A stretch of 64,000 nucleotides of DNA from Escherichia phage vB_EcoM_PD205. The DNA is taken from the sequence record ON922919; one strand, 5' to 3'. The notes under the pieces are model-generated. The model did no database searches. It had not been told where the DNA came from and was given only the letters and a program-made list of their open reading frames with translations. This document shows positions 1 through 64,000 of this stretch, in pieces. The position numbers and the translations under genes are program-made. Positions within the stretch are counted from its first letter, which is position 1. Each line of letters starts with the position of its first letter.

Positions 1-178
1 GAGCATCGCTGACGAACGAAGTGAGTCAAGCATGTGTAACGTGTAAGGTGGGGTAGGGTAGTGGCTACACCGTCAACATACCGGGGGGGCTAGTTGAGTG
101 TAAGGGTGTAGCCCCAGCCACACCACTGTAGCCATACATAACTATGCTACTTTTCATACGCAAAATATGATAGCTATC

Positions 179-505
179 TTACTTATAAGCAGTTAAATAG
201 GAGGAAGGAATCTGGGAGAGGATGTAGTCATAGTAATAGCAATATGCTTCACTATAGGTAGAGTTTATAGGCATACCTATGTAGTCAAACACCCATAAAC
301 AGAAATGATTGAGTTCGTGGATGAGTGTATGTAAAGGTTCCTTGAAGATACCAATCAATACACGATTACCAGAGTAAGTAGTATACCCTTTACAACCTTC
401 CAAGTCTGGCTCATACCCTTTGAGCTTCTTGTATTTCTTAATGAAGGTATCCTGGTCGAATACTACTTCTAACTGTACCGGGTAGGGTGCTGTGTTTAGT
501 TTCAT
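179..505 (-). CDS. small hypothetical protein with HExxH (HELNH) zinc-metallopeptidase-like motif
   Basis: 108-aa ORF; LIHELNHF seen in translation; last gene of the leftward block at window start. Confidence 0.4.
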   Translation of the reverse strand: MKLNTAPYPVQLEVVFDQDTFIKKYKKLKGYEPDLEGCKGYTTYSGNRVLIGIFKEPLHTLIHELNHFCLWVFDYIGMPINSTYSEAYCYYYDYILSQIPSSYLTAYK

Positions 506-786
506 TGTCTTTCCTTATAGATTGGGGTGTTATCCTCGAAGGATAGGATGTACTTGTCTGTATTAAGATGCCAAGGACTAAAGCTACCCTGCCAGGACAT
601 AGGTGTTCCTGGCTCAAGTAGATATACTTCTGCCTTCTTATTGTATAGGAAGAGTAATCCTTGTAATTCATGCAGAGACTGCTCATCTGGAACCAAGATA
701 AGTACATCTGCGTCTAGATTAGCTATATCTTTATGACGGTAGTAGTCATCCTCAAGTACTGCTGAATAAATTTTACTGATAACCAT
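502..786 (-). CDS. small early-region protein, member of tandem paralog family
   Basis: 94 aa; shares motif VLILVPDEQSLHELQGLLFL ... LLEP with neighbouring ORFs. Confidence 0.5.
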   Translation of the reverse strand: MVISKIYSAVLEDDYYRHKDIANLDADVLILVPDEQSLHELQGLLFLYNKKAEVYLLEPGTPMSWQGSFSPWHLNTDKYILSFEDNTPIYKERQ

Positions 787-1103
787 TAGAGACTCTCGTC
801 GCTAGTTAAATATGAGGTAGAAGGATACAGGGTAATAAGTCTACCAGTTAAGGTAGTAACTACCTTAGGTTCACTGGAGGAATAGATATACACAACTACA
901 TTCTCTGGAACTTCAATGGAGGTATCTATTTTAATAAAGGTAATAGGTACACCCAACATGAGGCAGGTTCCGATGAACTCATCTGCTTTTTCGCATTGTT
1001 CGTAGTACATGGTCATAGGCGTGCTTATTCTAATCCAGTGAGATTTACCTACCCCCAGATTAAGGGGACTGGTACTACGATAACTCAAACCATAGAAGCG
1101 CAT
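786..1103 (-). CDS. small hypothetical protein, possible divergent paralog
   Basis: 105 aa; weak EKADEFIGTCLML resemblance to the family motif; tight gene packing. Confidence 0.35.
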   Translation of the reverse strand: MRFYGLSYRSTSPLNLGVGKSHWIRISTPMTMYYEQCEKADEFIGTCLMLGVPITFIKIDTSIEVPENVVVYIYSSSEPKVVTTLTGRLITLYPSTSYLTSDESL

Positions 1104-1106
1104 ACC

Positions 1107-1421
1107 TTACTTCCTTACATAGTAGTAACGGGATTCACCATCCTCATAGCGACAATCCCATTGGTAATCATCAGACACCATCATGTATGGGATAGGTTCC
1201 CCGGAGTTAAAGTTGGTATAGACAGATGGAGGAACAATACATACAACCTTACGGTCATTACCTGCTAAGAAGAGTTGACCCCTTACTTCATGGTAGTCCT
1301 CTAAAGTAGGAACCAGGATTACTTGCTGGGGGTTGCTGTCCATGACTTCTTCTAAAGTGAAGTCTCCTGCATACATAGCCCCCCTTCCAGTAAAACTAGG
1401 GATGGTCATTATGAATTTCAT
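1107..1421 (-). CDS. small early-region protein, member of tandem paralog family
   Basis: 104 aa; motif VILVPTLEDYHEVRGQLFL ... IVPP. Confidence 0.5.
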   Translation of the reverse strand: MKFIMTIPSFTGRGAMYAGDFTLEEVMDSNPQQVILVPTLEDYHEVRGQLFLAGNDRKVVCIVPPSVYTNFNSGEPIPYMMVSDDYQWDCRYEDGESRYYYVRK

Positions 1422-1785
1422 GATTGGTTCTCCCTCCTTTAGGGATAGGTCTGAAGTAAATGGAAAGTGTTTTATTAAAGACGTTATGGTCTGCTATCAT
1501 TTCCCAACCAGCTATCTTATAGAAATGTACACCAGGGAAAAATGTTTCGAAGTTTGCATACTCGGTAAGGTCATACACCTTTGGTTCAGTAAGTATCTCA
1601 GCATTAAGTTGCAGGTTGGTTAAGAAAAAAGAACCAATAATCTCGTGGGATTCGTCGCAATCAGGAAAGAATACTGATTGTCTTGGTGATAATATCTTAC
1701 TTACTACCTCAGGTTCCTCAAGATAATACGGTTCTTGTTTACGGAGTACTCCAGTAATATCAATATCAAAAGCGTAGATGCTCAT
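1396..1785 (-). CDS. small early-region protein, member of tandem paralog family
   Basis: 129 aa; motif VFFPDCDESHEIIGSFFL ... ILTEP. Confidence 0.5.
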   Translation of the reverse strand: MSIYAFDIDITGVLRKQEPYYLEEPEVVSKILSPRQSVFFPDCDESHEIIGSFFLTNLQLNAEILTEPKVYDLTEYANFETFFPGVHFYKIAGWEMIADHNVFNKTLSIYFRPIPKGGRTNHEIHNDHP

Positions 1786-1811
1786 ATTTGCATACCTCCT
1801 GAAAAAGAAAT

Positions 1812-1837
1812 GGGGTAGAGCCTCTCGACTCTACCCC
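1812..1837 (-). terminator. putative intrinsic terminator (9-bp stem GGGGTAGAG/CTCTACCCC)
   Basis: perfect 9-bp inverted repeat with 8-nt loop, preceded on + strand by an A-run (T-tract on - strand). Confidence 0.5.
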
Positions 1838-1985
1838 TTACCGTTTTCTATCACGGGTCAGTTCATCACCCTAGATACATGTGTATCGTTAGCCTACTAG
1901 GTAGGAAAGGAGCCGGGCAACCCTGACTGTAGAAGTTATTAACTCTTTACGAGTACCGCCACTGTCTACTAGGCGGCATGACTAA

Positions 1986-2276
1986 TCACATCATCACCGT
2001 CATCCGAACACTGTCTTTGCTTCGCCTGACGGAGACACTATGAGGTAATTTTGTGAAGAACACAAGAGAGGAGGGGCGTTTTTCTAAAGAGTAAGTTTCT
2101 CTTGGTTCTAAGATTTTAATGCCGGGTCGATTCTCTAAAAGCATCATCCCAGCTAATTCATGGTAGGTATTTTCATCATGTGTGATGATAATGTCATCTG
2201 AAAGAATACCAGCCTTAGTGTGGTCTAGTTCTTTGTATTCATCTTTAGAGTCATGGACTCTCATATAGATTCTCAA
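1986..2276 (-). CDS. small early-region protein, member of tandem paralog family
   Basis: 96 aa; motif IIITHDENTYHELAGMMLL ... ILEP. Confidence 0.5.
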   Translation of the reverse strand: MRIYMRVHDSKDEYKELDHTKAGILSDDIIITHDENTYHELAGMMLLENRPGIKILEPRETYSLEKRPSSLVFFTKLPHSVSVRRSKDSVRMTVMM

Positions 2277-2447
2277 AGGTTACTCCTTTTGGGAATAGGG
2301 TCATCGGAACATTACATACTATTTAGTATCATGAACTTTTTCTATATCATGACTAAAGTGTAACTGTATGGTATCGTTTCTTCAAGGGGTATATCACCCC
2401 AAGAAAAGAATCTTCTTTAATAGACATAACTTTGTAGCGAGATAAGT

Positions 2448-3137
2448 ATGAGTGAACTAACTAAGCAGCAGATTATTAATGCCTTACCTGCTAACTTCAA
2501 AAACAGTGTGACCCAAGAGTTAGTAGACACAATTAACAACATAACCCAAGACCAACTGGTTGCTGAGTCCTTCCGTGAAAACTTCATCTCCTACTCTGGT
2601 GTTATGAAGGAAGGTAAGTTTAAGACCCAGGACTACATGAATGCAGTTCAGTATGTGACTTACAAACATATGGGCTACTCAAATAAGGAAGCCTACTTCA
2701 AGACATTCCCTAACCGACAAGCAGAACTTGTTGCACGAGGAACCAGTGAGAAAGATATTAGTGCCTACGTATCTGCTTACCACAGGGGTAAGTTAGTTAA
2801 CCTCATCATGGAACAAAGTTTGGTTCCAGTGTGGATTGTGAACCAGGACAATTATCAGAAGGCAATCAACGTTCAGGTTGAACTGATGACTACAGCAGCA
2901 AGTGAGAAAGTAAGATGTGATGCAGCTAACTCTATCCTTACTCACTTAGCTAAACCGAAAGACCAGGTAACTAATATCAACCTGGACTTGAGAGAGAACT
3001 CCGGATTGACCGACCTCAGGGCAACACTTGCTGCATTAGCTGAACAGCAGATTAATGCAATCAACAGTGGTGTACCCACCAAAGAGGTTGCTGGTTCTAA
3101 ACTAGTACGTGCAGATGAGGACATTACAGATGTCTGA
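2448..3137 (+). CDS. putative terminase small subunit (N4 gp69-like by position)
   Basis: 229-aa ORF immediately upstream of and overlapping the large terminase; first gene of the rightward late block. Confidence 0.4.
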   Translation: MSELTKQQIINALPANFKNSVTQELVDTINNITQDQLVAESFRENFISYSGVMKEGKFKTQDYMNAVQYVTYKHMGYSNKEAYFKTFPNRQAELVARGTSEKDISAYVSAYHRGKLVNLIMEQSLVPVWIVNQDNYQKAINVQVELMTTAASEKVRCDAANSILTHLAKPKDQVTNINLDLRENSGLTDLRATLAALAEQQINAINSGVPTKEVAGSKLVRADEDITDV

Positions 3138-4719
3138 GTTAATTAAGCAGGAACTGGATGAATGGCTAGACCAGGTGGATTACTCCCACCTTAATTCATC
3201 TAACTATGTTCCTAGTCAGTTTGCTCTTACCTTTGCCAACTTTATTAAGTTGGTTAACGGCAAAGAGGGTGAGTCCAACAAAACACCTCCAGTTCACTTG
3301 AAGATGCTGGATAAGATGATTAGTCCGAACCAGTATGTAGTTAACCTGTGCTTCCGTGGTGCAGGTAAGACTGCTGTGTTCATGGAATACTTTACTTTGT
3401 TCCTGGCAGTGTTTGGTCACTTACCAAGTTTGGGTAAGGTAGAGGGAATGATTTACGTATCTGACTCAATGGATAACGGTGCTAAGTCTGCACGTAAGAA
3501 CATCGAGTTCCGTTACAAGAATAGTGAGTTTCTTCAGCAATGGATACCTGAAGCTACTTTTACAGATAACCTGTTAGAGTTTCGTAATGTAGAAGGGCAT
3601 CGACTAGGTGTTAAGCTGTTTGGTGCTAAGACAGGTCTTCGTGGTACGAAGATATATGGTAAACGTCCAACACTCTGCGTACTGGATGACTTGATTAGTG
3701 ATGGTGATGCTAACTCCAAGACGAGCATGGAAGCTATTAAAGACACCGTTTATAAAGGTGTGAACCATGCTCTTGACCCTACTCGTCGTAAAGTAATCTT
3801 CAACGGTACTCCCTTTAATAAGGAAGACATTATCATTGAAGCTGTTGAGTCTGGTGCATGGGATGTCAACGTATGGCCTGTATGTGAGAAGTTCCCTTGC
3901 AGTAGAGAAGAATTTCAGGGTGCATGGGATGACCGTTTCTCTTACGACTACATTAAAGCCCAATATGACATGGCAGTTAAGACTGGTAAGCTGGCAGGTT
4001 TCTATCAGGAACTTATGCTCCGTATCAGTTCTGAAGATGAGAGACTGGTTCAGGATAGTGAAATTAGATGGTATAGCAGACAGCAACTATTAAGGATGAA
4101 GTCTTGCTATAACTATTACATCACAACCGACTTTGCTACATCGGAGAAACAGACCAGTGACTACAGTGTCATATCAGTTTGGGCTTATAGTTCTAATGGA
4201 GATTGGTTCTGGGTTGATGGTGTGGCTAATCGTCAGCTTATGGATAAAAACTTTGATGACCTGTTCCGTCTGGTTCAAGAATACCAACCACAAAACGTTG
4301 GGGTCGAAATCACAGGGCAGCAAGGTGGATTCATTTCACTCCTTCAGAAGGAAATGATTAACCGTAATGTCTTCTTTAACTTTGCATCTTCTGAGGGTGG
4401 TAAGCCAGGCATCCGTCCTGTAACTTCTAAGCTGTCACGCTTTAACCTGGTAGTTCCATGGTTCAAAGCTGGTAAGATGTATTTCCCGGAAGAGTTGAGA
4501 GACTCAACTATTATGGGTCTGTTCATGGGTCAGATTAAACTAGCTACCATTAATGGAATCAAAGGCAAGGATGACTGTATTGATACTATCTCCATGCTGG
4601 GTTATCTCAATCCTTGGAAGCCGCAAGCAGGTATGACTATGGTGGATAATAAGGGTGACCCAATGTGGGATGACGAAGAAGAAGATAGTGTTAACCCACT
4701 ACGTTCATACATTGTGTGA
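3109..4719 (+). CDS. terminase large subunit
   Basis: 536 aa; Walker A-like RGAGKTA, Walker B-like CVLDDLISD, C-terminal acidic nuclease-like region; upstream of structural genes. Confidence 0.8.
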   Translation: MQMRTLQMSELIKQELDEWLDQVDYSHLNSSNYVPSQFALTFANFIKLVNGKEGESNKTPPVHLKMLDKMISPNQYVVNLCFRGAGKTAVFMEYFTLFLAVFGHLPSLGKVEGMIYVSDSMDNGAKSARKNIEFRYKNSEFLQQWIPEATFTDNLLEFRNVEGHRLGVKLFGAKTGLRGTKIYGKRPTLCVLDDLISDGDANSKTSMEAIKDTVYKGVNHALDPTRRKVIFNGTPFNKEDIIIEAVESGAWDVNVWPVCEKFPCSREEFQGAWDDRFSYDYIKAQYDMAVKTGKLAGFYQELMLRISSEDERLVQDSEIRWYSRQQLLRMKSCYNYYITTDFATSEKQTSDYSVISVWAYSSNGDWFWVDGVANRQLMDKNFDDLFRLVQEYQPQNVGVEITGQQGGFISLLQKEMINRNVFFNFASSEGGKPGIRPVTSKLSRFNLVVPWFKAGKMYFPEELRDSTIMGLFMGQIKLATINGIKGKDDCIDTISMLGYLNPWKPQAGMTMVDNKGDPMWDDEEEDSVNPLRSYIV

Positions 4720-4725
4720 GGAACC

Positions 4726-5436
4726 ATGCAAAAATTATCGGAAGTATATCGTGGCCTGGCACTAAGTACCTTGAAAGGTACTGGTGCAGTCACTGATGAC
4801 AGATTAGATATTGAACCAGATAGTAAGCCTGAGATATTAGCTGCTATTAATGAGGGACTGGTACGACTGCATAGTCGTTTCCCTCTTAGAACTAATAGCT
4901 GCATTGTGGAGATGAAGGAAGGTCGCACTGATTATCCCCTTCAATCTAAGTATGCTTACTCCAGATTTACTAAGCCTACTCTTGAGATTCAATACCCGTA
5001 TATCATGGATGGGTTCATGAAACCTTTCCAGGATGACGTTATTAAAATCTTAAATGTGTTTGATAACTCAGGGAATCGACGTAGACTGAACGACGATTCA
5101 GACCCCCATGCAATCTTCACCCCAAGACCGGATACTATTCAGTGTATGCGACCTCGACACTTCGAGGCACTTAACGTAACTTATCAAGCTAAGCACCCTG
5201 TACTTACGGGTGATGAAGAACAGGAAGTTGACTTAGCAGACACGCTAATGACAGCACTTCATAACTGGGTGGGTTATCGTTACCACACTGGTTTAAATAC
5301 TCCGGAAGCTAATGCTAAGGCAGCAGAGTATCTGCAAACGTATGAAAGCATCTGTGGTGAGGTTGTTGATTATGACCTGGCTAATGGAAGTATTTCAATT
5401 ACCGAAACTAAATTTGAACAACGAGGATGGCGATGA
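4726..5436 (+). CDS. hypothetical structural-module protein
   Basis: 236-aa ORF co-oriented and tightly packed between terminase and large tail genes. Confidence 0.4.
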   Translation: MQKLSEVYRGLALSTLKGTGAVTDDRLDIEPDSKPEILAAINEGLVRLHSRFPLRTNSCIVEMKEGRTDYPLQSKYAYSRFTKPTLEIQYPYIMDGFMKPFQDDVIKILNVFDNSGNRRRLNDDSDPHAIFTPRPDTIQCMRPRHFEALNVTYQAKHPVLTGDEEQEVDLADTLMTALHNWVGYRYHTGLNTPEANAKAAEYLQTYESICGEVVDYDLANGSISITETKFEQRGWR

Positions 5437-8141
5437 ACGCACATACCCCCTTTGATGCAAATCAGGATTGGACCAATCCTTACTGCCAGAATAGTTCCAA
5501 CGACCCAATGGTAGATGCACTACTTGGTAATGCTTACCATGTGGTTCGTACTGTGTACTGCAACCTAGGTAACCTTAAACTCATTTATGATTTCTTGAAT
5601 AAATATGGAATGGTGTTAGGTGTTCAATCAGAAACTGAACTGAAGGCCATGCCTACCAGTGCATCCTATGTACGACTGTATGGTTTTGATAATACCAATA
5701 AGAGAGTTGTTACAGACTATCTGTATGTAGATGGGGATCGTACAGGTGTAATTCCGGATGACCCTTCCGCTACTGGTTCCTGGATTTTGGTTGCTACTTC
5801 TAATTCAGATAGTGGTGGAGATGATGGTGAAGGTAAAGCATCACCACCATACATTCCATACTCATATAATAATGGTTCTGCTATCGGGGGAGAAACCACT
5901 ATTGCAGTACCTGTTGGTACGGTTGGCGTGCCAATGATTGTAATTGATGGCTATACCAACTTGGTTGGTTATGGTTTTACTTATGATGCATCTACACTAA
6001 CTGTTACCCTGGCTCAACCATTGGAACCAGGTGATGAAGTACATCTGTTCTTGACAGGTACTCCAGCAGTTCCTGATAACCCTAATGTAACTGACTGGGT
6101 TCAGATTAACTGGTTATACAATGGTGGTTATGCTTCTGGCGGTGAACAGGTAATTCAGATTCCATACACCTTCCAATCTGTGCCTGCTATTTATAAGAAT
6201 GGTGCTCGTTATTATGCTGGTCTGGTAGAGAACTCATATACTGCTGATGCTGATAACCAACGTATTCTGTTAACTGAGCCACTGGCAACTAATGACCGTC
6301 TTATCGTTACTATCGGCGGTGAGTCTGAGACATTGATTATGACTGACCGTACCATTCAGGAAGTGGCACGTTCAGCTAATGTTAAAGATACTGAAATTAT
6401 TCTGAGTACTAATACTACCCAGTACCTCAATGGTATGAAGGTTGTCTATGACGTAGTTGCTCAAAAGATTTATGGTCTGCCGACGTTACCGACCAATGTC
6501 TATATTAATTCTGTATCTAATGGTCAGTTAACTTACTCACCAGGAAGTATTACCGTAAACCTGTTACCTGTTCCAGGCTCCATGGAAGAATTTGAAAATA
6601 AACTAGCTTTGGATGTAGGAGCTTCTACTATTGGAACTGAGTCCGGTAAGACTGTCCAAGAAGAGTTGGATACTTTAGAAGAAACATCAACGATTCTTGC
6701 GAATAGTATCTATAAGCCCATACCTGTTAAATATTCCCCAAATTATTCTCAGGTAATGGTGGCATCAGTTAATCCGCAAGGTCTAGCCCAGGATGCTACT
6801 TATTGGTACATTACAGAAGATACCTCTTCTGGTGGTGCTTACACTTGTACCCTAAGTCGTATTAATAAGGTTACCAATACCAAAGAATCATTCCCAGGTA
6901 CGTTTGGTACACATGGGCAAGGCATCGGTATTCTCCCCTCTGGCGAAGTATTCATTGGAGGGGCTACTAACAGTTTTATCACAGTAATTAACTTCGCAGC
7001 AGGTACTTCTTACCAGGTAGCCTGTACTGGTTTTATGAAAGATTTTCCTTTCTGCTATGACAGTAAAACTGATTTGATTTACCAGTTACAGGATGCTGAT
7101 GGTACATCAGCTAATATTACTCGTATTGCTGTACTTAGCCGTACCGCTGGTTTTATCTCTGATAACTCTATTGACCGTAAGTTAGTCAAGCCAGGGTATC
7201 CACAAGGTATTACTACAGATGGAAGTTTTCTGTATGTTACCTGTGGTAATTCTTGGTCTGCTGCTTCTACTGGTACATGGAATGATTACTGGGCTTGCTT
7301 TAAAGTTTCCTTGACAGGACAAGTTATAGAGCGAGCAATGTTCCGTAGAACCTCTATGGGTGTTTTGGCAGGTGGTATTACAGTTACTTCTCACGAACCA
7401 CAAGCAGTATCTTGGTTTGAGGGTAAGCTGTCTTTCCTACAGTGTATTGGAAGTTCTTCAGCAACTAATGCTGTAATTTTTACTGAAGATGCTGAAGGTA
7501 GTGCAATACGTGCTGTACCAAAAAACCTTTGGGTAAGCTACTACTCCCTGGATGAACTTGGTATTAATGCTGCATCCTTAGTTGCTGGTTCTGCTCTGTC
7601 CACAATTGCAGCAGCAATGCCTGATAACTCTGATGTAACCTTCTCCCTAAGTAATGAAGCAGCATTACTTGCTGATACAGGTATTGGGTATGGTGTATGT
7701 AAGATTACTCGCGTAAATGCTAACCGAATTAATGCAGTAACTACAGAAGCCAGTTCCGGTTTAACTTCGTCGCAGGTATGTGCTGTATCATACGTTGGTA
7801 TCTACGGGTCTGTGCAAAGTGCTCCTAAGCTTTTACGTGGTGTTAAACCAGTAGCACTTGCTTATGAGGGGACTACTGTTGCAACAGCACCCTCTACAAT
7901 AACAGTTTCCGGTATTGCAAACTGTAATGAGTTGGTAATCCATATCACTCATACCAGTGGGACTAATCCAGTAACCCCACATAAATTCACAAGAGATGAG
8001 ATTAGTTATTACGTTACAAATGCTACAACTCTCTATCTTGGTGATGGTACTGGGTTTATGTCTTGCCAGTTTACATCTACCGGGTTATCCATTACAGGTG
8101 TCACTGGTTCTCCGATTGTTAGACGTGTTCTAACTATTTAA
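5427..8141 (+). CDS. large virion/tail protein (N4 gp66-like by position)
   Basis: 904 aa, Gly/Thr/Ser-rich beta-type composition typical of tail and adhesin proteins; position after terminase. Confidence 0.5.
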   Translation: MAMNAHTPFDANQDWTNPYCQNSSNDPMVDALLGNAYHVVRTVYCNLGNLKLIYDFLNKYGMVLGVQSETELKAMPTSASYVRLYGFDNTNKRVVTDYLYVDGDRTGVIPDDPSATGSWILVATSNSDSGGDDGEGKASPPYIPYSYNNGSAIGGETTIAVPVGTVGVPMIVIDGYTNLVGYGFTYDASTLTVTLAQPLEPGDEVHLFLTGTPAVPDNPNVTDWVQINWLYNGGYASGGEQVIQIPYTFQSVPAIYKNGARYYAGLVENSYTADADNQRILLTEPLATNDRLIVTIGGESETLIMTDRTIQEVARSANVKDTEIILSTNTTQYLNGMKVVYDVVAQKIYGLPTLPTNVYINSVSNGQLTYSPGSITVNLLPVPGSMEEFENKLALDVGASTIGTESGKTVQEELDTLEETSTILANSIYKPIPVKYSPNYSQVMVASVNPQGLAQDATYWYITEDTSSGGAYTCTLSRINKVTNTKESFPGTFGTHGQGIGILPSGEVFIGGATNSFITVINFAAGTSYQVACTGFMKDFPFCYDSKTDLIYQLQDADGTSANITRIAVLSRTAGFISDNSIDRKLVKPGYPQGITTDGSFLYVTCGNSWSAASTGTWNDYWACFKVSLTGQVIERAMFRRTSMGVLAGGITVTSHEPQAVSWFEGKLSFLQCIGSSSATNAVIFTEDAEGSAIRAVPKNLWVSYYSLDELGINAASLVAGSALSTIAAAMPDNSDVTFSLSNEAALLADTGIGYGVCKITRVNANRINAVTTEASSGLTSSQVCAVSYVGIYGSVQSAPKLLRGVKPVALAYEGTTVATAPSTITVSGIANCNELVIHITHTSGTNPVTPHKFTRDEISYYVTNATTLYLGDGTGFMSCQFTSTGLSITGVTGSPIVRRVLTI

Positions 8142-8145
8142 TATC

Positions 8146-8170
8146 AATTCCCCTCTTCGGAGGGGGATTC
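8146..8170 (+). terminator. stem-loop downstream of 904-aa tail gene
   Basis: CCCCTC-TTCG-GAGGGG hairpin with extended stem directly after the stop codon; weak T-tract. Confidence 0.45.
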
Positions 8171-8191
8171 TTAGAATAAAACGAGGCATAT

Positions 8192-10525
8192 ATGAAAGAC
8201 ATGTTCGCTCAAGGTGGTTCTGGTTCTGCTGGAATCAAAACCAACAAACAAGCTATAGCTAGACACTTTGGTGTTAAGCAATCTGATGTTGTTTATTTCT
8301 CTCCCGGTGTTCCTCTTACCGGATACAAAGTTATTTACGACAAAGAGTCGCAGCGTGCTTACTCATTACCTACTGACATTGGTTCTAGGGTTACTGCTGT
8401 AAGTCTTAGTACTGCTGGGGTATTGGTTCACTCTGCTGGTAATGTGGACTTGGGTGAATTGGCTGTTACTCGTGGGGAGTATGTGACCTTACCTGGTTCA
8501 TTCGATACAGGTGTAACTGTTAATACTAAGAATGAATTGGTTGTCTTTGCTGATGGTAAGTATCGCTGGGACGGGGAGCTTCCCAAAGTAGTGCCTGCTG
8601 ATTCAACTCCAGACAGCACTGGTGAGGTTAAATTAGGAGCGTGGGTTGGTGTTGGTGATGCTGCTTTGAGAGGTGATATAGCAAAATTTGATTATAAAGA
8701 TAAATCATTTGAAGACTCACTATTAAAAAGACCTTACATTTTTGAGTCAGTATCGGAAATGATTGCTGCTGATTTCACTGGCGTCAAAGATGGCGCTGTA
8801 GTTAAAACTTTAAAAAATGAATTTGGTTTAACATGTGAATCAACATGGCGAATAGCATCTTCTCAATTAGAAACCACCTATAACGTTAGCGTTTCAGGAG
8901 GCAGATACGCACAACTAGTCATTGAACCTGAAATGTCTTTTGCATCTTTCGGATTTGGTGGCAACGACATACAAAATGCGGCTGCCGTTACAGAGGGCAA
9001 CCGAGTAGCTAGGGCGAACCCTATTATGCACACACTGCGATTCCCTGCTGGTGCATTTAATATTGGAGCGTTCACTCTTGATGTGGACCGTCGTGGATTT
9101 ACTTGGGACGGGGCTGGATGGGATGGTACATACCTAACTTCTACGTCAAACGGTATATCCATGCATCATATTCTTATCGACCCTAGAAACCGTGCTAGAG
9201 ACCGAGACCATTATTACCAAACAGTTAAAGGTTTTACTATTGACGGCAATATCTCCGGCGTGGGGTCAGCCGCCGCTCAACGAACTGTGTGTTCAGCGCA
9301 CTACTCTAATATTGCGTACAAATCCGTAGGCCATATTTTGTCTAACGTTGACCTTTGTGGATTAGTAATTAATTGGAGGGGACTCACTGGAGGCAGAACT
9401 GTCGGCGCCACTAGAACCAGTAGGAGTGTGCGCGCAAGGTATAACTCCATAAAGATTGATGGATATATCGGAGGTTCCACTGATAATGCGGTGGCTCTTG
9501 AGATAAACGGCCCGATCACCACTTTGGCTGCTGCCGCAAATATCGGCGATACTACGATAACGGTGTCCTCCGCGGTTGGATTTAGCGTCCACGACATCAT
9601 CGAGATTGCTGGCGGAACACTTGACGCCAAAATAATCATCGGGATTTCCGGCAACACACTTACACTTGATAGTGGACTGAATAACGCCCACACTAACGCG
9701 GCAACTGTGAGAGTCCCTGTATTCGGCACATCGGTTACCGGAACCATAGAGGTAGGGCAGATTCAGATAGGTAACTCAAACGGCACTGAATTACGGGGCG
9801 CTTACGCAGAACAGAGTAAAATCTACATTTACGGATGGCCGAGCGCACTGGAAATCCACGGTAACACACTTGGCCAAGCTGCGCCGCAGATTCAAATTGA
9901 CCAAGTTAATCGCCTGTCAACCATCAGGATTGTTTGTAACGATACAGCGTTTCCTATAGCCGTTAACGTTGCGGAGAGAGCCACTGGTGCGGTTAATGCT
10001 AACTTAGACCTTTATAACTTCCCTGAACTTGATATTAGTCAGAACACTCGCGCTCAAAGCAGTATCCTGGTAAATGGAATTTATCCGTTTAAATCACTGC
10101 GTACTGAGCGATTCTATGATTCGTCAATAAATGACCGCGCTTTCACTAGTTTTAAATTCACTGGGTTTTCGGCAACACAAAACCCGGCGACATCGACGGA
10201 GATATTACGATTCGCACAAGACGCTGCCCTACGTGGATATGACGGTCACTCATATAGTATCAGTGCCACAATTAGACGTAACACAGGTCTTTCTGGGCTT
10301 ATAGAGCGTAAAGGACAAACATCCAATATAGGTGGCGTTATCTCAGATACGACCACAGAAGCATCAAGGACGCTCAGTAGCTATGCGTTCTTCGACCCCA
10401 CTAATGGCATGGATATTTTAATCGGCAGTAACACAGGTAGGATGGGAATTGTGCTTAAAGGGGAGCCTTCCAGTGGGCAAGCAATTAAGGCCATGATTAG
10501 TGGTGAAATTGTGAGTGTCATTTAA
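8192..10525 (+). CDS. tail fiber/tailspike-like protein (N4 gp65-like by position)
   Basis: 777 aa; repetitive Gly/Thr/Asn-rich segments suggestive of a beta-helix; followed by a strong terminator. Confidence 0.5.
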   Translation: MKDMFAQGGSGSAGIKTNKQAIARHFGVKQSDVVYFSPGVPLTGYKVIYDKESQRAYSLPTDIGSRVTAVSLSTAGVLVHSAGNVDLGELAVTRGEYVTLPGSFDTGVTVNTKNELVVFADGKYRWDGELPKVVPADSTPDSTGEVKLGAWVGVGDAALRGDIAKFDYKDKSFEDSLLKRPYIFESVSEMIAADFTGVKDGAVVKTLKNEFGLTCESTWRIASSQLETTYNVSVSGGRYAQLVIEPEMSFASFGFGGNDIQNAAAVTEGNRVARANPIMHTLRFPAGAFNIGAFTLDVDRRGFTWDGAGWDGTYLTSTSNGISMHHILIDPRNRARDRDHYYQTVKGFTIDGNISGVGSAAAQRTVCSAHYSNIAYKSVGHILSNVDLCGLVINWRGLTGGRTVGATRTSRSVRARYNSIKIDGYIGGSTDNAVALEINGPITTLAAAANIGDTTITVSSAVGFSVHDIIEIAGGTLDAKIIIGISGNTLTLDSGLNNAHTNAATVRVPVFGTSVTGTIEVGQIQIGNSNGTELRGAYAEQSKIYIYGWPSALEIHGNTLGQAAPQIQIDQVNRLSTIRIVCNDTAFPIAVNVAERATGAVNANLDLYNFPELDISQNTRAQSSILVNGIYPFKSLRTERFYDSSINDRAFTSFKFTGFSATQNPATSTEILRFAQDAALRGYDGHSYSISATIRRNTGLSGLIERKGQTSNIGGVISDTTTEASRTLSSYAFFDPTNGMDILIGSNTGRMGIVLKGEPSSGQAIKAMISGEIVSVI

Positions 10526-10537
10526 CTAGATAAAACT

Positions 10538-10562
10538 AAGGCCCCAAATGGGGCCTTTTCTT
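10538..10562 (+). terminator. intrinsic terminator
   Basis: AAGGCCCC-AAAT-GGGGCCTT hairpin followed by TTTTCTT. Confidence 0.75.
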
Positions 10563-10776
10563 ATATAGAGTTTACTGTTTGCATTACCCTAACCGATACT
10601 GCTGTTAGGATGATTACTTGCCCAAATATGTTAAACATGCCCAATTGAATACCATCTACCACGGATTGATACCAGACACTATGTCTGGATGTACCTCATC
10701 ATACTAAGTATTATCTAAGAGTCATCTTATGATATGACCCTATTGGGGATTCTAACTACACAACTACGGTAATATT

Positions 10777-11106
10777 ATGAATGAATCTGGTGAGCTGCTC
10801 CTAGTCAGACTGGAGGAACGATTGAAGACTCTGTTTGAGAACCAGACGAGAGACAGGCAGGACCGAGAGAAACTGGAGGAAACTCTGGTAGAACTACGGG
10901 ATTCAATCAACGACATAGGCAATAGACTAAAAAATGTGGAGGATAGTTTAGCTAAGAACGAACCTACTATTGAAGAGTTCATCACCATTAAGCATAAAGT
11001 TGTTGGTGCAGGAATTTTTGGTAAGTGGGTGTGGGCTGGGGCAGGTGCAATTATTGGTGTATTAGCTGCTGCAAGACGGGAGATATTCGCATGGTTCGCA
11101 GGCTGA
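10777..11106 (+). CDS. membrane-anchored coiled-coil protein (possible holin/antiholin component)
   Basis: 109 aa; charged N-terminal coiled coil and one C-terminal hydrophobic segment GAGIFGKWVWAGAGAIIGVLAAA; directly upstream of endolysin. Confidence 0.35.
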   Translation: MNESGELLLVRLEERLKTLFENQTRDRQDREKLEETLVELRDSINDIGNRLKNVEDSLAKNEPTIEEFITIKHKVVGAGIFGKWVWAGAGAIIGVLAAARREIFAWFAG

Positions 11107-11351
11107 AAAGAAAGGTAGAGTTAGTACCTAACTGGAAAAGATGCTGGAAGTGGGCATCCATTCAGATTAGTACGCTTGGGTTAATTATGTTTTCTGCCAT
11201 AGATATCATTCAACCAATGCTGACAGGATTACCTCGTCACATCCTGGAAGATATTCCCCATGGTTCCAATATTGCAATCGCACTGTTTGCCCTAAATATT
11301 GTAGGCAGATTAATACGATTCCGACCAAAGGAAGATTCACATGAAAGCTAA
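11091..11351 (+). CDS. putative holin (two transmembrane segments)
   Basis: about 87 aa from internal Met; two hydrophobic helices and charged C-terminus; immediately upstream of endolysin. Confidence 0.45.
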   Translation: MVRRLKRKVELVPNWKRCWKWASIQISTLGLIMFSAIDIIQPMLTGLPRHILEDIPHGSNIAIALFALNIVGRLIRFRPKEDSHES

Positions 11352-11976
11352 ACAGAAACTTGCTGCGAAAGGTGGTGCAGTGGGAGGAGTTGTCGCTGCT
11401 ATCCTGGGGGCAGTGTTTTATATGGAAGGGGGATACGTAAACAACCCTCGTGACCCAGGTGGAGAAACTAATCATGGCATTACCCAATCGGTAGCTAAGA
11501 CTCATAAAGAAGTTCTGGCTACTGAGTATGGTTGGGATGGTTCTATGAAAGGTTTATCTAAAGAGATGGCTGCTGAGATATACATTGATGACTACGTACT
11601 TAAGCCTAATTTCGTAGCCTTCGCTGATATATCTCCTGCTGTAACACACAAGCTGGTAGATGCTGGTGTTAACACTGGTGTAACCCGTCCTGCTAAGTGG
11701 TTGCAGCAATCTCTTAATGAAATGTCCCGTGATGGCAAAGACTACCCTAAAATACAGGTTGATGGTAAAGTCGGTACAAGTACTGTTAATGCATATAAAG
11801 CATTACAGAAAAAACGAGGCAAAGTTGCAGCATGTCAGGTAATGATTAAGTTACTCGATGCCAAACAACTGAACCACTACACCTCATTAAACATGTCAGA
11901 CTTTACGTATGGTTGGGTAGCTAACCGAATAGGCAATGTGCCACTGGAGGCATGTAATGAAGATGCTAATCTCTAA
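11341..11976 (+). CDS. endolysin, GH108-type N-acetylmuramidase with N-terminal SAR-like segment
   Basis: 211 aa; EGGYVNNPRDPGGETNHGIT matches the GH108 catalytic motif; N-terminal Gly/Ala-rich weakly hydrophobic stretch GGAVGGVVAAILGAVF. Confidence 0.75.
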   Translation: MKAKQKLAAKGGAVGGVVAAILGAVFYMEGGYVNNPRDPGGETNHGITQSVAKTHKEVLATEYGWDGSMKGLSKEMAAEIYIDDYVLKPNFVAFADISPAVTHKLVDAGVNTGVTRPAKWLQQSLNEMSRDGKDYPKIQVDGKVGTSTVNAYKALQKKRGKVAACQVMIKLLDAKQLNHYTSLNMSDFTYGWVANRIGNVPLEACNEDANL

Positions 11977-12463
11977 AGGTTGGCCTTATCTTCTGGTGGT
12001 GGTCCTAGGGGCCACCATTTACTTTTGGGGTAACTCCAATGGACAGTCCACTGTTCAAAAGAAGTGGGATGACCAAAAGGTTGAAGATCAAAAGGCACTA
12101 CAAAAATTACAGGACAAATACAATGCTCTCCAAAGAAACCATAGTTATGAAGTCGGGTTACTCACTTCCCGGTTGCAGACGGCTGAGAGTAATTATGCAA
12201 GCGAGCTTGCTCGCGTTAGCAGTGATTACGACAGCCGGATGCAACAGTCTGAAAGACGAGCATCGGTATATAAACGTCAAGCCGAAGCCGGAACCTTTGA
12301 GTGCAGAAGTCTTGCAAGCCATGCAGCCAGACTCGACAACAGTCTTGAAGAAGGCAGACGTTTGGTTGAAGAACTCAGGGCAACTGTTAGACTCCGTGAC
12401 AGCCAACTAATTGAGTTGGGTAAACAGATTCAGGCTGACCGTAAACTTTTTGAACAGGAATAA
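11936..12463 (+). CDS. i-spanin (Rz-like)
   Basis: 175 aa; N-terminal TM helix then coiled-coil-rich periplasmic domain; immediately after endolysin. Confidence 0.6.
12195..12410 (+). CDS. o-spanin (Rz1-like lipoprotein) embedded in the +1 frame of the i-spanin gene
   Basis: 72 aa from ATG at 12195; signal peptide [16 protein letters not shown] with lipobox Cys; Pro-rich mature part; wholly inside the Rz-like ORF. Confidence 0.6.
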   Translation: MQASLLALAVITTAGCNSLKDEHRYINVKPKPEPLSAEVLQAMQPDSTTVLKKADVWLKNSGQLLDSVTAN

Positions 12464-12465
12464 CT

Positions 12466-14736
12466 ATGGAACACCAAGACACTTTTAAGCCTTTACCAGA
12501 CCCGGCTCAATCAGAGAAGTTAACGGACTGGAAGAAGGAACCAAGTATCCAATTACTGAAAGGTGATTTGGAATCAGCTAAACCTGCTCACGATGCAATC
12601 ATGGCACAGATTCGTGAATGGAATGACTTGATGGAAGTTAAGGGTAAGGCTAAACCCCCAAAGGTTAAGGGTCGCTCACAAGTCCAACCTAGACTGGTTC
12701 GCCGTCAGGCAGAATGGCGTTATGCACCATTGTCTGAACCATTCCTCTCATCTAATAAACTCTTTAAGGTAACTCCTGTTACTTTTGAGGATGAGTTGGC
12801 TGCTCGTCAGAATGAATTAGTTCTTAACTACCAATTCCGTACCCAGCTTAATAAAGTAAAACTGGTGGATGATTACGTACATAGTGTCGTAGATGACGGT
12901 ACTGGTATTGCTCGTATTGGTTGGGAACGTAAGACTGTTAAGATTAAAACAGAAACCCCAGTATTCCAGCTGTATCCAATTGAGAACCAGGAACAAGCAG
13001 ATATTCTTCAGCAGGCTTTACAGCTTCAGGCAGAGAATCCCCGTGAGTATGATGAAACAATGCCGGAAGATATTAAGGAAGCTGTTAATTACTTCAATGA
13101 AACTGGAGAAGCTACTTATGCAATCCAGACTGGAGTTACTGAGGTAGAAGTAGAGAAGGCACTGGTTAACAGACCTACTGTTGAAATGCTTAATCCTAAT
13201 AACGTAGTTATTGACCCGAGTTGTAATGGGGATTTGGATAAGGCTCTATATGCAGTTATCTCATTTGAGACATGCAAAGCAGACCTCATGAAGAACAAAG
13301 ATCGTTACCATAACCTGGATAAGATTGACTGGGAAAGTTCTAGTCCTATGACTGACCCAGACCATGAAAGTAAAACACCAAGTGACTTCCAATTTAAAGA
13401 TGCACTTCGTAAGAAAGTAGTTGCTTATGAGTACTGGGGATTCTACGACATTAACGATGATGGTTCACTGGAACCGATTGTTGCTACCTGGATTGGTTCT
13501 ACTCTTATTCGTATGGAGAAGAACCCATTCCCGGATGGTAAGTTGCCTTTGGTAGTTGTTCCTTATATGCCACGTAAACGTGAACTCTTTGGTGAAGCTG
13601 ATGCTGAACTACTAGGAGATAACCAAGCAATTCTTGGTGCAACCATGCGTGGGATGATTGACCTGTTAGGTCGAAGTGCAAATGGACAGCGTGGTTATCC
13701 TAAGGGGATGTTAGATACCCTAAACCGTCGTCGATATGATGATGGACAAGACTATGAATACAACCCAATGCAGGGCAATCCTAGTCAGGCCATTATAGAA
13801 CATAAGTTCCCTGAGTTACCTCAGTCGGCAATAGTAATGACTCAGATGCAGAACCAGGAAGCAGAAGCACTAACTGGTGTTAAAGCATTCTCAGGTGGTG
13901 TAACTGGTGCAGCTTACGGAGATGTAGCTGCTGGTATTCGTGGTGCACTCGATGCAGCATCCAAACGTGAGATGGCAATCCTTCGTCGATTAGCTAAGGG
14001 TATGGCAGACATTGGTACTAAGATTTGTGCAATGAATGCTGTGTTCTTATCTGAGAAGGAAGTAGTACGTATTACTAATGAACAGTATGTAGAAATTAAC
14101 CGAGAAGACCTTAAAGGTAACTTCGATATTGAAGTTGATATTAATACTGCTGAAATTGATAACCAGAAGTCACAGGACTTGAGCTTCATGGTTCAAACAT
14201 TAGGTAATACAGTTGACCAGTCTATTACGTTATCTCTTGTAGCTAAGATTGCAGAACTCAAACGTATGCCTGACCTTGCTCATGAATTACGTACCTGGCG
14301 ACCACAACCAGACCCTATGGAAGAACAGCTTAAGCAGTTGGCAATTCAGAAAGCCCAGCTTGAGAATGAAGAGTTGAAAAGTAAAATTGCACTTAATAAT
14401 GCTAAGGCTAAAGAAGCTATTTCTAGTGGTGACCTTAAAGACCTGGATTATCTTGAACAGGAATCTGGTACTAAACATGCTCGTGATATGGAGAAACAAA
14501 AAGCACAATCACAAGGAAACCAGAACCTTCAAATAACTAAGGCGTTGACAACACCTACTAAAGAAGGTGAAACTACCCCCAACATATCTGCTGCTGTCGG
14601 ATATAACGCTTTGACTAACGGGAACTCTTTACAGGAACGTGACTTAGCTGCACAGCAAGACCCGACTTATTCACTTAGTTCCCAACATTATGACCCTAGC
14701 CAAGACCCAGCATCGGCTCTTGGTATGAACTTATAA
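12466..14736 (+). CDS. portal protein
   Basis: 756 aa; located between lysis cassette and scaffold/capsid genes as in N4-like phages. Confidence 0.65.
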
Positions 14737-14749
14737 GGCAGACCTTCAC

Positions 14750-15094
14750 ATGAGTAAAGAATCAACAATCGCAGGACTGGAACATCGACTGGAAGCTGCT
14801 AAAGGTGCAGTTGCACACGCAGAGGATGTACGTAAACTTCTGGAGAATCCACTGTTCCGTAAAGTAATCCTTCGCCAGTTCTGTGTAGAAGATTGTGCAC
14901 GTTACGTGCAGGAGTCTGGTGACCCACTGCTTGAACCTAATAACCGTGCAGATGCACTGAATATGGCCCAAGCTGCTGGTCACTTACGTCGTTGGCTCGA
15001 CCTCGCCATTCGTATGGGTGAGAATGAGGCTGACGTTATTCTACAGGTAGAAGAAGAACTCGACGCAGTTCGTGCTGAACCTGAAGACGAATAA
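14750..15094 (+). CDS. hypothetical head-module protein
   Basis: 114-aa ORF between portal and scaffold-like gene. Confidence 0.4.
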   Translation: MSKESTIAGLEHRLEAAKGAVAHAEDVRKLLENPLFRKVILRQFCVEDCARYVQESGDPLLEPNNRADALNMAQAAGHLRRWLDLAIRMGENEADVILQVEEELDAVRAEPEDE

Positions 15095-15113
15095 TTAACC
15101 GGAGATATTTCCT

Positions 15114-16334
15114 ATGACTACGGAAGCTGCAACCACAGCTTCCGACATTCTCGCAATGTCGGATGATGAGATTCTGAATATGGAAGCCCCAGCTATTATT
15201 GCTGAGGAAGATACTTCCACTCAGAACAACCCAGAAACCAACGGCGTACAGACTCCTGATGAAGAAGTTGACCCCTCTGCTGTTGAAGACCTACCAACCG
15301 AAGAAACCTCCACTGAAACTGAACCAGTTGAAGATGATTCAGCAAATTCTTTAACTTCTGATAAAGTTGATGATAAAGTTGTTGACACAGAAGTTGATAG
15401 TAACGGTAAGCCGATTACTAAAGCTGAACCTTCTACTGCTGAACCAGGCCAGGAACAGAAAGAAGAAGGCAAACAGTCTGAAGGTCTGCCTGCTGACTTC
15501 AACTATAAGGAAGGTTATGAGAAGTTGATGGCTCCTTTTAAAGCTAACGGCAAAATGATTACTCCCCGTTCACCGGAGGAGGCCATTAGCCTGATGCAGA
15601 TGGGTGCTAACTATACTCGTAAGATGCAAGAACTTCAGCCGTACCGTAAGGTAATGCTGATGTTACAGAACAACGGTTTAATGGATGAGGAAAAACTTTC
15701 TTTCCTGATTGACCTGGATAAGAAGAATCCTGAAGCCATTAAAAAGTTGTTGAAAGACTCTGGTACAGATCCTCTGGACTTTAATCCAGAAGAGGAAATT
15801 AACTACCAGGGTGGCAAACACCGTGTTACAGACACCGAAGCAGATTTTGCAACCGAAATTGACGACTTAAAGTCTACTCAAGAAGGACAAGCTACATTAG
15901 GTGTTATTAGTTCGACATGGGATGCTGCCAGTAAAGATGCTCTTTATCAGAATCGTGGCTTACTCCACACCATTCACGAACAGCGTGAGAATGGTATTTA
16001 TGACACCATTGCTAATGAAGTGAATCGTCTTCAGGTGTTAGGTCAGATTCCGGTAGGTACTCCGTTTATTCAGGCTTATAACTATGTTGGTAACCTCCTT
16101 GCACAGCAAGGAGCATTTAACCAAGTAGCTAAGCCTGAACCGGTACAAGCAGTTAAACCAGCAGTTCAGCCGGTAGTGCGTGTAGCACAACCTAAGCAGA
16201 CTCTGGCTAACAGTGAGCAAGCTAAAGCAGCTTCCCTTAATCGGGCTGCTACACGTAAAGCAACACCTATTGTAAACCCACTCGCTATGAGTGATGAAGA
16301 TTTCGCTAAACTCCCAGTACCGGGTAGTCTTTAA
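15114..16334 (+). CDS. putative scaffolding protein
   Basis: 406 aa; very acidic low-complexity N-terminus (EEDTSTQNNPETNGVQTPDEEVD...), immediately upstream of major capsid gene. Confidence 0.45.
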   Translation: MTTEAATTASDILAMSDDEILNMEAPAIIAEEDTSTQNNPETNGVQTPDEEVDPSAVEDLPTEETSTETEPVEDDSANSLTSDKVDDKVVDTEVDSNGKPITKAEPSTAEPGQEQKEEGKQSEGLPADFNYKEGYEKLMAPFKANGKMITPRSPEEAISLMQMGANYTRKMQELQPYRKVMLMLQNNGLMDEEKLSFLIDLDKKNPEAIKKLLKDSGTDPLDFNPEEEINYQGGKHRVTDTEADFATEIDDLKSTQEGQATLGVISSTWDAASKDALYQNRGLLHTIHEQRENGIYDTIANEVNRLQVLGQIPVGTPFIQAYNYVGNLLAQQGAFNQVAKPEPVQAVKPAVQPVVRVAQPKQTLANSEQAKAASLNRAATRKATPIVNPLAMSDEDFAKLPVPGSL

Positions 16335-16350
16335 ACAGGAATGAGATGAT

Positions 16351-17553
16351 ATGTTAAACTATAACGCTCCAATTGACGGTCAGAAATCTAGCATTGATGG
16401 TGCTGGCTCCGACCAGATGAATACCTATTACTGGCTGAAGAAAGCTATTATTCAGTCCCGTAAAGACCAGTATTTCATGCCTCTGGCTAACACCGTTAAC
16501 ATGCCGAAGAACTACGGTAAGACTGTTAAGGTGTATGAGTACGTTCCTCTGCTCGACGATAAGAACATTAATGACCAGGGTATTGATGCTAATGGTGCTA
16601 CCATCGTTAACGGTAACCTGTACGGTTCTTCCAAAGACGTTGGTAACATCACTTCTAAACTGCCCCTGCTGTCAGAGAACGGTGGTCGTGTTAACCGTGT
16701 AGGCTTTACTCGTCTGGCTCGTGAAGGTTCTATTCACAAGTTCGGCTTCTTCTACGAATTTACCCAAGAGTCTCTGGACTTTGATTCTGATGACCAACTG
16801 AAAGAACACCTGTCCCGTGAACTGATGAACGGTGCCGTACAGTTGACTGAAGCTGTTCTCCAGAAAGATCTGCTGGCTGCTGCTGGTACTGTACTGTATG
16901 CAGGTGCTGCTGTCTCTGATGCTACCATCACCGGTGAAGGTTCTACCCCGTCTGTAGTTTCTTATAAGAACCTGATGCGTCTTGACCAGATTCTTACTGA
17001 GAACCGTACCCCGACCCAGACTACTATCATCACTGGTTCTAAACTGACAGATACCAAAGTACTTGGTGGTACTCGTGTAATGTACGTAGGTTCTGAACTG
17101 GTTCCAGAACTGAAAGCGATGAAAGACTTGTTCGGTAACAAAGCATTCATCGAAGTTCAGCACTATGCTGATGCTGGTACTCTGATGAATGGTGAAATCG
17201 GTTGTATTGATAAGTTCCGTATTATCCAGGTTCCAGAGATGCTGCATTGGGCAGGTGCTGGTGCACAGGTTACTACTAACCCGGGTTACCGTACTTCTAT
17301 GGTATCTGGTCAGGAGCACTATGACGTGTTCCCGATGCTGGTAGTTGGTGATGACTCCTTCTCTACCATTGGCTTCCAGACTGATGGTAAGTCTGTTAAG
17401 TTCACCATCATGACTAAGATGCCGGGTAAAGAAACTGCTGACCGTAATGACCCGTATGGTGAAACTGGCTTCAGTTCTATCAAGTGGTACTATGGTATTC
17501 TGGTTAAACGTCCAGAACGTCTGGCTCTGATTAAGACTGTTGCTCCTCTGTAA
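16351..17553 (+). CDS. major capsid protein
   Basis: 400 aa; position after portal and scaffold; followed by a stem-loop. Confidence 0.7.
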
Positions 17554-17570
17554 TAGTCCGAAATAAAACA

Positions 17571-17590
17571 AGGGGGACATAAGTCCCCCT
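17571..17590 (+). terminator. stem-loop downstream of major capsid gene
   Basis: AGGGGGAC-ATAA-GTCCCCCT 8-bp hairpin; no strong T-tract. Confidence 0.45.
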
Positions 17591-17620
17591 CTTAATAAAA
17601 CTAAATGAACCACAGGAAAT

Positions 17621-18262
17621 ATGAACATGAGCATTAACGATAAACCGACCACTGACGTAGAAGTAAACGTACAGGGCAACGAAGATACCGTTAACGATAT
17701 TGCAATGCCTAGCGAACTTGAAGTTCTTAAGCAACGTGCAACGTTGATGAATATCAAGTTCTCTAACAACATTTCCGTTGAGAAGCTTCGTGAGAAGATT
17801 GAAGCTGCACAAGTAAAAGATGAACCAGTAGTAGAAGAAGCTGCTGTTAACCCACTGGGTGCTAATCAAGAAGCCGGTGTTAAGAAGATGACACTAGGTC
17901 AGAAGATTCGTGCAGAACAGACTCGACTGATTCGTGTACGTATTCAGAACCTTGACCCTAAGAAGAAAGACCTGCCGGGTGAGATTATCACCGTAGCTAA
18001 CGAATATATGGGTACTGTACGTAAGTTTGTTCCATTCGGTGAAGTGACCGACAATGGTTATCATATTCCGTACTGTATCTACGAGTTCCTTAAAGAACGT
18101 AAGTTCATCAACATTACGACTCGTAAAGGTAAGAATGGCTTACCGGATATCCGTGCAACAGAAGCGCGTGAGTTCTCCATTGAAGTGCTGCCTCCGTTGA
18201 CTGAAGCAGAACTGGCTCAACTGGCTCAAGCACAGATTGCTGCTGGTAGCCTTAACGATTAA
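17621..18262 (+). CDS. hypothetical structural protein (possible capsid decoration)
   Basis: 213-aa ORF immediately after capsid gene; terminator downstream. Confidence 0.35.
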   Translation: MNMSINDKPTTDVEVNVQGNEDTVNDIAMPSELEVLKQRATLMNIKFSNNISVEKLREKIEAAQVKDEPVVEEAAVNPLGANQEAGVKKMTLGQKIRAEQTRLIRVRIQNLDPKKKDLPGEIITVANEYMGTVRKFVPFGEVTDNGYHIPYCIYEFLKERKFINITTRKGKNGLPDIRATEAREFSIEVLPPLTEAELAQLAQAQIAAGSLND

Positions 18263-18283
18263 CGTATAAGCTACAGTTCAACA

Positions 18284-18320
18284 CGGCTCACTGGGGTAAC
18301 TCCGTGGGCCGTTTCTTTTT
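18284..18320 (+). terminator. intrinsic terminator
   Basis: long imperfect hairpin CGGCTCAC...GTGGGCCG followed by TTTCTTTTT. Confidence 0.65.
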
Positions 18321-18338
18321 GAACCAAGAGGAATAACT

Positions 18339-19175
18339 ATGTCTTGTTCTGCTGAGGTAGAAGCTAACCGACTCCTAGAAGAGTTAACTAAGGGTGATGA
18401 CTTTACCCTTCCTGATATTGATATGTCCGGCCCTGAATGGGATATCCCTGGTGGTGATGGTTCCCCAATCTTTGGTGCTATTGATAAAATATCTAATGAA
18501 TCCCTTACTACCCGTGAAGTAGGTGGTAGTGGTACGTTTGATGCATTAATGGAATCTGCACACAATCACCTTAAAGCTGAGTTTAAAGCTAACCGTATTA
18601 CAGGTGGTGAATATACCAAAGCATATATTGCTATGATGGAATCATGCATGAGCAATGCTGTACAGTTCTTACTTGGTCGTGACCAGGCATACTGGGCTGC
18701 TGCACTAGCACAGATTCAGGCAGTTACTGCTCGTGTTACATTGGCAACCTCTAAGGCTCAGTTTGTACTAGCTAAGATTCAGACACTGTCTGCTAAGAGT
18801 GAATATGCTCTTACTAAGATGAAGATTGCTACTGAGTCTGAAACATACTGTGCTGCATTGTTTAACGCCAGTCAGATGTTACCTCAACAGCTTAAGCTGG
18901 TTACTGAGCAGACCGAAGCACAACGTGCACAGACACTGGATACCCGTAGTGATGGAACCACTGTTACTGGTTCTGTAGGTAAACAGAAAGAGTTGTACTC
19001 CCAACAGATTACTTCTTATCAACGGGATGCAGAAGTTAAAGCATCTAAGCTGTTTACTGATGCATGGATTACTCAGAAGACTATTGATGAAGGCTTGAAT
19101 CCTCCTAATGGTTTCACTAACGCAAGTATTGATACCATTCTGACCAAGCTGAAGTCTAACAACGGGCTGAACTAA
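18339..19175 (+). CDS. hypothetical virion protein
   Basis: 278-aa ORF in structural block. Confidence 0.4.
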
Positions 19176-19176
19176 T

Positions 19177-21831
19177 ATGGGCTTATTCAGTGGGAAGACC
19201 AAAGTATACGTAGCATCCTCTGTCTATAACATGGCAGGGGATATACACAAACGTCCTAACTATATGAAGACTGTAGTCATTGGTAACATTGTTTCCAATA
19301 CAGGATTCACTATGGCAGACACTATCTCAGATAGTTATATGAATGGACCTGGTATTCGTATGCGACTGTTCTCCAGCTGGAGTAAGAACCACTATGATTC
19401 AGTAGTTGGTATGGCTGGTTCTTCATTAGGTGTACTGGCTAAGATTGACCCTACTGTTATAGAGGGTCAAATTACACCCCCTGCTGGAGAATCTGTTTAT
19501 GTTCAGGCAGCAGAGATTGGTTTTGCTGACTTTGAACAGTGGTGTGACCAGTATCTTTATGAGAATGCTCCAAGTCGAATCATGGAACGATTCGACATAG
19601 ACATTGATGAAGATACCAATGAAATTACTATGACCTCCTTGGATGGAGGTTCTACTATTAAATTCACACCTACTAACTTTGAACCAGGTGCTTTGTATCT
19701 CTATGCTGATTACTCTTTCTATAAATCCCCATCTACCAATCCACCAGTAGTAGGACCAACTACTGTCTATGATAATGAGGATGACTTACCATCCACTTTG
19801 TTATGGACTACCGTCTCAAGTGATACGACGGCTAACACAACCAATCTTACCAAGACGATACATACTCATTCTGTTTACTCTGATGGTAGACCGGATGAAG
19901 ATAGTACTGTCACGGAACCAAGTGTGGATAACTGGAACTCTTACGTTAAGGTTTATCGTAGAGGGTTCACAGAGAAACCTAATGATGTAACTGTGGTTGT
20001 ATCTGACAGGGTAATGACTCATAAAAAGTTTGGTGAGGTTCAATCCAGTACTACTGTAACTACCAATGTAGTTGATATAGGTGGGGGTGTTACTCGTACT
20101 GACACAATCACTACAACCACAGAGATACTGGTTCGTAAGTATTCATCCCAGACCACCCGTACTGATACTGAGATGACTGCTGTTGGTACACCCAAGATGC
20201 TTATCTATAAGCAGAACTCTGGTAACGTTGTACTGGATTCACTGTTTGAAACTGAGGCTACTGATAACCGATTCTATCCATTCATCCCAATCAGGAATGA
20301 TAAACAATGGGTAGAGAATGACCCAATCTACCCTCACTGTAAGAAGGCTCTTTATAAAGCTACTGGTGGGAAAATTGATAAGGTAGTGACAGAGCTTAAG
20401 AAGAATGATGACATAGGTGATATTCAGTACATTTATGGCACATTCGGTGTATCTCTTAACACTCCTGAAGATACTGCTAAGGAATACATCTACCGTTTCT
20501 TTCAGATGGCTACTGAAGCATTTCCACCTGACCCAACCTACCCGACTTTGGAAGCAGTTATTGCAGGTTATCAGGCAGCTAATGATGCAGTTGATGCATA
20601 TGTAGAATGGTGGAACAGGCAAGAAGGACAGATTGTTGGAACACCTCCCCCACTGCCGGAATACCCTGTAATACCTAAGCGAGAGTTTAGGGTGCATAGT
20701 AATAAGCAGTACAAGTACGACATGACTATTGGATGGAACTATGTATTTGAAACTACCCACTCAGGGCAAGCATGGTCTGGTGCTAAGCAAGGGCAACTCC
20801 GAGCCAGATATGCAGGAGATATAACCCTTACTCGTAAGAATATAAGGACAGCCTCTAATTCCGGTTCTGCTAAGAAACTTGAGGTAACGTACACATTCTA
20901 TTCAATGCAGGAGTATGAGTTACTTTGGCAGGATGGTAATGACACTTACCGTAAACTCAGAGTACTGGGCCTAAACCACAATAACAGGGTATATAAGAAT
21001 AAGTCAGTACACATTGATGTTGCTGAGGCAATGGGTGATGCAGAGGAGAGTGGATTCATTATCCCACTACACACCAACATCTACCGTTCAATGTCACTGG
21101 TTCGAAGTACCCAATTGTCTACTGCTTGTTCCTACTTAGTGATGAACTCATATAAGAAGGTTAAGCAGAAGTGGTATCAAACATCTGCCTTTAAGATTGT
21201 GGTGGTTGTAGTTGCAGTCGTTGTATCCGTATTCACTATGGGTACTGGTGGTGCAGGTATACTTGGAGCATATGGTGCAGTTGGTGCATCCTTGGGCTTT
21301 GTTGGATTAGCTGCCGTGATAGTTGGTGCTGTAGCAAATGCCATTGCTGGAATGATTCTGGTATCTATTATCACTAAAGTATCTGCCGCACTGTTCGGGG
21401 ACAAGCTGGGCTTTATCATTGCTGCTATTGCTTCAATGGTAGCTATGAATGTTGGTACTGCTATGTCTACAGGTACATCCCTGTCTACTCTAGCTGGTGA
21501 AATGATGAATGCTCAAAACATCATGCAGCTTACCAGTTCGGTTGGTAATGGTATTAGTCAGTATATTAATGCATCCACGGCTGCTACTATTCAGAAAGCA
21601 GAGAGCGTAATGCAGCAGTACAATACTGATATGATGGCAATCAATAAGCAGTATGAAGAGATGTTTGGTACTGCTGGACAGGGTGTAATTGACCCAATGC
21701 AATTCGTGTCAATGGAGTCAATGGATTCATTCCTGTCACGTACTCTTATGACTGGTTCAGATATAGCTGACTTGTCTCTAGATATGATTGGCAACTACTC
21801 TGACATGACCCTTAACACAGACCTTGTTTAA
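19177..21831 (+). CDS. large internal virion protein with glycine-zipper membrane-like segment
   Basis: 884 aa; long hydrophobic Gly/Ala/Val region (VVVVVAVVVSVFTMGTGGAGILGAYGAVGASLGFVGLAAVIVGAV...) near the C-terminus. Confidence 0.45.
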   Translation: MGLFSGKTKVYVASSVYNMAGDIHKRPNYMKTVVIGNIVSNTGFTMADTISDSYMNGPGIRMRLFSSWSKNHYDSVVGMAGSSLGVLAKIDPTVIEGQITPPAGESVYVQAAEIGFADFEQWCDQYLYENAPSRIMERFDIDIDEDTNEITMTSLDGGSTIKFTPTNFEPGALYLYADYSFYKSPSTNPPVVGPTTVYDNEDDLPSTLLWTTVSSDTTANTTNLTKTIHTHSVYSDGRPDEDSTVTEPSVDNWNSYVKVYRRGFTEKPNDVTVVVSDRVMTHKKFGEVQSSTTVTTNVVDIGGGVTRTDTITTTTEILVRKYSSQTTRTDTEMTAVGTPKMLIYKQNSGNVVLDSLFETEATDNRFYPFIPIRNDKQWVENDPIYPHCKKALYKATGGKIDKVVTELKKNDDIGDIQYIYGTFGVSLNTPEDTAKEYIYRFFQMATEAFPPDPTYPTLEAVIAGYQAANDAVDAYVEWWNRQEGQIVGTPPPLPEYPVIPKREFRVHSNKQYKYDMTIGWNYVFETTHSGQAWSGAKQGQLRARYAGDITLTRKNIRTASNSGSAKKLEVTYTFYSMQEYELLWQDGNDTYRKLRVLGLNHNNRVYKNKSVHIDVAEAMGDAEESGFIIPLHTNIYRSMSLVRSTQLSTACSYLVMNSYKKVKQKWYQTSAFKIVVVVVAVVVSVFTMGTGGAGILGAYGAVGASLGFVGLAAVIVGAVANAIAGMILVSIITKVSAALFGDKLGFIIAAIASMVAMNVGTAMSTGTSLSTLAGEMMNAQNIMQLTSSVGNGISQYINASTAATIQKAESVMQQYNTDMMAINKQYEEMFGTAGQGVIDPMQFVSMESMDSFLSRTLMTGSDIADLSLDMIGNYSDMTLNTDLV

Positions 21832-22288
21832 CAGGAGAATCCCTATGGATTTGTCATTCTTAACAGGCAACCAAACCCCACAGCCAGCTGCTATGTCTTG
21901 GATGTCTAATAACAATCAGAACTTTAATACCCCGGCTATGAACTATAATCCTGGTGCAGCTATTGGTATGGGTACTAATTTGGGAGCATCTACCCCTACT
22001 TCTTTCATGTCTGGTTCAGCTAATCAGTTGGGCATGAATGTACCCACCTTCCAGTTAGGACTAGGTGCACTTGGTTCATTAGCTAATATCTATAGTGGTT
22101 TCCAGGCTAATAAGTTAGCTAAAGACCAGTTGAACTTTGCTAAGAGTGTTACTAACACTAACCTGAATAACCAGATTAAGTCTTATAACACTGCACTAGA
22201 AGACCGTGCTCGCAGTCGTGCTGTTGCAGAAAACCGTGACCAGTCTTCAGCTGATGCTTACATTGCAGCTAATAAATTAACCCGTTAA
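21824..22288 (+). CDS. hypothetical virion protein
   Basis: 154-aa ORF, Asn/Gln/Ala-rich. Confidence 0.35.
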   Translation: MFNRRIPMDLSFLTGNQTPQPAAMSWMSNNNQNFNTPAMNYNPGAAIGMGTNLGASTPTSFMSGSANQLGMNVPTFQLGLGALGSLANIYSGFQANKLAKDQLNFAKSVTNTNLNNQIKSYNTALEDRARSRAVAENRDQSSADAYIAANKLTR

Positions 22289-22300
22289 TAGGAAACCATC

Positions 22301-24256
22301 ATGAGTCAGATAACATGGCGAAATGTTGATGCACCTAACTTCTCTGGAGTTGGTGACAGCATTCGCACATTTGGAAGCATGATTGGTAACGCCACCTCCG
22401 GCTTAAGTGACGCACTGGGTAACTTCCAGAACGCTGCCAAGCAGGAGGCTGGCAATGCCGTCATGATGAATGCTATGCAATATCAAGACCCTACTGAGTA
22501 TCGTAATGCTCTGGCATCCGGTGCATTGTTCCAGGGGGTTGACCCTTCACTCGTAAACCAACATACCCTGCAGAATCTGGATGAGCGAGCAGGTACTCTG
22601 TTGACCCAACAAGGTCAGCAGGGAATTAATGACTACAATGCTTATCGTTTTGGTCGTTTACAGAATACTGACTCTGCATTAGATAATGCTTCCCCAGCTA
22701 TTCGTTTACTGTCTGAGGCTTATCAGTCTGGTGACCAGAACCGTATTAATGCTGCATTGAGTCAGACTCGTGAGGCACTGTCTGCACTCCCTGCTGACCA
22801 ACAACTGGATATGCTGAGTCGTCTACAAGGTCAGGGTGGTCAGGCTATTAACCAAGCCCAAAACCGTTTTGACTTGGGTGTTGCTCAACGTAATGATGCT
22901 GATAGTCAGGCAGCTATGGGTGTAATGTCACAGATTACCCGTGGTGCTGAGAACCCCAACGATGCCCGTCTGTTGGCAGAAGCATATAGTAAGAATCTGT
23001 CTCCGGTTGCACAGGCACGTTTACAGGAAATGCTTGCACGAGCATACCCGGGTGTTTACGGTAACAATGTTGGTGCTACGTCTGCTCCAGGTACTGCCGG
23101 TACTCGTCAGGGTTCCCCTTATGATGTTACTTATCAGTTTGCTGGTACATCTACCCCTATTACTCAAATGAGTATTGGTGATGTAATTAAACACCAGGAT
23201 AGTATGAAGACGAACCAGGGTGCTTCACCTGTTGGTGCATTCCAGATTAACCAAGCTACTCTGAAAGACTTCGCTCCTAAAGTTCTTGGTTCAGATTGGC
23301 AAAGCCAGCCTCTTTCTCCCGAGAACCAGGATAAGATTGGTAAGGCTATCTTCGAGGCTCGCAAGAATGGTAACCTTAAAGATACCTGGGCTGCTTTACC
23401 TAACTCTACCCCAGGTGCTTATAAGGATATGACTTGGGAACAGATTAAGCCTGTTATTGCTCAAGCTGAGGTAGGGGCTGACCCACTAGCTATGGTTCAG
23501 AATAATCAAGGTAATCAGGCAGTATCTACTCTGGCTACCGGTATGATTGGTACTCGTTCTATGGAGGACAATGCTGGAAGTATTGCTCCTGATTATTTAC
23601 CTGCCTTAAATGACACCTCTACTGTTGGGGAAGTTGCTAATAGATTACTGGAGGGTGATTTTAAGGGGGCAGATAAAAAATGGGTTGTGGCTCGTATTAG
23701 TAATATCGCTCAACGTGCTAATGTATCCCCTGCTATGGCAGGTGTTGTTGTTCAACGTGCAATGACTAATGCACCAGAAAGTAATACAGGTCGTCTTATT
23801 GATTATCTAACCATAGGAAAAACCCCAGAAGCCGGTAATGGCTTGCGCCTTAATGATGCTGCTGTAGACCAAATGGTTGAGGGGTTAAAACGTGGTGAAC
23901 CCCTTGAAGCAAGTGTTCGTAACCTTGGACGTGCTCAGGCTATGCAGAACATTCAGGCAGCACAGACTGCATATGATGCTGCTGTAGCTGCACTGACAAA
24001 TACCCAGAATAAGATTGCTACTGGGCAGACAGCACTCACTGCGTTACTTCCGTCACGACAGGAACAAGTGCGTAGAGCTGCTGAAATGCTTAAAAATGCA
24101 CAAGGCCAAGTTCAGGCTGACCCACAAAACCTGGCTCCACGTAACTTTCGATCACAGGCTTCCGTAGATCGAGAGGCTGAGAAAGAAAACCAGGAGCGTG
24201 CTATACGGTATCTACGCCAAGCCCAGGGCATACCTGGGTATGTGAAAATGCCTTAA
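22301..24256 (+). CDS. large virion protein, possibly with peptidoglycan-hydrolase-like domain
   Basis: 651 aa; Gln/Ala-rich N-terminal half; central segment GAFQINQATLKDFAPKVLG; located just upstream of vRNAP. Confidence 0.35.
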   Translation: MSQITWRNVDAPNFSGVGDSIRTFGSMIGNATSGLSDALGNFQNAAKQEAGNAVMMNAMQYQDPTEYRNALASGALFQGVDPSLVNQHTLQNLDERAGTLLTQQGQQGINDYNAYRFGRLQNTDSALDNASPAIRLLSEAYQSGDQNRINAALSQTREALSALPADQQLDMLSRLQGQGGQAINQAQNRFDLGVAQRNDADSQAAMGVMSQITRGAENPNDARLLAEAYSKNLSPVAQARLQEMLARAYPGVYGNNVGATSAPGTAGTRQGSPYDVTYQFAGTSTPITQMSIGDVIKHQDSMKTNQGASPVGAFQINQATLKDFAPKVLGSDWQSQPLSPENQDKIGKAIFEARKNGNLKDTWAALPNSTPGAYKDMTWEQIKPVIAQAEVGADPLAMVQNNQGNQAVSTLATGMIGTRSMEDNAGSIAPDYLPALNDTSTVGEVANRLLEGDFKGADKKWVVARISNIAQRANVSPAMAGVVVQRAMTNAPESNTGRLIDYLTIGKTPEAGNGLRLNDAAVDQMVEGLKRGEPLEASVRNLGRAQAMQNIQAAQTAYDAAVAALTNTQNKIATGQTALTALLPSRQEQVRRAAEMLKNAQGQVQADPQNLAPRNFRSQASVDREAEKENQERAIRYLRQAQGIPGYVKMP

Positions 24257-24273
24257 AATACTTCATACTAATA

Positions 24274-24298
24274 AAAGCCCTACGGGGCTTTTTTCTTT
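24274..24298 (+). terminator. intrinsic terminator
   Basis: AAGCCC-TACG-GGGCTT hairpin followed by TTTTCTTT. Confidence 0.7.
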
Positions 24299-24341
24299 AA
24301 CTGGCTTACTGTAGAGTAAGTTACCTATATACGATATAAGT

Positions 24342-27300
24342 TTGAATAGGAAACATGCTATGTCAACATTTGACCGTCTGGCAGGTTTCGCAGACAGCAT
24401 CACTAATGCTAAGCAAGTCGATGTCTCTACTGCAACCTCCCGGAAGCAAGCTGCACAGGGGCAAAGCCCTTTCCAATTAACCCCAGATAATGCTTACAAT
24501 CTCCAGACTGGACGAGTAGGTAATCTTGGAATCGGTGCATACGAACCAGGTTCACTTCAGGCAGATTTCACTCAAGCCTCCCCCTTAGAAATCATTAATA
24601 AGTATGGTAATGAGCAAGGTCTACAGATTCTTAATAGTCGAGCTAATGCTGCTGATGCTGTACGTCAGGACTTATCTAAACAACGTACTAACGCAGAAGC
24701 ATTTGGCGATATTCTTTCTGGTGTTGGTCTTGGTGTTGCTAATACCCTTGGGGGCATTGCTGCTCTTGGCACAGGCTTGGTCAATGATAATGCCGGGGCA
24801 TCCATTGCTTCCGGGCTTGACTGGTTGAATAAAGGTGTACACAACCTACAGTCTGATGCATTGAATGCTCGTCGTAATGTAGTACAGAACCAGAACGTAA
24901 TATCTGCACAGGAGAATGATAAACTCTATAAGCAGGATATTGCTAAAGGAGAAAGTGAACTCGTTGCTTCCCTGTCTCGAATTGGTCGTGATGCTTATGA
25001 TTCTGTCACTAATACACTTGATAATGGCATGGCTGCTACAGATGGCCTGGCTGAGGGCGTTGGTTCTCTGTTTACTGGTGGTCCACTAATTCGTGGTGTA
25101 TCTGCACTCGGTAAGGTAATGGTAGGTGGTGATAAAGCTGTTAAGGGCATTACCTTAGCTGCTGAGTTAGGTTCACGTCCTGCACGGATTGCACAGTCTG
25201 CTGGGCGTATTGCTGCGCCTGCTATAGCAATTGGTGGTATGGAAGCTGGTGGTGCATACCAACAAACTGCCAATGAAATTATGGAAATGCCATTCAGTGA
25301 ACTGGCTGCTAAATCTCCTGTATACCAACAGCATATTAAAGACGGTCTGTCTCCTGAAGAAGCACGACGTCAGACTGCATCTGAAACAGGTATCACTGCT
25401 GCTGGCTTAACTGCTCCAGTTGCTGCTCTTACTGCTCCACTGGTATCCAAGTTTGAACTTAACCCACTCAAGGTAGGTTCACTGGCTGGTGCTGGTTCTA
25501 ACATGCTGCGTGAGACTGTAGAAGAAGGTATCCAGTCTGGTACTAGCCAGCTTGCACAGAACAAGGCAATTCAGGGTAATGTAGATGCTAAGCGTGATTT
25601 GCTTAAAGGCGTGGGTGAACAAACCGGTCTTGGTGCATTGTATGGCTTCGGTTCTGCTGGAGTTGCTCAAGCTCCTGGTACAACTGTTAAGGCTGCTGGT
25701 GCTGCCGTTGGTCCTGCTGTACGTACTACCCTGGCTGGTGCTTCTCTGGCTGGTAAGGCACTAGCAAAAGTAGCTTCCCCTATTACTACCATCCTGGTTC
25801 AACGTGGTGAAGAAGTTGCTAAGCGTAATGAACAAGCATCCCCTGTATCAGACGCTACAGTTAACGCTGCTGCACAGGAAGCCACTGCTCAGGCAGAACA
25901 AGCACAAGCAACTGTTCAGGAAGCAGTAGATGCAATGGATATTTCTCCTGAAGAGAAAACTGCTGCTACTCAGTATGCTGCTGATTTAACTCAGGCAATG
26001 AAGTTTGACCCTGTAGAACTGGAGCAAGCTAGTCCGACAATCCGTGAAGCTGTTTCTGGTTCTACTAACCGTGTTGAAGCTATTCAGAAGATGGCTGACC
26101 TGGTTAATACTGCTGAAGACCCTAACGTTCAAATGGAAGCTGCAATCCAGATGTATGACAACATCATGTCTATGGATAGCTTCATTAACCGTGACCCAGG
26201 TGCATTAGCTAATCTAGAACAAGGTTCTCCTGCTGCTGCAATCGTAGACCAGTTCTCCGGACTGATGGCTAACGTTCAGAATACACCGAAGGTACTCCGT
26301 GCATTCCGTGCTATCCATTCCATGATTCAGGAACAGGCAGAAGCAGGTAAACTGAAAGCCACTGAAGAAGCTAATCAAGCCCAGGCAAACAACATTGCTA
26401 TGGCTGCTGATATGTCTCCAGAAGTACTGGATGCAGATTCAGTTAACATGGTTCTGAAACACGCAAGTGAAGGTAAGATTACACTTGGGAATCGTCAGCG
26501 TGCTGCCCTGCAATCTGCTGCTGCTTTATTGCAAGGAGCACGAGAATTTGACGCTAAAGCAGAAGAACTAGGCTTACGTCCTCAAGACATTGTTAGTAAA
26601 CAGATTAAAACCGACGAATCTCGTTCTAATGAAGGTCAGTACTCTGCGTTGCAACACGCTAAACGCATTCGTTCTGCGTACAACTCTGGTAACTTCGATT
26701 TGGCTTCCGCTTATCTCGACGACTTTATGAAGTTCGCCCAGCACATGCAGAATAAGGTCGGAGCGTTGAATGAGCATCTGATTTCTGGGAATGCGGATAA
26801 GAATAAGTCTGTCCATTATCAGGCTCTTACTCCCTCGCGTGAATGGGTACGTAGTCGTACTGGCCTCGGTGTCAATCCGTATGATACCAAGTCTGTTAAG
26901 TTTGCCCAGCAAGTAGGACTGGAAGCCAAGACCGTAGCTGATATTGCTAACGCACTTGCTACGGCTTACCCGGAGCTTAATGTTTCTCATGTGAAGGTTA
27001 CCCCATTGGATTCACGTCTGGACAAGCCTGCTGCCCAGGTAGTTAAAGAGTTCCGTCAGGGCAATCTTGATGCTGCTCAATCCCAACAGACCAATGAACC
27101 AGTGAATCAGGTTGATGAAACTCCTGTTACGAAACAGGAACCAGTTACCCCTACTGTACAGACTAAACCCTCTGTTAGTGAAGCTGTTAAAACAGAACCT
27201 ACTAATAAAGAGTCTAATCCACAGACTGCAAAAGAACCTGAGAACCAGTCTGAAAAACAGGATACCATCAAGCAGTCTACTGAATCTGAAAGGGATGCTT

Positions 27301-30300
27301 ATGTAAAAGAGAATACTATTTCCCAGGATACTCTTAATAAGTACGGTGACCGTAGGGAGAGTCCGTGGCTCTTTGCAGATGGTACTGTTGTTGGTTCTAA
27401 TGGTGACCATATCAGCCTGTCTGATGTATTTGGTCATGATGGTTATCGTGATATGTCATTAGATACTGGTGCTATTCGCTCCACTTTCTACAAAGGAAGT
27501 GAGCAACCATTTGTATCATTACAACTGTTTGATAATCAAAAGCTGACTCCTGAACAATTTAATACTGTTCAATCATTCGTAGAAGCAAACAATGCACTGA
27601 TTCAGGTTGGTGTAGATACGTCTGGGCGTAATACCAATAACGTTAAGAAGGAAGAAGTATCACTGGCTCAACTGAAAGCAGACTATACCGTTGGTGGTAA
27701 ACCTCTATCGGAAATGGAAACAGTGTTCCCTGTCTATAACAATGACAAGACACCGAACCAGTTCCTGAAAGCATTTACCCTTCCGGAAGAACCTAAGTCT
27801 CGTACCATTGGTTCTGAATCTCCTTTGACCGATGTTAAGAAAGCACTATCCTCTGTTGCTCGCTTTGAGGCATTCACTCAAAAAGAAAATAACGCTCTCA
27901 CAAGTGATGTGATTAAGCGTTACCAGGACTTGTTTGATTTTGGTGAAACTCTGAAGACTACCTTGTCTGACCGTCTTGCTAAGTTCCTTGCTAATAAGAA
28001 TGTTGGTAAACGCTTTGCAGAAGGTACTGAGGCTAATCGTTGGGTAGGTGGCAAACTGCTTAACATCGTAGAGAAAGATGGAGACACCTTTAAGTTCAAT
28101 GACCAGTTGTTAGAGACTGCTGTACTTGCTGGTCTGCAATGGCGACTGACTGCTACACAGAATGCTGCCATTAAAGACATGAAAGACGTAGCTGCTATTA
28201 CTGGTGTAGAAGCATCCCTGTTACCTGAAGGTATTCTGGCTGACTTCGAGAATGCTCAGACTCTGGTGGAAGCCACTAACTCTCTGGCTCAAAAGATTGA
28301 ATCTTATTGGGGTTTGAATCGTAATCCTAATGCACCCCTGGGTTATACCAAGGGTATCCCAATGGCAATGGCTACAGAGATTCTGTCTTCTCTCATTGAG
28401 ATGGGTGAAGTTAAAGAGTCTATGCTGGATGTGTCTGAGATTGACCCAGAATCCAATAAGACTGTTGGTCTGTATACCATTGAGAAGCTGGATGATAACG
28501 ATGCCATTAACAAATTCCCTACTGCTATTGAGGAAGCTGTCCTCGTAGAACCAGTAGAGAAACTGTACCTGGGTGATGATATTCCTTCCGTGGCTCAAAC
28601 TCAGTTACGTAACCCGGCTGTCAAGAATACCCCGGAACAGAAAGCTGCTCTTAAAGCAGAACAGGCTACTGAGTTCCGTGTACATATGCCGATGGTTAAC
28701 TTCTACGAAGCATTGGGTCGTGACAACATTCTGGAACTAATGGGTGCTGGTGCTCTTACCCCAGAATTGCTGAATGTGAATACTGCTAAATCTCTGGAAG
28801 GTAAAAACCTATCCGTGTCTATGGCATATGATTCCTTGTTTGGTGTAATCAATCAGATTAAGGAACAAGAGAATGGACTGGATACACCTATCCACTATGG
28901 CTACAACATGACCCGTGTAGGTCGTATGCAGATGCTTGGTAAGAACAACCCACAATCCAGCAAGCTGGTACGTGAAGCAATCCTACCAACTTTCTCTACC
29001 ATCGACTTGAGTAATGAAAACAGCCAAACGTTCTCTGACTTCCAGCTTGGACTGGCTCAGGCATTGGGTATCAAAGTTCATAAAATGTCCCGTGAAGTTA
29101 TGTCGGATGAGCTGACTAAAGCTCTGGAAGGTAAATTGAAACCTGCCGTTGATATGATGGTTGAGTTTGATAAGTCTGGGCACTTACCTACTGATGCTGT
29201 GGATATTCTGAAGACCTCTTTGGGTAATGATAAATCATTTGTAGCTCTCATGGCTCTGATGGAGTATGCCCGTTACTTGAACAGTGATGACCGAGCCAAC
29301 TTTAATACTCCACTGTACGTTGAAGCTGATGGTGTAACCAACGGGCCAATCAACGCAATGGTATTAATGACTGGTGGTAAGTTCACTTCAGACTGGATTA
29401 AGAATACTGCTAAGGGTGGTTTGTTCTTCGGTAAAGCAGGTAAGACCATGAACGAGCATCATTCGCATGAGGACAGTGTTGACCTGTATGAAGCATCCAC
29501 TAATAGTCTACAACAGGCACTGAATGAATTACGTAGTACTTATCGTAACAACGTTCCTGTTACGAACCAGATGAAGCATCTTCAGAAGTTAATGGACCTG
29601 TTCATTAAAGACTTCAATCTTAATGAAGATGGTACTCTGGACCTGAAACGTGGTATCGCTAAAAACCCACTGACTATTACCATCTATGGCTCAGGTGCTC
29701 GTGGTATTGCAGGCAAGATGGTTAGTGCAATTACTGACACCATCTACGAACGCTTCAGTGACGTTCTACAAGCCCGTGCTGCTGACCCTAGCATTTCCCC
29801 AGCTATGGCTATGTTTGGTAAGGAGGCTGCGTCTGAGGCCGATGCTCAGGCTATGCTGGATACTTTCCTTACTTCTATGGAAGCACTGACTGGTAATGTT
29901 CCAGTTATGCGTAAAGGTGAACTGTCTATTCAACAAGCAGAGGGTGCTCTGTCTGGTAAGTTAGACCCCCAGAAGTTTACCGTATCTGGCAATGCTCTGA
30001 AGAACCTGCAAGAGAATATGCTTCACCTGTTCGTTGAACCAATGCGTACTGGTATCCGAAATACCGTTGGCGAAGGTCTGATGCACTCTACTGAGAACTT
30101 GCAGAAGGCTACTCAGATTCAATCTCTGGTATTGCAGGATATGTTCCAACAAGCAGTACAGGCTAAGCTGACAGAAAAAGAAAAAGACCCAACATGGAAG
30201 AAAGGTGATTTCTTAACACAGAAAGAACTAAATGAAATCCAGGCTTCATTATCTCCACTGGCTCCAATGATTGAGACTGGTTCTCAGACTTTCTACATTG

Positions 30301-33300
30301 CTGGTAGTGAGAATACTGATGTTGCTAACCAAGTATTGGCTACTAACTTAGATGACCGTATGCGTGTGCCAATGAGCATTTATGCTCCTTCACAGGCAGG
30401 TGTTGCAGGTATTCCATTTATGACCATCGGTACTGGTGATGGCATGATGATGCAGACCCTTTCTACTATGAAAGGTGCTCCGAAGAATACCCTGAAAATC
30501 TTTGATGGTATGAACATTGGCATTAATGACATCACTGATGCAAGCCGTAAAGCTAATGAGGCTGTATATACTTCCTGGCAGGGCAATCCTATCAAGAATG
30601 TTTATGATTCCTTTGCTAAGTTCATGAAGAATGTAGACTTCAGCAAACTGTCTGATGAAACCAAACAAGCTATCGCTAAGTCTGCTCTGGAGTATGACCA
30701 GCGTGAGGGTGCTACTGATGACCTGTTACGTGTTGGTGCTGAACAGATTGAACGTAACCTGCGTAACATTGCTTTAGGTGTAGATATTCGTCACAAGGTA
30801 ATGGACCAGGTACAAGTCACTGTTGACCAGATGGCTGCTGTAGGTGCTCCTTATGTGAACAACGGTAAAATCTCTTTGGAAGGTCTGACTGTAGACCAGC
30901 AAGTAGCTAAGCTGAACGAACTGTTTGATGCTGAATTAAACAAGCGTCGTGATGCAGTACGTGCTGCTAAAGCAGAACCAGTGAAAGAAGTACCAGCTAT
31001 GGAACAGGTTGGTCGTGTACTGAAGTCTGGTGTACGTCTGCTGTCTAATACTGCTATCGCTAAACTGGCTAAAGAGATGTCTCCTGAACAACAAGCAGTA
31101 TTAAAAGAAATACAGAAATCCCTTGCTGCCAAAGACTATAAGGTTGTTTACGGTACACCTTCTCAACTGGATGCTTATGCTATTGAGAAGAACATTACTC
31201 GCCCAGCACCGGAAGATATTGAAGCTGCTGAAGCAGGTAATGCATATGGCTGGACTAACTTTGAAGATAAGACCATCTACTTAGTTACCCCTTCCTTAGA
31301 GACTCTGGTTCATGAATTGGTACATGCTTCTACTTTTGAATCTGTACTGGCTCACTATGAGGGTACTCCTAATGAAGCAGTCCAGAACATTGAAGACCTG
31401 ATGAATCAGTTCCTTACTCTGGATGTTAAGGATGAATCCCCGGCAGTACGTGAAGCATATGCTGATGCACTGAATACCATTAATGGACACCTGTCTAATG
31501 GCTTCATTGAACCAGCGATGGCTAAAGCTGCTGCGTTGAATGAGTACATGGCATGGGGCTTAACCAACCGTGAACTGATTGGTAAGCAGAAGAAAACTAC
31601 TGCACTGAAAACTATGGTTCAGGCTGTATATGAAGCAATCAAACGTCTGGTATTCGGACGTAAGAAAGCTCCAGCTAATGCAGATGATATGTTCTCTGGC
31701 TTACTGTTTAACTCTGCTGTAGTAATGCGTGGACAAGCTCCTACTGCTGCTGTAGCCAAAGACACTACCCTGTTCCATAACAAAGCGTATGGTGAAAATA
31801 CTCGTCTGGAAGGGCTAGGGAAAACCTTTGATAAGTTGATTACTGACTACATTGGTTCAGAACCAGTACAGCAAGTAATTCGTAAAGGTAAGTTCTCTGA
31901 TGCAGTAGTGAATGCAACTAAAGTAACTCGTGATGTTCAGGCACATGGCTTCACCATGAATATGCAGGAACAGCGTCTATTTACTAACATTGTTGCTGCA
32001 CTAGCTACCGAGGCTGCTATTAACCCTGCTGCTTTGGCTCGTGCACAGGAATACTACACACATGTTACTAAGAACCTGACCGTTGAAGCATTCATGGCTG
32101 ACCCGGATAGTACTAACCCTGCTGACCGTTACTATGCACAGCAGAAGTTCGATACCATCATGGGTGCTAACAACATTGAGTTTGATGCACAAGGTCGTTC
32201 TTCCTTACTGCCTACCTTTGTTGGACTGGCAATGGTAAGTGAAGAGGTACGTAAAGTACTGGCTGATATTCCTGTTATGAAAGTAGATAAGAAATCAGGC
32301 AATACCGTTGATGCAATGCTGACTAACATCGGTACTGCTGCAATGGCTAGTCTGAATGCTCGTGTAGCAGGCGATACTAAAGCTACTAACGTACAGGAAG
32401 GTATGGATGCACTGGCTCAGACAATCATGCAGACCAGCCTTAATGCAGAATCCTTCTATGATTCCGTTGCTACTCCTACTGGTAATGCTATTGACCGTGC
32501 TAACCAGTATCTGGTGGACTCTATTGATGTACTGTCTACCCGTGCTTTGGAAGGTGCTCGTGAAGTTGCAGCTAATACCAAGAATCCATTGGTTAAAGGT
32601 GCTGCTCATGCTGCACAACTGATAGCTGCTATCGCTACAGAGAAGAATGGTTCAATCGTAGCTGAAGGTGTTATGGCTGCAATGAACCAAGGTAAAGTAT
32701 GGCAACCTTTCCATGACCTGGTTAATGACTTAACTGGTCGTACTAAGAGCAATGCTTCTGTTTATGATTTGATTAAAGCAGTACGTGCACAGGTACAGGC
32801 TGACCGTCAGCAATTCCGTGAGCATTTACCTACCACTATCGCATCTAAGTTCAGTCGTAAACTGACTAATGATGAGTGGAGAGCAATGCATACTGGTATG
32901 GGTAAGACTGACTTAGCTGTTCTGCGTGACACTATGTCTCTGGATGAAATCCGTGACCTGCTGACTGACCAGAAGATTGTTGACCGTGAGGTTAATAAAC
33001 TGGAAGCAGATTTGCAGAAACAAGCCGGACGTAACTGGCCTCTGATTAACCGTAAATCTAAGCAACTAGCTCAGTATATGATTAACGGTACGGTTGGTAA
33101 TAACCTGCTGCGTAATGCTACTGCAATTTCTCGCTTGCTGGGGGAACGTAAGACTACACGTTCTGTTGTAGATGTAGCTCAACTGGATAAATTGATTACC
33201 CTGTATGCACTGGAAGCAATGAGTAAGACTGACCGTGAGATGTTATCTTCACTGGCTCAGACAGAAATTGAAGGTATGGATTTTGCTACTTCTTATCTGG

Positions 33301-35114
33301 TTGGTCAGCGTAAAGATGAAATGGCTAAAGCTAAGTCTGATAGTCGTGCAACCTTGAACCAGTACAAAGGGTATATCCCTAGCGAGAACAAACAGGGAGT
33401 TAACCTGATTGTTGCTGAAGATAGTCAGTTCTCTGATTTGATTGAGAAATCCTATGTACGTCTGGGTACTTATCAGGGTAGTTCTGCTAACCGTGGTGCA
33501 GCACGTAGTTACTACTTTGCACCGGTACAGGCACAGGCTCCATTCTCACAGGGTATCCTACAGAACGTTCGCAATACTGCTGGTGGTGTAGACCTTGGTA
33601 CAGGCTTTACGATGGGAACCATGGTAGCTGGTCGTATCACTGACAAACCTTCCGTAGACCGTATTACTAAAGCACTGGCTCGTGGTGAACGTGGTAATGA
33701 ACCACTGCTGCCTGTATATGATGCCAATGGTAATGTGATTGCTTACGAGCAATCTATTGACCCTAATATGCTGAAGCACATTGAAGGTGAGAACCATCTT
33801 GCTCGTGCAATTGGTGTATGGCGTGGTCGTCAAGTAGAAGAAGCTAAGGCCCAGCGTTTCAACGATATTCTGATTGAGAATCTGCACAGCATGTATGAGA
33901 ACGACATTAAGATGTCTGCTTCTAATAAGTCCCAGTACGTTAACCTTCTTGGTTCTAAACTGGACCCAGTAACTGCCGATGCTCTTAAACTGATGAACAG
34001 TGAAACTCGTCAGAAAGCAGAAAGTCTGTTTGGTCCGGGTGAGTTGTGGGTACGTCGTGACATGCTTAATGATGCTTTAGGTTATCGTGCAGCTTCTGTG
34101 GGTGATGCCTGGTCTGGTAATTCTCGTTGGTCCCCAGAAACACTGGATACCTTCAAGAAAGCTATGCTTGGTGTCTTCGGTAACCGTGCCTATAAGTATG
34201 TAATGGGTGGTGAGAATCTGGTTCAAAACTTAGTTAAAGAAGCTAAGACTCTGATTGTAGTTAAATCAGTAGTCGTACCTGCTGTTAACTTCCTGGCTAA
34301 CCTTTACCAGATGGTTGCTCGTGGTGTACCTGTTAAGAATATTGCTAAGAGCATTCCACAGAAGACTGCTGAGATTAACCAGTATCTGAAATCTCGTCTG
34401 CGTCAGGTAGATGCAGAAGCAGAGTTACGTGCAGCTACTAACCCGAACCAGATTCGTAAGCTGAAGGCCGAGATTCAGTCCATCACGGATAGCCATAAGC
34501 GTTTAAGTATCTGGCCTCTGCTGGAAGCTGGCGAGTTCTCCTCAATTGCAGATGCTGGTATTGGACGTGATGACATCCTGATTACTGAAGGTAAACTTCA
34601 CGAGTACATGGATAAGCTGGCTGATAAGCTGCCTAAGTCTGTACGTAACGCAGGACGATATGCACTTATTACTAAGGATACTGCTCTGTTTCAGGGTATC
34701 CAGAAGACGGTTGAATACTCTGACTTTATCGCTAAGGCAATCATCTATGATGAACTGACTCAGCGTAAAGGTAAGACTCGTGAAGAAGCACTTGGACGTG
34801 TAACGGAAGAGTTCATTAACTATGACCGTTTGCCAGGTCGCTTCCGTGGGTATATGGAAAGTGTTGGTCTGATGTGGTTCTACAACTTTAAGATTCGTTC
34901 TGCAAAAGTTGCAGTGTCCATGATTCGTAACAACCCAGTCCATGCTGCTATGGCTATGTTGGCCCCAACTCCTACCATGTTTGGTAATGTTGGTCTGCCT
35001 ATTCAGGATAACATCTTTAGCATTGCTGCACAGGGTAACCTTGGTTACTCCTTCGGTTTCGGTCAAGGTTTACGTGCCCATAACCTTAACCCTTGGCTCA
35101 ACCTTACTAACTAA
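24342..35114 (+). CDS. virion RNA polymerase (giant N4-type vRNAP)
   Basis: single 3590-aa ORF; T7-like RNAP motif A-like YVEADGVTNGPINA and motif B-like LKRGIAKNPLTITIYGSG in the central region. Confidence 0.88.
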   Translation: MNRKHAMSTFDRLAGFADSITNAKQVDVSTATSRKQAAQGQSPFQLTPDNAYNLQTGRVGNLGIGAYEPGSLQADFTQASPLEIINKYGNEQGLQILNSRANAADAVRQDLSKQRTNAEAFGDILSGVGLGVANTLGGIAALGTGLVNDNAGASIASGLDWLNKGVHNLQSDALNARRNVVQNQNVISAQENDKLYKQDIAKGESELVASLSRIGRDAYDSVTNTLDNGMAATDGLAEGVGSLFTGGPLIRGVSALGKVMVGGDKAVKGITLAAELGSRPARIAQSAGRIAAPAIAIGGMEAGGAYQQTANEIMEMPFSELAAKSPVYQQHIKDGLSPEEARRQTASETGITAAGLTAPVAALTAPLVSKFELNPLKVGSLAGAGSNMLRETVEEGIQSGTSQLAQNKAIQGNVDAKRDLLKGVGEQTGLGALYGFGSAGVAQAPGTTVKAAGAAVGPAVRTTLAGASLAGKALAKVASPITTILVQRGEEVAKRNEQASPVSDATVNAAAQEATAQAEQAQATVQEAVDAMDISPEEKTAATQYAADLTQAMKFDPVELEQASPTIREAVSGSTNRVEAIQKMADLVNTAEDPNVQMEAAIQMYDNIMSMDSFINRDPGALANLEQGSPAAAIVDQFSGLMANVQNTPKVLRAFRAIHSMIQEQAEAGKLKATEEANQAQANNIAMAADMSPEVLDADSVNMVLKHASEGKITLGNRQRAALQSAAALLQGAREFDAKAEELGLRPQDIVSKQIKTDESRSNEGQYSALQHAKRIRSAYNSGNFDLASAYLDDFMKFAQHMQNKVGALNEHLISGNADKNKSVHYQALTPSREWVRSRTGLGVNPYDTKSVKFAQQVGLEAKTVADIANALATAYPELNVSHVKVTPLDSRLDKPAAQVVKEFRQGNLDAAQSQQTNEPVNQVDETPVTKQEPVTPTVQTKPSVSEAVKTEPTNKESNPQTAKEPENQSEKQDTIKQSTESERDAYVKENTISQDTLNKYGDRRESPWLFADGTVVGSNGDHISLSDVFGHDGYRDMSLDTGAIRSTFYKGSEQPFVSLQLFDNQKLTPEQFNTVQSFVEANNALIQVGVDTSGRNTNNVKKEEVSLAQLKADYTVGGKPLSEMETVFPVYNNDKTPNQFLKAFTLPEEPKSRTIGSESPLTDVKKALSSVARFEAFTQKENNALTSDVIKRYQDLFDFGETLKTTLSDRLAKFLANKNVGKRFAEGTEANRWVGGKLLNIVEKDGDTFKFNDQLLETAVLAGLQWRLTATQNAAIKDMKDVAAITGVEASLLPEGILADFENAQTLVEATNSLAQKIESYWGLNRNPNAPLGYTKGIPMAMATEILSSLIEMGEVKESMLDVSEIDPESNKTVGLYTIEKLDDNDAINKFPTAIEEAVLVEPVEKLYLGDDIPSVAQTQLRNPAVKNTPEQKAALKAEQATEFRVHMPMVNFYEALGRDNILELMGAGALTPELLNVNTAKSLEGKNLSVSMAYDSLFGVINQIKEQENGLDTPIHYGYNMTRVGRMQMLGKNNPQSSKLVREAILPTFSTIDLSNENSQTFSDFQLGLAQALGIKVHKMSREVMSDELTKALEGKLKPAVDMMVEFDKSGHLPTDAVDILKTSLGNDKSFVALMALMEYARYLNSDDRANFNTPLYVEADGVTNGPINAMVLMTGGKFTSDWIKNTAKGGLFFGKAGKTMNEHHSHEDSVDLYEASTNSLQQALNELRSTYRNNVPVTNQMKHLQKLMDLFIKDFNLNEDGTLDLKRGIAKNPLTITIYGSGARGIAGKMVSAITDTIYERFSDVLQARAADPSISPAMAMFGKEAASEADAQAMLDTFLTSMEALTGNVPVMRKGELSIQQAEGALSGKLDPQKFTVSGNALKNLQENMLHLFVEPMRTGIRNTVGEGLMHSTENLQKATQIQSLVLQDMFQQAVQAKLTEKEKDPTWKKGDFLTQKELNEIQASLSPLAPMIETGSQTFYIAGSENTDVANQVLATNLDDRMRVPMSIYAPSQAGVAGIPFMTIGTGDGMMMQTLSTMKGAPKNTLKIFDGMNIGINDITDASRKANEAVYTSWQGNPIKNVYDSFAKFMKNVDFSKLSDETKQAIAKSALEYDQREGATDDLLRVGAEQIERNLRNIALGVDIRHKVMDQVQVTVDQMAAVGAPYVNNGKISLEGLTVDQQVAKLNELFDAELNKRRDAVRAAKAEPVKEVPAMEQVGRVLKSGVRLLSNTAIAKLAKEMSPEQQAVLKEIQKSLAAKDYKVVYGTPSQLDAYAIEKNITRPAPEDIEAAEAGNAYGWTNFEDKTIYLVTPSLETLVHELVHASTFESVLAHYEGTPNEAVQNIEDLMNQFLTLDVKDESPAVREAYADALNTINGHLSNGFIEPAMAKAAALNEYMAWGLTNRELIGKQKKTTALKTMVQAVYEAIKRLVFGRKKAPANADDMFSGLLFNSAVVMRGQAPTAAVAKDTTLFHNKAYGENTRLEGLGKTFDKLITDYIGSEPVQQVIRKGKFSDAVVNATKVTRDVQAHGFTMNMQEQRLFTNIVAALATEAAINPAALARAQEYYTHVTKNLTVEAFMADPDSTNPADRYYAQQKFDTIMGANNIEFDAQGRSSLLPTFVGLAMVSEEVRKVLADIPVMKVDKKSGNTVDAMLTNIGTAAMASLNARVAGDTKATNVQEGMDALAQTIMQTSLNAESFYDSVATPTGNAIDRANQYLVDSIDVLSTRALEGAREVAANTKNPLVKGAAHAAQLIAAIATEKNGSIVAEGVMAAMNQGKVWQPFHDLVNDLTGRTKSNASVYDLIKAVRAQVQADRQQFREHLPTTIASKFSRKLTNDEWRAMHTGMGKTDLAVLRDTMSLDEIRDLLTDQKIVDREVNKLEADLQKQAGRNWPLINRKSKQLAQYMINGTVGNNLLRNATAISRLLGERKTTRSVVDVAQLDKLITLYALEAMSKTDREMLSSLAQTEIEGMDFATSYLVGQRKDEMAKAKSDSRATLNQYKGYIPSENKQGVNLIVAEDSQFSDLIEKSYVRLGTYQGSSANRGAARSYYFAPVQAQAPFSQGILQNVRNTAGGVDLGTGFTMGTMVAGRITDKPSVDRITKALARGERGNEPLLPVYDANGNVIAYEQSIDPNMLKHIEGENHLARAIGVWRGRQVEEAKAQRFNDILIENLHSMYENDIKMSASNKSQYVNLLGSKLDPVTADALKLMNSETRQKAESLFGPGELWVRRDMLNDALGYRAASVGDAWSGNSRWSPETLDTFKKAMLGVFGNRAYKYVMGGENLVQNLVKEAKTLIVVKSVVVPAVNFLANLYQMVARGVPVKNIAKSIPQKTAEINQYLKSRLRQVDAEAELRAATNPNQIRKLKAEIQSITDSHKRLSIWPLLEAGEFSSIADAGIGRDDILITEGKLHEYMDKLADKLPKSVRNAGRYALITKDTALFQGIQKTVEYSDFIAKAIIYDELTQRKGKTREEALGRVTEEFINYDRLPGRFRGYMESVGLMWFYNFKIRSAKVAVSMIRNNPVHAAMAMLAPTPTMFGNVGLPIQDNIFSIAAQGNLGYSFGFGQGLRAHNLNPWLNLTN

Positions 35115-35120
35115 ATGAAA

Positions 35121-35142
35121 AAGCCCCCCTAATGAGGGGCTT
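35121..35142 (+). terminator. stem-loop after vRNAP gene
   Basis: AGCCCC...GGGGCT hairpin directly after stop codon. Confidence 0.45.
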
Positions 35143-35177
35143 CTACTAATACTCATACTAGATGTGCTGTAAATGAT

Positions 35178-35411
35178 TTATTTACATTTTCCCCACATCT
35201 TAGGTTTACGCCCCTCGCTTGGAAATTTACCAGTCTCTTTAATCTTCCGTAATGTTTCCTCTGATGGGAACCACAGGAATGAGAAGTAAAGTTTCTTGGC
35301 TACGTAACGAGTTACTCCCAGTTTCTCTGAGATTTCATCGAATGAATATGTACGAACAGTATTGTTGAGAATGGCCTCACGAACAACAGTGGTAATAGAT
35401 ACTTGTGTCAT
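35178..35411 (-). CDS. small HTH-like DNA-binding protein
   Basis: 77 aa; segment FDEISEKLGVTRYVAKKL resembles a helix-turn-helix. Confidence 0.35.
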   Translation of the reverse strand: MTQVSITTVVREAILNNTVRTYSFDEISEKLGVTRYVAKKLYFSFLWFPSEETLRKIKETGKFPSEGRKPKMWGKCK

Positions 35412-35431
35412 GTGTATTTCCTATAAATGAG

Positions 35432-35465
35432 AAAGCCCTCACTAGGAGGGCTTGTTTTGTTTTGG
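35432..35465 (+). terminator. hairpin with T-tract (possible bidirectional terminator)
   Basis: AGCCCTC-ACTAG-GAGGGCT followed by TTGTTTTGTTTTGG. Confidence 0.5.
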
Positions 35466-35534
35466 CTTATAGAGCCTTACTACTTTGTCGGGTAGTTCAG
35501 TACCTTTCGGTAAAAACTACCTTACACCTTTGAA

Positions 35535-35927
35535 TCAGATTGTACAACCACCACCATCACAGGTATTGTTTTCTGCAAAGGAAGCCAGAGCTTTAGCAGT
35601 CTCTTCTTTCTCATGCAGTGCCTGACGTAGCAGGTAACCCTCTAATTCCCAAATCTTATTGAATGCATTTTCATATGCATACTGACGACCTTTTTGCTCA
35701 TCATAGATAGTCGGGTCTACACAAGCAGATACGCCTTCAACTTTGAATCCATTTTCCAGGATGATAATGCAATGGGTTACCAGACCCAGGTTAGCCAAAT
35801 CATCTGCTGGGATTGCTGAAGGGTCAACGAATGCAGACTTCACTGCGTCAGCACCATTAAAATAGTAGACGCTCTTAATCTTAGCTTCGATTGCTTCTTT
35901 ACTTACTGTTGCCATTATTAGCCTCAT
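35535..35927 (-). CDS. hypothetical protein
   Basis: 130-aa ORF; C-terminal Cys-rich tail (NNTCDGGGCTI). Confidence 0.4.
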   Translation of the reverse strand: MRLIMATVSKEAIEAKIKSVYYFNGADAVKSAFVDPSAIPADDLANLGLVTHCIIILENGFKVEGVSACVDPTIYDEQKGRQYAYENAFNKIWELEGYLLRQALHEKEETAKALASFAENNTCDGGGCTI

Positions 35928-35984
35928 AGAGTGGTTTGAGTTTGTACTTAAACATGATTGTGCTTACTAATACTCAAATAAAAA

Positions 35985-36004
35985 AGTCCCTCCGAAGAGG
36001 GACT
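35985..36004 (-). terminator. intrinsic terminator
   Basis: AGTCCCTC-CGAA-GAGGGACT 8-bp hairpin preceded on + strand by AAAAAA (T-tract on - strand). Confidence 0.6.
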
Positions 36005-37018
36005 TAGTAGCTTTAACGCAGCTAACGAGGCTTGTATGAGTGCTGGGATTTGCAACTCCCAGCATATCCCCACCGTTTTAGCTGACGGCAAACAGAGATT
36101 GATAGTCTCAGAGGATACTTTACTCAGGCTAGGATTTAAGGAGTTCCTATTCTCCAGCGAAATTCCCGTCGAGGGGAATAACAATACAATAGCAGCCACT
36201 GGACTGTCTTACCAGTGTTGTCTTTAGAGTGCAATGCAATCAGGACTATGTTACTGCTAAATAGGTTGAGTCATGCCAGACTTTAACTGGCTCCTTCTTC
36301 GCAATCCTTACATACCCCTACATAATTATTGCGTTAAGCTTTTTTGTTTAAGTTTAAGTGAAGGCGTTCTTGCTGACTCATAATAGGGTGGGCGTTTGAC
36401 GAATGACTAGTTCGTTACTACCCGTTTGCCATAAGTACCTGGCGACTTTGGTTTGAGGTGGGAGTCCGATTCCTGTACAGCCTTACCGTTCACACATTGG
36501 CAGCGTATCTAGAATAGCACTTCCAGCAACTGGATTTAACTGTTACACCTCAAATCTGGTAGGGGCGTCCAGAAGTCTCATCTGGTACTTACGCTGTCGT
36601 ATGGTTACGACTTACCCCCATAGTTAGTTGCTCGGATCACCCCCTTGACTAAAGTGACCTTTGAGGGGCTACGCTACACTATGTGTTTCATCCCATTACA
36701 GAGAATCATCAGGCGTATTAGTTGGTCACCCCGGATACCTACTTGCCGAGCATTGGTATCGTATGGCTCGTCCAATTAGAAGTAGCACTGTTGCAGTCGT
36801 CACTGCTCATAGGTAAGGATTCGAACCTTACAATACCATTGGTTTGCAACGTCGCTGTACCATTTCGCGTTCTATGCAATGCTACTTTGAATTGGTTACC
36901 AGTGAGGGATTCGAACCCCCGGTTGGAGTCTATAGCTTACCGCAGCAGCCCTCCAATCTAGCGGTGTCACACTTAGTCCAAACTTGAACATGTCAAGCCA
37001 TCTCGTGCAACTGGTAAT

Positions 37019-37084
37019 TGGTTCCGGCGTCTGGACTCGAACCAGAACACTCATGCCGTGCACGACACTAGTACCTACACCGGA
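37019..37084 (-). tRNA. tRNA-like element (short, identity unresolved)
   Basis: on - strand: 7-bp acceptor stem TCCGGTG/CGCCGGA, T-arm TCTGG-TTCGAGT-CCAGA, encoded 3-prime ACCA; only ~29 nt between acceptor and T-arm, so D/anticodon arms are not canonical. Confidence 0.35.
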
Positions 37085-37258
37085 ATAAATTGCCAGGGAT
37101 TCCACCTGGCTCCATCTGTTTTTATAGTCACTCAGATATCGTCTGGACTTGCTGTGGAGTGACGCACCATCTCACTCTTGAATGTTAACCCATTCCCAGC
37201 CCCACAACACACTCTACGGTTAAGATTATCGCGTGTGTTGTATGGTCTTGCTGGTCAC

Positions 37259-37337
37259 AACAGGTAAGAGCATTTAACAGAAGATAGGTCTGATTGCCTC
37301 GGATAATTTCTCAGTAGCCTAAATGCTCTTACCTGTT
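37259..37337. repeat. 17-bp perfect inverted repeat (long hairpin, 45-nt loop)
   Basis: AACAGGTAAGAGCATTT at 37259-37275 and its exact reverse complement at 37321-37337. Confidence 0.8.
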
Positions 37338-37610
37338 GGTTCCCCGTTTCTAATACACGGACGGGGACACTCCATGGTCGTTTGATAATCAGGACGACTC
37401 ACTCCTGACTGACGCTTGGCTTATTAGGCTGCCATCAGAACAACATCATCGTTTGCATTTATGTTATTGGTTCGTTTCTAAAAAACCGCATAATCGCTTA
37501 CGAAAACTATCAAAGAGTACACTAGCACAGGTAGCTACCCTGCCGTCTTCTCTATTTACACCGGCTACAGTGTAAACCTCCGCACGTTAGCCTAATGTAC
37601 TCATTGATAG

Positions 37611-37680
37611 GATGTCAGTAGGTCGGGGGCTGGATTCGAACCAGCGAGAGAAGTAGCGACCATCTGCACATGCCTACGTG
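37611..37680 (-). tRNA. putative tRNA gene (anticodon unresolved)
   Basis: on - strand: 7-bp acceptor stem GTCGGGG/CCCCGAC, D-stem GCAC/GTGC with GG in loop, T-arm GCTGG-TTCGAAT-CCAGC; anticodon stem imperfect by hand folding. Confidence 0.45.
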
Positions 37681-38510
37681 CTACCCCGACCATTATAATA
37701 GGAGGGAGGGGACGAGTCCTCCCTTTATACCCTATATTGCATGTAAGACCTAACAATTCGATGCTGTAGGTAGCTATGCTATCCGACATTTAACCCAGCC
37801 CATATAGGGGCTTATGTGATTAAAATGCTCAACATTGAGCGGTTAGTTTGATAAGGGATCTGAAGCCTTATCCCAAAGATACTAACCTTTGGGATATAGC
37901 CTATCATTCAGAAATGGCCCCTATAGGGAGAGGCCATTGATTAACCCGAATGTTGCTTTACATTTGCTGTGATAACCTATTCTTAAAATAGTCTACCTGA
38001 CGGATGGGCATAAACCCTAGCGTCAGTGCCATACGGCAAAGATTAAGTTAAGAAAGGTTATGATAGGAGTTCCTATCTCAAAGGATTCTGACAGAACCCT
38101 TCACGATATTAACTACTCTTTTTCAATGCTTCAACTTCACCCTCTTTATACCAAGCATACGGTATTAAGATTTTGCAGCCTTATGAATCAATGTGGAATG
38201 CTTTGTTTCCTTCAGCAGGTTCTCCACCCATGAAAGAACTAACCTTTCCATTGAGCCAGTGAATAGTAAATTTGTTCATATTAACCCCGGTTGAACCAAT
38301 GGACTTCGGAGAGTATTAAAGCCCACTGGTTCGGTTGTTGTTATTCTGGCGGCTTGTCACCACCGTGTTTACCACTGCATTTCCACAGGATAATGACAGT
38401 GATGATAAAAGCTATGTATGGAGCCGACACGTCTATAATCCTGACCAGTAGTAGCATCAGGACTATAAACACTACCACACCTAGCAGCAGCTTCTGAGCC
38501 ACCTACCAGA

Positions 38511-38990
38511 TTAACTACGTTTCAGGCCAGCGAACAGTGAAGGCTTCGCAGCAGGTTTCTCTGCTGGTTCTTCAGCCTTAACTTCCTCCTGCACAACTTC
38601 TTCTTGTGCTTCTGGTTCAGCTACTGCTTCTTCAGGTTCCGGCGTAGAACTCTCGTTCTGACCACCAACTGAGGTCGGGGCATCTACTTTCGGTCCCAGA
38701 GGTGCTCCCTCCTTTACTGATTCAGTAACAACTTGCTCACCAACCTCAGGTTCTGAGGTTGAGTCAACAGGACGATGTTTGGCTTCTTGTGGATTCTTAC
38801 GAGGACGGCGGGTCTTCTTCTCTACCAAGGGTGGAGTGTCATCACTATGACCGACCTCTTCATTGATACCAATAGTGGCAGTACCATCTGCATTCACCAG
38901 GATATTAATGTCCCCGGCAAGATTAACTTGTTCATTTACATAAGCTTCAATAGCAGCTTCTACTTCAGACTGGTTCAGAACGATTTGCAT
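38511..38990 (-). CDS. hypothetical acidic low-complexity protein
   Basis: 159-aa ORF, Glu/Pro/Ala-rich C-terminal half. Confidence 0.4.
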   Translation of the reverse strand: MQIVLNQSEVEAAIEAYVNEQVNLAGDINILVNADGTATIGINEEVGHSDDTPPLVEKKTRRPRKNPQEAKHRPVDSTSEPEVGEQVVTESVKEGAPLGPKVDAPTSVGGQNESSTPEPEEAVAEPEAQEEVVQEEVKAEEPAEKPAAKPSLFAGLKRS

Positions 38991-38991
38991 A

Positions 38992-39546
38992 TTATGCCTT
39001 TATTAATTTAATGAGATTCTGGAAAGCTGGTAGATTTACCCCAGCGTGGATTGCACCGATTGCATCAGCTAAGTGCTCATTCTTATTCAGAAGTTTACCT
39101 TTCTTATCCGTGAGCCAGTTGGCTTCAGGATAGATAGCATGAGCAGCACGAATCATCGTGTCTTTGGATGCAGTTTTATCACCGACCAGTGCAAGTTTGT
39201 TTTCAATTGGGGATACTTCAAAGATTGGGCAACCCAATGCACGGAATGCACCGATTAATCCTACGCATACACCATAGGACTTCATACCATTAGCAGACTG
39301 AGAGCCTACTGGTACTTCTACGAATACTGCTTTAGCAGACCGTAACCATTCCTCACAACCAAGAAACAAATCATGGGCAGCTTGTATATCTTTGGAGTTG
39401 GTTCGAACTTGTTTGTTGTGGTCAACTTCAGTTTGAATCAGTTTAAGTTCGACCTGCTCGAAGACACCGGATTCAATGTCCAGCATCCCACGAGCTAATC
39501 CCCAATTGCGGAGGCTAATGTCTGCACCGACAATTGGGATTTTCAT
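38992..39546 (-). CDS. possible RuvC/YqgF-like Holliday-junction resolvase
   Basis: 184 aa; N-terminus MKIPIVGADISLRNWG resembles the first strand and acidic residue of RNase-H-fold resolvases. Confidence 0.3.
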   Translation of the reverse strand: MKIPIVGADISLRNWGLARGMLDIESGVFEQVELKLIQTEVDHNKQVRTNSKDIQAAHDLFLGCEEWLRSAKAVFVEVPVGSQSANGMKSYGVCVGLIGAFRALGCPIFEVSPIENKLALVGDKTASKDTMIRAAHAIYPEANWLTDKKGKLLNKNEHLADAIGAIHAGVNLPAFQNLIKLIKA

Positions 39547-40349
39547 TAACGCTTACCGAACAGTGATTTACCACCAGCTGGAGTAGTACCTGTGCCAGCA
39601 CCTGCACCTGGTTTAGGAGGCAAACCACCTTTACTATTACCACCAGTAGAACCCTTGGTCTTATCACGGGTTTTGCCTTTGTTCTTCTCTAACCATGCTG
39701 CGTAGAATACAGCTAGTTCTGGGGTCAGTTCTTTCTCAGCCTTCTCTGCTTCCTGAGCCTCGACGACTGTGACCAACAGCTCCGGATGAAACACTTTCTG
39801 AATCTCGTTTACTTCACGAGTTTCACCGGAGTCAACATAACCGTTGTCACCCTTAACCTGCTTGGATTCCAGAACCTTTTCCAGAGCGAAGGTAACAGTC
39901 TGTCCTACCAGGTCAACTGGAACCATGACGGATTTATTAACTTCTGCTTTAGCATCGAAGTCATAGACTTTGACAATCTTCTCTTCGAAGTCTGCTTCAG
40001 GCAGTTCAGTACCAGTAGCCATCAGCATCATGTCGTTAATGACAGTGTAGCCAGGCAGGAAGTATTCTTTACCGTTCTTCTCGTAAGTCGGCTTGTTGCC
40101 TTTAGCATTACCAGAAGTGAAGTACACCTGAGCACGGAACTCACCGGCAGGTACGCCGTCAGAGTTTTTCAGGTCTTCAATAATTAACTGCATCCAGTCT
40201 GCACCAGAATCAGCTTTGCCTACATAGGCTACTTTTACAGTACCGGTGTAGATATCGGATTCTTTTGCACCGAATCCACCACCACCAAGGGAGTCTTTAA
40301 CAGCTTCAACGTTTTTGGTTTTTTCTTTCAGATTACTGAACAATGACAT
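39546..40349 (-). CDS. putative single-stranded DNA-binding protein (N4 gp45-like by size and position)
   Basis: 267 aa; Gly-rich flexible C-terminal tail; adjacent to replication genes. Confidence 0.35.
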   Translation of the reverse strand: MSLFSNLKEKTKNVEAVKDSLGGGGFGAKESDIYTGTVKVAYVGKADSGADWMQLIIEDLKNSDGVPAGEFRAQVYFTSGNAKGNKPTYEKNGKEYFLPGYTVINDMMLMATGTELPEADFEEKIVKVYDFDAKAEVNKSVMVPVDLVGQTVTFALEKVLESKQVKGDNGYVDSGETREVNEIQKVFHPELLVTVVEAQEAEKAEKELTPELAVFYAAWLEKNKGKTRDKTKGSTGGNSKGGLPPKPGAGAGTGTTPAGGKSLFGKR

Positions 40350-40388
40350 ATGATTTTCCTAATAAGTGATTAACAACCAGGCAAACGC

Positions 40389-41141
40389 TTAAGCGTAGTA
40401 TTCAGCCAGGTGGTCTAAGAGTTTCTGGGCATCGTTATCAATGTAAGTCTCGGACTTATCGAACATACCCATTGGGGAACGAAGTCGTTTACCAACAGAC
40501 TTCTTGGTTGGACGGGTCTGGAATACGTGCTTATACCCTAAGTCACGTTCTTCTTCCGTAATTTCTAACATCTTGTTCCCATACTTCTCCAGTTCTTTAA
40601 TATCTACGCGTTCTGCATAAACTACTGTAGAGAAGTAGGCTTCAAGCCCATTATTCTTCAGAGAGCCTTTCACTGGGATGAATGTTTTCATCACACCAGC
40701 AGCTTCATCCAGTTCGTCTTTAGCATGAGCAGTAATGATTACTGGCTTACCAAACTTAACGACTTTTTGTTGCAGCAGTATTTTAAAGAACTGTGCAAAG
40801 TCACCCCATGCTTTCTGCGTATTTGCAGAAGGCAGAACATACTGGGATTCCAGCATATCCATCATGAAGGTTGCTGAGTCAATGATGATACCATCAACAT
40901 CGTCTGCCATTTCTCCACCAGGAGATGCAACATCAAATGCTTCCCAAATCTGGTATGGGTCTTCAATGTTGTAGGTATTGAATTTGTTACGGAAAGGCAG
41001 ACGTTTACCTGCTTCAGTATTCAGATAGAGCCAGCGTTCCTGGTTCCGGATGTTACGCAGTGATGCTGATTTACCACTCGCTGAGAATCCTGCAATCAGG
41101 ATTAGCTGAGTGTTCATATCATTGGGAATTACTTCGGACAT
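40389..41141 (-). CDS. P-loop NTPase
   Basis: 250 aa; Walker A GFSASGKS near N-terminus, hydrophobic-Asp Walker B-like IIIDSA. Confidence 0.5.
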   Translation of the reverse strand: MSEVIPNDMNTQLILIAGFSASGKSASLRNIRNQERWLYLNTEAGKRLPFRNKFNTYNIEDPYQIWEAFDVASPGGEMADDVDGIIIDSATFMMDMLESQYVLPSANTQKAWGDFAQFFKILLQQKVVKFGKPVIITAHAKDELDEAAGVMKTFIPVKGSLKNNGLEAYFSTVVYAERVDIKELEKYGNKMLEITEEERDLGYKHVFQTRPTKKSVGKRLRSPMGMFDKSETYIDNDAQKLLDHLAEYYA

Positions 41142-41197
41142 TATTTTTCCTCATTTAATTTAGGAGTCCTTCAAACCAAAGAAAGACTCCTGTTTGC

Positions 41198-43408
41198 TTA
41201 CTTGCCAGCGAAGCGTTTAGCCACGGTGACCATTACGGTTGCATTCAATTCATCATCTGGTAATGGATTAGTCAGTTTCTTATTGAATGAGTGGACGGCT
41301 TGCTGTACTTGGGCAAAGTCCCAACCACTGTCAACCAATGCCAGTGCGTACTTAATCATTTGATTATTACGATTACCGGTAGCAATACGACTAGCGAACC
41401 AACGCTCCAGATTATCCAACGACTGTACTTCCTTCATCTGGTTCCGGAACTGCTCGTTCTTACTAGTACGAGGAATAAAATCACGCACGTCCAACAGATT
41501 TGCTTCAAGATTGTAATGATAGGAACCAGTCTCGCAGGACATCCACTTCTTGGCTCGTTGGTTAGCAGATTCATCTGTTTCGAACGGTAGCCAAGACATG
41601 ACGTTATTCATGAACTCTTTGTATTCCTCAGTGTCGAGGTGTAATTCATAGTTCATTGGAATAATCAGTCGGAATCGGTTCTCTTCATCAGAATGGCGTT
41701 TAGTGGTATAGGTCATGAACTTATATTCCTTCATCAGTTCATGGCACGTATGCAGAGGTACTCCACCATCACAGTCAATAACAATCATGTTAAATCCTGG
41801 AATAACGTTCTCTTCAGAACGATGCCCATTCTTCATGTGATGGTTTACCCAATGCATACCTGGAGCTTGGGTTAATACATGCAACTGGTCGAACGGTACA
41901 CGTTCACCAATGTAGTCATAAGCAAAGCTATCACTATATGCCACTATCATCTCATTGATGTCAGTCTCTTTCAGAGTCTCACCACGGAAGAACTCAATAC
42001 CTTCGTTGAAGGTTTTCTTAATGATGATATGCTGTTTGTAGCCCCATGCTGTAGCAAGAGTCATCATCTCATTACGAGCTGCATTGCCACTCTTATAGAA
42101 CGGTAACGACTCCACCAAGTCAGCATGAGTTACTTCTTTACCTACAGAAGCAATGTACTTAGCCAGCTTCACATAAGCCTTCTCGCGATTGAGGATTGTC
42201 TGAAATGCTGCCCCAGATTCCTCTACGAGCAGGATTGCTTGTTTAAGGTGAGACATTTCAATGAATGAACTCTGGTCAACAAACGCCAGTGCTCCAGCCA
42301 GCTTAAGAGCTTTGAAGTAACGGTGGGAAATTTCGGCCTTACGAATTTCTTCGTGGTCAGCCATAGCTTCTGCTTGTTTCTCACAATCAATCTTGTAAGT
42401 AATCAGAGCAATACCCACAGCATCTTCCACAACCATCTTAAAGCCAAACAGGTTTGGGTCAGCCAAACTATGGAAGTGGTTGGCCCACTTGCCAAGAGAC
42501 TGTACGTTATCCTGCTTAATCAGGTTACGGTAGATTTCTTCTGGAGACATTGTTGCATGTGCTCGCTTGTCTAAATGCCCAATCGCAAACAGACATCGAC
42601 GTGCATACCCTGTATCCAGAAAGTCATAGAACTGATCTTCGGTCTGACCACCATCCAGTAACTTACTTGGCGTACCAAATAACAACAGGTTAGCTGGAGT
42701 CTTACCATCCAGTTCTTCACCACGAACACTTTCAGCAGTGTTCTTGGTTAACTTCTGCTTAACCTTACCCTGGTCATATAATTCCAGGAACAGGGTTAAT
42801 ACATCTGTGTTAGCCAACAGGTTTGAACCAATTTCATCAATCTGAAGGTTGATTGAACCACACCCAGCCATTAACAGTTTATGCCGTAGTTGTTTAACTG
42901 CTGGTGGAGTACCTGAGTCAAACGTAAACGGATATGCCCCAGCACGCTTATACTCTGCTTCAACTTTATCAAACTCATCATTCTGGTCTGTACCTTGTCG
43001 AGCAGCACGTTCGTTAGCAATCTTCCATAAACGGTCATTTGCAATGACGGGCATGGTGTCTTCCATAAAACGTTTACGGAAGCCAGTCATAAACCCGTCT
43101 TCAATAATATTTACCGAGTGACCTTTACCGAAGCCAGACGTTGCTAATGCCATAGCGTAAATGTTGACTGGTAAGTCACCACGGTCTTTAGTGACAATGG
43201 TTGCACCCATGCAGGATGCCATTTTAGCCAGGAAGTAGGCTACTTCGACACGGAAGAATCCTCTGTCGTTGTTTTGTGTCTTGTTACACAGCACGTCTAC
43301 AATTTCTTCAATTGCAGGGTGGTGAGTGACTCCGGTCAGGTCAATACTCATGATGGAAAATATCTCTCTCTTTGTTTGCAAATGGTTGCGACAGGGCAGT
43401 ATAGACAA
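41198..43408 (-). CDS. putative DNA primase-like replication protein
   Basis: 736 aa; DxD-containing segment NMIVIDCDGG; position in replication module. Confidence 0.4.
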   Translation of the reverse strand: MSILPCRNHLQTKREIFSIMSIDLTGVTHHPAIEEIVDVLCNKTQNNDRGFFRVEVAYFLAKMASCMGATIVTKDRGDLPVNIYAMALATSGFGKGHSVNIIEDGFMTGFRKRFMEDTMPVIANDRLWKIANERAARQGTDQNDEFDKVEAEYKRAGAYPFTFDSGTPPAVKQLRHKLLMAGCGSINLQIDEIGSNLLANTDVLTLFLELYDQGKVKQKLTKNTAESVRGEELDGKTPANLLLFGTPSKLLDGGQTEDQFYDFLDTGYARRCLFAIGHLDKRAHATMSPEEIYRNLIKQDNVQSLGKWANHFHSLADPNLFGFKMVVEDAVGIALITYKIDCEKQAEAMADHEEIRKAEISHRYFKALKLAGALAFVDQSSFIEMSHLKQAILLVEESGAAFQTILNREKAYVKLAKYIASVGKEVTHADLVESLPFYKSGNAARNEMMTLATAWGYKQHIIIKKTFNEGIEFFRGETLKETDINEMIVAYSDSFAYDYIGERVPFDQLHVLTQAPGMHWVNHHMKNGHRSEENVIPGFNMIVIDCDGGVPLHTCHELMKEYKFMTYTTKRHSDEENRFRLIIPMNYELHLDTEEYKEFMNNVMSWLPFETDESANQRAKKWMSCETGSYHYNLEANLLDVRDFIPRTSKNEQFRNQMKEVQSLDNLERWFASRIATGNRNNQMIKYALALVDSGWDFAQVQQAVHSFNKKLTNPLPDDELNATVMVTVAKRFAGK

Positions 43409-44328
43409 CGCTTAACCTGTCCCTCCACGACCTTGATAGCACCCTTGCCACCTTTTTCAGCCATGAAGATACGAGCAGATGCCATATCGTCAAAGTTTTT
43501 GGTACTTCTGGCTCCAGGTACATCTACCTTAGAAGCATCAGAGAAGTATTTGAATTGTGGCTCTGTTCGCCACAACTCCTCGTCAGTACATTCAGGAATT
43601 TCCTCTTCAGGAGCATTCCAGTACTTTTCAATGAGGTGAATCTTCTCTTCTACCCAACGTTCAGTCTTATCGACAGATAGCAACGGAATATCCTTATGCA
43701 TAATACGATTAGCAGGATAGTTCGGATTGCTATTAGCCATGTGCTTCATGAAGTCAGTGAAGATGTAGTTAATACGAATTACATCCTCAGTAATGATGTC
43801 GTTGTGAATCCAACGATACAAGCTGCCTTGCATCTTGTGTTCATCATCACGGGAACCAGCAACCCAGGAATAGGTTGAGGTAGACTTAAAGTCCTGCAAC
43901 AGACCTTCTGTTACGATGTCAAACTTACCACCGATAGTCCAACCCTTAACTACCCTGGTTCCACGTTGTTCAATGTAGATTGGGATAAGGTCAGGGTTAG
44001 CATCAAAGTCTGCTTTGGTTGGGTTAATGACTACTGCATCAATTACTCGCTGAGGATAACCTAGCTTCTTCAATGCAGTCTTGTGGCCCAGCTTCCAGGC
44101 TTTCTCGATAGAATCATGTAAACCAGTACCCATTGATGTGGAGACGAAATCCATAACATCAATTGACTGGTCACTTAAATCTACACGATGTTTCATGACG
44201 ATTTGCTTAATGGGCTTAAGCAATGTAGTAACAGACAGATACTTAGGATTGTCTACGTAATCATACTCATCATGTAATAGCCATACAGCCAGAGCCAGTG
44301 AGACATCATGATTGTTGGTTATCTTCAT
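43348..44328 (-). CDS. putative Cas4/RecB-family (PD-(D/E)XK) nuclease with Cys cluster
   Basis: 326 aa; C-terminal C-x2-C-x5-C (CLYCPVATIC); D..E..K-like segment FDIVTEGLLQDFK. Confidence 0.4.
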   Translation of the reverse strand: MKITNNHDVSLALAVWLLHDEYDYVDNPKYLSVTTLLKPIKQIVMKHRVDLSDQSIDVMDFVSTSMGTGLHDSIEKAWKLGHKTALKKLGYPQRVIDAVVINPTKADFDANPDLIPIYIEQRGTRVVKGWTIGGKFDIVTEGLLQDFKSTSTYSWVAGSRDDEHKMQGSLYRWIHNDIITEDVIRINYIFTDFMKHMANSNPNYPANRIMHKDIPLLSVDKTERWVEEKIHLIEKYWNAPEEEIPECTDEELWRTEPQFKYFSDASKVDVPGARSTKNFDDMASARIFMAEKGGKGAIKVVEGQVKRCLYCPVATICKQRERYFPS

Positions 44329-44590
44329 TATAAGCCTTTTTCAATATGCGATTGGCATAGTGCACAATCTTCTCTGAGTCGTACACCGAAGAATTACCAG
44401 GTTTACCATTACCCATACGGGCAGCAGCATTTCGCCATAGAGCTTTAAAGGCACAACCTTCATCGAAGGTCATGCCCAGTGCTTGGATAATATCCTCACA
44501 CTCTGCTTGGTATGGTTCTTGCTCTTTCCGCTGAGGGTGCTTAACTGACACTACATACCAGTTATTCAATCCACCGGAGAGCTTAGTCAT
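44306..44590 (-). CDS. hypothetical protein
   Basis: 94-aa ORF, co-oriented, tightly packed. Confidence 0.35.
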   Translation of the reverse strand: MTKLSGGLNNWYVVSVKHPQRKEQEPYQAECEDIIQALGMTFDEGCAFKALWRNAAARMGNGKPGNSSVYDSEKIVHYANRILKKAYNEDNQQS

Positions 44591-44895
44591 TATTCCCCCT
44601 TGGGGATCATGTTTGCCTGGAACTCTGGTTCAGACATCAGACCCAGGTTGCTGAGAGACAGATAAACAATGTCTTTCAAATCAACCGAAGTGTCGAAACG
44701 TTGGTCCAGACTAATCTTCAGGGAATGATTGGCACGAGCCAAATCTTTGTAGGTCACATAAGGTTCATCAGTGAGCAACATTGTGTTCATGGTAAGCAGG
44801 GAACCATCATCCACTTTAGGAAGTTGGAATACTACCTGTGCTGCTACCATCCAATGATATTTTTTGACTACAGTTTCTTTAGTACTTTTGGTCAT
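44590..44895 (-). CDS. hypothetical protein
   Basis: 101-aa ORF, start overlaps upstream stop. Confidence 0.35.
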   Translation of the reverse strand: MTKSTKETVVKKYHWMVAAQVVFQLPKVDDGSLLTMNTMLLTDEPYVTYKDLARANHSLKISLDQRFDTSVDLKDIVYLSLSNLGLMSEPEFQANMIPKGE

Positions 44896-45722
44896 GCGAA
44901 TGCCTTTTGAATTATTTGATGAACTTCTTCTGGGGTAGCGTGATTTGGAATTTCAATCTCGTTAGCCCACGTTGGGTAGAACAAGGATAGTTCCCCACCC
45001 AAGCCAACTTCTGGATGAGCAATATCGGGATGGTCTTGCCAGTTAACGGCCTCAACCAAGTGCTTGTTCGTGAACTGCAAGGTATCCATGTTGTCACGAA
45101 TCATGAAGTACTGAGCATCGTGAATGTGAATACTAGGACGTATATCTAACCTGAACTCACTGGCTCTGACTTTACGCATAAATTCTGAACCAGCACGATT
45201 ATTTAGTAGACACCAGCTTTGCCCTAAAGCATTACCAGCAGTTCTGCCTTCTGCTTCTGCTTCATACGGAGTCTTACATGTCCCACGTAATACTTGAGCC
45301 AGTAAAGGAGTACGCACTCTCAAACCGAATGCGGCAGTAACATAACCAGTTTTGGCAGCTTCGTCTAGTTTAGCCTGAACCCACATGTCGCTAACTACAT
45401 AGAGGTCGTGATAACGTTTCTCTGTAGTCTTAGCCTTCTCTTCAGAGAAGCCACAGTTTTTCATTAAGCCCATATATGTACCACCATAAGTAAGCAAGAA
45501 GGTTGGAGCCTTCGAGTCACTACGTAATGATTTGTACTTATGCTGGATGGAGTTAATGGATTCTACCGTGTCTTCTATGTCTGGCATCTGCTCACCAAAG
45601 TAAGCATATGCACGGAGACTGTGTCCATCATAGCCCGTTGAACTACCTACCTTTTTTACAGATTGAATCTTTTTGCCAGTGAAATCATGAGTTGATTTTG
45701 GCAAGTTGTCGAATTGCGACAT
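44892..45722 (-). CDS. DNA polymerase family A, C-terminal fragment (fingers/palm, motifs B and C)
   Basis: 276 aa; motif B-like RSDSKAPTFLLTYGGTY (R..K...F..YG) and HD motif IHIHDAQ; own RBS GAGGAGG upstream of ATG. Confidence 0.75.
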   Translation of the reverse strand: MSQFDNLPKSTHDFTGKKIQSVKKVGSSTGYDGHSLRAYAYFGEQMPDIEDTVESINSIQHKYKSLRSDSKAPTFLLTYGGTYMGLMKNCGFSEEKAKTTEKRYHDLYVVSDMWVQAKLDEAAKTGYVTAAFGLRVRTPLLAQVLRGTCKTPYEAEAEGRTAGNALGQSWCLLNNRAGSEFMRKVRASEFRLDIRPSIHIHDAQYFMIRDNMDTLQFTNKHLVEAVNWQDHPDIAHPEVGLGGELSLFYPTWANEIEIPNHATPEEVHQIIQKAFA

Positions 45723-46227
45723 CTCTGCGGTTCCTCCTCATAACCTCATCCCACTTATGACGGATACCGAGTCTGTCAGCAGTGGTTCTGAGCATTTTAT
45801 GCAGTGTTTCTGCACGTCTGCCTATTTCTTGGGCGAGTTCACCTACTTGCTTACCTTCCAGTACTTCAAATAGGTACTTCTCCTTGTCATTTGCAGACAT
45901 ATATCCAGGACGTAATCCTGTTCGCAGGGCGTGTTCTGAATTTTGGGATGCTGTACACCATTCCAGATTATCCTTATGGGGATTCTGTTTATTCCCATCC
46001 AGATGATTTACATACTTGTATCCATATGGATTGGGAATAAAGTGTTTAGCTACCAGAATATGAACCAATTCCTGTTGGTGCGTACCATCCCCTTTCGCTA
46101 AACCAACCTTAAGATACCCATTAGGATTTACTGTTGGTTTAAGCGGGGAATTGTTAGCAAGATTGGTGATGGAACCATCCTCTGAAATTAGATAACGGTT
46201 CTCAAAGTAGGCTATTGGTATAGGCAT
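45685..46227 (-). CDS. HNH homing endonuclease inserted between the two DNA polymerase halves
   Basis: about 180 aa from Met at 46227 (RBS GGAGAGG); NUMOD-like IAYFENRYLISEDGSITNL, HNH core with H..N..N (VNHLDGNKQNPHKDNLEWCTASQN), C-terminal HTH-like tail. Confidence 0.7.
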   Translation of the reverse strand: MPIPIAYFENRYLISEDGSITNLANNSPLKPTVNPNGYLKVGLAKGDGTHQQELVHILVAKHFIPNPYGYKYVNHLDGNKQNPHKDNLEWCTASQNSEHALRTGLRPGYMSANDKEKYLFEVLEGKQVGELAQEIGRRAETLHKMLRTTADRLGIRHKWDEVMRRNRRDVAIRQLAKINS

Positions 46228-48166
46228 TATAAAATTCCTCTCCGGTAAATGTTTTCCCATCATAAACAATTGTATCATCATCTCGGATATGATGGTCAAC
46301 TCCATCGATAGTAACGCTATACACAATTACCCCCATGTACACTTTGAGCTTCTGTGGGTCTTTAGTAGTTAGTGCAGAGATTCTGTCTTCCAGCGAGGCG
46401 AAATCCAAGCCGCAAAATATCCAGCCTGGAGGAGCTTCGAAGCATTTCTTAATCTTCTTGGCATATTTAGAGCCGGATGGAATTGTTTGTAGATTTGGCT
46501 CTGAAGCCGATAGCCTACCGGAGACTGTGCCTCCCAGATTGAGGTTACCGAACAGGTAGTGCCAGCCATCCGGTCCCGGTTGGGCATTCCGGAAAGCTGG
46601 TATAAAGCTAGTGATAATCTTATCCACGAGCTTATAGTCGATAAGTGCATTGAGCAGTTCCTTAACATCTTCACTTTGCGTATGTGTACGCAGTGCTTTA
46701 ATAGTGTCACCGTCAGTAGCAGGTTGCTTGCTCTTAGTAAGACCAAGAACTGGTAAGCCAATATAATCAAATAACAGCTTCTGTAGCTGCGGTCCGGAGT
46801 TAGGGTTAAACTCGATGTCACAATCAGCAAGTGTTACTTGTTTCTTCTTGAGCTTAGCATTCTTATCGTCTACCCATTCCTGACGAAGCATCAGGGTGAA
46901 GTTCTTCATGAGCTTAGACTCACGAATAGTTTTCAGAGCCTGGTTCCTGTCAGTTTCCATCTCTTTAGCTACTTGGTTAACGGTATCCATATTCATGGGC
47001 ATACCGGTTAACTGCATCTGGATAATATCTTCACAAGCTGGCTTAAAGATGTTGTTGTAAACATCCAATTGGTCATCAGCAACGAGAGTATCCCAGTGCT
47101 TCTCATAAGTGTACCACGTACATAAACCATCAATGAGGTTGTAACGTAACAGTTGCTCATTAGGAATAAGACGAATGTCTTTAATATCATCCTGAGCATA
47201 GTTACCAGCATACTCCTGAGCCTGGTCTTTCAGACTAAGGTGATTACCAGCACAACTGTTAGTAGCCAGGTAGGTGATTAACTTAGTGCAATCCCAGTTA
47301 CGCAGCATGATTTCCATGCCATGTAGTAAACCTTCTGTATCAATCAGGTTATCCATGAATAACTGATAGATAAGCACATACACGTCATAGCTAATGTTGT
47401 GATACATCTGCCGTTGGGTGTACTTAATGAAGAACTCACGTAGAAGATTTCGAACAATATCATTTCTGTTGATACGCCCATAAGGTGCTTCAGTAGCTCC
47501 AGGTATCGGCTCGTAGTCCACATTAAAGGCTATGCCTTGTGTCTTACTCCAACAGAATGTAATTGTTCCTATACCGGCGTTATAGTGCTTTAAACCGAAT
47601 GCTTCAATGTCTATAGCCAGTGGCTTATTCATCTCAAGCAACTGGTCTAGCCAGGCTTTAATCTTTTCTGGGGTATCCGGGTAGGCTTCAAACTCAATGA
47701 TTCCTTGACCTGGTTCAGCATACTGCCCACGTATGTGGTTAAGTAATGCATCCATACCCTGAGCAATCTTGGATTTCACTACAGGAGGATCATAAAAGAC
47801 CTGCCTGTAGCTAGGTGCATAGATAACTTTCTGCTTACCCCATACTGAGTCACAAACATAGCCGAGGTTAGCCTCTGCTTTTGCTTCTTTAGTCAGTATT
47901 TTAAAGTAATCAGAATCGGTACAGATTATGTATTGAGTTTCTGCATCATCCAGTACTTGTTGCAGTTCCTGCTGTATGAACTCCTTAATCTCCCTTGCAG
48001 GAGTCTTCTTCTTGCCGGGGGCAGAATGAAGTTCAATGAAGATGAAATCTTCCATGCTTAGGTCATTGGGCAGCAGGTAGGTTTTAATCATCTCCTCCCT
48101 TCGGATTTGATGACCGAGGATAGCAATGGGGTACTTACCCGTATCTTGAGAGGTGATGTAACGCAT
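46202..48166 (-). CDS. DNA polymerase family A, N-terminal fragment (3-5 exonuclease plus polymerase motif A)
   Basis: 654 aa; Exo I LAIDIEAFG, Exo II YHNISYDVYVL, motif A CGLDFASLEDRISAL near the C-terminus. Confidence 0.8.
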   Translation of the reverse strand: MRYITSQDTGKYPIAILGHQIRREEMIKTYLLPNDLSMEDFIFIELHSAPGKKKTPAREIKEFIQQELQQVLDDAETQYIICTDSDYFKILTKEAKAEANLGYVCDSVWGKQKVIYAPSYRQVFYDPPVVKSKIAQGMDALLNHIRGQYAEPGQGIIEFEAYPDTPEKIKAWLDQLLEMNKPLAIDIEAFGLKHYNAGIGTITFCWSKTQGIAFNVDYEPIPGATEAPYGRINRNDIVRNLLREFFIKYTQRQMYHNISYDVYVLIYQLFMDNLIDTEGLLHGMEIMLRNWDCTKLITYLATNSCAGNHLSLKDQAQEYAGNYAQDDIKDIRLIPNEQLLRYNLIDGLCTWYTYEKHWDTLVADDQLDVYNNIFKPACEDIIQMQLTGMPMNMDTVNQVAKEMETDRNQALKTIRESKLMKNFTLMLRQEWVDDKNAKLKKKQVTLADCDIEFNPNSGPQLQKLLFDYIGLPVLGLTKSKQPATDGDTIKALRTHTQSEDVKELLNALIDYKLVDKIITSFIPAFRNAQPGPDGWHYLFGNLNLGGTVSGRLSASEPNLQTIPSGSKYAKKIKKCFEAPPGWIFCGLDFASLEDRISALTTKDPQKLKVYMGVIVYSVTIDGVDHHIRDDDTIVYDGKTFTGEEFYNAYTNSLL

Positions 48167-48175
48167 AGCTTTACC

Positions 48176-48706
48176 TTAGAAAATCAGATGGGAAGCTGCA
48201 TAATACTCAATAGAAGGCAGAATCTTCTCATACTGTTTTATTGCCATGGGATCACCAGCAAGTGTCCAGGCTGCTTCACGAGTACGTGGCAGTTCCTTGT
48301 ACTTACCAGTTTGGTCTTGGGCTACCAGGCATTCAGGTAAAGCATCACGTACATCCTGATAGGACATACAACCACGAACCAGGCGATATACAGTCTGGTT
48401 CACAAGGTGTACTTCCATAATCAGGCGACTGGAGGCTTTCAGATACTTGTCCATTGCAGGCCAAAGTTCTGGATTAAGTGTTAATCGTTCACCGTAGGTT
48501 GGAGGTCTGGCAGCATTAGAACGCTGATAGAACTCCCCTTGATAAAGAAATCCAGCCGATATATCAATACCATTGATACGGTCGTTCTTATCAATGATAC
48601 CGTTTAACACACTATCAAGACGAACCAGTTCTGCTAAGAACAGGTGTTTGACTATCTCACTGCTATTGGCAACCTGACCAATAGTCGCTGAACCAATCTG
48701 AGGCAT
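48176..48706 (-). CDS. hypothetical protein
   Basis: 176-aa ORF between helicase and polymerase genes. Confidence 0.4.
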   Translation of the reverse strand: MPQIGSATIGQVANSSEIVKHLFLAELVRLDSVLNGIIDKNDRINGIDISAGFLYQGEFYQRSNAARPPTYGERLTLNPELWPAMDKYLKASSRLIMEVHLVNQTVYRLVRGCMSYQDVRDALPECLVAQDQTGKYKELPRTREAAWTLAGDPMAIKQYEKILPSIEYYAASHLIF

Positions 48707-48716
48707 ATATCCTCCC

Positions 48717-50027
48717 TTAGAAAGTTAGACCACCATACTTACTGGCAAGATTGCCATAAAACACTACTCGCTTACGGGCACGAGACACAGCGACGTAAAG
48801 CAGACGAGCAACCATATCCGGTTGGCGACAGCTTGAGAGGTCATCTGCATCAATGAAGATTGTGTCGTAAGTAGAGCCTTGTGATTTATGGACAGTACAT
48901 GCATGAGTAGCACGTAGGTCTGGAATGGTTTCTTTAAGACGGAAGTAAGGTTCCCAGTTCTTCTCCTTACCTAGCCACTTAACCAAACGGTTGAAGTATT
49001 CTGGGTCGGTAGGTACTGGGACTTCACTTACAATACCACCATAGCCAAGGTCCAGAGTACTATCACGGACTTCCAGTTCCAGGTCACCTGTAACCTGAAT
49101 CATGCGAGTACTGCTATCCTGGTCGATGAGTTTTACGTCTTGCTCGATAGACAGACGGTCTTCCACACCTAAGCGAACAGCAGAGTTAGAAACTAACTGT
49201 TCACCGATGGAGTACTCACCCACGTAACCATTGGCTTCACGAATGTAGTTATTGTAATTAATAACCTGGTCATTTGTGTAAGCAACAATACGGCTGTTGG
49301 TGGGTTGAGTGAAGTGACTGAGAACCAGTTTCTCCATCTCTTCCCCCTGTACCCAGTCAATAATGCCTGGGATACACTTAATAGGCAGGAAACCTGTCTT
49401 ACCTTCCACCGTATCACGTAATTGTTGGTTCAATGCTTTGAGTTCAGGTACATCGGTACGCATCTGTTCAGTCAGATAGTGTGTTGGGATATTACCTGCA
49501 TATACCGGAGACTTATTCTCTTTAACAGGCAGAAGCTGAGAAGCATCACCTACGAATACCAGCTTACACTGGTGAGTACCTTCACGAGCATACTTAAGTA
49601 ACTGACGGTCAATCATGGATGCTTCATCTACGAAGATGATTTTGTTCTTCTTAATATTGAATGATTTGGACGGTACGACATTAGCCTCACCAGTCTTAAA
49701 GTCATTCTTAACAATCAATCCCTGGAAGGAATGATAGGTAGACGTTGGACGTCCAGTAGCCTGAGCCAGAACTTCAGCAGCTTTGTTCGTGGTCGCAGTC
49801 ATAACAACTTCGTTATACAGGGGCTTGGTTCCCATAAGGGAGCAAGTTTCCATATATGCAGGCATTGTGTCGTCAATGAGGTGCGACATCAGGAATGTCT
49901 TGCCAGTTCCCCCAGGGCCACTAATATTGAATTCGGTAGCATTAGGGTTGAGCAGGAAGTCGAAGAACTCCTTCGCAACCGCTTCTTGCCCCTTGTTCAG
50001 TGGGGCTTTGGTAGGTTTGGAAAACAT
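48717..50027 (-). CDS. SF1 DNA helicase (Dda/RecD-like)
   Basis: 436 aa; Walker A GPGGTGKTF, Walker B IIFVDEASMI. Confidence 0.7.
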   Translation of the reverse strand: MFSKPTKAPLNKGQEAVAKEFFDFLLNPNATEFNISGPGGTGKTFLMSHLIDDTMPAYMETCSLMGTKPLYNEVVMTATTNKAAEVLAQATGRPTSTYHSFQGLIVKNDFKTGEANVVPSKSFNIKKNKIIFVDEASMIDRQLLKYAREGTHQCKLVFVGDASQLLPVKENKSPVYAGNIPTHYLTEQMRTDVPELKALNQQLRDTVEGKTGFLPIKCIPGIIDWVQGEEMEKLVLSHFTQPTNSRIVAYTNDQVINYNNYIREANGYVGEYSIGEQLVSNSAVRLGVEDRLSIEQDVKLIDQDSSTRMIQVTGDLELEVRDSTLDLGYGGIVSEVPVPTDPEYFNRLVKWLGKEKNWEPYFRLKETIPDLRATHACTVHKSQGSTYDTIFIDADDLSSCRQPDMVARLLYVAVSRARKRVVFYGNLASKYGGLTF

Positions 50028-50060
50028 TAAAATCTCCAGTAAAAAACTCTCCGTAGAGGG

Positions 50061-50528
50061 TTAGATGTAAGGGGTTAAATCCGGGGGAGTGTAGTCTTTC
50101 CCTTTCATAACTTTCATATTCTCATTGAAGACAGGTTCCCCATCTTCAAACTTAGAATAGTTTGAGCGATTAACTTCAGCCAATGCTCCAGGGACATTCA
50201 TCCCAAGGAAAGTACCGACGCCAGTTGCTGTAACAATCTGGTCTGCCAGTGAATCCAGCAAAGCCAAGCGATTGCTATTTGCTGGGAAGATGGCCATGTG
50301 GTCTGCTTTCATCAGCAGAGATAATTTACCCAAAGCAGCCTGTGCATCGGCTAACACTTGCATACTATCCTCGCAGGATGGGGTCAACTCATCTAACATT
50401 TCACATACTTCTTCCAGATGACAACCAATCTGGGTACTAATGTTCTTACTTGTTGGATTTGCTACTGCTTTCCGGAACCAGGCTTCCGTATTTGCCAGCG
50501 TACAAACGGATGAACTTGTCATGCTCAC
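50061..50528 (-). CDS. possible MazG-like nucleotide pyrophosphohydrolase
   Basis: 155 aa; acidic helix HLEEVCEMLDEL resembles the EExxE..D metal-binding motif. Confidence 0.3.
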   Translation of the reverse strand: MSMTSSSVCTLANTEAWFRKAVANPTSKNISTQIGCHLEEVCEMLDELTPSCEDSMQVLADAQAALGKLSLLMKADHMAIFPANSNRLALLDSLADQIVTATGVGTFLGMNVPGALAEVNRSNYSKFEDGEPVFNENMKVMKGKDYTPPDLTPYI

Positions 50529-50841
50529 TCTCTTGGTTAAGGTGGCGATTATTATATGCCTCCAGAATCAAGTCTCTTACATATGAGCGAATCTCATAAG
50601 CAGGACCAACTTGTTCTGACAGCCAATCAGCCACATGGGTTGGTAAAGGTCGTAATACGTTTTCCATGAACGTCCGACGTGTGTCGGCTGGTTCAATGTT
50701 TAGAGAACGCAATCGCAAAGTGACTGTGGTTGGGTGAACCCCCAACGTCTTAGCGATAGTTGCGAGGGACAGACCAACAGCATTCATACGAATGATGTCT
50801 TCATCAGTTGCTTTGCGATTACTTCTGAATACTTTAGACAT
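50446..50841 (-). CDS. HTH DNA-binding protein
   Basis: 131 aa; VGLSLATIAKTLGVHPTTVTLRL is a typical helix-turn-helix. Confidence 0.45.
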   Translation of the reverse strand: MSKVFRSNRKATDEDIIRMNAVGLSLATIAKTLGVHPTTVTLRLRSLNIEPADTRRTFMENVLRPLPTHVADWLSEQVGPAYEIRSYVRDLILEAYNNRHLNQESEHDKFIRLYAGKYGSLVPESSSKSNK

Positions 50842-50903
50842 AGCTTATTTCCTCTTCAAAGATAGCCTCACTTTATTATAAGTGAGGCTATTTGAACAGG
50901 CTA

Positions 50904-52952
50904 TTACTTAAGGTGGTGCTTCAGCTTATCAATAGCTTTACACTCTTCTTCAGTAAGACCCATAGCAGCATATGACTTCTTAGCTGCACGTTTCAGGTCA
51001 TGAATGGAGTGGGCTTTCTGATAATCGGACATACCACTATCTGCTAGGTAACCTCTGATGATGTTGGCATTAGTGCTATTAATAGCTGGCTTAGATTTAG
51101 TAGGTTTAACTGTCTTATCCTGCTTAACAGCTTTAGGTTTACCAATAGGCTTAGCTGTATAGGTTGCACGTACATCAGCAATCTTAGCTACTACATCATT
51201 ACCCACATCGAATAAAGCCCAAGGCTTACGAGCTTTACCACGCAGTTCTACCAGAAGGTCAGCAGCAGCTAATTTATCTTCTGGTGTTGTTGCATTAAGG
51301 AACTCTTTTACTAGTTCCTGGATTTGTTCTTTCACAGTAGGAGCCTTCTTAATAACAGGTTTAAGGTCAGTAGCCTTCACTGGTTCAGCAGCTACAGCTT
51401 CATTCAGTGACTCTTCCATATTCAGTGCTTCTTTACTAGCAACTGTACGAAATTGTTCTACGGAACCAGACGTGAGATTAGTGTATTTGAGGTTAGTACC
51501 ATAATGACCACCAACCATAATAAGTGTGGTAGGTGAACTATGATTCCCAACGATGGCATCATTAAGTAACTTCTTACCTACTTCTGTCTTAGACAGGTAG
51601 ATACCGTTGTTAACGTTATTACGTTCCTCTTCTGGTAGTTCAGCAATAATATGATATGCAGATACACGCATCTTATCGGTGCTGTACTCAGGAACAGCAA
51701 ATACATCTTCTGGTGCTACTTTACCAAGGATAGTTACATCACCACCGAAGCTACGGATATAGCTCATAGATGCTACATGTAGACCATTAGAGCAGTCCTG
51801 ACGACGGTCAGGGTCTACCAGGTCTTCACGCACCTGCACTTTACAGCCTACCCATTGACGAATGTTACCTGAGTGACAGTCAACGAATACACGCTTACCA
51901 CCATTTACCTCTTTATAGTTCAGACGTTTCAGGAACAGGATTGAACCATCATCAGCAATAGGTAGCTCAGCAGTCTCCATGAATTTCATCAGGTCTTCTA
52001 CTGAGTGCAGACGGTCTTTAATAACCGGAGCCAGACGCTCAAGGAACTTAGTAAAGCCCTTGTAGTCTTTCAGCTGGGCAGACTGACGTAAGTGACGATG
52101 CAGGTTTTCAACTCCCGGGATAACCCCATTGTTGGTAACAGCAACAACCACTTCATCTTCTTTCACATCAGTGTGGAAATTAGCATCATCAGTACTGATA
52201 GCCCCCAATGCAGCCAGCTTCTCGGAAGCAGCAGCCAGCTTATCCTGGTTCGTAGTTTTAGCTACTTCCACATAGGGTAGTGGCGTTTCATCACGACTGG
52301 TAAATACAATGTGTACTCCTTTGATGTGTTTAGCTTGCTTAGCAAACTCACCCATTTCATCATCGGATACTGCACGAATTGCAATGGGCCATTCTTGTGC
52401 AAGAGTACGGTTGGTATGATCATAACCACAACGTAGCACGTCATTGATAAAACGAACCAGTGCAGGATGGTTATGGTCTTTGTCCCAACCAGTAACCCAC
52501 ATCAGGTTGTCACGTTTGTCATAACAACCGTCTGCTACCGTTACTTCTGGTTCATTAGCCTGTACAGCCAGGAAGGTATCCATAGCTTTAGATACTAATG
52601 TCTTAGTAGGATTGCCTAGCTTAATATCTGAGACGATTTGGGCAGGTTGAACACCTGTACCATCCTGGAAGAACTCTTTGAGTTTCGCTTTAGTTACCTT
52701 GAAGAAACGTACGAATCCGTTAGTGTTCTTCTCTGCTTCCAGATATTCAGTACGCAGGCTTACTTCTGGTGCAATGTTTACTTCTATCCGGTCTTTGGTA
52801 GTTCCCAGACCTTTGGTTTGTGCTTCGGATACAATACGAGCAACTCGTGGGTCGCTCTGTGGATATACAATTGTGGAGCCATCAGGCTTCCACAGTGTAA
52901 GGTTACGACTGTCAACTGCCAGTGCGATGATAGAAATCAGTTCGATTTTCAT
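50904..52952 (-). CDS. large hypothetical protein, rIIB-like by position only
   Basis: 682-aa ORF immediately downstream of the GHKL-ATPase (rIIA-like) gene. Confidence 0.3.
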   Translation of the reverse strand: MKIELISIIALAVDSRNLTLWKPDGSTIVYPQSDPRVARIVSEAQTKGLGTTKDRIEVNIAPEVSLRTEYLEAEKNTNGFVRFFKVTKAKLKEFFQDGTGVQPAQIVSDIKLGNPTKTLVSKAMDTFLAVQANEPEVTVADGCYDKRDNLMWVTGWDKDHNHPALVRFINDVLRCGYDHTNRTLAQEWPIAIRAVSDDEMGEFAKQAKHIKGVHIVFTSRDETPLPYVEVAKTTNQDKLAAASEKLAALGAISTDDANFHTDVKEDEVVVAVTNNGVIPGVENLHRHLRQSAQLKDYKGFTKFLERLAPVIKDRLHSVEDLMKFMETAELPIADDGSILFLKRLNYKEVNGGKRVFVDCHSGNIRQWVGCKVQVREDLVDPDRRQDCSNGLHVASMSYIRSFGGDVTILGKVAPEDVFAVPEYSTDKMRVSAYHIIAELPEEERNNVNNGIYLSKTEVGKKLLNDAIVGNHSSPTTLIMVGGHYGTNLKYTNLTSGSVEQFRTVASKEALNMEESLNEAVAAEPVKATDLKPVIKKAPTVKEQIQELVKEFLNATTPEDKLAAADLLVELRGKARKPWALFDVGNDVVAKIADVRATYTAKPIGKPKAVKQDKTVKPTKSKPAINSTNANIIRGYLADSGMSDYQKAHSIHDLKRAAKKSYAAMGLTEEECKAIDKLKHHLK

Positions 52953-52956
52953 CAGA

Positions 52957-55521
52957 TTAGTTACCTTTCAGTTTATTTAGACGATTACGGTAGAGGGACT
53001 TAAACCCAGGAATATCCTCTGGATTCTTCTTGAGGTGTTTGACTAAACTGCCTAAGTCCAGCGTCTGTAGGATGTCATTTTTATTCCAGCTATAACTGAA
53101 TAATTCTTTGTAATCATTAAATACTTTAAAGTACTTATGGTTACGGGGATTAACCAGTTTTACATATGGCTCTAAGTCATCAACTGACTTAATACAACCC
53201 ATTTCAACAAGTTTTTCTTTGTTGTCGTGTGGTCGATTTCGTAAAAAGTCATATGCCCATTCATACTCTGGTTTGAAAATCAGATTCTGTAAGGGTTTGA
53301 AGGTTAGACCCAGTATGTCGAGGATTTCCCAATACTCTCTGTCATCCAGTCCTACGTATTCCAGAATACCAATACGGTGTTCAGTAACATATTTCTTGAA
53401 GCCTTTGCTGGTAATAACAGGCATCAATTCGTTAAAGCGAACATCATCAATGTGGATAGCACCACGACGCTTAGCCTTGTTAGCTTCGATTTGATTACGG
53501 CAGACAACAGTCTCTGCTTTCATCTCATCAGATAACTCATACCATTTCCACATGGTTCCAATACTGGCAGTTACTGGGCTACCTGAACCAACCTGATTGG
53601 CTAGTACGTAGTACTTAGGTTGCTCTACTTCAATGAAACCATACTTTTCATGGCGACTTGGGTCAGCAAATTCCTTCTGAATATACGGCTTGGGTTCCCA
53701 ATCTCCATTTTCATTCCGTACCTGGGTAGCACCAAGAACTGCATTCAATGAAATCAGAGCATTAGTTTTACCCCCTGCTTTGGTTTTATTGGTAGCTATC
53801 GTTTTAGCCCGTTTCTCAGCAGCTATCTTAGCCTGCTCTCTACGGAAGTTAGTTGGTTTGTCCCACTCATTGTATTGAGTAAGGTCAATTACCCGATAAC
53901 CCATAGCAGTGAACTTAGCTACAGCTTCTTCTGCTGCACCCTTCTTAGGACCAACGACGTGAACAAAAGCTGTACGCTCCAGGTCACCTCGGTTGTATTC
54001 AGGGAAGTATGAGAAAGAGTCTGCACAATCAGATAAACGTCGGGTAACTACAACGTTCTTGGTAGTAAATATGCCAATACTCTGATGGGAGTTAAGATAC
54101 GTCTTAAAGTAGTAAGTAAGATTACTCTTTACCAGATCTACAGTGTTACCTTGATTCATTATGTAACCAGACCACCTAACACCAGAAGCTTTTAAAGCAG
54201 CAAGCTGGGGTAAATGTAGATGACGGTATACTAAATCCTGAAATAATAATGCACTGTCTGTACGAGTATGCTTAAGAGCACGCATAGCCTTACCATACAG
54301 TTTCTTAAGACCTGCATACTCAGGGCGAGCTAATAACGCCTTATTGGATAGGTTACGCCAGTGTTTGATGTGATGCTTACGTTGCTTAGCCCATAAACTG
54401 GAGGACATATAACGTTGAACAATTGGGTCTGTAACAGCACTTAGGAATGATGGATATTCCCAAAAGCGAGTAGAGGATTTGGAGGCGTATTCTTCAGCTT
54501 GCTTAATAGCTTCAGGAATCTTAGCCTTAATCTCTTTCTCCATACGGTCTACTAAATCTACGCATAGAGTAGTAATACCATCGTCGGTTAACTTCTGGTT
54601 AGACAGTGTTTCACGACTAGGAGCAATAGCTAGAGTATCCGGTGCAGCCTGAACTACTAAATTAGATGCTCCAATAATATTCATGAAGTTGAGGATAAGA
54701 CCTACAGCTTCTTCACTAGCTGGACTGGATACTATTGGGTACATTACGTTACCATAACGAACGAATATGTTACTGTTACCCATATAACCCTGATACCAGC
54801 TATCAGACATATCATATGAACCGGGTTCAAATGACATACCTAGCGTATTCAGTAGAGTGTAGTCACCTTGCTGAATACTATTTCCTGCTTCTGTTTTAAC
54901 TAGTTTAGGAATGCTAAGTTCAGCTTTAATCTCACCGTTAAATACGATTGATGTGATGTAATGCACGAAGGTATTTACGTCATGCTTACCTAACTGGAAT
55001 TTAACTTCCAGACCAGATTCCTCAGTAGGAATATTGGTAACAATAGGAACAATGCCAGGCTTACCATCATTCTCAATCGCAGCCTTAGCTACGTTATATA
55101 CTGACATCTTTCCTTGGTTCCATGAAGTAACCTGAAAGCTATCTGTATAAGCGAATGGAGATTTACACCCCAGACCAAAGCCACCAGTAACACTACTGTT
55201 GGACTTCTTAGTAGATGCACCATAGACACCATAAATGGAACCAATGAGTTCATCCGGGATTCCATTACCATAGTCACGGAAGGTAATAAAGTTGTCTGTA
55301 TCAATGGTGATACGAATAGGAGTATCAGTCTTACCTGCTTCAATATGAGCATCCCAACTATTACAGATAGTTTCACGAACTACTGCCAAAGTGGGATTGT
55401 TATACAGGGAAGTACTTAATACATGAAAGAATGCCGGGTCATCAGAGATGCCAAAGGCAATTGTTTCTTTGCCACCCAGTGTCGCTGAGGTAGCTATTTC
55501 GTTGGTATCTGCAACTAACAT
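52957..55521 (-). CDS. GHKL-family ATPase protein, rIIA-like
   Basis: 854 aa; N box ETICNSWDA, G1 box RDYGNGI, G2 box GGFGLGCKS in N-terminal 120 aa. Confidence 0.55.
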   Translation of the reverse strand: MLVADTNEIATSATLGGKETIAFGISDDPAFFHVLSTSLYNNPTLAVVRETICNSWDAHIEAGKTDTPIRITIDTDNFITFRDYGNGIPDELIGSIYGVYGASTKKSNSSVTGGFGLGCKSPFAYTDSFQVTSWNQGKMSVYNVAKAAIENDGKPGIVPIVTNIPTEESGLEVKFQLGKHDVNTFVHYITSIVFNGEIKAELSIPKLVKTEAGNSIQQGDYTLLNTLGMSFEPGSYDMSDSWYQGYMGNSNIFVRYGNVMYPIVSSPASEEAVGLILNFMNIIGASNLVVQAAPDTLAIAPSRETLSNQKLTDDGITTLCVDLVDRMEKEIKAKIPEAIKQAEEYASKSSTRFWEYPSFLSAVTDPIVQRYMSSSLWAKQRKHHIKHWRNLSNKALLARPEYAGLKKLYGKAMRALKHTRTDSALLFQDLVYRHLHLPQLAALKASGVRWSGYIMNQGNTVDLVKSNLTYYFKTYLNSHQSIGIFTTKNVVVTRRLSDCADSFSYFPEYNRGDLERTAFVHVVGPKKGAAEEAVAKFTAMGYRVIDLTQYNEWDKPTNFRREQAKIAAEKRAKTIATNKTKAGGKTNALISLNAVLGATQVRNENGDWEPKPYIQKEFADPSRHEKYGFIEVEQPKYYVLANQVGSGSPVTASIGTMWKWYELSDEMKAETVVCRNQIEANKAKRRGAIHIDDVRFNELMPVITSKGFKKYVTEHRIGILEYVGLDDREYWEILDILGLTFKPLQNLIFKPEYEWAYDFLRNRPHDNKEKLVEMGCIKSVDDLEPYVKLVNPRNHKYFKVFNDYKELFSYSWNKNDILQTLDLGSLVKHLKKNPEDIPGFKSLYRNRLNKLKGN

Positions 55522-55564
55522 TTATTTACTCTCCAGATTAAATGTTGCTTCTTGGTTATGACTA

Positions 55565-55816
55565 TTAAGAATCTAATGCTGATTTACAGGATTCAAAGAT
55601 TACTTTACGTAATTCCCGTTCTTTTTCTGGTTCCTCATGAGGACTGTAACCAAAAGGACTGTTTTGCATAAAACTAGCCAGAATTAGTAAATCTTCTTCA
55701 GATAGACCATCAATAGTGATGGAGTATTGGTTTTTGCTTTTTACTGTAGCGTTAGCCATTTCGTTTCCCCGCCATTGCTTGTAATACAAACACAGCCATA
55801 TCTGATGCCATGTCAT
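55565..55816 (-). CDS. hypothetical protein
   Basis: 83-aa ORF. Confidence 0.3.
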   Translation of the reverse strand: MTWHQIWLCLYYKQWRGNEMANATVKSKNQYSITIDGLSEEDLLILASFMQNSPFGYSPHEEPEKERELRKVIFESCKSALDS

Positions 55817-56126
55817 CTGTTATATCGTTGACCGTCCCATAAGGAAGTGGGCCGTTCTCTTCCCAGTTATCTAATGTGTTTTGTACTTCAGCTAAACCAG
55901 CCTGAATCATTTCCTTACTTGGCTCCAGCCATAACTTGCGTTCCTCTGCCAGTGCAGCGATGCACATACATAGAGAGGCAATGTTTGCTGGACAAGCAGC
56001 AATATCACCGGTTACTGCAATCTCACTAAGTGGAACAGCCTTACCGGTTTTACTATGAATTACTTCAGGATTAATCATGGATTTGCTCCAGGTTATGGGC
56101 AGGGATAGGGAAGCATGGATAGTCAC
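55752..56126 (-). CDS. hypothetical protein
   Basis: 124-aa ORF. Confidence 0.3.
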   Translation of the reverse strand: MTIHASLSLPITWSKSMINPEVIHSKTGKAVPLSEIAVTGDIAACPANIASLCMCIAALAEERKLWLEPSKEMIQAGLAEVQNTLDNWEENGPLPYGTVNDITDDMASDMAVFVLQAMAGKRNG

Positions 56127-56283
56127 CTGTAGGGTCCAGTGTTACTGATACATGCAATGTATTTGTCATTTGGGTTAGCATCTGAGCAGCATTGAAATCA
56201 TCCTGAATACAGGCATATACAATGTCACCCTTCTCACCCTCACACATTACAGGTGTGTCTTTAATACGGTATTTAGCAGGCAT
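56071..56283 (-). CDS. hypothetical protein
   Basis: 70-aa ORF directly after a terminator. Confidence 0.3.
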   Translation of the reverse strand: MPAKYRIKDTPVMCEGEKGDIVYACIQDDFNAAQMLTQMTNTLHVSVTLDPTGDYPCFPIPAHNLEQIHD

Positions 56284-56312
56284 AAACCCTCCTAAAAGAG
56301 TTAATTGAAACC

Positions 56313-56339
56313 AAAAAAAGACCTCCCGGAGGAGGTCTT
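56313..56339 (-). terminator. intrinsic terminator
   Basis: AGACCTCC-CGGA-GGAGGTCT hairpin preceded on + strand by AAAAAAA. Confidence 0.75.
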
Positions 56340-56343
56340 AGGT

Positions 56344-56583
56344 TTACTTACGATTTTGTTCTACAAATCGTATCATTTGTTTTTTTACTTCTTCTTGCTC
56401 ACGAATCGCTTCGTAGTCGCGAGCAATATAGTAAATACACCATAAACCAACCTCACTTACGAAGAACAGAATACTAGCTTGAAAGAACTGCATATCTGTT
56501 TCTAATGTAAAGGCGACTTTGTATGCGAAGATTAATGTGAGTAGGGCACTAGTTAGCATTGCGTACAGAGCTAGTTTTTTCAT
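56344..56583 (-). CDS. small membrane protein (two TM helices)
   Basis: 79 aa with two hydrophobic segments. Confidence 0.4.
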   Translation of the reverse strand: MKKLALYAMLTSALLTLIFAYKVAFTLETDMQFFQASILFFVSEVGLWCIYYIARDYEAIREQEEVKKQMIRFVEQNRK

Positions 56584-57524
56584 TCAGTAATAGTCTCACC
56601 AGGAATTAATTTACGGAATTGGATAAAGTGAAGCAGGTTACCTGAATACAGATTCCCTTCTTTATCCATGGATGTAACACCTTGTTCCCATGTAACTGGG
56701 TTCATGTTATTCACATATTTCTCACCAAGGTTCATAGGTGTAGCTTGATGTTCCGTTGGAGAAGCATGAATAGGTTGGTTTTCTACTAACTTAGCAAATA
56801 AGACAAGGTCTTCTTCGATAGTAGATGGGCGTCCTTCAAAGTTGTTATAGGAAGCACGAGCACAACGTGCAGCACTTACTTTGAGAAGTAAGCTATACAC
56901 TTCTGTACTACTTGGCTCATCACGAGTAATTCGCCGATGTTTGTAGAAATTGTAAGCAGCACTACGATCAGGAAAGCCAATGTAAGGTAGATGCCACTCA
57001 CCCAGGGACAGCTTAGATGGAACACTTTCATTCTGAGCCTTACGCATTGCTTGAGCTAGTTCACGAATTTCTGGTTGTGCATCTTTGTGGTCACGCAGTC
57101 CATAGAAGTTAGCCCAGCTAGTTGAAGTTACCACTACACGGATATGTGTGAATGGTTCCAGAATACGGTTAACAATCTGCTTATGTACTTGCCCACGACG
57201 AAGGATTTCAGCATAGATAGCTGCACTTGTAGCAGCTTGTTGCCATGCAAATGTAGCGTCTACAATCTCCAAAGGAGTGAGTTCTTCCTCTGCTTGCATA
57301 CCTTTCTGGTTCTTCCCCCAGTAACTAGGCATCACTGGTTCATTACGAACCTGTTCAATTAGCTTAGAGGTGGGAATAGCACGACTGCTTGAGGCATTAC
57401 GGTTAAATACACGGTGAGTCATGAACTCACTGTGAATGAATCGGGGATAAACCAGTTCAAAGGTTGTGATACGGGTTCCTGTTTCTGGATGAACGGAATC
57501 TGCAATTACTGATGCCTTAATCAT
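56580..57524 (-). CDS. possible flavin-dependent thymidylate synthase (ThyX-like)
   Basis: 314 aa; segment THRVFNRNASSSR loosely fits the ThyX RHR...S...S.R signature. Confidence 0.3.
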   Translation of the reverse strand: MIKASVIADSVHPETGTRITTFELVYPRFIHSEFMTHRVFNRNASSSRAIPTSKLIEQVRNEPVMPSYWGKNQKGMQAEEELTPLEIVDATFAWQQAATSAAIYAEILRRGQVHKQIVNRILEPFTHIRVVVTSTSWANFYGLRDHKDAQPEIRELAQAMRKAQNESVPSKLSLGEWHLPYIGFPDRSAAYNFYKHRRITRDEPSSTEVYSLLLKVSAARCARASYNNFEGRPSTIEEDLVLFAKLVENQPIHASPTEHQATPMNLGEKYVNNMNPVTWEQGVTSMDKEGNLYSGNLLHFIQFRKLIPGETITE

Positions 57525-57967
57525 TAGAATGACCTTAGATAGTTGGTGATACCACTTCTCGTCTCTGTGATTCTCTTAACCTGAACATATACCAGCTTAA
57601 ACTCACTACGAGGTAGTTCTTGTAATACTGCTACACCTTCAGTAAGAGCCACAGAACACGCTACAGCGGTTTCTTTTTTAAAGGAGTACAAGTCTTCATA
57701 CATGAGGGCTTCATACTCTTTACGGAGCATACAGAGAGCATTTCTTGCCTTATCACTTACTTCTCGTGAACCAGCAGACATAGCTAAGCTGTATATGATA
57801 AAGACTTGTTCGAAAACAAAGTCCAGTAATCTATCAGGGTTGTTAGTCCCCATAAATAATTTTGTTATGTAGGAACGGGCTTTACGGTTGAGTTCATACT
57901 CATCCTCTATACCTTTATTATACAGAACAGGATTTCGTTCCCTTTTTCTTAGGAATGGGATACGCAT
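57524..57967 (-). CDS. hypothetical protein
   Basis: 147-aa ORF, start overlaps upstream stop. Confidence 0.35.
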   Translation of the reverse strand: MRIPFLRKRERNPVLYNKGIEDEYELNRKARSYITKLFMGTNNPDRLLDFVFEQVFIIYSLAMSAGSREVSDKARNALCMLRKEYEALMYEDLYSFKKETAVACSVALTEGVAVLQELPRSEFKLVYVQVKRITETRSGITNYLRSF

Positions 57968-58347
57968 TAGTATTTACTACCTCTTCTATACCAGGGGTAG
58001 TGGTGGGTAGTGCTCTTACCTTTGAACACATCCTTAGTACGAGGATTCTTTTGTATTTGAGCCAGATAAAGTTGCGTATCATCCTTACATGGGTTAAGCC
58101 AGAACTTATCTATGATTCGGTCTACCTTAGATTTCAGATGTGGTTCTGGAGGAATGTATGAAGGAAAAGGTCTGGTAGTAGTCCATTTTTTCTGAATAAG
58201 AGTCTGCATTGTTGCATAAAGATCTAATTCAATTTCACTCGCCACTTGGTCATGGATAGTTTTACCCAAAGCAAGCATTGCAGTTTGTTCTAGTTTACTT
58301 AAGTCCAGCCCATACAAGATAGACTTACCATTTTGTCTGTTTGTCAT
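57967..58347 (-). CDS. hypothetical protein
   Basis: 126-aa ORF. Confidence 0.35.
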   Translation of the reverse strand: MTNRQNGKSILYGLDLSKLEQTAMLALGKTIHDQVASEIELDLYATMQTLIQKKWTTTRPFPSYIPPEPHLKSKVDRIIDKFWLNPCKDDTQLYLAQIQKNPRTKDVFKGKSTTHHYPWYRRGSKY

Positions 58348-58363
58348 AAGAGTACCTGTAATT

Positions 58364-58390
58364 AAAAAAGCCCACGGGTTAGGTGGGCTT
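58364..58390 (-). terminator. intrinsic terminator
   Basis: AAGCCCAC...GTGGGCTT hairpin preceded on + strand by AAAAAA. Confidence 0.6.
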
Positions 58391-58462
58391 GGGTTAGGAG
58401 ATGGATAAGCAATGAGCTGGAAGTATCTTCCAGTAATAGCCTCGTGAGACTATTACGGTTAA

Positions 58463-58741
58463 CTACTCTGCTTTACTGCCACCATTGGTTTGAACAACAG
58501 TTACATTCGTAACCTGGTTCTGACCTTTGTTGGACAGTGCCCAAATAAGTGCTACTACCCAGAATACTAGTGACCAGCCTAATACGATATTGAGCACACC
58601 AATACCCCACTTAGAGGCATGGCCTCGTGCAAAAGCAATGATAGTAGGGATAAGGTATACAGCTAATACAAACAACATAACAAGGATTGCTGCTAAAGAT
58701 TCCATGATGGTTCCTATGTGGGGTTGAGTTAGTTTCTTCAC
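58463..58741 (-). CDS. superinfection-immunity-like small membrane protein
   Basis: 92 aa; two TM helices; AFARGHASKWGIGVLNIVLGWSLVFWVVALIWAL resembles the Imm_superinfect family signature. Confidence 0.45.
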   Translation of the reverse strand: MKKLTQPHIGTIMESLAAILVMLFVLAVYLIPTIIAFARGHASKWGIGVLNIVLGWSLVFWVVALIWALSNKGQNQVTNVTVVQTNGGSKAE

Positions 58742-58778
58742 AAATAGCCCAACTATGCTGGGCTATTTAGGCAGCTAC

Positions 58779-58988
58779 TTACTCAGCATCTTTGCTTGCA
58801 GGAGCAAGAGCTTTCTTCAGGTAATTACGTACCGAACGATAGGTTTCTTTGGTGTCCATAGTACTATCATTTACGAATGTGATACGTGCACAATCAGACA
58901 GTGGAATTTGTTCCACTCCTACTACATTTGCAGCATTAATGGTTACACGTACATCTGAGGTTGCATGAGTTACTTGAAATACTGACAT
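58779..58988 (-). CDS. hypothetical protein
   Basis: 69-aa ORF. Confidence 0.3.
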   Translation of the reverse strand: MSVFQVTHATSDVRVTINAANVVGVEQIPLSDCARITFVNDSTMDTKETYRSVRNYLKKALAPASKDAE

Positions 58989-58997
58989 GTTGTTTCC

Positions 58998-59504
58998 TTA
59001 TTTACTGCTTCTTGCAGCTATTGGTTTGTTTTCCTGGTTCTGATACTTGCCATTGTAATTAGCAGGTTCCTGAACCAGATGAAATAATACTTGAGCTATC
59101 CCAGAACCAGCCGGGATATGCAATTTCTTACGACCATGATAAACCAGTTCAAGAGTCAAATACCCTTTCCATCCTGGTTCTATTACGGTATTGAATACAG
59201 ATAATGCACGTCTTGCCCATGTAGACTTATCGTGAACGATAGCTACACAGGATGGGGACATGTTGAACTTCTCAATTGCTGAAGCCAATGTGAATTTACC
59301 GAGATGGCGTGATACTTTGTTTCCATCAACGACCTTCACTATTGGAATCAACCCAAATAAGCGATAGAAGGTGATATCTTGTTTGATACGAATATCGTAA
59401 CCGGCTTCGCCCAATCCATAGCTTACACCATGCTCGGATATCTTACGGTCTGGGACATCCAGCAACTGAGATGAACGATATAGAGAATTACCGTTAACAA
59501 CCAT
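58998..59504 (-). CDS. dCTP deaminase/dUTPase-superfamily protein
   Basis: 168 aa; VIEPGWKGYLTLELV matches the family D-P-G-x-x-G-x-x-T-L-E-L signature. Confidence 0.5.
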   Translation of the reverse strand: MVVNGNSLYRSSQLLDVPDRKISEHGVSYGLGEAGYDIRIKQDITFYRLFGLIPIVKVVDGNKVSRHLGKFTLASAIEKFNMSPSCVAIVHDKSTWARRALSVFNTVIEPGWKGYLTLELVYHGRKKLHIPAGSGIAQVLFHLVQEPANYNGKYQNQENKPIAARSSK

Positions 59505-60679
59505 TATTTCATTCCTTTAGGGATATGAACTACCTCCCCAAAAGGTATGGTAGCATTAGGATTATTCAGAACACACCAGATGATAGGGATATCAAATGGC
59601 AATTCTTCCATTGGACGAACATACATATCGGAGAATATGATTGCAGCGGTTGGCTTATTTTTAATAATCCATTCGCGTACTGGTTCCAGGTTTGTACCAC
59701 CACGACCAGTAATCTTAATCTCTTCGAATGTATCTTCTTCAGTGATGTCTATCTCTTCTTGAATAACATCGTCGAAGGTAATTAGTGACATCTTCCTAGG
59801 ATTGAACTGGCTCTTAACGTAGGCAACCTCTGAGTTAAAACGCAGAGAGTCAGCACTACTAATAGAACCAGATACATCCTCAAAGTAGGCTAAGTGCCGT
59901 AAGCGTCCTTCATCATCTTCCAGTGATGGTAGATAGATATCAGTGTAACGACGGTTAGGTCTGGCCCACGTATAGTGTGTGTCATCAATGTCGGTAAAGA
60001 AGTTCATCAGAACTTCCTGCCATGGAACCACTGGTTTAAGGAATTGGGTAATAACCTCTTCTATACGTCCAGCACCTTTACCAGGCATCTGTCCACCAGC
60101 CATCTTCTGGCTCTGCATTGCACGTACTACGTTGTTGACAACAGCACCCTGGGACTGACCCGAAGTGGGGGATTTCATGTCGCCAGCAAGACCTGCTCCA
60201 GCACCCCCCGACGGCTTCTGCCTTTTCTGAGGGTTCTTCATCAGGTCATCGTAGATGTCTTCTTCGACCCAATCCTTATATTGAGGGTCTTTGCAAATGC
60301 CTTTGTCAATACCAGTGAACTTGTAACCATCTTCCTCTAACTGAAGGTTAATGAAGTGGTCACATGCCTGGTTCCAAACTTCCGGGTCACGGCTTCCACG
60401 ACGGATGTCATGTAGATATGCTACATGCCAGAGTTCGTGCATTAATACTGTTTCTCTTGCATCTGGACACATCCAGATAAAGAAATCAGGATTGAAATGG
60501 AGTTCTATCCCATCAGTACATGCAGTGGGACAATCTTCACGTTTCCATGAGAATTTAAGACTACACAGTAATGAACCAAAGAAGGCTGCGCTGCGTCCGA
60601 GAAACGCCTGCGCCTGAATACGGTCATACTCACGCATGAGTTGTTCATCACTAAGTGTGTGCTGAGGAAATTGGTTCAT
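59504..60679 (-). CDS. vWA-like protein with HExxH metallopeptidase-like motif (partner of AAA+ ATPase)
   Basis: 391 aa; HELWHVAYLH motif; translationally coupled downstream of MoxR-like ATPase. Confidence 0.45.
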   Translation of the reverse strand: MNQFPQHTLSDEQLMREYDRIQAQAFLGRSAAFFGSLLCSLKFSWKREDCPTACTDGIELHFNPDFFIWMCPDARETVLMHELWHVAYLHDIRRGSRDPEVWNQACDHFINLQLEEDGYKFTGIDKGICKDPQYKDWVEEDIYDDLMKNPQKRQKPSGGAGAGLAGDMKSPTSGQSQGAVVNNVVRAMQSQKMAGGQMPGKGAGRIEEVITQFLKPVVPWQEVLMNFFTDIDDTHYTWARPNRRYTDIYLPSLEDDEGRLRHLAYFEDVSGSISSADSLRFNSEVAYVKSQFNPRKMSLITFDDVIQEEIDITEEDTFEEIKITGRGGTNLEPVREWIIKNKPTAAIIFSDMYVRPMEELPFDIPIIWCVLNNPNATIPFGEVVHIPKGMK

Positions 60680-60686
60680 GTTGTGA

Positions 60687-61739
60687 TTATCCGTGAATAT
60701 AGCGAGAGATATTAGCAGCAGCCTTACGCCATTCAGGGGTAGCCTGAAGTTCTGGTAATGCTCTGCCTACTGTACGGAAGTACAGAATCTTATGGGTGAA
60801 CGTTTTAAAGCGTTCGATGTACTGAAGAACATCAACAAAGTTCTCTTCAGTAGTTTTGTTAGCCAGATGGTTAACGGTAGCCCAGCACAGGTTGTTATCT
60901 TCTGGTAGTGCACAGCCAAGTGGGTCTTTTACTACCTTCTCAATCGTAATGATACGATTATATACCTGGGTGAACTGAACAAATTCTGTAGCTTTACCAG
61001 CAGTAACGTGTCCTGCGTAGTAAAGAGAATCTTCATCAGGCAGAGCACCTTCTGGTAAGTTCTTGAGGTCTTTATTAACAAAGTCCCAAGTACGAGGACA
61101 ACAGAACGTTTTGTTCTTATGTGCTGGATCGAAGTCATGCAGATAACCTGGATTAGCATGTAAGAATGCAACCAGACGTTCATCCCATTGCTGAGGAATC
61201 ATTACGTCTTCAACAAAGATGTCGAAGTTAAGTTCCATTTCAAAGTGAACCACACGAGACTGCATTGCAGTACCCAGTGGGTTAACAATGGCACGGTCAG
61301 TGGCTTTGTTACCAGCACAGACAATCATCACATTAGGATGAAGTTTTTTCTGACCAGTCATGCGGTCGAGAATCAGTTTGTATGCAGCAGCTACTACCTC
61401 TTTCTTAGCTGAGTTGAACTCATCAAGGAACAGGAGCCAGCCGTTATAACCCTTTGGTACTTCATCCCCTTCAATAGGGAATAAGTCAGCGAATGGAATA
61501 AACTCTGCATGGTCACCATTACGGAATGGTAAACCAGACAGGTCTTCCGGAGCAGAAGTAGACAGACGATGGTCTATCAGCTTCATACCAAATTCTTCTG
61601 CAATAGAACGAATGATTGCAGATTTACCCATACCTGGGGATGAAGTCAGGAACGGTACGTTACCTGCTTTCAGGGCACGGATAATAAAGTTACGAGCTTG
61701 ACGTGAATTACATACAGTCAAGGAGTCAATGCTTGCCAT
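60687..61739 (-). CDS. MoxR-like AAA+ ATPase
   Basis: 350 aa; Walker A SSPGMGKSAI, Walker B LLFLDEFN. Confidence 0.6.
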   Translation of the reverse strand: MASIDSLTVCNSRQARNFIIRALKAGNVPFLTSSPGMGKSAIIRSIAEEFGMKLIDHRLSTSAPEDLSGLPFRNGDHAEFIPFADLFPIEGDEVPKGYNGWLLFLDEFNSAKKEVVAAAYKLILDRMTGQKKLHPNVMIVCAGNKATDRAIVNPLGTAMQSRVVHFEMELNFDIFVEDVMIPQQWDERLVAFLHANPGYLHDFDPAHKNKTFCCPRTWDFVNKDLKNLPEGALPDEDSLYYAGHVTAGKATEFVQFTQVYNRIITIEKVVKDPLGCALPEDNNLCWATVNHLANKTTEENFVDVLQYIERFKTFTHKILYFRTVGRALPELQATPEWRKAAANISRYIHG

Positions 61740-61773
61740 TTACTTACTCTCCTAAAGCTAATGGAATTACTGA

Positions 61774-62103
61774 TTAAGATTTAGTGCAGGGATATGCCTT
61801 GTGTACTGAGTACACAACAATTTGAGATGTATTCTTCATCTTGAGGATTGCAGAATCATAAATAACTACTTTGGCAATCTTAGGCAGAATGACTGAATAC
61901 TTAATACCTTCGGGAACACAGTTATTTGTACTCTCGATGTAAGAGATCATACTGCCCATGAAGAATCCTTGTCCGAACTCATCACGAGTGTCATCCAGGT
62001 AAGCTTGAGCACCTTCCAGAATTGGTTCTGGTTCAATTGCTTGTGCATTTGGAACCAAAACTATCAGTGCAGCTACTGCAATACCTTTAAGTAGAGTTTT
62101 CAT
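61774..62103 (-). CDS. small secreted/periplasmic protein
   Basis: 109 aa; signal peptide MKTLLKGIAVAALIVLVPNAQA; two Cys in mature part. Confidence 0.45.
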   Translation of the reverse strand: MKTLLKGIAVAALIVLVPNAQAIEPEPILEGAQAYLDDTRDEFGQGFFMGSMISYIESTNNCVPEGIKYSVILPKIAKVVIYDSAILKMKNTSQIVVYSVHKAYPCTKS

Positions 62104-62289
62104 TTAGTTACCTTTCATTTCGTTGAGTTGAAGTACACCGATAGGGGTTAATGACCACCCAAGACCAGTATTGAACTGTATTAAGCCCAGCTTCTTAAGA
62201 GACTGTGCTGTTTTGTTGTTACGGTTGCTGGTGGCAGAACCACCTTGAACCATACGAAGGAAGATTGCTTGGGACTGGGTAAGTTTCAT
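62104..62289 (-). CDS. hypothetical protein
   Basis: 61-aa ORF. Confidence 0.3.
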   Translation of the reverse strand: MKLTQSQAIFLRMVQGGSATSNRNNKTAQSLKKLGLIQFNTGLGWSLTPIGVLQLNEMKGN

Positions 62290-62474
62290 TTCTTCTCCGG
62301 TACGAACTGCATTACACAGTTTTGATTACGAGGGATATTAAGTTCACATTCATGCTTGAGGGTTTGTGTTACAGAGTTTGGAGCAGAACCAAAGTAGTTA
62401 TTAGAAATAGCTACAAATCCTGCACCTATTAAACCACCCAGTAAGAATGAGAAAAATGCAATCTCTTTATACAT
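62286..62474 (-). CDS. small membrane protein
   Basis: 62 aa; N-terminal TM helix IAFFSFLLGGLIGAGFVAI. Confidence 0.35.
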   Translation of the reverse strand: MYKEIAFFSFLLGGLIGAGFVAISNNYFGSAPNSVTQTLKHECELNIPRNQNCVMQFVPEKK

Positions 62475-62499
62475 TTCTTGGCTCCAGGATGTTTAAGTC

Positions 62500-62530
62500 A
62501 AAAAAAGACCTCCCTTCGATGGGGAGGTCA
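62500..62530 (-). terminator. intrinsic terminator
   Basis: GACCTCCC...GGGAGGTC hairpin preceded on + strand by AAAAAAA. Confidence 0.7.
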
Positions 62531-62581
62531 AAGTCTTGAGGGTTTCATTTCAGGGTTTATAACCCCAAACAAAGAATACCC

Positions 62582-63415
62582 TTATTCTGCAACAGTAACA
62601 GGGATGGTCACATCGACCGTACCATTGGTAACTACTACAGAAGTAGCATCACCAGCAGTCACTGGTTTAACCGTCAGTACGTTACCAGTAATGGTAGCTG
62701 TAGCACGCCCAGAATCTGGGGCTGTCTTAATAGATAAAGTACCAGCAGAAGAACCAACGGGCATAGCAGCAATTGTTACGGACTTACCATTAGTAGTATC
62801 GGCAGCAACAGATAGAGACAGTGAAGCAGGAGTAGCTACTAGTGAGCTTGCTTCATAGTAACCTACAGCCAGCAGCGACGTATCTTCTACCGTGGTTCCA
62901 TTAGCGTCAGTAACAATCACTTTATAAGTACCAGCAGAAGCAGCTGTTACATCATTAAGAGTCAATGATGCAGTAGCAGCGGATGGGTTAGTACTGGAGC
63001 TAATATCAGCGAATGCTGCACCAGCGGTATCAGCTTTGAATTGCCATTTATAAGTAAATGGTGCTTTACCGCCTGCTACATCAACATGCCAGTTAATATC
63101 TTCACCTTCGATAGCAGAGACTACACGAGGCAGTTTGGTAGCAATGGTCAATCGTGGAGTAGCCTTCATATCAATAGAGATAGACTGCATATCCACGATG
63201 TTATTAGGCCAGAATCCTTCTTCAGCAGGATTTTTAGCAGAGCGTTTATACAGCAGATCACGAACACCGTGATAGATAACTAAGCTATCAGGGTAAGTGG
63301 CATCTGGGTGCTCAAAGGTTCCTACTTCTACGGAACCACCTGGAATAGAACCACTGGCATCCAGTACAGTTGCAACATTAGTGGTTTTGTTAAAACCTAC
63401 TTTCAAAGTTGGCAT
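62582..63415 (-). CDS. Ig-like domain protein
   Basis: about 278 aa from Met at 63415 (RBS GAGGA); Ig-like repeats with patterns such as GTYKVIVTDANGT and TVKPVTAGDATSVVVTNG. Confidence 0.5.
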   Translation of the reverse strand: MPTLKVGFNKTTNVATVLDASGSIPGGSVEVGTFEHPDATYPDSLVIYHGVRDLLYKRSAKNPAEEGFWPNNIVDMQSISIDMKATPRLTIATKLPRVVSAIEGEDINWHVDVAGGKAPFTYKWQFKADTAGAAFADISSSTNPSAATASLTLNDVTAASAGTYKVIVTDANGTTVEDTSLLAVGYYEASSLVATPASLSLSVAADTTNGKSVTIAAMPVGSSAGTLSIKTAPDSGRATATITGNVLTVKPVTAGDATSVVVTNGTVDVTIPVTVAE

Positions 63416-63461
63416 ATCAATTTCCTCATAAGTAAATAGCAGGATTAGTATACATGACATG

Positions 63462-63491
63462 TAAAAAAATAAACCCTCCGTTAAGAGGGTT
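63462..63491 (-). terminator. intrinsic terminator
   Basis: AACCCTC-CGTTAA-GAGGGTT hairpin preceded on + strand by AAAAAAA. Confidence 0.6.
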
Positions 63492-63705
63492 AGTTGTTTA
63501 CACAGTAGATAGCAAAAGCTATCCATCCTGCCATTACAAAGCAGCCTAGTGAGTATGCTCCATAGTAGTAATAAGCAAACTTAGATTTGTGGGCATGAAC
63601 TATTGTAGACAGAACCAGTACAGATAAAACTATCAGTATTAGCTGAGAGATTACTTCAAAAGGGATTAGCATAGTTATTACCTCCAAGCAAAAAATATGC
63701 CTCAC
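63490..63705 (-). CDS. small membrane protein
   Basis: 71 aa; two hydrophobic helices. Confidence 0.35.
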   Translation of the reverse strand: MRHIFCLEVITMLIPFEVISQLILIVLSVLVLSTIVHAHKSKFAYYYYGAYSLGCFVMAGWIAFAIYCVNN

Positions 63706-63729
63706 TCCCGAAGGAATGAGGCTAGTTTA

Positions 63730-63996
63730 TTAACTTAATGCATAATCTGTTTCAAGGATGTCTTGCCACAGGCTGTCATCCAGCTTACCAGCAGAGAACT
63801 CTTGCCCCAGTACTTGTGACAGAATGAAGCCCAGCAAGTCACTCTTGGCAATGTCAGATAGAATCTGATTGTACTGACGACGCAGGTCATTACCGTAGTT
63901 AGGATGGCAACGGAAGCAGTCATGTACAGTCATTACAGGGAAAGGTTTCTTAGGCATAGTATTGAGCATAGCCAGGATTACATCTGTATCTACCAA
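63730..63996 (-). CDS. hypothetical protein
   Basis: 88-aa ORF at window edge. Confidence 0.3.
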   Translation of the reverse strand: MVDTDVILAMLNTMPKKPFPVMTVHDCFRCHPNYGNDLRRQYNQILSDIAKSDLLGFILSQVLGQEFSAGKLDDSLWQDILETDYALS

Positions 63997-64000
63997 TGCA

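Follow-up and report, generated by a model that had tools for sequence, protein, structure and literature searches.

Phage 21 lyses its host with the S21/R21/Rz-Rz1 system, in which small depolarising holes free a tethered endolysin and two-component spanins, with an embedded o-spanin gene, then act. S21 has two transmembrane domains (TMDs), of which TMD1 is a signal-anchor-release (SAR) domain. R21 is a T4-lysozyme-type (GH24) enzyme, whereas the endolysin considered here belongs to GH108.

The type of cassette that we describe is already known: sister phages have it annotated, and its counterpart in phage N4 has been studied by experiment. In N4, gp63 is a C-terminally anchored pinholin that can stand in for S21 but not for lambda S; its small holes are lethal and depolarise the membrane, freeing SAR but not soluble endolysins. 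The canonical holin gp62 is late-triggering and non-essential, supports the release of both endolysin types, late, and behaves as a large-hole holin. gp61 is a SAR endolysin, membrane-associated and leaky like R21: exported through Sec, it stays inactive on the membrane until depolarisation sets it free. Whether its partner is a large-hole holin or a pinholin, it complements endolysin defects, and putting charge into its SAR domain (e.g. G12E) leads to rapid lysis. Lastly, gp60 and gp60a complement lambda Rz/Rz1 ambers (all from complementation and genetic work in bioRxiv 10.1101/2025.11.12.688109). The gp61 muramidase was first described by Stojkovic and Rothman-Denes in 2007, as cited in bioRxiv 10.1101/2025.11.12.688109.

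The cassette and its putative hole-forming proteins

We analysed a 64,000-nt stretch of Escherichia phage vB_EcoM_PD205 (ON922919; the window). The cassette occupies 10777-12463 on the + strand, and all of the open reading frames (ORFs) listed in an initial annotation of this DNA were found in place. The region is 96.7% identical in nucleotide sequence to those of the Gamaleyavirus phages ECBP1, St11Ph5 and ShWW44; on this sequence evidence the source phage is a Gamaleyavirus, i.e. a G7C-like, N4-related coliphage. The products are colinear with N4 gp63, gp62, gp61, gp60 and gp60a (68, 62, 66, 55 and 69% identity, respectively), and the order, size and sequence of every element match its N4 counterpart. 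Very probably, then, this N4-like Gamaleyavirus has its late lysis module here, encoding a pinholin, a holin, a SAR endolysin and two-component spanins. The features are:

10538..10557, no strand assigned: hairpin rich in G+C, with T-runs on each strand; called as a terminator-like site in both orientations
10777..11106, + strand: gp63-like putative pinholin, 109 aa (identity to N4 gp63; phrog_5211)
10957..10989, + strand: conserved PTIEEFITIKHK segment, aa 61-71 of the gp63-like protein, equivalent to the N4 'LIN domain' (N4 gp63 alignment)
10999..11073, + strand: C-terminal membrane anchor VVGAGIFGKWVWAGAGAIIGVLAAA, aa 75-99 of the gp63-like protein
11091..11351, + strand: gp62-like putative holin, 86 aa (DUF7940, phrog_1356, N4 gp62 identity)
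11341..11976, + strand: gp61-like SAR-type GH108 N-acetylmuramidase, 211 aa (Pfam, N4 gp61 identity)
11371..11424, + strand: SAR segment, endolysin aa 11-28, following the n-region MKAKQKLAAK (composition, N4 homology)
11425..11436, + strand: catalytic EGGY motif, endolysin aa 29-32 (aligned to N4 gp61, 6v3z and 6v40)
11957..12463, + strand: gp60-like i-spanin, 168 aa (phrog_6197, N4 gp60 identity)
12123..12410, + strand: gp60a-like o-spanin nested within the i-spanin gene, +1 frame (N4 gp60a identity, synonymous-rate suppression)

The hairpin lies just 3' of a tail-fibre/tailspike gene (8192-10525) and is likely to be a transcriptional boundary ahead of the cassette. A scan of the + strand ahead of the cassette found no sigma-70-like promoter; a match to the sigma-70-like consensus is not expected of N4 late promoters.

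The first gene encodes a protein whose N-terminal part is a coiled coil and which has a hydrophobic segment towards the C-terminus. It is homologous to N4 gp63 over its full length, the C-terminal 50 residues being nearly identical, and it matches phrog_5211 (E 3e-50), which PHROGs labels 'unknown function'. The PTIEEFITIKHK segment is conserved across three Schitoviridae subfamilies, and of the five positions linked to rapid lysis in N4, this protein keeps four (T65, I70, T71 and I72) and has Asn in place of S62. The protein therefore combines N4 gp63 homology with a predicted cytoplasmic coiled coil, the PTIEEFITIKHK segment and a single C-terminal TMD, and by analogy with N4 its role as pinholin and master timer is supported. 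In many database records the gp63 homologue appears as 'hypothetical' or, wrongly, as 'tail length tape-measure protein'; it should carry the annotation 'pinholin'.

The second gene overlaps the first by 16 nt and encodes a protein with two hydrophobic segments, predicted from hydropathy to be TMDs (at approximately aa 23-40 and 58-75). The protein matches Pfam DUF7940 (54.3 bits against a cut-off of 27) and phrog_1356, labelled 'holin' (E 3.6e-30); this profile match, the two TMDs and the basic termini are those of a gp62-type holin. The analogy with N4 supports reading this protein, for all its database label of 'holin', as an accessory holin. Its ATG at 11091 has GGGAG 8 nt upstream. An in-frame GTG at 11025 could extend the product to a 108-aa long form, but was rejected as the main start because its spacing from an AGGA is poor and the frame is closed in Moo19. 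The Pfam, PHROG and NCBIfam matches of the two small membrane proteins included no S21-type holin family. The initial annotation had offered both as holin/pinholin candidates, which their identities to N4 gp63 and gp62 bear out.

G7C, the type phage of the genus, and likewise JWAlpha have been reported not to show lysis inhibition, the motive of the N4 model (bioRxiv 10.1101/2025.11.12.688109), so that lysis regulation here may differ from that in N4. Even so, this phage, G7C and JWAlpha have all kept the 'LIN domain' and the C-terminal anchor of gp63 almost unchanged. Since the segment persists in phages reported to lack lysis inhibition, it may be a general cytoplasmic trigger-control element of the tail-anchored pinholins, an unusual class, instead of a lysis-inhibition device, a tentative idea that we rate as possible but rather unlikely. 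If it were true, the determinants of the long N4 lysis delay would lie outside the cassette, and this phage would lend itself as a natural comparator with which to map them.

The GH108 endolysin and its N-terminus

The 211-aa endolysin has AGGAAG 6 nt upstream of its ATG and the N-terminus MKAKQKLAAKGGAVGGVVAAILGAVFYM-EGGYVNNPRDPGGETNHGIT. Both of its domains scored above the Pfam cut-offs: Glyco_hydro_108 (PF05838) at aa 24-113 with 71.8 bits (cut-off 21.2) and PG_binding_3 (PF09374) at aa 117-196 with 35.9 bits (cut-off 24.6). The residues E29-G-G-Y32 are invariant relative to N4 gp61 and align with the EGGY of 6v3z and 6v40, so the GH108 catalytic motif proposed in the initial annotation is in place.

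Between K10 and E29 lie 18 uncharged residues, 50% of them Gly or Ala, that end at EGGY. The identity to N4 gp61 includes this stretch, N4 G12 corresponding to G15 here, and the same N-terminal design was present in 22/22 N4-like endolysins examined. Among other GH108 phage endolysins, a 13-residue charged helix stands at this position in approximately 62 of 79. GH108 phage endolysins can be split cleanly into soluble and SAR-type enzymes by the residues just before EGGY. The last 5-10 residues of the segment align with those preceding EGGY in the solved GH108 proteins 6v3z and 6v40. The composition, the basic n-region and the conservation of the design agree with the SAR-type N-terminus that the initial annotation had recognised. 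Its wording 'weakly hydrophobic' needs a qualification: on a crude, position-independent scale the summed Hessa value of the segment is 2.0, against 3.4-4.7 for the neighbouring TMDs, and Hessa and Kyte-Doolittle sums, equally crude, did not rank it as less hydrophobic than the TMDs of the gp60, gp62 and gp63 homologues. As the hydropathy scales fail to separate the segment, that label comes from composition and homology only.

A basic n-region and an uncharged h-region, with a possible small-residue site near the end of the latter (between LGA and VF), could also make up a cleavable Sec signal peptide, in which case the enzyme would be a soluble, constitutively active periplasmic muramidase and lysis would be timed elsewhere. 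We regard this as very improbable: the h-region meets the catalytic EGGY directly, with no polar c-region; cleavage between LGA and VF would cut into the start of the GH108 domain (from residue 24 in Pfam, from 19-23 in the PDB alignments); and N4 gp61 is membrane-associated and SAR-like, with charge insertions that speed lysis (bioRxiv 10.1101/2025.11.12.688109).

The crude hydropathy values, which put the segment on a par with the true TMDs nearby, and the presence of a canonical-type holin homologue (the gp62-like protein) would instead fit a permanent type II signal anchor, the enzyme being active while tethered or dependent on large holin holes. This too has very little probability, given a segment that is 50% Gly+Ala with a design conserved across N4-like phages, and given that N4 gp61 functions alongside S21, the phage 21 pinholin with holes impassable to proteins, and that N4 gp62 is dispensable (bioRxiv 10.1101/2025.11.12.688109). 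We infer that the endolysin behaves as a SAR enzyme by analogy with N4 gp61.

The spanin genes and the embedded reading frame

The i-spanin gene adjoins the endolysin gene, with which it shares 20 nt; at its 3' end, 2 nt separate it from the portal ATG at 12466. Its product has a predicted N-terminal signal-anchor TMD (aa 8-25, nt 11978-12031) followed by a periplasmic helical domain, matches phrog_6197 'Rz-like spanin' (E 1.1e-77) and is 55% identical to N4 gp60, as befits the Rz-like i-spanin of the initial annotation. We prefer the ATG at 11957, which is preceded at 6 nt by a Shine-Dalgarno sequence, GGAGG; 11936 has none and was rejected.

Wholly within 11957-12463, in the +1 frame, is a second ORF that ends at 12410. 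An ATG at 12195 lies 238 nt (3x79+1) 3' of 11957; read from here, 15 residues precede CNS, with the lipobox Cys encoded at 12240-12242. The mature product would have 56 aa (12240-12407), the same length as in N4 gp60a. The h-region and Cys fit a PROSITE-like pattern, {DERK}(6)-[LIVMFWSTAG](2)-[LIVMFYSTAGCQ]-[AGS]-C, and the +2 residue is Asn and not the Asp retention signal; by pattern, the ORF thus carries a lipoprotein signal.

We compared synonymous differences in the i-spanin frame (pS) region by region in five diverged comparisons. Inside 12195-12410, pS was 0.21-0.43; outside the overlap, in the N-terminal part of the gene, it was 0.65-0.95; in the 17-codon tail past the overlap, which has only about 9 synonymous sites, it was 0.42-0.76. 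Both frames are therefore under selection, and the initial annotation's reading of fully embedded overlapping genes stands. Megablast similarity to distant N4-like phages persists only over the spanin overlap, and an embedded lipobox ORF recurs 3' of SAR-type GH108 endolysins in diverged loci. It is this region-wise comparison, rather than a codon shuffle, that is the informative test of the +1 frame. When the codons of gp60 were shuffled synonymously, 392/20000 sequences reached the observed 133-codon open +1 run, which is modestly significant, and 3% had a lipobox-like pattern; the p value is only ~0.02-0.03, since little of the +1 frame is free to vary once the protein sequence is set.

The embedded o-spanin gene is real and more than a product of chance. 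Were the +1 ORF a chance frame, the outer membrane would have to be disrupted by the i-spanin alone or by another gene. That an equally long frame and a lipobox-like pattern arose in 2 and 3% of gp60 shuffles would accord with such a frame, as would two features of the databases: searches of the o-spanin from three starts against Pfam, PHROGs and NCBIfam profiles found no family, and most GenBank records leave the ORF unannotated. However, synonymous divergence in the gp60 frame is two- to three-fold lower over 12195-12410, and only there, than in the N-terminal part outside the overlap; the o-spanin, at 69% identity to N4 gp60a, is more conserved than gp60 itself (55%); the lipobox and the 56-aa mature length are kept as far away as Achromobacter phage JWAlpha, and the lipobox also in Erwinia phage Gutmeister; and N4 gp60 and gp60a together complement lambda Rz/Rz1 (bioRxiv 10.1101/2025.11.12.688109). 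A chance frame is consequently the least probable of the alternatives that we weighed, and extremely so.

The part of the initial annotation that did not hold as well is the start of this gene. It had placed an embedded lipoprotein o-spanin at ATG 12195; the lipobox and the identity to gp60a uphold the lipoprotein, but the start is doubtful. The candidates are 12123 (conserved, with AGGA 8 nt upstream), 12147 and 12195, the last in this phage only. The codon at 12195 aligns with the N4 gp60a start, yet it is ACG in 9/9 close relatives examined (GenBank phage records fetched singly, as IMG/VR gave one close relative, ECBP1), and an o-spanin starting there would have an n-region without a basic residue, such residues being gained only from 12123 or 12147. 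The genus does not conserve ATG 12195, so the most likely site of initiation is farther 5', at 12123 or 12147; of the two, 12123 is probably the start for the genus. The TAC-to-TAT change at 12196, found in this phage only, would add a second, N4-like start and give two signal-peptide isoforms; the mature lipoprotein is unchanged whichever start is used. Usually missed by gene callers, the embedded o-spanin should be annotated with an upstream start in Gamaleyavirus. Apart from this start, the sequence evidence supports the interpretation in the initial annotation.

Proposed order of lysis and comparison with known systems

For the phage's own proteins we infer export, tethering, release, hole size, lipidation and membrane fusion from the N4 homologues. 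The GH108 muramidase would leave the cytoplasm through the host Sec system, its Gly/Ala-rich N-terminal segment serving as a tether to the inner membrane. In this state the enzyme would be inactive, because the SAR segment runs directly up to the catalytic residue, E29, and shares residues with helix 1 of the GH108 fold. The C-terminally anchored gp63-like protein would build up in the inner membrane and, on triggering, form small depolarising holes, with the two-TMD gp62-like holin acting as a slower, accessory hole-former. Loss of the membrane potential would release the SAR segment, allowing the enzyme to refold in the periplasm and degrade the murein around the cell. With the meshwork out of the way, the i-spanin in the inner membrane and the +1 frame product, the lipoprotein o-spanin in the outer membrane, would act together, bridging the periplasm and fusing both membranes. 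The cassette products would in this way break the three envelope layers in order. The importance of the locus beyond correct annotation is limited; a SAR endolysin and an embedded spanin pair can be recognised by a reader from the letters of the DNA.

The closest characterised system is that of N4 (Awuah et al., bioRxiv 10.1101/2025.11.12.688109), with which this phage has in common the five genes, their order and overlaps, and a position between tail-fibre genes and the portal gene. Also common to both are the SAR design ending at EGGY, a C-terminally anchored gp63 with PTIEEFITIKHK, and a 56-aa mature o-spanin in the +1 frame. N4 is an Enquatrovirus, whereas this phage is a Gamaleyavirus, and there are differences of detail. 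The endolysin n-region is 3 residues longer here and starts with ATG, not GTG as in N4; the internal Met17 alternative start of N4 gp63 is absent from the gp63-like protein; and in Gamaleyavirus the o-spanin start is placed 5' of where N4 has it. Lysis inhibition, unlike in N4, is reportedly absent from G7C-type phages (bioRxiv 10.1101/2025.11.12.688109).

Within the genus, records annotate a holin, an N-acetylmuramidase and Rz/Rz1 spanins at the corresponding places. All five genes are annotated in G7C (HQ259105), St11Ph5 (MG208881), Bas96 (PQ850623) and Mimir124 (PQ310662), which have ~95-97% nucleotide identity to this phage; the embedded spanin is called gp60', gp60.1 or o-spanin and is given three different starts, equivalent to 12039, 12123 and 12147. 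The annotated Gamaleyavirus cassettes have ACG at the position of ATG 12195, which is found in this phage alone.

With phage 21, the cassette has a proposed working mode in common but no sequence relationship, and in place of the two TMDs of S21 its predicted pinholin combines one C-terminal anchor with a coiled coil that is long and cytoplasmic. With the solved GH108 muramidases 6v3z (Sen1395), 6v40 and 2ikb (NMB1012), the endolysin has in common the catalytic domain with EGGY and PG_binding_3 (E 2e-27 against 6v3z and 1.5e-20 against 6v40). In the solved chains, however, a charged helix precedes EGGY (e.g. DEILGK-EGGY), where the endolysin described here has an uncharged, Gly/Ala-rich membrane segment.

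Cassette layout and phage relatives

Five tightly packed genes occupy 10777-12463 on the + strand of the window, with a tail-fibre/tailspike gene on one side, followed by a terminator-like hairpin (10538-10557), and the portal gene (start 12466) on the other:

10777-11106, +, 109-aa ORF; charged helical N-terminal part, hydrophobic C-terminal segment
11091-11351, +, 86-aa ORF; two hydrophobic segments, 16-nt overlap with the 109-aa ORF
11341-11976, +, 211-aa ORF (endolysin); 11-nt overlap with the 86-aa ORF
11957-12463, +, 168-aa ORF (i-spanin); 20-nt overlap with the 211-aa ORF, GGAGG 6 nt 5' of the ATG
Stop at 12410, +, +1 frame, ORF embedded in the 168-aa ORF (o-spanin)

The five products were aligned with those of the phage N4 cassette. 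The two sets are colinear, with identities of 68% (gp63), 62% (gp62), 66% (gp61), 55% (gp60) and 69% (gp60a). The five-gene lysis cassette proposed here by the initial annotation is upheld.

Over the cassette, the window shares 96.7% identity with the Escherichia phages ShWW44, ECBP1 and St11Ph5. Matches were found in 87 phage records, almost all from N4-like phages, and the best of them are classified as Schitoviridae, Enquatrovirinae, Gamaleyavirus. An ORF of 3590 aa (24342-35114, +; TTG start), the size expected of an N4-type virion-encapsidated RNA polymerase, fits this N4-like, Gamaleyavirus origin and indicates that the window is most of an N4-like genome, in the opposite orientation to the N4 reference. 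ARAGORN predicted one tRNA gene, a tRNA-Ala with anticodon CGC (37620-37691, -), in the interval that separates the giant RNA polymerase gene from the block of minus-strand genes.

In the St11Ph5 and G7C records, gp63 is hypothetical, gp62 a putative holin, gp61 an N-acetylmuramidase and gp60 an Rz-like spanin with an embedded second spanin; the Bas96 record names the embedded gene 'o-spanin'. The cassette has thus been described and annotated before, and its interest is accordingly low. Many GenBank N4-like records (including the comparison records L084, L087, L088 and L089) label gp63 homologues 'tail length tape-measure protein', 'tail needle protein' or 'hypothetical'; the tail-protein labels look like propagated mis-annotation. 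In some records the annotated i-spanin is cut down to its C-terminal 74 residues, e.g. in Escherichia phage HK2 (L088; 1583-1807), whose annotation also lacks the holin; truncated calls of this kind appear to be the source of phrog_20026, a family of 74 positions.

Two terminator-like hairpins with T-runs lie inside coding sequence, at 11394-11415, in the stretch of the endolysin gene that encodes the SAR segment, and at 11995-12019, where the i-spanin TMD is encoded. In the JWAlpha record, a 'putative terminator' is likewise annotated early in the endolysin gene, but its distance from the start codon is ~30 nt greater than in the window. Both hairpins are probably by-products of Gly/Ala codons.

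The embedded o-spanin gene and its start

The initial annotation described an Rz-like i-spanin enclosing a lipoprotein o-spanin in the +1 frame, and this arrangement is borne out. The 168-aa protein matches phrog_6197 'Rz-like spanin' (E 1e-77), and the embedded frame encodes 39 residues and then |CNSLKDEH, with the lipobox Cys codon at 12240-12242. The predicted mature o-spanin has 56 residues, as in N4. By the '+2 rule', Asp at +2 is an inner-membrane retention signal; the residue here is Asn. The embedded ORF drew no family match from Pfam, PHROGs or NCBIfam, whichever start was used.

That the embedded o-spanin is a real gene follows from product conservation, synonymous rate and nucleotide similarity. 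Against N4, its product is better conserved than that of the host frame (69% versus 55%). When the window is compared with five phages (Moo19, Klebsiella phage PW7, N4, JWAlpha and Gutmeister), synonymous sites of the gp60 frame differ at a proportion of 0.21-0.43 over 12195-12410, versus 0.65-0.95 in the N-terminal non-overlapping part; in the short tail past the overlap (~9 synonymous sites) it is 0.42-0.76. Megablast similarity to N4 and to Klebsiella, Pseudomonas and Achromobacter N4-like phages is limited to the dual-coding part (window 12195-12461), running at 80-88% identity from query positions 239-310, where the o-spanin begins, to the gene end (~505); the rest of the spanin gene in these distant phages has diverged past megablast detection. 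A synonymous-shuffle test of the +1 frame was weakly significant (2%), and in diverged uncultured loci an embedded lipobox ORF is also found downstream of SAR-type GH108 endolysins.

The start codon proposed initially, ATG 12195, needs correcting. It aligns to the N4 gp60a start, but the codon at 12195-12197 is ACG in all nine close relatives (eight Gamaleyaviruses and Moo19) and ATG in the window alone, owing to a TAC-to-TAT substitution, silent in the gp60 frame. The GenBank records of sister phages place the start further upstream, at the equivalent of 12039, 12123 (St11Ph5) or 12147 (Bas96). The properties of three ATG candidates are:

12123, +, in all Gamaleyaviruses, GTG in Moo19; AGGA 8 nt upstream; n-region with K and RRLR
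12147, +, ACG in ECBP1; no Shine-Dalgarno; n-region with K and RRLR
12195, +, ACG in all nine relatives; GAGAG 5 nt upstream; n-region without a basic residue

Because only the upstream starts supply basic residues, the start in the genus is most likely 12123 or 12147. Over 12123-12194, little or no synonymous suppression is seen, in keeping with loose constraint on the n-region. All candidates give the same mature lipoprotein.

A GH108 endolysin with a putative SAR segment

The endolysin is confirmed as a GH108 enzyme: it carries the EGGY motif, and its Pfam scores exceed the cut-offs for both Glyco_hydro_108 (71.8 bits) and PG_binding_3 (35.9 bits). The closest solved structures are those of the GH108 proteins 6v3z and 6v40. 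The N-terminus of the endolysin reads MKAKQKLAAK-GGAVGGVVAAILGAVFYM-EGGY; the basic n-region is followed by 18 uncharged residues (50% Gly+Ala), and these lead straight into the catalytic Glu. Crude hydropathy sums did not place this segment below the neighbouring true TMDs in hydrophobicity. The same design was present in all 22 N4-like endolysins inspected, from Enquatrovirinae, Rothmandenesvirinae, Erskinevirinae and uncultured contigs. Together with homology to N4 gp61, the Gly/Ala-rich segment points to a SAR-type N-terminus, as first suggested.

The Pfam match begins at residue 24 and the PDB alignments at residues 19-23, so the distal part of the membrane segment is homologous to the stretch before EGGY in soluble enzymes. 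Membrane embedding would then withhold part of the GH108 fold and the adjacent catalytic Glu, and release would permit refolding.

Among 79 phage and prophage GH108 endolysins from IMG/VR (loci L004-L083), the residues before EGGY define two clean classes. About 17 have such a membrane-type segment, with a basic n-region and 15-19 uncharged Gly/Ala/Ser/Thr-rich residues (~195-215 aa in total), often with an embedded spanin pair downstream. The majority have a 13-residue charged helix at that place, e.g. MNIEQYLDELIKR-EGGY, and total ~180 aa.

Comparison with the N4 lysis system

The N4 gp60-63 genes were characterised by the Ramsey laboratory, and the cloned cluster is enough for rapid lysis (bioRxiv 10.1101/2025.11.12.688109). 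In that study, gp61 complemented endolysin defects with a large-hole holin or the phage 21 pinholin, was leaky, as is R21, and gave rapid-lysis mutants in which negative charge entered the N-terminal Gly/Ala-rich segment (e.g. G12E); gp60 and gp60a complemented lambda Rz/Rz1 (bioRxiv 10.1101/2025.11.12.688109). The equivalent of G12 is kept in the window endolysin as G15. Homology to this experimentally dissected system supports the initial functional interpretation as correct in kind.

The two small membrane proteins, put forward as holin/pinholin candidates, can be given more precise roles from their N4 homology. N4 gp63 complements the S21 pinholin and not lambda S, and is lethal on triggering, whilst gp62 is a canonical holin that acts late and is non-essential (bioRxiv 10.1101/2025.11.12.688109). 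The 109-aa protein has a sole family match, phrog_5211 (function unknown), and retains the gp63 segment PTIEEFITIKHKVVGAG and C-terminal anchor nearly unchanged, with four of five rapid-lysis positions identical; the equivalent of S62 is Asn in the window and Ser in G7C. The two-TMD 86-aa protein matches DUF7940 and phrog_1356 'holin'. The pinholin would thus be the C-terminally anchored 109-aa protein, rather than the two-TMD protein that databases call 'holin'.

Differences from N4 were also seen. The internal Met17 of gp63 is absent from the 109-aa protein, and the ATG of the proposed gp62 long form corresponds to an in-frame GTG at 11025. The extension (11025-11090) would add 22 residues to the gp62-like holin and shares its DNA with the part of gp63 that encodes the TMD. 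Its frame is uninterrupted in Gamaleyaviruses, Klebsiella phage PW7 and N4, but Shigella phage Moo19 has a stop codon within it. The Shine-Dalgarno spacing of the extension in the window is poor; the 86-aa ORF itself has a good Shine-Dalgarno sequence (GGGAG, 8 nt). Since G7C is reported not to show lysis inhibition (bioRxiv 10.1101/2025.11.12.688109), lysis regulation in Gamaleyavirus may differ from that of N4 despite the same parts.

Follow-up and report, generated by a model that had tools for sequence, protein, structure and literature searches.

A conserved tmRNA-derived RNA of enterobacterial and vibrio phages keeps a start-less tag frame, lacks a tRNA-like domain, and bears an arm antisense to host tmRNA

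What does a phage with an otherwise densely coding genome keep in a stretch of some 2.5 kb that shows no convincing gene? The question is raised by a 64,000-nucleotide piece of Escherichia phage vB_EcoM_PD205 (ON922919; "the window" below), where positions 35928 to 38510 had been read as protein-free and as possibly holding degenerate tRNAs, tRNA-like structures, a large structured noncoding RNA, or a replication origin (the original prediction). The protein-free reading stands for ~35928..38180 and fails upstream, where a small membrane-protein ORF of 53 aa (38341..38502) is conserved, with 100% amino-acid identity in relatives L001-3 and L124 at ~90% DNA identity, and marks the true upstream edge of the noncoding array; a 32-aa ORF at 38279..38181 is also possible. 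All features described here lie on the minus strand. The 2.3 kb previously read as empty hold arrayed genes for small RNAs derived from tRNA and correspond to the tRNA-array locus of N4-like phages (genus Gamaleyavirus, to which the source of the window belongs), a site of exchangeable modules of such RNAs. In relatives, the same locus holds tRNA-Ile and other tRNAs, these true tRNAs scoring 44-75 bits in the Rfam scan, and phage N4 has four tRNAs that carry no annotation. The locus is a mosaic in which close relatives differ by the presence or absence of modules, and modules have been swapped independently between phages, so the array is not one large RNA. As read from the sequence, it appears to form a minus-strand transcription unit that ends at an intrinsic terminator at ~35980 (35976..36005; 9-bp stem and U run), the only strong one of the region.

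The tRNA-like structures that were expected beside phage tRNA genes are indeed present. The T-arm motif GGTTCGARTCC occurs four times in the window, always on the minus strand and always within the region, against 0.03 occurrences expected (100 shuffles); three copies lie at 36817, 36907, and 37033, about where proposed, and the fourth lies at 37632 rather than 37622. Two perfect 7-bp acceptor stems had been proposed, of which one holds (37084..37019, with T arm and encoded ACCA), whereas the other element really spans 37691..37620, not 37611..37680, and has an 8-bp stem. This latter element (#1, 37620..37691) is a noncanonical tRNA with a Sec-like D arm (6-bp stem, 4-nt loop), a weak anticodon stem (CGC), no encoded CCA, and a fold z of -2.64; it is the only one of elements #1 to #4 called by ARAGORN (default settings; tRNA-Ala(cgc), with no tmRNA call), and it scores 30.5 bits against Rfam tRNA-Sec, below the gathering score of 47. 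Element #2 (37019..37084) consists of the 7-bp acceptor stem, an unpaired UAGGUACUAG, a 5-bp hairpin, the T arm, and ACCA, and thus resembles the bare tRNA-like domain of a tmRNA, without an anticodon arm and without G3:U70. A copy 98.7% identical is found in N4, and Klebsiella phages KP8 and Kpn16-P2 show compensatory pairs in the T stem and hairpin.

The T arm at 36907 had been said to have no acceptor stem, but a matching 7-bp stem with ACCA is present 124 nt apart, making it part of a long tRNA-like RNA (#3, 36893..37016; stem UACCAGU/ACUGGUA, then A and CCA) with two expanded internal arms and no normal anticodon arm. Two of its acceptor pairs, and others besides, are compensatory in KP8 and Kpn16-P2. 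Element #4 (36806..36878) is weak, combining a good T arm with a mismatched acceptor stem, no CCA, and z = -0.65, and sits in a block specific to vB_EcoM_PD205. None of #1 to #4 matches the canonical tRNA model (RF00005, at least 29 bits), even at E <= 10. The 17-bp perfect inverted repeat noted before closes a long hairpin (LH1, 37258..37338; z = -4.96) with conserved stem and variable cargo, the stem sequence recurring at ~91% identity in T1-like, P1-like, lambdoid, and Vi1-like phages. In a second one (LH2, 37507..37610; z = -4.76), an 18-bp stem encloses two hairpins, one of them (5 bp, 7-nt loop) in T-arm position. The array also contains a structured module, M2 (36454..36552), common to 150-kb Enterobacter, Pantoea, and Pectobacterium phages, whose closing stem GAGGUG/CACCUC reads GGGAUG/CAUCCC in N4, which amounts to two compensatory pairs.

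The main element of the region was overlooked in the original prediction: its GC-rich hairpin, together with part of the presumed spacer, is a tmRNA-like RNA with a tag frame (conserved core 37342..37509, ~170 nt). Scanning with Rfam gives zero matches at gathering thresholds; below threshold, the core matches tmRNA_permuted (RF04321) at 32.7 bits (E = 3e-4; gathering threshold 47). Such sub-threshold matches to the tag region come from the window and from 5/6 unrelated phage loci scanned, with scores of 26-33 bits against the threshold of 47; the sixth locus, HK633, matches only the bacterial tmRNA model RF00023, at 11 bits, which is also the most that any tmRNA-like locus reaches with that model. 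ARAGORN at default settings calls no tmRNA in any locus. With relaxed settings (-ps80) it makes five "tmRNA" calls, four of them plainly spurious, while the permuted one, placed on the true tag, had arbitrary flanks paired with each other and served as a lead only.

Homologues occur in 409 phage records from many families, and we analyzed 177 copies. These span unrelated phages of enterobacteria and vibrios (N4-, T1-, P1-, lambda-, Vi1-, and FelixO1-like, among others), including the classical phages P1 and P7, and 657/5426 complete Escherichia coli genomes (12%) also carry the RNA. None of the records inspected annotates it as an RNA gene. One group from the pattern scan (ANEQANET/ANEHAKET) was excluded as a false positive, being protein-coding sequence without pseudoknots. 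The central module 37509..37342 is a member of a large unannotated phage RNA family derived from tmRNA, which keeps the resume-codon context, a start-less 10-codon tag frame, a stop in the helix-5 hairpin, and two H-type pseudoknots, and has no tRNA-like domain.

The tag frame (37424..37456) reads GCA AAC GAT GAT GTT GTT CTG ATG GCA GCC TAA, or ANDDVVLMAA*, with a second stop codon at 37423..37421, and follows a 12-nt A/U-rich linker, AAUAACAUAAAU (37457..37468), that shares U-5/A-4 with E. coli tmRNA. Both sets were searched with an anchor that included the AAAU preceding GCA, and the constancy of this AAAU in them therefore carries no weight; it is also found in the seven loci fetched by blastn. 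Among the 177 copies, 46 distinct tag ORFs encode 28 peptides, each 10 codons long and fitting AN[DE]x..x[AV]A-stop (the final residue is P in one copy), and entropy over codon positions 1, 2, and 3 is 6.65, 5.41, and 11.01. An in-frame stop lies 8 codons upstream, with no start codon between, in 139/177 copies. These features point to an internal start-less frame that runs from a resume codon and would encode a C-terminal degradation-type tag; the AND start and the hydrophobic/aromatic pattern of the ssrA degron are conserved, and the tags resemble ordinary ClpXP degrons.

Downstream, a helix-5-like hairpin (CUGAU/GUCAG, 37409..37438) holds the stop codons in its loop, and all 4/4 of its scored pairs are changed on both sides. 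Pseudoknot a (37377..37408) pairs 37408-37403 with 37394-37389 and 37398-37395 with 37380-37377; 97% and 88% of cells are paired in the two helices, and 8/9 pairs are compensatory. Pseudoknot b (37342..37376) has a first stem of 37376-37371 with 37361-37356, paired in 100% of cells with four compensatory pairs, and its second stem (37366-37362 with 37346-37342, CCCCG/CGGGG) is the CCCCGT...ACGGGG hairpin noted before, which is therefore real as half of a pseudoknot. Over helix 5 and both pseudoknots, 90.7% of cells are paired, compared to 32-46% in slid controls, 20/23 pairs are compensatory, double-change cells number 129 against 14-22 in slid controls, and 0/500 shuffles do as well. As in a tmRNA, the stop codon in helix 5 is followed by pseudoknots, here two and not three.

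Other parts of a tmRNA are missing. Default ARAGORN, a custom T-arm/acceptor search, and Rfam find no tRNA-like domain in cis (7-bp acceptor, T arm, (A)CCA) in the window and 130 loci, and there is no G3:U70 in a credible register in the acceptor stems of #1 to #4 or in the long hairpins. A search for a T arm with a G3:U70 acceptor stem near the element, also inside the long hairpins, gave nothing consistent; one prophage copy (L011) has an ssrA-like T arm of 16 nt, but this is not general. Neither the 5' acceptor strand of a permuted tmRNA nor an acceptor piece upstream of the coding piece was found. Pseudoknot 1, expected upstream of the resume codon, is absent, and that region has no conserved internal pairing and is instead antisense to pseudoknot 1 and the tag region of the host tmRNA.

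This 5' antisense arm (37469..37509, abutting the 3' strand of LH2), composed of UAGUUUUCGU-AA-GCGAUUAU-GCGG-UUUUUUAGAAACGAACC, is a ~40-nt reverse-complement homologue of host ssrA nt ~53-107, that is, of pseudoknot 1, the resume codon, and codons 1-6, and ends 12 nt before the phage resume codon. In the window it includes a 10-nt perfect complement to ssrA 97-106, and an invariant 5' motif of the family, (U)AGUUUUCG, is a perfect 8-11-nt complement of ssrA 96-107. Smith-Waterman alignment of the arm to reverse-complemented ssrA has a median z of 6.4, with 67/73 variants above all 200 shuffles, and the best RNAduplex site spans ACGAAAAC in 59/62 variants. Predicted duplexes with ssrA average -31.4 kcal/mol, compared with -19.0 for pairing to the element's own homologous region and -25.3 for reversed ssrA, and only 4-13/1200 background segments pair as well as ssrA. 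By duplex energy alone, on the order of 100 equally good sites are expected in an E. coli-sized transcriptome, so the case rests on ssrA being the obvious a priori target. Pairing is limited to ssrA nt ~80-108 in the short-arm subfamilies.

A complement of the 5' motif in cis is absent in ~90% of true family loci: searched from -400 to +700, a cis partner of GUUUUCGU is missing in about nine of ten, an upstream complement occurring only in phiMAM1 and 7-11. The target itself (ssrA nt 75-108) is near-invariant across 15 gammaproteobacterial ssrA genes (E. coli K-12 and 14 others, out of ssrA fetched from 120 species), differing by one A-run length and one inserted A upstream of the tag, which leaves a test for trans-covariation between arm and ssrA without power. 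In the sense orientation only the tag region of the element aligns to E. coli ssrA, not significantly on its own, and blastn-short of the whole region against ssrA yields, beyond the arm, only chance 7-10-mers. The arm thus has extended complementarity to a defined target, the single-stranded tag region of ssrA as predicted, conserved among homologues and located at the 5' end, as expected of a trans-acting antisense sRNA whose pairing is predicted from sequence. The antisense similarity could in part be left over from an inverted duplication of the tag region in an ancestor.

Sigma-70 promoter matches lie directly upstream of the element in T1-like (including Akira), FelixO1-like, and tRNA-array copies, and in promoter-bearing copies the predicted transcript starts at the antisense arm. 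In the copy of Vibrio phage MAG7, a sequence resembling a promoter and a hairpin terminator with U run can be made out by eye. What lies upstream differs between phages, from promoter or terminator to tRNA or hairpin; the P1 copy sits within the C1-controlled ban-promoter transcript, directly after a dicF-like sRNA region.

Our best hypothesis, to which we assign a probability of roughly 0.45, is that, on pairing with host tmRNA, the phage RNA covers the host's tag template and presents one of its own. The RNA would be released from a long transcript at flanking tRNAs or tRNA-like hairpins, or, in other phages, be made from its own sigma-70 promoter, and its arm would anneal to host tmRNA nt ~53-107. 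The intermolecular helix would replace pseudoknot 1 and bury the resume codon of the host together with tag codons one to six, placing the phage resume codon 12 nt past a helix, much as the E. coli resume codon lies 11 nt past pseudoknot 1. Alanyl-tmRNA with SmpB would still enter stalled ribosomes, translation would resume on the phage template, and rescued proteins would gain a phage-specified tag, here AANDDVVLMAA and in P1 a tag ending in AANDDLMMVAA. The net result would be a two-piece tmRNA, its acceptor piece from the host and its coding piece from the phage. At a minimum, the arm should block normal host tagging; antisense oligonucleotides to tmRNA suppress trans-translation in E. coli extracts (PMC3384345). 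We count the place of the P1 element after a dicF-like sRNA in favor of the hypothesis and the length of the predicted helix (~40-50 bp, much longer than pseudoknot 1) against it, as the ribosome may fail to load a template tethered so, and, the phage tags being ordinary-looking ClpXP degrons, the gain from a tag swap is not evident. That enterobacterial and vibrio phages reprogram host ribosome rescue in trans, by an RNA of ~180 nt that forms a chimeric two-piece tmRNA with a phage-chosen tag, is a reading we put forward tentatively, and at less than even odds.

The antisense evidence (alignment z, duplex energies, and perfect complement) also fits a pure inhibitor or sponge of host tmRNA, whose arm would block the tag template and stop or slow trans-translation without the phage tag ever being translated; tag frame and pseudoknots would then merely mimic tmRNA, recruiting SmpB, S1, or RNase R or stabilizing the RNA. 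This requires no unusual ribosome mechanics, and antisense oligonucleotides at the site complementary to the arm inhibit trans-translation in vitro. We nevertheless regard it as unlikely, given the coding signature of the tag frame: third-position entropy is ~2x that of positions 1 and 2, and the 46 nucleotide versions collapse to 28 peptides of exactly 10 codons, nearly all with A before the stop, whereas RNA-level mimicry alone does not predict synonymous drift. Less probable again is a multi-piece tmRNA whose tRNA-like domain comes from another phage RNA, such as #2 or the T-arm long hairpins of prophages, the arm being incidental. Element #2, with acceptor stem, unpaired D-like loop, short helix, T arm, and ACCA, is conserved with compensatory changes and present in N4, and in P1-like and lambdoid contexts the element is flanked by long hairpins that enclose T arms. 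Yet the candidate partners lack G3:U70 and obvious complementarity to the element. Of the loci examined, those with #2 all belong to N4-like phages, and no tRNA-like partner lies near the element in HK633, in many prophage copies, or in Vibrio phage MAG7; the conserved complementarity to host ssrA would also be left unexplained.

The coming and going of modules between close relatives, the failure of several elements to fit tRNA models, and the weakness of #4 might suggest a graveyard of decaying tRNA and tmRNA fragments, nonfunctional passengers of a recombination-prone locus. Already disfavored, this is very improbable in view of a core present in many unrelated phage families and 12% of complete E. 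coli genomes, with compensatory change at 20/23 pairs and codon-level conservation, and of the compensatory changes in #2 and #3. We give hardly any credence to an ordinary tiny protein gene, a replication origin, or a large structured noncoding RNA. An AUG overlapping the resume codon (AAAUGCAAAC) does open a short +1-frame ORF, but these ORFs differ in length and sequence (MQTMMLF, MQTITRI, MQTMI, and others) and have no Shine-Dalgarno sequence, while the GCA frame is conserved without a start codon. The region is rich in inverted repeats, but the change in strand skew at ~35 kb coincides with a switch in gene orientation and lends an origin no support, and GOLLD, ROOL, and other large RNAs are unmatched in Rfam, at gathering level or at E <= 10, in an array whose modules are exchanged independently.

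Like bacterial tmRNA (ssrA, RF00023; E. coli 10Sa RNA), the phage RNA has an A/U-rich context with U-5/A-4, a GCA resume codon, a start-less frame of the AND....AA type, and stop codons in a helix-5 hairpin followed by H-type pseudoknots; at the sequence level only its tag region resembles ssrA. Unlike it, the phage RNA lacks the acceptor stem, T arm, CCA, G3:U70, P2, and pseudoknot 1, measures ~170-200 nt instead of ~360 nt, has two pseudoknots instead of four, begins with a 5' end antisense to host tmRNA nt 53-107, and scores below every Rfam tmRNA gathering threshold. The pairing model likens it to the two-piece permuted tmRNAs of alpha- and beta-proteobacteria and cyanobacteria (RF01849-51, RF04321), where coding and acceptor pieces are joined by base pairing alone. 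There, however, one gene gives both pieces and the coding piece carries the 5' acceptor strand, which the phage coding piece lacks; its proposed partner is a complete host tmRNA, held via that RNA's own tag region.

The classical anti-ssrA oligonucleotide is directed against the tag-coding stretch, as the phage arm is. The phage RNA shares with such synthetic oligonucleotides, used in ribosome display and cell-free translation, that it is antisense to tmRNA (PMC3384345); those are man-made DNA that only inhibits, whereas the phage RNA adds a conserved replacement tag template and pseudoknots. As a small RNA from a phage operon that is proposed to base pair with a host RNA, it also resembles the phage and prophage sRNAs DicF, AgvB, and AsxR, the last two being anti-sRNAs. 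To our knowledge, these target mRNAs or sRNAs, and none targets tmRNA or has a translatable tag frame. Known phage tmRNAs are those of the mycobacteriophage Bxz1 group and Bacillus phage G, with DS6A carrying an RNA of the tRNA-like domain only (Hudson, Lau and Williams 2014, PMC4131195). They too are tmRNA-derived genes on phages, and DS6A is an example of a partial tmRNA kept by a phage, but they are full-length or, in DS6A, the opposite half. This 2014 survey of 543 bacterial viruses named only mycobacteriophages, phage G, and DS6A and reported no ssrA in enterobacterial phages, neither P1 nor any other being listed (PMC4131195). None of six family tags was found in the paper texts searched, nor were tmRNA-like, anti-tmRNA, or ssrA-like RNAs of this kind in phages.

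The tmRNA has so far been taken as a universal one-gene bacterial device. The RNA described here is conserved, derived from tmRNA, and new in its make-up: the tRNA half is gone, a tag frame that looks translated remains, and an arm antisense to host tmRNA has been added. It gives a candidate function to some of what passes for "junk" in phage tRNA arrays; the family merits an entry in RNA family libraries and annotation pipelines. Should the RNA act by inhibition alone, it would rank as the first anti-tmRNA found in nature. Under the pairing model, a virus would for the first time be seen to edit what trans-translation produces, and two genomes would for the first time be seen to supply the pieces of a two-piece tmRNA.

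The source phage is N4-like (genus Gamaleyavirus; relatives Bp4, ECBP1, and PBM-3), with a virion RNA polymerase ORF of 3,590 aa at 24342..35114 on the plus strand. We read the region 35928-38510 on the minus strand, from ~38500 down to ~35980, because the flanking genes on either side lie on that strand, as does the sole strong intrinsic terminator of the region (36005..35984, minus strand, followed by a U run), which ends an array of RNA elements. The original prediction of a protein-free region stands except for the upstream ~330 nt, which hold an ORF for a small hydrophobic protein of 53 aa (38502..38341, minus strand), its amino acids 100% conserved in relatives with ~90% DNA identity there; a candidate 32-aa ORF (38279..38181, minus strand) lies beside it at the upstream edge. 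The four T-arm motifs that had been noticed are borne out: GGTTCGARTCC occurs four times in 64 kb (36817, 36907, 37033, and 37632), always on the minus strand and always within the region, where shuffled sequences lead one to expect 0.03. The 17-bp inverted repeat is also real, forming the stem of a long hairpin (LH1; z = -4.96), and the CCCCGT/ACGGGG hairpin proves to be stem 2 of the second pseudoknot of the element described below. Of the suspected tRNAs, ARAGORN at default settings calls just one in the window (37691..37620), and Rfam returns no match at gathering thresholds across the entire 64 kb.

The element (37509..37342, minus strand) was first seen in a permissive Rfam scan as a sub-threshold tmRNA_permuted match at 37526..37424 (32.7 bits, E = 3e-4). 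The centre of the match reads AUAAAU-GCA AAC GAU GAU GUU GUU CUG AUG GCA GCC UAA UAA, encoding ANDDVVLMAA before two stop codons (tag frame 37456..37424), very similar to the E. coli ssrA tag ANDENYALAA. We collected 177 copies using two independent sequence anchors together with blastn loci. Every true member has a tag frame of 10 codons that starts with GCA and ends at a stop, apart from one distant copy, in Vibrio harveyi phage vB_VhaS_MAG7, with 13 codons. The 46 nucleotide versions of the frame encode 28 peptides, which follow the pattern AN[DE]x..x[AV]A except that one copy has a final P; examples are ANDDLMMVAA in P1, ANDEQFLAVA, ANEEMYLAVA, ANDNAYLMVA, and ANDNAFRVAA. Entropies summed over codon positions 1, 2, and 3 of the 177 copies are 6.65, 5.41, and 11.01, and variation in the final two codons is nearly confined to the third position. 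An in-frame stop lies eight codons upstream of the tag, with no ATG, GTG, or TTG between, in 139 of the 177 copies, and the peptides of an overlapping +1 AUG frame differ in length and sequence between phages. A MAFFT alignment of 30 representatives (pairwise identity <88%) supports a helix-5-like hairpin enclosing the stop codon and, after it, two pseudoknots of the H type. Pairing holds in 90.7% of cells (32-46% with slid partners), both sides have changed in 20 of 23 pairs, and 129 cells show double changes, as against 14-22 in slid controls; 0 of 500 shuffles do as well.

The pattern GTTTTCGT...AAATGCAAAYGA also occurs in an apparent conserved protein gene of metagenomic phages, giving rise to spurious 8-codon "tags" (ANEQANET and similar). 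These matches lie inside coding sequence, have no pseudoknots, and were excluded as not belonging to the family (IMG/VR contigs L010, L013, L014, L016, L018, L020, L030, L069, L074-76, L100, L104, L108, and L114); the gene is a pitfall for pattern-based surveys of the tmRNA-like family.

A blastn search with the ~280-nt stretch that holds this tag frame matched 409 phage records from unrelated groups, nearly all of them without annotation beneath the match: N4-like, Vi1-like (Ackermannviridae), FelixO1-like, Salmonella phage 7-11, P1-like, T1-like (Drexlerviridae), and lambdoid HK633; a second query added phiEcoM-GJ1-like, Erwinia, Pantoea, and Vibrio phages. The copies in P1 (NC_005856:68893-69158) and RCS47 are 100% identical, and that of P7 is 98% identical. 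Among complete E. coli genomes, 657 of 5,426 carry the element, with 150 chromosomal copies and 555 on plasmids of ~75-450 kb; most of these plasmids are 90-100 kb, the size of P1-like phage-plasmids, which makes them candidates for such. PGAP (NCBI) leaves the element in E. coli genomes unannotated or occasionally calls a hypothetical protein. PP952070.1, labeled "Staphylococcus phage Pel53", has a 199-nt match 94.5% identical to a phiEcoM-GJ1-like coliphage copy, and the element of Vibrio phage pYD38-A (L198) is near-identical to the copy in an apparently T1-like IMG/VR contig (L063). The host labels may be unreliable, or the relatives of these phages may be very broad. The match in Aeromonas phage pIS4-A (H232) spans 63 nt.

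Outside the tag, the best-conserved part of the element is a motif, (U)AGUUUUCG, in its 5' arm (37509..37469). In a set of 121 copies anchored without the motif, 106 carry GTTTTCGT, and most of the other 15 show GTTTTCT, GTTTTCG with G, C, or A as the next base, or ATTTTCG, which differs by one base. A complement in cis, sought from -400 to +700, is absent from ~9 in 10 true family loci. The motif is perfectly complementary to nt 96-107 of E. coli ssrA (GACGAAAACUA[C]), that is, to codons 3-6 of the host tag, with UAGUUUUCGU facing the GAC-GAA-AAC codons. The other conserved blocks of the arm extend this complementarity, each in its turn: GCGAC matches GUCGC, which comprises the -1 triplet and the first part of the resume codon; UUUGCGG matches CCGCAAA, in the 3' strand of PK1; and CUUUUUA matches UAAAAAG. 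When the arm is aligned by Smith-Waterman to reverse-complemented ssrA, the match spans nt ~53-107 with a median z of 6.4, and 67 of 73 distinct arms score above all 200 shuffles. The top RNAduplex site spans ACGAAAAC for 59 of 62 arms, and the mean duplex energy is -31.4 kcal/mol with ssrA, compared with -19.0 for the element's own homologous region and -25.3 for reversed ssrA; between 4 and 13 of 1,200 random 363-nt phage segments pair equally well, some of which hold the arm's own complement.

The target itself (ssrA nt 75-108) is essentially invariant in 15 genes from Vibrio, Aliivibrio, Photobacterium, Serratia, Erwinia, Pantoea, Yersinia, Providencia, Gilliamella, Oceanisphaera, Aliiglaciecola, and E. 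coli K-12, the exceptions being one difference in A-run length and one inserted A (V. diabolicus). Such constancy agrees with an arm that stays conserved in phages with different hosts, and it leaves no power for detecting trans-covariation of arm and ssrA. The sense copy within the element has changed exactly where it would pair with the arm (CCAC for CCGC, AAAU for AGUC, and GAUGAU for GACGAA), so that the element looks like an inverted pair whose antisense copy still fits the host and whose sense copy has diverged.

No locus yields a tmRNA call from ARAGORN at default settings, and many loci have no tRNA between -1000 and +1500; a dedicated search for a T arm with acceptor stem near the element found just ordinary tRNAs or elements lacking G3:U70. 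A good match to a sigma-70 promoter (TTGACA-17-TAGATT or TAAGAT) lies immediately upstream in T1-like phages (including Akira), FelixO1-like phages, and tRNA-array copies. The MAG7 copy (L199, about 470-680) stands alone, with a tail-related gene on either side; inspection by eye shows a sequence resembling a promoter and a terminator hairpin with its U run. Its tag is ANDESNGEMRLVA, and its arm (GUAGUUUUC...GCGAUUGUUUU) departs from the host complement at two positions, both still pairable as G-U. Within tRNA arrays, the element occupies ~180-200 nt with tRNAs directly at both bounds. In P1 (L325, NC_005856:67993-70058), it lies in the transcript that starts from P1ban/P2ban, promoters under C1 control. 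The annotated "dicF-like region" with its terminator hairpin comes immediately before it and trnA (Asn) and trnT (Thr) come after it, and the richly annotated record has no feature there. From the missing tRNA-like domain and the promoter, terminator, and tRNA bounds, we infer an RNA product of ~170-200 nt, either free-standing or released by processing, that is not itself aminoacylatable.

On the minus strand, the array runs from #1 through LH2, the tmRNA-like core, LH1, a block at 37252..37150, #2, #3, #4, and M2 to the terminator. Element #1 (37691..37620), the sole ARAGORN tRNA of the window, is a noncanonical tRNA with an 8-bp acceptor stem, a 5-bp T stem, a 6-bp D stem with a 4-nt loop, and a CGC anticodon. 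It is shaped like tRNA-Sec, yet lacks the long variable arm, G3:U70, and an encoded CCA, and scores 30.5 bits against the Rfam tRNA-Sec model (threshold 47). Relatives have it annotated as tRNA-Ala. The long hairpins LH2 (37610..37507, z = -4.76), whose 3' strand abuts the arm, and LH1 (37338..37258) flank the core, and the block at 37252..37150, with two more hairpins, is unique to the source phage. P1-like phages and lambdoid prophages, the latter downstream of PR'/tR', likewise have tandem long hairpins on the flanks of the element. The tRNA-like RNA #2 (37084..37019) is shaped like the tRNA-like domain of a tmRNA standing alone, with a terminal ACCA and without G3:U70; Klebsiella phages show compensatory pairs in its T stem and hairpin, and the N4 copy is 98.7% identical. 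The 124-nt tRNA-like RNA #3 (37016..36893) has a 7-bp acceptor stem, two compensatory acceptor pairs, and ACCA, and the tRNA-like element #4, between #3 and M2, is weak. M2 (36552..36454) is a structured module of ~100 nt without an Rfam match; its interior is 96% conserved, its closing stem differs from that of N4 by compensatory substitutions, and it also occurs in 150-kb Enterobacter, Pantoea, and Pectobacterium phages. N4 (L320, NC_008720:32203-34108) carries both M2 and #2; its record has no RNA genes here, where ARAGORN finds tRNA-Asn, -Ser, -Thr, and -Pro.

Among close relatives, entire modules are present or absent: Bp4, ECBP1, and PBM-3 have a tRNA-Ile and a pseudo-tRNA that are absent from the source phage, and vice versa. 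Modules of ~60-250 nt, including tRNA-Ile(AAU), the pseudo-tRNA "Cys/Thr ACA", the LH1 block, and the tRNA #1 block, are exactly inserted or deleted at 36252/36267, 36626..36872, 37150..37340, and 37527..37694, which suggests that the array changes by cassette-like exchange at conserved junctions; single modules are common to unrelated phage families at ~90% identity. The long hairpins form a family of their own (LH1, LH2, L006, L011, L021, L034, and many other loci), with conserved stems CAGGUAAGAGCA/UGCUCUU[A/U]CCUG around a variable interior cargo of 45-90 nt. They often hold a T-arm-like 5-bp/7-nt hairpin beside the 3' strand, and many in P1-like and lambdoid contexts enclose a true T arm. 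We tentatively suggest that they may serve as tRNA-like processing punctuation that frees the small RNAs; alternatively, they could be MITE-like cassettes or sites for RNase III.

The arm ends 12 nt ahead of the phage resume codon, and PK1 of E. coli tmRNA ends 11 nt ahead of its own. We propose that the phage RNA would anneal to host tmRNA, with the intermolecular helix taking the place of PK1 and burying the host resume codon and first six tag codons. The phage template would then occupy the usual site of the host template, and alanyl-tmRNA with SmpB would rescue ribosomes onto the phage tag frame. This re-templating of host tmRNA, to which we give a tentative probability of 0.4-0.45, would explain why the tRNA-like domain is missing, why the tag is conserved in the manner of coding sequence, why the U-5/A-4 context is kept, and why there is an antisense arm. 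In P1, a discrete RNA of ~170-200 nt with its 5' end at or near GGUUUUCG would be expected. The RNA might instead act purely as an antisense blocker of host tmRNA, which we consider unlikely. Trans-translation in E. coli extracts is indeed suppressed when antisense oligonucleotides against tmRNA are present (PMC3384345), so that inhibited host tagging is the minimal effect to be expected.

If the host tmRNA is re-templated, the phage tags probably remain degradation tags, since their endings (-MAA, -VAA, -AVA, and -MVA, preceded by Leu or an aromatic residue) resemble the ClpXP degron consensus [L/F/Y/W]-[L/A/R]-L-A-A and the strong degron FKLVA (bioRxiv 10.1101/2024.01.29.576913). As a speculation on the benefit of swapping tags, the RNA could be a spare template once toxins cleave the host tag region.

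The element resembles the coding piece of a two-piece tmRNA and falls outside the definition of a tmRNA, having no tRNA-like domain, G3:U70, or PK1 and scoring below threshold. The phage tmRNAs known so far either have full length (Bxz1 group and phage G) or consist of a tRNA-like domain alone (DS6A); among the 543 bacterial viruses surveyed in 2014, no enterobacterial phage was listed with one (PMC4131195). Six tags of the family have no occurrence in ~8 million full texts, and a literature search for tmRNA-like, anti-tmRNA, or ssrA-like RNAs in phages found nothing relevant. If true, the re-templating of host tmRNA by a phage RNA would be a categorically new mechanism.

Follow-up and report, generated by a model that had tools for sequence, protein, structure and literature searches.

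A cassette with a free-standing HNH endonuclease gene and conserved tail codons divides the family-A DNA polymerase gene of a Gamaleyavirus

The window (the whole 64,000-nucleotide stretch of Escherichia phage vB_EcoM_PD205 analyzed here, record ON922919) is a Gamaleyavirus (G7C/N4-like) genome in which the DNA polymerase gene is represented by two open reading frames (ORFs) with a third ORF between them. All three lie on the minus strand, as do the features described below, and from their coordinates they occupy three different frames; their positions are as originally predicted. The upstream ORF (46202–48166, 654 aa) encodes the polymerase N-fragment, which comprises the 3′–5′ exonuclease motifs, the thumb, and palm motif A followed by a 44-aa C-terminal tail, and matches Pfam DNA_pol_A over positions 11–179 of 381 (E = 1.9e-23) and PHROG 17, DNA polymerase (E = 6.5e-133). 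The downstream ORF (44892–45722, 276 aa) encodes the C-fragment, comprising the fingers with motif B and palm motif C, and matches DNA_pol_A over positions 200–303 of 381 (E = 3.3e-9) and PHROG 2573 (E = 3.9e-64). The third ORF (45685–46227, 180 aa) is a free-standing HNH homing-endonuclease gene that overlaps the N-fragment gene by 26 nt and the C-fragment gene by 38 nt.

Motif A (DFASLEDR, 46382–46405), taken from the translation of the N-fragment, falls on motif A when aligned with Pol I structures, while motif B (RSDSKAPTFLLTYG, 45483–45524) and motif C (HD, 45117–45122) are read from the sequence of the C-fragment, a partition that the original prediction had described correctly. With motifs A, B, and C in order, the split polymerase belongs by sequence to the Pol I-type family A and is N4 gp39-like. 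The N-fragment is collinear with residues 1–610 of the intact gp39 of phage St11Ph5 and the C-fragment with its C-terminal part; joined, they are collinear with the entire 859-aa protein, only a TD dipeptide being replaced. Alignment of the intact homologue with Pol I structures continues through the position of the split.

Alignment to intact polymerases, suggested with the original prediction, fixes the breakpoint at KVY/TD/GYDGH, on the palm/fingers boundary and, as anticipated, between catalytic motifs A and B. The inserted cassette, delimited against St11Ph5 and PD38, measures 701 nt (45636–46336) and stands in place of 6 nt (ACC GAT, encoding TD) of the intact alleles of St11Ph5, PD38, and Bp4. 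The earlier figure of 480 nt holds for the gap between the polymerase ORFs (479 nt) but not for the foreign DNA. Similarly, the upstream ORF had been described as ending about 15 residues after motif A; the polymerase homology does stop there (KVY, 46337), but the ORF continues for 44 codons.

In order, the cassette contains (i) the N-tail codons and a stop codon, (ii) the HNH gene, and (iii) a Shine–Dalgarno sequence, a start codon, and the C-tail codons, so that translation of the upstream half ends, and that of the downstream half begins, within inserted DNA. About 168 nt of the cassette fall outside the HNH ORF, 119 nt on the 5′ side and 49 nt on the 3′ side, and encode the tails. The N-tail consists of 44 acidic residues (MGVIVYSVTIDGVDHHIRDDDTIVYDGKTFTGEEFYNAYTNSLL, 46205–46336; stop codon 46202–46204) and ends the N-fragment, whereas the C-tail comprises 29 mostly basic residues (MSQFDNLPKSTHDFTGKKIQSVKKVGSST, 45636–45722) and opens the C-fragment. 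The predicted ribosome-binding site of the C-fragment gene, GAGGAGG (45733–45739), is present within the 3′ end of the HNH gene, 10 nt ahead of the ATG, and a purine-rich Shine–Dalgarno sequence with ATG or GTG is kept in 12 of 12 lineages. The HNH gene is preceded by the Shine–Dalgarno-like GGAGAGG (46237–46243), read within the N-tail codons TGEE and 9 nt before the ATG, with a purine-rich equivalent in the other lineages. Neither ribosome-binding site shows unusual local RNA structure. With three frames, each provided with its own Shine–Dalgarno sequence and start, the locus has the form of a fractured gene, in which a free-standing endonuclease gene lies between separately translated halves of an enzyme.

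The HNH protein, made up of a NUMOD4 segment, the HNH domain, and a C-terminal helical region, qualifies by sequence as an I-HmuI-like HNH homing endonuclease. It matches Pfam HNH_3 (E = 4.3e-7) and NUMOD4 (23.2 bits, slightly below the 23.4 cut-off), and residues 6–104 match I-HmuI (PDB 1U3E) with E = 8.6e-11; the original identification as an HNH/NUMOD-type ORF in a different frame with its own ribosome-binding site was sound. The His and Asn of the HNH motif are invariant across 6 homologues, and the gene is intact and under selection, with dN/dS values of 0.07–0.15 between lineages.

Both tails are translated, and it is solely in the polymerase frames that purifying selection acts on them. 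The HNH ORF covers 9 codons at the end of the N-tail (8 sense codons and the stop codon) and 12 at the beginning of the C-tail; selection was computed on the remaining 36 N-tail and 17 C-tail codons. On these codons the N-tail has a dN/dS of 0.04–0.12 in the polymerase frame versus 0.5–5 in the other two frames, and the C-tail has a dN/dS of 0.05–0.4 in the polymerase frame. The N-tail has a charge of −4 to −7 and is conserved across ~35 lineages; its conservation could be partly due to overlap with the ribosome-binding site and start of the HNH gene. Predicted alone with AlphaFold2, it adopts four strands and a helix (mean pLDDT 92). The C-tail is constant in length across lineages (29–30 aa), is positively charged in 89% of 64 clusters, and is predicted to be extended and devoid of regular secondary structure (pLDDT ~80). 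Of 32 tail pairs, 29 combine tails of opposite charge. In fold, the N-tail also resembles inteins, if weakly.

The split is neither a chance event nor an assembly artefact, because the same architecture occurs in phage SP5M (94% nucleotide identity), in 18 phage records from four genera, in ~35 distinct metagenomic loci, and, among the 120 protein clusters that best match the C-fragment, in 73. Deposited carriers are SP5M, VEc25, PMBT57, Jura, AL25, SPSP, the BEU phages, AlfredRasser, Pollock, and Pylas, which share with the window the insertion site, the tails, and an HNH gene 69–99% identical; SP5M, VEc25, AlfredRasser, Pollock, and Pylas are viable isolates. The arrangement is already known and annotated in GenBank, as two coding sequences in SP5M, VEc25, and Pollock and as an intron join in AlfredRasser and Pylas; the original prediction had noted neither these annotations nor the conserved tails. 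The Pollock genome announcement terms the element intron-encoded (PMC4319500), and there, as in the AlfredRasser and Pylas records, the intron reading is given without splicing data.

Several comparisons bear on mobility. Presence of the cassette is polymorphic within one genus and within one species. SP5M is a different Gamaleyavirus, ~94% identical to the window in the polymerase region; the two cassettes are 99–100% identical with flanks at ~92–95%, while over 24 kb the window is closer to the cassette-free PD38/Bp4 (94.7%) than to SP5M (92.5%). A diverged tract of ~180 nt immediately downstream of the SP5M cassette is consistent with co-conversion. Between VEc25 and Pollock, the polymerase cores are 51% and 66% identical in amino acids, versus 93% for the N-tail, 93% for the HNH protein, and 97% for the C-tail, and Pollock versus Pylas presents the opposite pattern. 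The tails follow the HNH phylogeny rather than that of the polymerase; they are absent from the uninterrupted St11Ph5, PD38, and Bp4 homologues and are inherited with the element. A 51%-identical HNH gene at a site 21 residues further downstream is accompanied by a homologous N-tail (18.1 bits versus a best of 10.5 among 2000 shuffles). These comparisons show that the tails and the HNH gene travel horizontally as a single unit, both from one phage subfamily to another and into a second insertion site.

The join annotations correspond to a model of the insert as a self-splicing group I intron that carries the HNH ORF and whose removal from the RNA restores a continuous polymerase mRNA. In phage family-A polymerase genes, I-HmuI-type HNH genes classically reside in introns; this very gene is interrupted by HNH-bearing group I introns in related N4-like phages; and the cassette RNA is more stable than its shuffles (z ~ −5.5, the most extreme value among eight segments), although values of −4.3 and −4.8 occur in other coding segments. 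The AlfredRasser and Pylas joins and the wording of the Pollock announcement (PMC4319500) favor the same model. Nevertheless, Rfam Intron_gpI, the covariance model for group I introns, gave no match at E ≤ 10 over 45400–46600, and at gathering score a scan of the window was likewise negative. The same model did recover other interruptions of this gene that contain HNH genes, in Vibrio phage JA-1 (E = 2.6e-5) and in the metagenomic contig L010 (E = 1.8e-4). L010 and a second contig, L027, each hold an intron and this cassette within one polymerase gene; the L010 copy of the cassette gives no Intron_gpI match, unlike the intron beside it. The upstream HNH-bearing interruption of L027 has the layout of the L010 intron, and no separate start codon was called for the exon after it, in contrast to the downstream half here with its conserved Shine–Dalgarno sequence and start. 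The 119-nt and 49-nt flanks of the HNH ORF are under codon-level purifying selection in the exon frames, which counts against an intron because spliced-out RNA would not show it. In addition, the base preceding the would-be 5′ splice site varies (C or T), the ribosome-binding regions lack unusual local structure, and the RNAalifold covariation term for the cassette is +3.4, that is, no support. Neither a ribozyme core (P3–P8) detectable by covariance model nor covariation with flanks unconstrained as protein was found at the cassette, and an intron is accordingly very improbable. The original rejection of an intron thus stands on tail selection, the C-fragment translation signals, and the Intron_gpI and RNAalifold results; its stated reason, that no room is left for an intron core, is too weak for an insert of 701 nt.

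At the protein level, the tails might instead be halves of a very small split intein whose trans-splicing would give one covalently joined polymerase. The order of half-gene with tail, free-standing endonuclease overlapping downstream, and tail with half-gene is the fractured-gene layout (PMC2677866), the tail charges are opposite as in split inteins, and the family consensus at the C-junction, ...VGN/TD, supplies Asn followed by Thr. The last C-tail residue, however, is Asn in no more than 32 of 73 clusters, the window having Ser there, and the +1 residue is Thr or Ser, yet it is also the native T of KVY-TD-GYDGH. N-tail residue 1 varies among M, T, Q, I, V, E, and A, so there is no conserved nucleophile, nor is any Cys conserved. 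Known mini-inteins need ~125 aa or more, whereas the tails sum to 73 aa. The tails have no Pfam Hint or intein match at E ≤ 10, and hhalign against Npu IntN returns a probability of 1.7%. The residues that protein splicing uses at its junctions (a nucleophile at position 1, a C-terminal Asn/Gln/Asp, and Cys/Ser/Thr at +1) are not conserved, which makes an intein extremely unlikely, in agreement with the original prediction. If the polymerase simply works in two pieces, the tails could also be neutral read-through and leader peptides, conserved only through their partial overlap with the HNH gene and with translation signals such as the TGEE codons. The polymerase cores may indeed bind unaided, because palm motifs A and C, to judge from Pol I structures, would share one sheet across the fragments, and the halves of the split Aeh1 ribonucleotide reductase associate without tails (PMC3045599). 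Neutrality is nonetheless unlikely: the non-overlapping tail codons are selected as strongly as the polymerase itself, prediction makes the N-tail a compact domain, dozens of lineages preserve the tail length and charge pattern, and a homologous N-tail travels with the HNH gene at a different insertion site. Finally, virtually no credence can be given to a polymerase gene that is merely inactivated while another polymerase replicates the phage. Nothing beyond the interruption itself was found in its support; among cassette-bearing phages both halves are under strong purifying selection (dN/dS 0.03–0.06), every catalytic motif is intact, and the split form is common among the C-fragment-like clusters and present in several independently isolated lytic phages.

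The preferred explanation, with a probability of about 0.8, is a homing-endonuclease fractured gene: the cassette homed into the polymerase gene, the halves reassemble non-covalently, and the tails serve as an interaction module. The three ORFs, the selection on the tails, and the conserved translation signals of the C-fragment support the original view that a free-standing HNH gene splits the polymerase, which would be made as two polypeptides that must associate; we infer non-covalent reassembly, a role of the tails in it, and homing activity. In this mechanism, a mobile cassette would home into the Gamaleyavirus family-A polymerase gene at KVY/TD/GYDGH, giving the upstream half a 44-codon extension and a stop codon, bringing an HNH gene with its own ribosome-binding site and start codon, and furnishing the downstream half, from its 3′ end, with a ribosome-binding site, a start codon, and a 29-codon extension. 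A single transcript would then be translated into an acidic-tailed Pol-N, the HNH enzyme, and a basic-tailed Pol-C, and Pol-N and Pol-C would associate non-covalently into an active polymerase. As the cassette's own interaction module, the tails would render the insertion phenotypically neutral. During mixed infections, the HNH enzyme would cut or nick cassette-free alleles, and recombinational repair would copy the cassette into the cut allele. More tentatively, the tails may constitute a portable, conserved heterodimerization module that travels with the endonuclease, perhaps a shrunken and splicing-dead remnant of a split intein, in which the acidic 44-aa mini-domain of four strands and a helix would capture the extended, basic 29-aa peptide.

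The closest parallel is the "genes-in-pieces" ribonucleotide reductase of Aeromonas phage Aeh1, nrdA-a / mobE / nrdA-b (Friedrich et al. 2007, as cited in PMC8849078). In both cases, the catalytic core of an essential replication-related enzyme is split by a free-standing HNH-family endonuclease whose gene overlaps that of the downstream half; the halves bear element-derived C- and N-terminal tails of opposite charge; and splicing, whether of RNA or of protein, is not involved (in the window, apparently not). According to Crona et al. (2010, PMC3045599), the Aeh1 enzyme depends on its tails for activity, although they are dispensable for mutual binding of the halves and needed only for a higher-order assembly; the role of the tails in the window could therefore differ. 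The systems differ in the enzyme (NrdA there, a family-A DNA polymerase in the window) and in the tail of the upstream half, which is basic in Aeh1 and acidic here. Aeh1 is a single case, whereas the present tails form a conserved family with dozens of lineages and two insertion sites and include an N-tail predicted to be a folded mini-domain. Function was shown biochemically for Aeh1, whereas it is deduced for the window's polymerase.

The fractured-genes model (Dassa et al. 2009, PMC2677866), built on marine phage metagenomes and mainly on phage replication genes, holds that the invading endonuclease provides a stop codon and a start codon and overlaps the gene that follows it. The window shares the order of half-gene, free-standing endonuclease, and half-gene, the element-derived upstream stop and downstream start, and an endonuclease/downstream overlap (6–69 bp in the Dassa loci, 38 nt here). 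Those loci, however, mostly carry full split-intein halves (~100 aa and 35–40 aa) with catalytic residues, against tails of 44 and 29 aa that lack conserved splicing residues, and their endonucleases are GIY-YIG or Vsr-like rather than HNH. A further relationship is to the group I introns of polymerase genes. In SPO1, such an intron in the family-A polymerase gene encodes I-HmuI; it and the introns of JA-1, L010, and L027 involve the same endonuclease family and the same kind of target gene, but they have non-coding flanks and a recognizable ribozyme core, whereas the flanks of the cassette are coding, it brings a start for the downstream half, and it gives no ribozyme signal. A second HNH cassette splits the same polymerase into two translated, tailed halves in the Gamaleyavirus phages U1G, ST4, PGN829.1, and phi G17. 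It lies at CFEAPP/GW, 5 residues before motif A and ~33 residues upstream of the present site, and encodes an unrelated HNH protein of 219 aa; its tails (25 aa basic and 44 aa acidic) are likewise unrelated to those of the window, look helical, and have the opposite charge polarity.

If the tails are indeed such a portable module, the cassette would represent a third, non-splicing route, besides introns and inteins, by which a selfish element can invade an essential gene at its catalytic core and leave it functional, and the element would apparently be able to reach new sites with the same tail module.

The window comes from a Gamaleyavirus genome (G7C-like, N4-like Schitoviridae) that is ~94–95% identical over 24 kb to PD38, Bp4, and ECBP1. 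Its minus strand carries three overlapping ORFs, each in its own frame: (i) a 654-aa N-fragment of the DNA polymerase (46202..48166), which matches positions 11–179 of the 381 in Pfam DNA_pol_A and bears motif A (DFASLEDR), (ii) a 180-aa HNH protein (45685..46227) with HNH_3 and NUMOD4 domains, and (iii) a 276-aa C-fragment (44892..45722), which matches DNA_pol_A positions 200–303 and bears motif B (RSDSKAPTFLLTYG) and motif C (IHIHD). The Shine-Dalgarno sequences of the HNH gene (GGAGAGG, 9 nt upstream) and of the C-fragment (GAGGAGG, 10 nt upstream) are both rated good. The original prediction had placed the three ORFs and the motifs correctly. Adjoining the polymerase is a further endonuclease presence/absence polymorphism: 56 nt of the window (44290..44345) occupy the place of 836 nt in PD38 that hold part of a gp41-like ORF and a gene annotated as a homing endonuclease. 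The window ORF at 44306..44590 (94 aa) is shorter than its PD38 homologue (158 aa).

When aligned to the uninterrupted alleles of St11Ph5, PD38, and Bp4, the window has 701 nt (45636..46336) in place of 6 nt (ACC GAT). The cassette-free site reads ...AAGGTATATACCGATGGCTATGATGG..., and the uninterrupted protein reads ...KLKVY-TD-GYDGHSLRAY... at this position; KVY and GYDGH flank the insert, and TD is replaced. The inserted DNA had been equated with a 480-nt gap, which falls short of its real extent, because the alignment puts 701 nt at 45636..46336, more than the 479 nt between the polymerase ORFs. The cassette extends the N-fragment by 44 codons at its 3′ end (MGVIVYSVTIDGVDHHIRDDDTIVYDGKTFTGEEFYNAYTNSLL, followed by a stop) and prefixes 29 codons to the C-fragment (MSQFDNLPKSTHDFTGKKIQSVKKVGSST); these N- and C-tails include the peptides MGVIVYSVTIDGVDHHIR... 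(N-tail) and SQFDNLPK.... On Pol I structures, the break lies after motif A of the palm and before the fingers begin, immediately ahead of the conserved D-x-H that comes after motif A.

The polymerase is most probably made as two polypeptides without splicing, a reading to which a probability of about 0.8 is assigned. This was also the original interpretation, and it is supported by coding tails under selection, a preserved C-fragment start, and the lack of an intron match. Between cassette-bearing phages, both polymerase halves evolve under strong purifying selection (dN/dS 0.03–0.06), and several carriers are cultured lytic phages; therefore, the split enzyme must work. The two halves would associate non-covalently, with the tails possibly acting as an additional clamp between them, while the HNH enzyme would home into cassette-free alleles. 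The tails have mean charges of −5.1 (N-tail) and +2.0 (C-tail), the acidic-plus-basic combination occurs in 29 of 32 pairs, and among 64 further C-tails, 89% carry a positive charge. AlphaFold2 predicts the N-tail alone (18-sequence alignment) as a compact unit of four strands and a helix with a mean pLDDT of 92. When the complete C-fragment is modelled (58 sequences), its tail reaches pLDDT 79–86 and has no regular secondary structure, an extended peptide lacking a partner. A fused-tail query for an uninterrupted polymerase with both tails in frame retrieved few candidates and gave 9 short fragments, none spanning both halves, which is a weak negative.

Public annotation of this arrangement is inconsistent, with an intron and a joined CDS in some records and two polymerase genes in others. 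The Pollock genome announcement terms the HNH protein "intron-encoded" (PMC4319500), the AlfredRasser and Pylas GenBank records join the polymerase halves as one CDS, and the intron boundaries in the BASEL paper, which covers AlfredRasser, derive from genome comparison and not from experiment (PMC8594841). The evidence argues against a self-splicing group I intron. The original prediction had denied an intron, and a scan of 45400..46600 with all Rfam covariance models bears this out, as Intron_gpI gives no match at E ≤ 10; the whole window likewise has no Rfam match at gathering score to a group I or group II intron. The search does detect such introns in related genes. In the Vibrio N4-like phage JA-1, an HNH gene with non-coding flanks interrupts motif A (2657..3452) and scores E = 2.6e-5. 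The polymerase of the metagenomic contig L010 is in three pieces; its first interruption, HNH-bearing and located after ...GRLSSSDP (4155..5000), scores E = 1.8e-4, while the second, of the window's cassette type, has no Intron_gpI match in the same search. Outside the HNH ORF, the insert evolves as protein: N-tail dN/dS is 0.04–0.12 in the polymerase frame and 0.5–5 in the other two frames (36 codons without HNH overlap), and that of the C-tail is 0.05–0.4 in frame (17 codons without HNH overlap). All 12 lineages compared have an ATG or GTG start for the C-fragment after a purine-rich Shine-Dalgarno sequence and a C-tail of 29 or 30 aa. Directly ahead of the would-be 5′ splice site, the base is C in some alleles and T in others. 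What points towards an intron is the stability of the cassette RNA, which exceeds that of dinucleotide shuffles with a z of about −5.5, the lowest of eight segments tested. This value is not diagnostic, because z lies between −0.8 and −4.8 for the seven other coding segments of 700 nt taken from the window and the RNAalifold covariation term across four lineages (+3.4) gives no support. Neither ribosome-binding site shows an unusual local fold (z = +1.1 and −0.6). The evidence thus favors two polypeptides, and the "intron" annotations are probably wrong; the joined AlfredRasser and Pylas proteins are therefore probably not made by the phage. A 12-bp stem is predicted between TGAGGTTATGAG (45737..45748, touching the C-fragment Shine-Dalgarno sequence) and CTCATGATTTCA (45680..45691, containing the HNH stop); it is mostly retained in Enquatrovirus and Pollock cassettes and disrupted in Pylas.

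Protein splicing, in which the tails would be the halves of an active trans-splicing intein, is likewise unlikely. Junction residues, size, Pfam, and hhalign together speak strongly against an active intein: the first N-tail residue is variable (M/T/Q/I/V/E/A), the C-tail ends in Asn in only 32 of 73 clusters and in Ser in the window, the tails sum to 73 aa, Pfam returns no intein match, and the hhalign probability is 1.7%. Against PDB sequences, the N-tail profile had matches at chance level only. An origin of the tails from a vestigial intein is possible and can be entertained tentatively.

The split polymerase is neither an artefact nor rare. It is also found in the Gamaleyavirus SP5M, in the Enquatrovirus VEc25, AlfredRasser, PMBT57, Jura, AL25, SPSP, and BEU phages, in the Pollockvirus Pollock, and in the Pylasvirus Pylas. 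Altogether, 18 phage records carry the cassette (HNH identity 69–99%), as do ~35 distinct IMG/VR and metagenome loci. Among the 120 best protein clusters resembling the window C-fragment, 73 are of the tail type, defined by 29–30 residues ahead of GYDGH. Gene callers often make the N-tail its own 42–44-aa protein beginning at the N-tail Met (P0010–P0012, P0013, P0015, P0016, and P0020); the one from Escherichia phage vB_Eco_AL25 (P0013) is annotated "DNA polymerase I". In the contig L027, the N-tail is called separately because the exon ahead of it, which lies behind an HNH-bearing interruption (2514..3500), lacks a start of its own, leaving only the initial Met of the tail to be called. Bp4 (KJ135004.2, 745..3211) has two annotated "DNA polymerase" CDS; its DNA holds no insertion and follows intact polymerase genes collinearly, and the double CDS probably reflects faulty annotation or a frameshift of the deposited sequence and not a genuine split.

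The same gene is interrupted in other ways. The upstream interruption of L027 has a layout like that of the L010 intron, and both contigs combine an upstream HNH-bearing interruption with the tail-bearing cassette in one gene. In U1G (NC_070872.1, 553..3972), ST4, PGN829.1, and phi G17, a second, unrelated cassette with a 219-aa HNH protein splits the polymerase at CFEAPP|GW, 5 residues before motif A and ~33 residues upstream of the window cassette's site. Its tails are a basic one of 25 aa on the N-half and an acidic, helical-looking one of 44 aa on the C-half, and the last residues of the latter, ECFDYEG, resemble the native KCFEAPP in degenerate form. The metagenomic proteins P0001, P0005, and P0008 (116–125 aa) are middle fragments bearing tails of both kinds, and a three-piece polymerase is therefore implied.

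Three sets of sequence comparisons show that the tails are part of the mobile element. The window and SP5M cassettes are 99–100% identical and the surrounding genes ~92–95%, while over 24 kb the window is nearer to cassette-free phages (94.7%) than to SP5M (92.5%). VEc25 and Pollock, which belong to different subfamilies, share 51% and 66% identity in the polymerase cores versus 93% in the N-tail, 93% in the HNH protein, and 97% in the C-tail; Pollock and Pylas display the opposite pattern (polymerase 85%, cassette 38–74%). The IMG/VR contigs L025 and L026 (2300..3450) carry an HNH gene of 51% identity at another point of the polymerase, following ...EMPNI, 21 residues downstream of the window cassette's site; there too, the N-fragment ends in a homologous N-tail (18.1 bits against the tail HMM; best of 2000 composition-matched shuffles, 10.5 bits). 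Their downstream polymerase part shifts frame near motif B (…KQPTF / FALTYQG…), which could be a genuine frameshift or a common assembly error. Just downstream of the SP5M cassette, a tract of ~180 nt (window 45455..45635) is 75–88% identical to the window and St11Ph5 alike; it looks like a donor-derived co-conversion tract, which the window lacks. The HNH protein resembles I-HmuI (PDB 1U3E, E = 8.6e-11) and is probably active, judging from its invariant HNH motif residues and a dN/dS of 0.07–0.15.

Aeh1 NrdA, T4-like gp43, T4 gp39/gp60, and fractured genes already exemplify this class of mechanism. The closest documented case is Aeh1, in which mobE splits nrdA and the enzyme cannot be active without its element-derived tails (Crona et al. 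2010, PMC3045599); the tails are oppositely charged in both systems. In the "fractured gene" model of Dassa et al. (2009, PMC2677866), an invading endonuclease contributes both the stop for the upstream half and the start for the downstream half, with which it overlaps; similarly, the polymerase cassette supplies a stop and a start, and its HNH gene overlaps the downstream gene by 38 nt. The arrangement is already in GenBank, and one-line remarks exist on Pollock (PMC4319500) and on an HNH-split DNA polymerase in Vibrio N4-like phages (PMC3670811); no paper was found that analyses the window's polymerase split beyond such remarks. As far as searches show, four aspects were undescribed before: the tails as a conserved family under selection, their movement, together with the HNH gene, across subfamilies and into a second site, the commonness of the split form in metagenomic N4-like phages, and the probable wrongness of the "intron" annotations.

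The basic picture of homing-endonuclease biology is unchanged by these findings. For a Pol I-type polymerase, the palm/fingers junction is a split site already validated by nature, and the tails form a small tag pair (44 + 29 aa) that may drive reassembly and could serve split-protein engineering. That mobile elements may carry a protein-level antidote to gene fragmentation was raised by Crona et al. (2010) from one case; the cassette family provides broad comparative support for this idea, spanning dozens of lineages and two insertion sites and including transfer between phage subfamilies.

Follow-up and report, generated by a model that had tools for sequence, protein, structure and literature searches.

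Can a small membrane protein, encoded among the nucleotide-metabolism genes of a virulent N4-like E. coli phage, be an exclusion protein of the type known from T4? The question is raised by a short gene on the minus strand of the 64,000-nucleotide stretch of phage DNA analysed here (the window), which the original prediction had described as encoding a 92-aa protein with two transmembrane segments that resembled the superinfection immunity family in a lytic phage. The setting was described correctly, in that the phage is a virulent N4-like podovirus. The window is Gamaleyavirus DNA (Schitoviridae, Enquatrovirinae; the G7C/Bp4 group of N4 relatives): over 6 kb around the gene, DNA identity to PE007, PD38, Bp4, St11Ph5, ECBP1 and IME11 is 91-93.5%, and the window also contains an ORF of 3,590 aa, the size of a virion RNA polymerase.

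The gene (here called imm) is already known. It is annotated in dozens of Gamaleyavirus genomes and falls within curated Pfam and PHROG families. The label 'gp27.1, membrane immunity protein' has been in use for its orthologues since phage G7C; the G7C and Bp4 annotations read 'gp27.1, similar to Imm of phage JS98', RefSeq gives 'immunity to superinfection', and the Bas96 annotation is 'superinfection immunity protein; moron'. A genome paper on a Moo19-like Shigella phage, published in 2026, also lists this gene (PMC13153029).

Extent and reality of the gene

In the list of open reading frames, the locus appears as a 92-aa ORF with a GTG start (58463..58741, minus strand), and the peptide from which the family resemblance had been read, AFARGHASKWGIGVLNIVLGWSLVFWVVALIWAL, is indeed present inside this ORF. 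Two hydrophobic segments were also found as described, but the length of 92 aa did not stand, as the ORF is over-extended and its product is probably 80 aa long. The most likely coding sequence starts at an internal ATG:

58463..58705, minus strand: imm-like CDS, 80 aa plus stop, MESLAAIL...GGSKAE, with its ATG at 58705
58706..58741, minus strand: 12-codon N-terminal extension from the GTG, most likely a 5' untranslated leader and not coding
58712..58715, minus strand: Shine-Dalgarno AGGA, 6 nt upstream of ATG 58705, read from the sequence

The choice of ATG 58705 is based on the spacing of this Shine-Dalgarno element and on three further observations. The 13-bp stem of the hairpin at 58741-58769 includes the G of GTG 58741 as one of its paired bases. 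Orthologues start with ME in every sequence aligned, and are 80 or 86 aa long in most of the 75 homologue clusters, which were found in a collection of 5.8 billion proteins and come mostly from phage contigs of about 72 kb. Finally, the Shigella phage Moo19 keeps an AGGAG Shine-Dalgarno and the ATG, but the sequence that separates its hairpin from the ATG bears no relation to that of the window and is not in frame. On the hairpin pairing and the Moo19 comparison, GTG 58741 was rejected as the start.

A short ORF that is flanked by hairpins and missing in N4 and phi G17 might be suspected of being a spurious reading frame in an intergenic region, but we give this almost no credence. Estimates of dN/dS (Nei-Gojobori, codons 1-62) were 0.12 against Bp4, 0.16 against G7C, 0.13 against Moo19, 0.075 against Bas96 and 0.12 against PhAPEC7, so that the protein is clearly under purifying selection (0.08-0.16 across the five orthologues). 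The core is still conserved in Moo19 at a dS of 1.6, and the ORF has both a Shine-Dalgarno element and the strong profile match described below; selection and profile evidence thus refute the suspicion. The GC and GC3 contents of imm are not atypical (0.424, compared with 0.434 for the window), so that base composition gives no hint of a recent transfer.

Membership of the Imm family

That the window protein is a member of the Imm family is, in our judgement, virtually certain. The 80-aa form matches the Pfam family PF14373 (Imm_superinfect) over the full model (1-42 of 42) with an E value of 6e-17 and 61.7 bits, far above the gathering score of 27.9; this was the profile search that had been set beforehand as the check, and it was positive. 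On this model the 92-aa version reaches 61.2 bits and T4 Imm (NP_049660, from NC_000866) 58.2 bits. Similarly, PHROG 1039, 'immunity to superinfection', is matched with an E value of 9.4e-31 (108 bits), and BLASTP aligns the window protein directly with T4 Imm (28% identity over 61 aa, E 8e-10). Across 19 aligned sequences, T4 Imm among them, 13 columns do not vary: M1, E2, P20, I23, A24, G28, S31, G34, I35, W44, W49, I54 and W55. These two family matches, the alignment with T4 Imm, the invariant columns and a shared design make membership secure, and the resemblance originally proposed is thereby borne out.

The shared design can be seen at several levels. Both T4 Imm (83 aa) and the window protein (80 aa) are stand-alone proteins with two helices, a basic inter-helix loop and a polar tail, and their PF14373 scores are similar. 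Furthermore, both are encoded by virulent phages, beside nucleotide-metabolism genes that are expressed before the late genes in T4 and, by synteny with N4, probably also in the window phage. However, the two proteins are only 28% identical, and T4 is a contractile-tailed myovirus, whereas the window phage is a podovirus with an N4-type ejectosome.

Much closer relatives are the gp27.1 proteins of other Gamaleyaviruses (G7C YP_004782154, PhAPEC7 LD35_gp28, Bp4 orf62 and Bas96_0062), which are orthologues that share the locus, the flanking genes and the terminator. Their 62-residue core is 85-98% identical to that of the window protein, and PhAPEC7 has the 80-aa form with a few substitutions, but among these relatives the C-terminal tail takes several forms and the first hairpin downstream of imm is mostly unlike that of the window. 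Outside the Gamaleyaviruses, the nearest phage homologues are those of Acinetobacter Obolenskvirus (AP22, IME-AB2) and of T4-like Klebsiella and Citrobacter phages (Merlin, KP179). These are 41-53% identical over residues 1-60 and are annotated as superinfection immunity proteins, although their tails and genomic contexts are unlike those of the window; no experimental tests of these homologues were found in the literature searched. Other collections returned little: no family at E<=1 among the anti-phage defence profiles of PADLOC-DB, a sub-threshold match only in NCBIfam (E 0.19) and, when PDB sequences were searched with the family profile, chance matches to PsaM only (E 0.24).

Predicted architecture and the C-terminal tail

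Kyte-Doolittle hydropathy of the 80-aa form peaks near residues 7-25 and 35-57, and T4 Imm also has two peaks. An AlphaFold2 model, built with 28 orthologues, places helices at residues 2-27 and 32-62, joined by four loop residues, and leaves 63-80 as a disordered tail, with a mean pLDDT of 69.6 (about 80 in the helices and below 50 in the tail). The predicted layout is as follows:

Residues ~2-27: transmembrane helix 1
Between the helices: basic loop RGHASK
Residues ~32-62: transmembrane helix 2
Residues 63-80: polar, disordered tail

With two hydrophobic helices, the protein is predicted to be located in the inner membrane. Under the positive-inside rule, the basic residues of the loop (R27, H29 and K32) suggest that the loop is inside and that the N-terminus and the C-terminal tail are outside. 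A Foldseek search against viral models gave a single marginal match (E 1.1e-3), to IME-AB2 K4NXW2, which is itself an Imm homologue; a fold as simple as a helical hairpin makes this result uninformative.

Among orthologues the membrane core hardly varies and, as far as the aligned sequences can tell, the tail is the sole fast-changing part of the protein. Tail codons 61-80, which correspond to window positions 58463-58525, are modular among orthologues. The 80-aa type, NQVTNVTVVQTNGGSKAE, is found in the window and PhAPEC7, and the 86-aa type, SQTTIVNVGSGNQYNVSQTSQSDK, in G7C, Bas96 and Moo19; hybrid tails occur in St11Ph5 (83 aa) and in the homologue P0017, which ends in SSKAE. The 67-aa annotation in Bp4 results from a 1-nt frameshift, and the 80-aa ending is still encoded in the downstream DNA.

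Transcription and the hairpins around imm

The gene sits between homologues of N4 gp26 (dCTP deaminase) and gp27 on one side and of gp28, gp29 and gp30 (ThyX) on the other. Several potential RNA structures lie close to it:

58741..58769, minus strand: upstream hairpin, 13-bp stem with an AUA loop and no U-run, after the gp27-like stop codon (58779-58781)
58433..58456, minus strand: first hairpin after the imm stop codon, GTAATAGTCT-CACG-AGGCTATTAC, the variable hairpin
58418..58432, minus strand: second hairpin, UGGAAG-AUA-CUUCCA, conserved from N4 to the Gamaleyaviruses
58361..58390, minus strand: intrinsic-terminator-like hairpin with T-run, AAGCCCAC...GTGGGCTT, from a terminator scan; it probably closes the imm transcription unit

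When the window, G7C, phi G17 and N4 are aligned, gp27 is followed in each by a module consisting of a variable hairpin, a GGAAG-NNN-CTTCC hairpin and a hairpin-plus-T-run terminator. This three-hairpin module (58361-58456, minus strand, in the window; N4 L002:2035-2147; phi G17 L004:1485-1612) is kept with or without imm. In imm carriers the gene lies inside the module, with one hairpin upstream and a second hairpin, the GGAAG hairpin and the terminator downstream. RNAalifold retained all three elements across eight phages, with compensatory changes at seven pairs, all of them in the variable hairpin. All eight pairs of the terminator hairpin are conserved in the eight phages, N4 included, and this element is annotated as a terminator in PhAPEC7. 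Compared with shuffled sequence, folding was markedly stable both downstream (z = -5.0) and upstream (z = -4.4) of imm. An Rfam search of 57900-59100 gave only a sub-threshold match to Trp_leader (18.7 versus 41 bits), which can be ascribed to the terminator hairpin. Candidate roles for the first two hairpins are termination or pausing of RNA polymerase II, RNA processing and transcript stability.

No sigma-70 promoter was detected upstream of imm on the minus strand. This is to be expected, since the middle-class genes of N4 are transcribed by the phage RNA polymerase II (PMC4496689), and by synteny with N4 the imm block would also be of the middle class. The gene is probably co-transcribed with the upstream nucleotide-metabolism genes, with transcription ending at the shared terminator. 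As imm lies upstream of this middle-block terminator, its product is probably made before late gene expression.

An accessory gene within a hairpin module

Both N4 and the Gamaleyavirus phi G17 do without imm, which is thus an accessory gene, dispensable and variably present. Six-frame profile searches found exactly one Imm homologue in the window (E 3e-43) and none in the whole N4 genome (best E 0.4), where the gp27-gp28 spacer is just 113 bp; nor was there a homologue in the complete phi G17 genome (best E 1.7). Within the imm region, phi G17, Moonfish and Jgk1 match the window at 58358-58441 only.

The way in which this match ends may indicate how the gene has come and gone. In phi G17 (L004:1501-1584), Moonfish and Jgk1 it stops inside the first hairpin downstream of imm, at 58441 (58441/58442). 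Furthermore, the hairpin that follows gp27 in imm-less phi G17 resembles the upstream hairpin of the window, at 58741-58769. Together, these two features suggest that imm was gained or lost by recombination at hairpin sequences. From the comparison with phi G17, G7C and N4, imm may tentatively be described as bracketed by duplicated hairpins; a repeat search of the window itself found no direct repeat formed by the hairpins on either side of the gene.

In N4, gp18 carries the annotation 'superinfection exclusion, similar to P22 gp17', and tblastn with this gene (N4 L018:7668-7982) gave no match at E<=1 in the 64-kb window, with about 8 kb of the genome lying outside it. As N4 has no Imm and the window no match to gp18, the two genera may use different exclusion genes.

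Proposed role in superinfection exclusion

In T4, superinfection exclusion is conferred jointly by Imm and Spackle. Imm is located in the plasma membrane and stops incoming DNA from reaching the cytoplasm; imm mutants also show a partial loss of lysis inhibition and of the resistance to lysis from without (PMC7677548, PMC6832632, PMC10002423). By analogy with T4 Imm, the one tested protein from which the function is transferred, the imm product would be a T4 Imm-type inner-membrane exclusion protein of a Gamaleyavirus, and on balance we consider this likely. It would change the cytoplasmic membrane of an infected cell in such a way that a later phage genome, or the N4-type ejection proteins and virion RNA polymerase, would be blocked at the inner membrane. 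The ongoing infection might in this way be protected both from competitors and from the envelope damage caused by secondary adsorptions.

Exclusion is put less firmly than family membership for several reasons: the PF14373 module is widespread, genome delivery differs between the two phages, identity to T4 Imm is low, N4 and phi G17 manage without the gene, and no experiments on Imm of any N4-like phage were found in the literature searched. N4-like podoviruses deliver their genomes by means of an ejectosome with the virion RNA polymerase among its components (PMC13434306), and given the contractile tail of T4 the step blocked by T4 Imm may have no equivalent here. A bolder proposal is that Imm-type proteins are not specific to T-even phages, that the Imm of the window blocks insertion of the N4-type ejectosome in the inner membrane, and that the swapped, periplasm-facing tail sets which phages are excluded; taken as a whole, we regard this as speculative and rather doubtful. 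If it were true, the imm-less phages phi G17, Moonfish and Jgk1 would be excluded by their imm-carrying relatives and would be unable to exclude those in turn.

The most substantial competing explanation is that the protein is a generic membrane module, for example one that binds or inhibits a host inner-membrane protein, a transporter or a defence component, and that its label is a naming artefact stemming from a single characterised member. Although we think this unlikely, the distribution of the domain lends it weight. A phmmer search of 1.84 billion cluster representatives gave 8,554 PF14373-type matches at E<=1e-3; the best 150 of these are 57-348 aa long, and the domain occurs in thousands of diverse proteins. 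In bacteria it is found with SHOCT, with a zinc ribbon/UPF0547, with TPM phosphatase and LemA, and in tandem (P0184, P0156, P0164 and P0176). Assemblies from Pseudomonadota, Sphingomonadales, Acinetobacter and Chryseobacterium contain the nearest genomic homologues (47-59% identity), and the closest non-phage homologues of all (56-59% identity) likewise come from bacterial genome assemblies. One bacterial homologue adjoins an integrase; the Chryseobacterium copy lies among housekeeping-type ORFs, between M3-type peptidase-like and SEC-C-motif-like ORFs, with no obvious prophage. The bacterial loci examined were L013:3962-4279 and L009:3944-4414. With PF14373 so widespread in other architectures, the family name does not guarantee function. 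The 42-residue domain of the bacterial fusions scores as well as or better than that of the window protein, with 47-59% core identity, and their role is probably not phage exclusion. Unlike the Imm of the window, though, they are multi-domain and chromosomal, and sometimes outside any prophage, whereas the stand-alone architecture of about 80 aa and the virulent-phage, probably pre-late context are common to the window protein and T4 Imm. Many virulent phages that infect Acinetobacter, Klebsiella and other hosts likewise encode stand-alone homologues.

The T4 phenotypes raise the further possibility that the protein acts mainly in envelope protection or lysis timing, by limiting the damage of secondary adsorption and stabilising lysis inhibition. 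N4 does show lysis inhibition on superinfection (bioRxiv 10.1101/2025.11.12.688109), and the window contains rIIA- and rIIB-like genes (a rIIA-like gene is annotated in Bp4, and both are named in phi G17). However, N4 shows this lysis inhibition without any Imm homologue, the N4 lysis-inhibition mutations map to lysis proteins (bioRxiv 10.1101/2025.11.12.688109), and in T4 the lysis phenotype is secondary to exclusion, all of which leaves a main role of this kind improbable. It is very improbable indeed that the protein is a holin or an antiholin. Although it is a small membrane protein with two helices, and although a review states that T4 Imm 'reportedly molecularly resembles a holin' (PMC6832632), there was no holin family among the Pfam matches even at E<=10, and the lysis cassette lies about 47 kb away, at 10777-12463, leaving imm among nucleotide-metabolism genes. 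The holin reading was rejected on these two grounds.

The lysis cassette itself (10777-12463, plus strand) was identified from position and sequence features alone. Its position next to the portal gene is shared with N4 and phi G17, and it is syntenic with N4 gp60-63. Its ORFs encode two small membrane proteins (pinholin- and holin-like) and a 211-aa endolysin-like protein with an N-terminal hydrophobic segment (SAR-like), together with nested spanin-like ORFs.

A T4 Imm-type exclusion role, which we favour, would have practical consequences. Among coliphages, Gamaleyaviruses are candidates for therapeutic use, and phages given together in a cocktail could interfere with one another through an active exclusion gene. 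Moreover, the mechanism of Imm is poorly understood even in T4, and the inner-membrane step that it blocks could be studied by simple comparison in a group in which an Imm homologue faces a completely different genome-delivery machine and some relatives naturally lack imm.

Variability of neighbouring genes

The gene adjoining imm, a gp28-like ORF of 126 aa (57967-58347, minus strand) with no Pfam match above threshold, is also variable between relatives. The window, Bp4, PhAPEC7 and Bas96 have this ORF, and G7C and phi G17 lack it; in Moo19 its position is taken by a different gene, annotated as CDP-alcohol phosphatidyltransferase-like. On the other side of imm, HNH endonuclease insertions occur in relatives at sites corresponding to 59504-60679 and 58988-58998, with none in the window. 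In Bp4, such insertions split the gp25 (VWA-like) gene (L001:5577-6487), whose counterpart in the window is an intact VWA-like ORF of 391 aa; in Bas96, an HNH endonuclease gene lies between the dCTP deaminase and gp27 genes (L007:1448-2014). Finally, directly downstream of ThyX there is an ORF of 79 aa (56344-56583, minus strand), MKKLALYAMLTSALLTLIFAYKVAF...ILFFVSEVGLWCIYYIA, whose product has hydrophobic stretches and a charged C-terminus.
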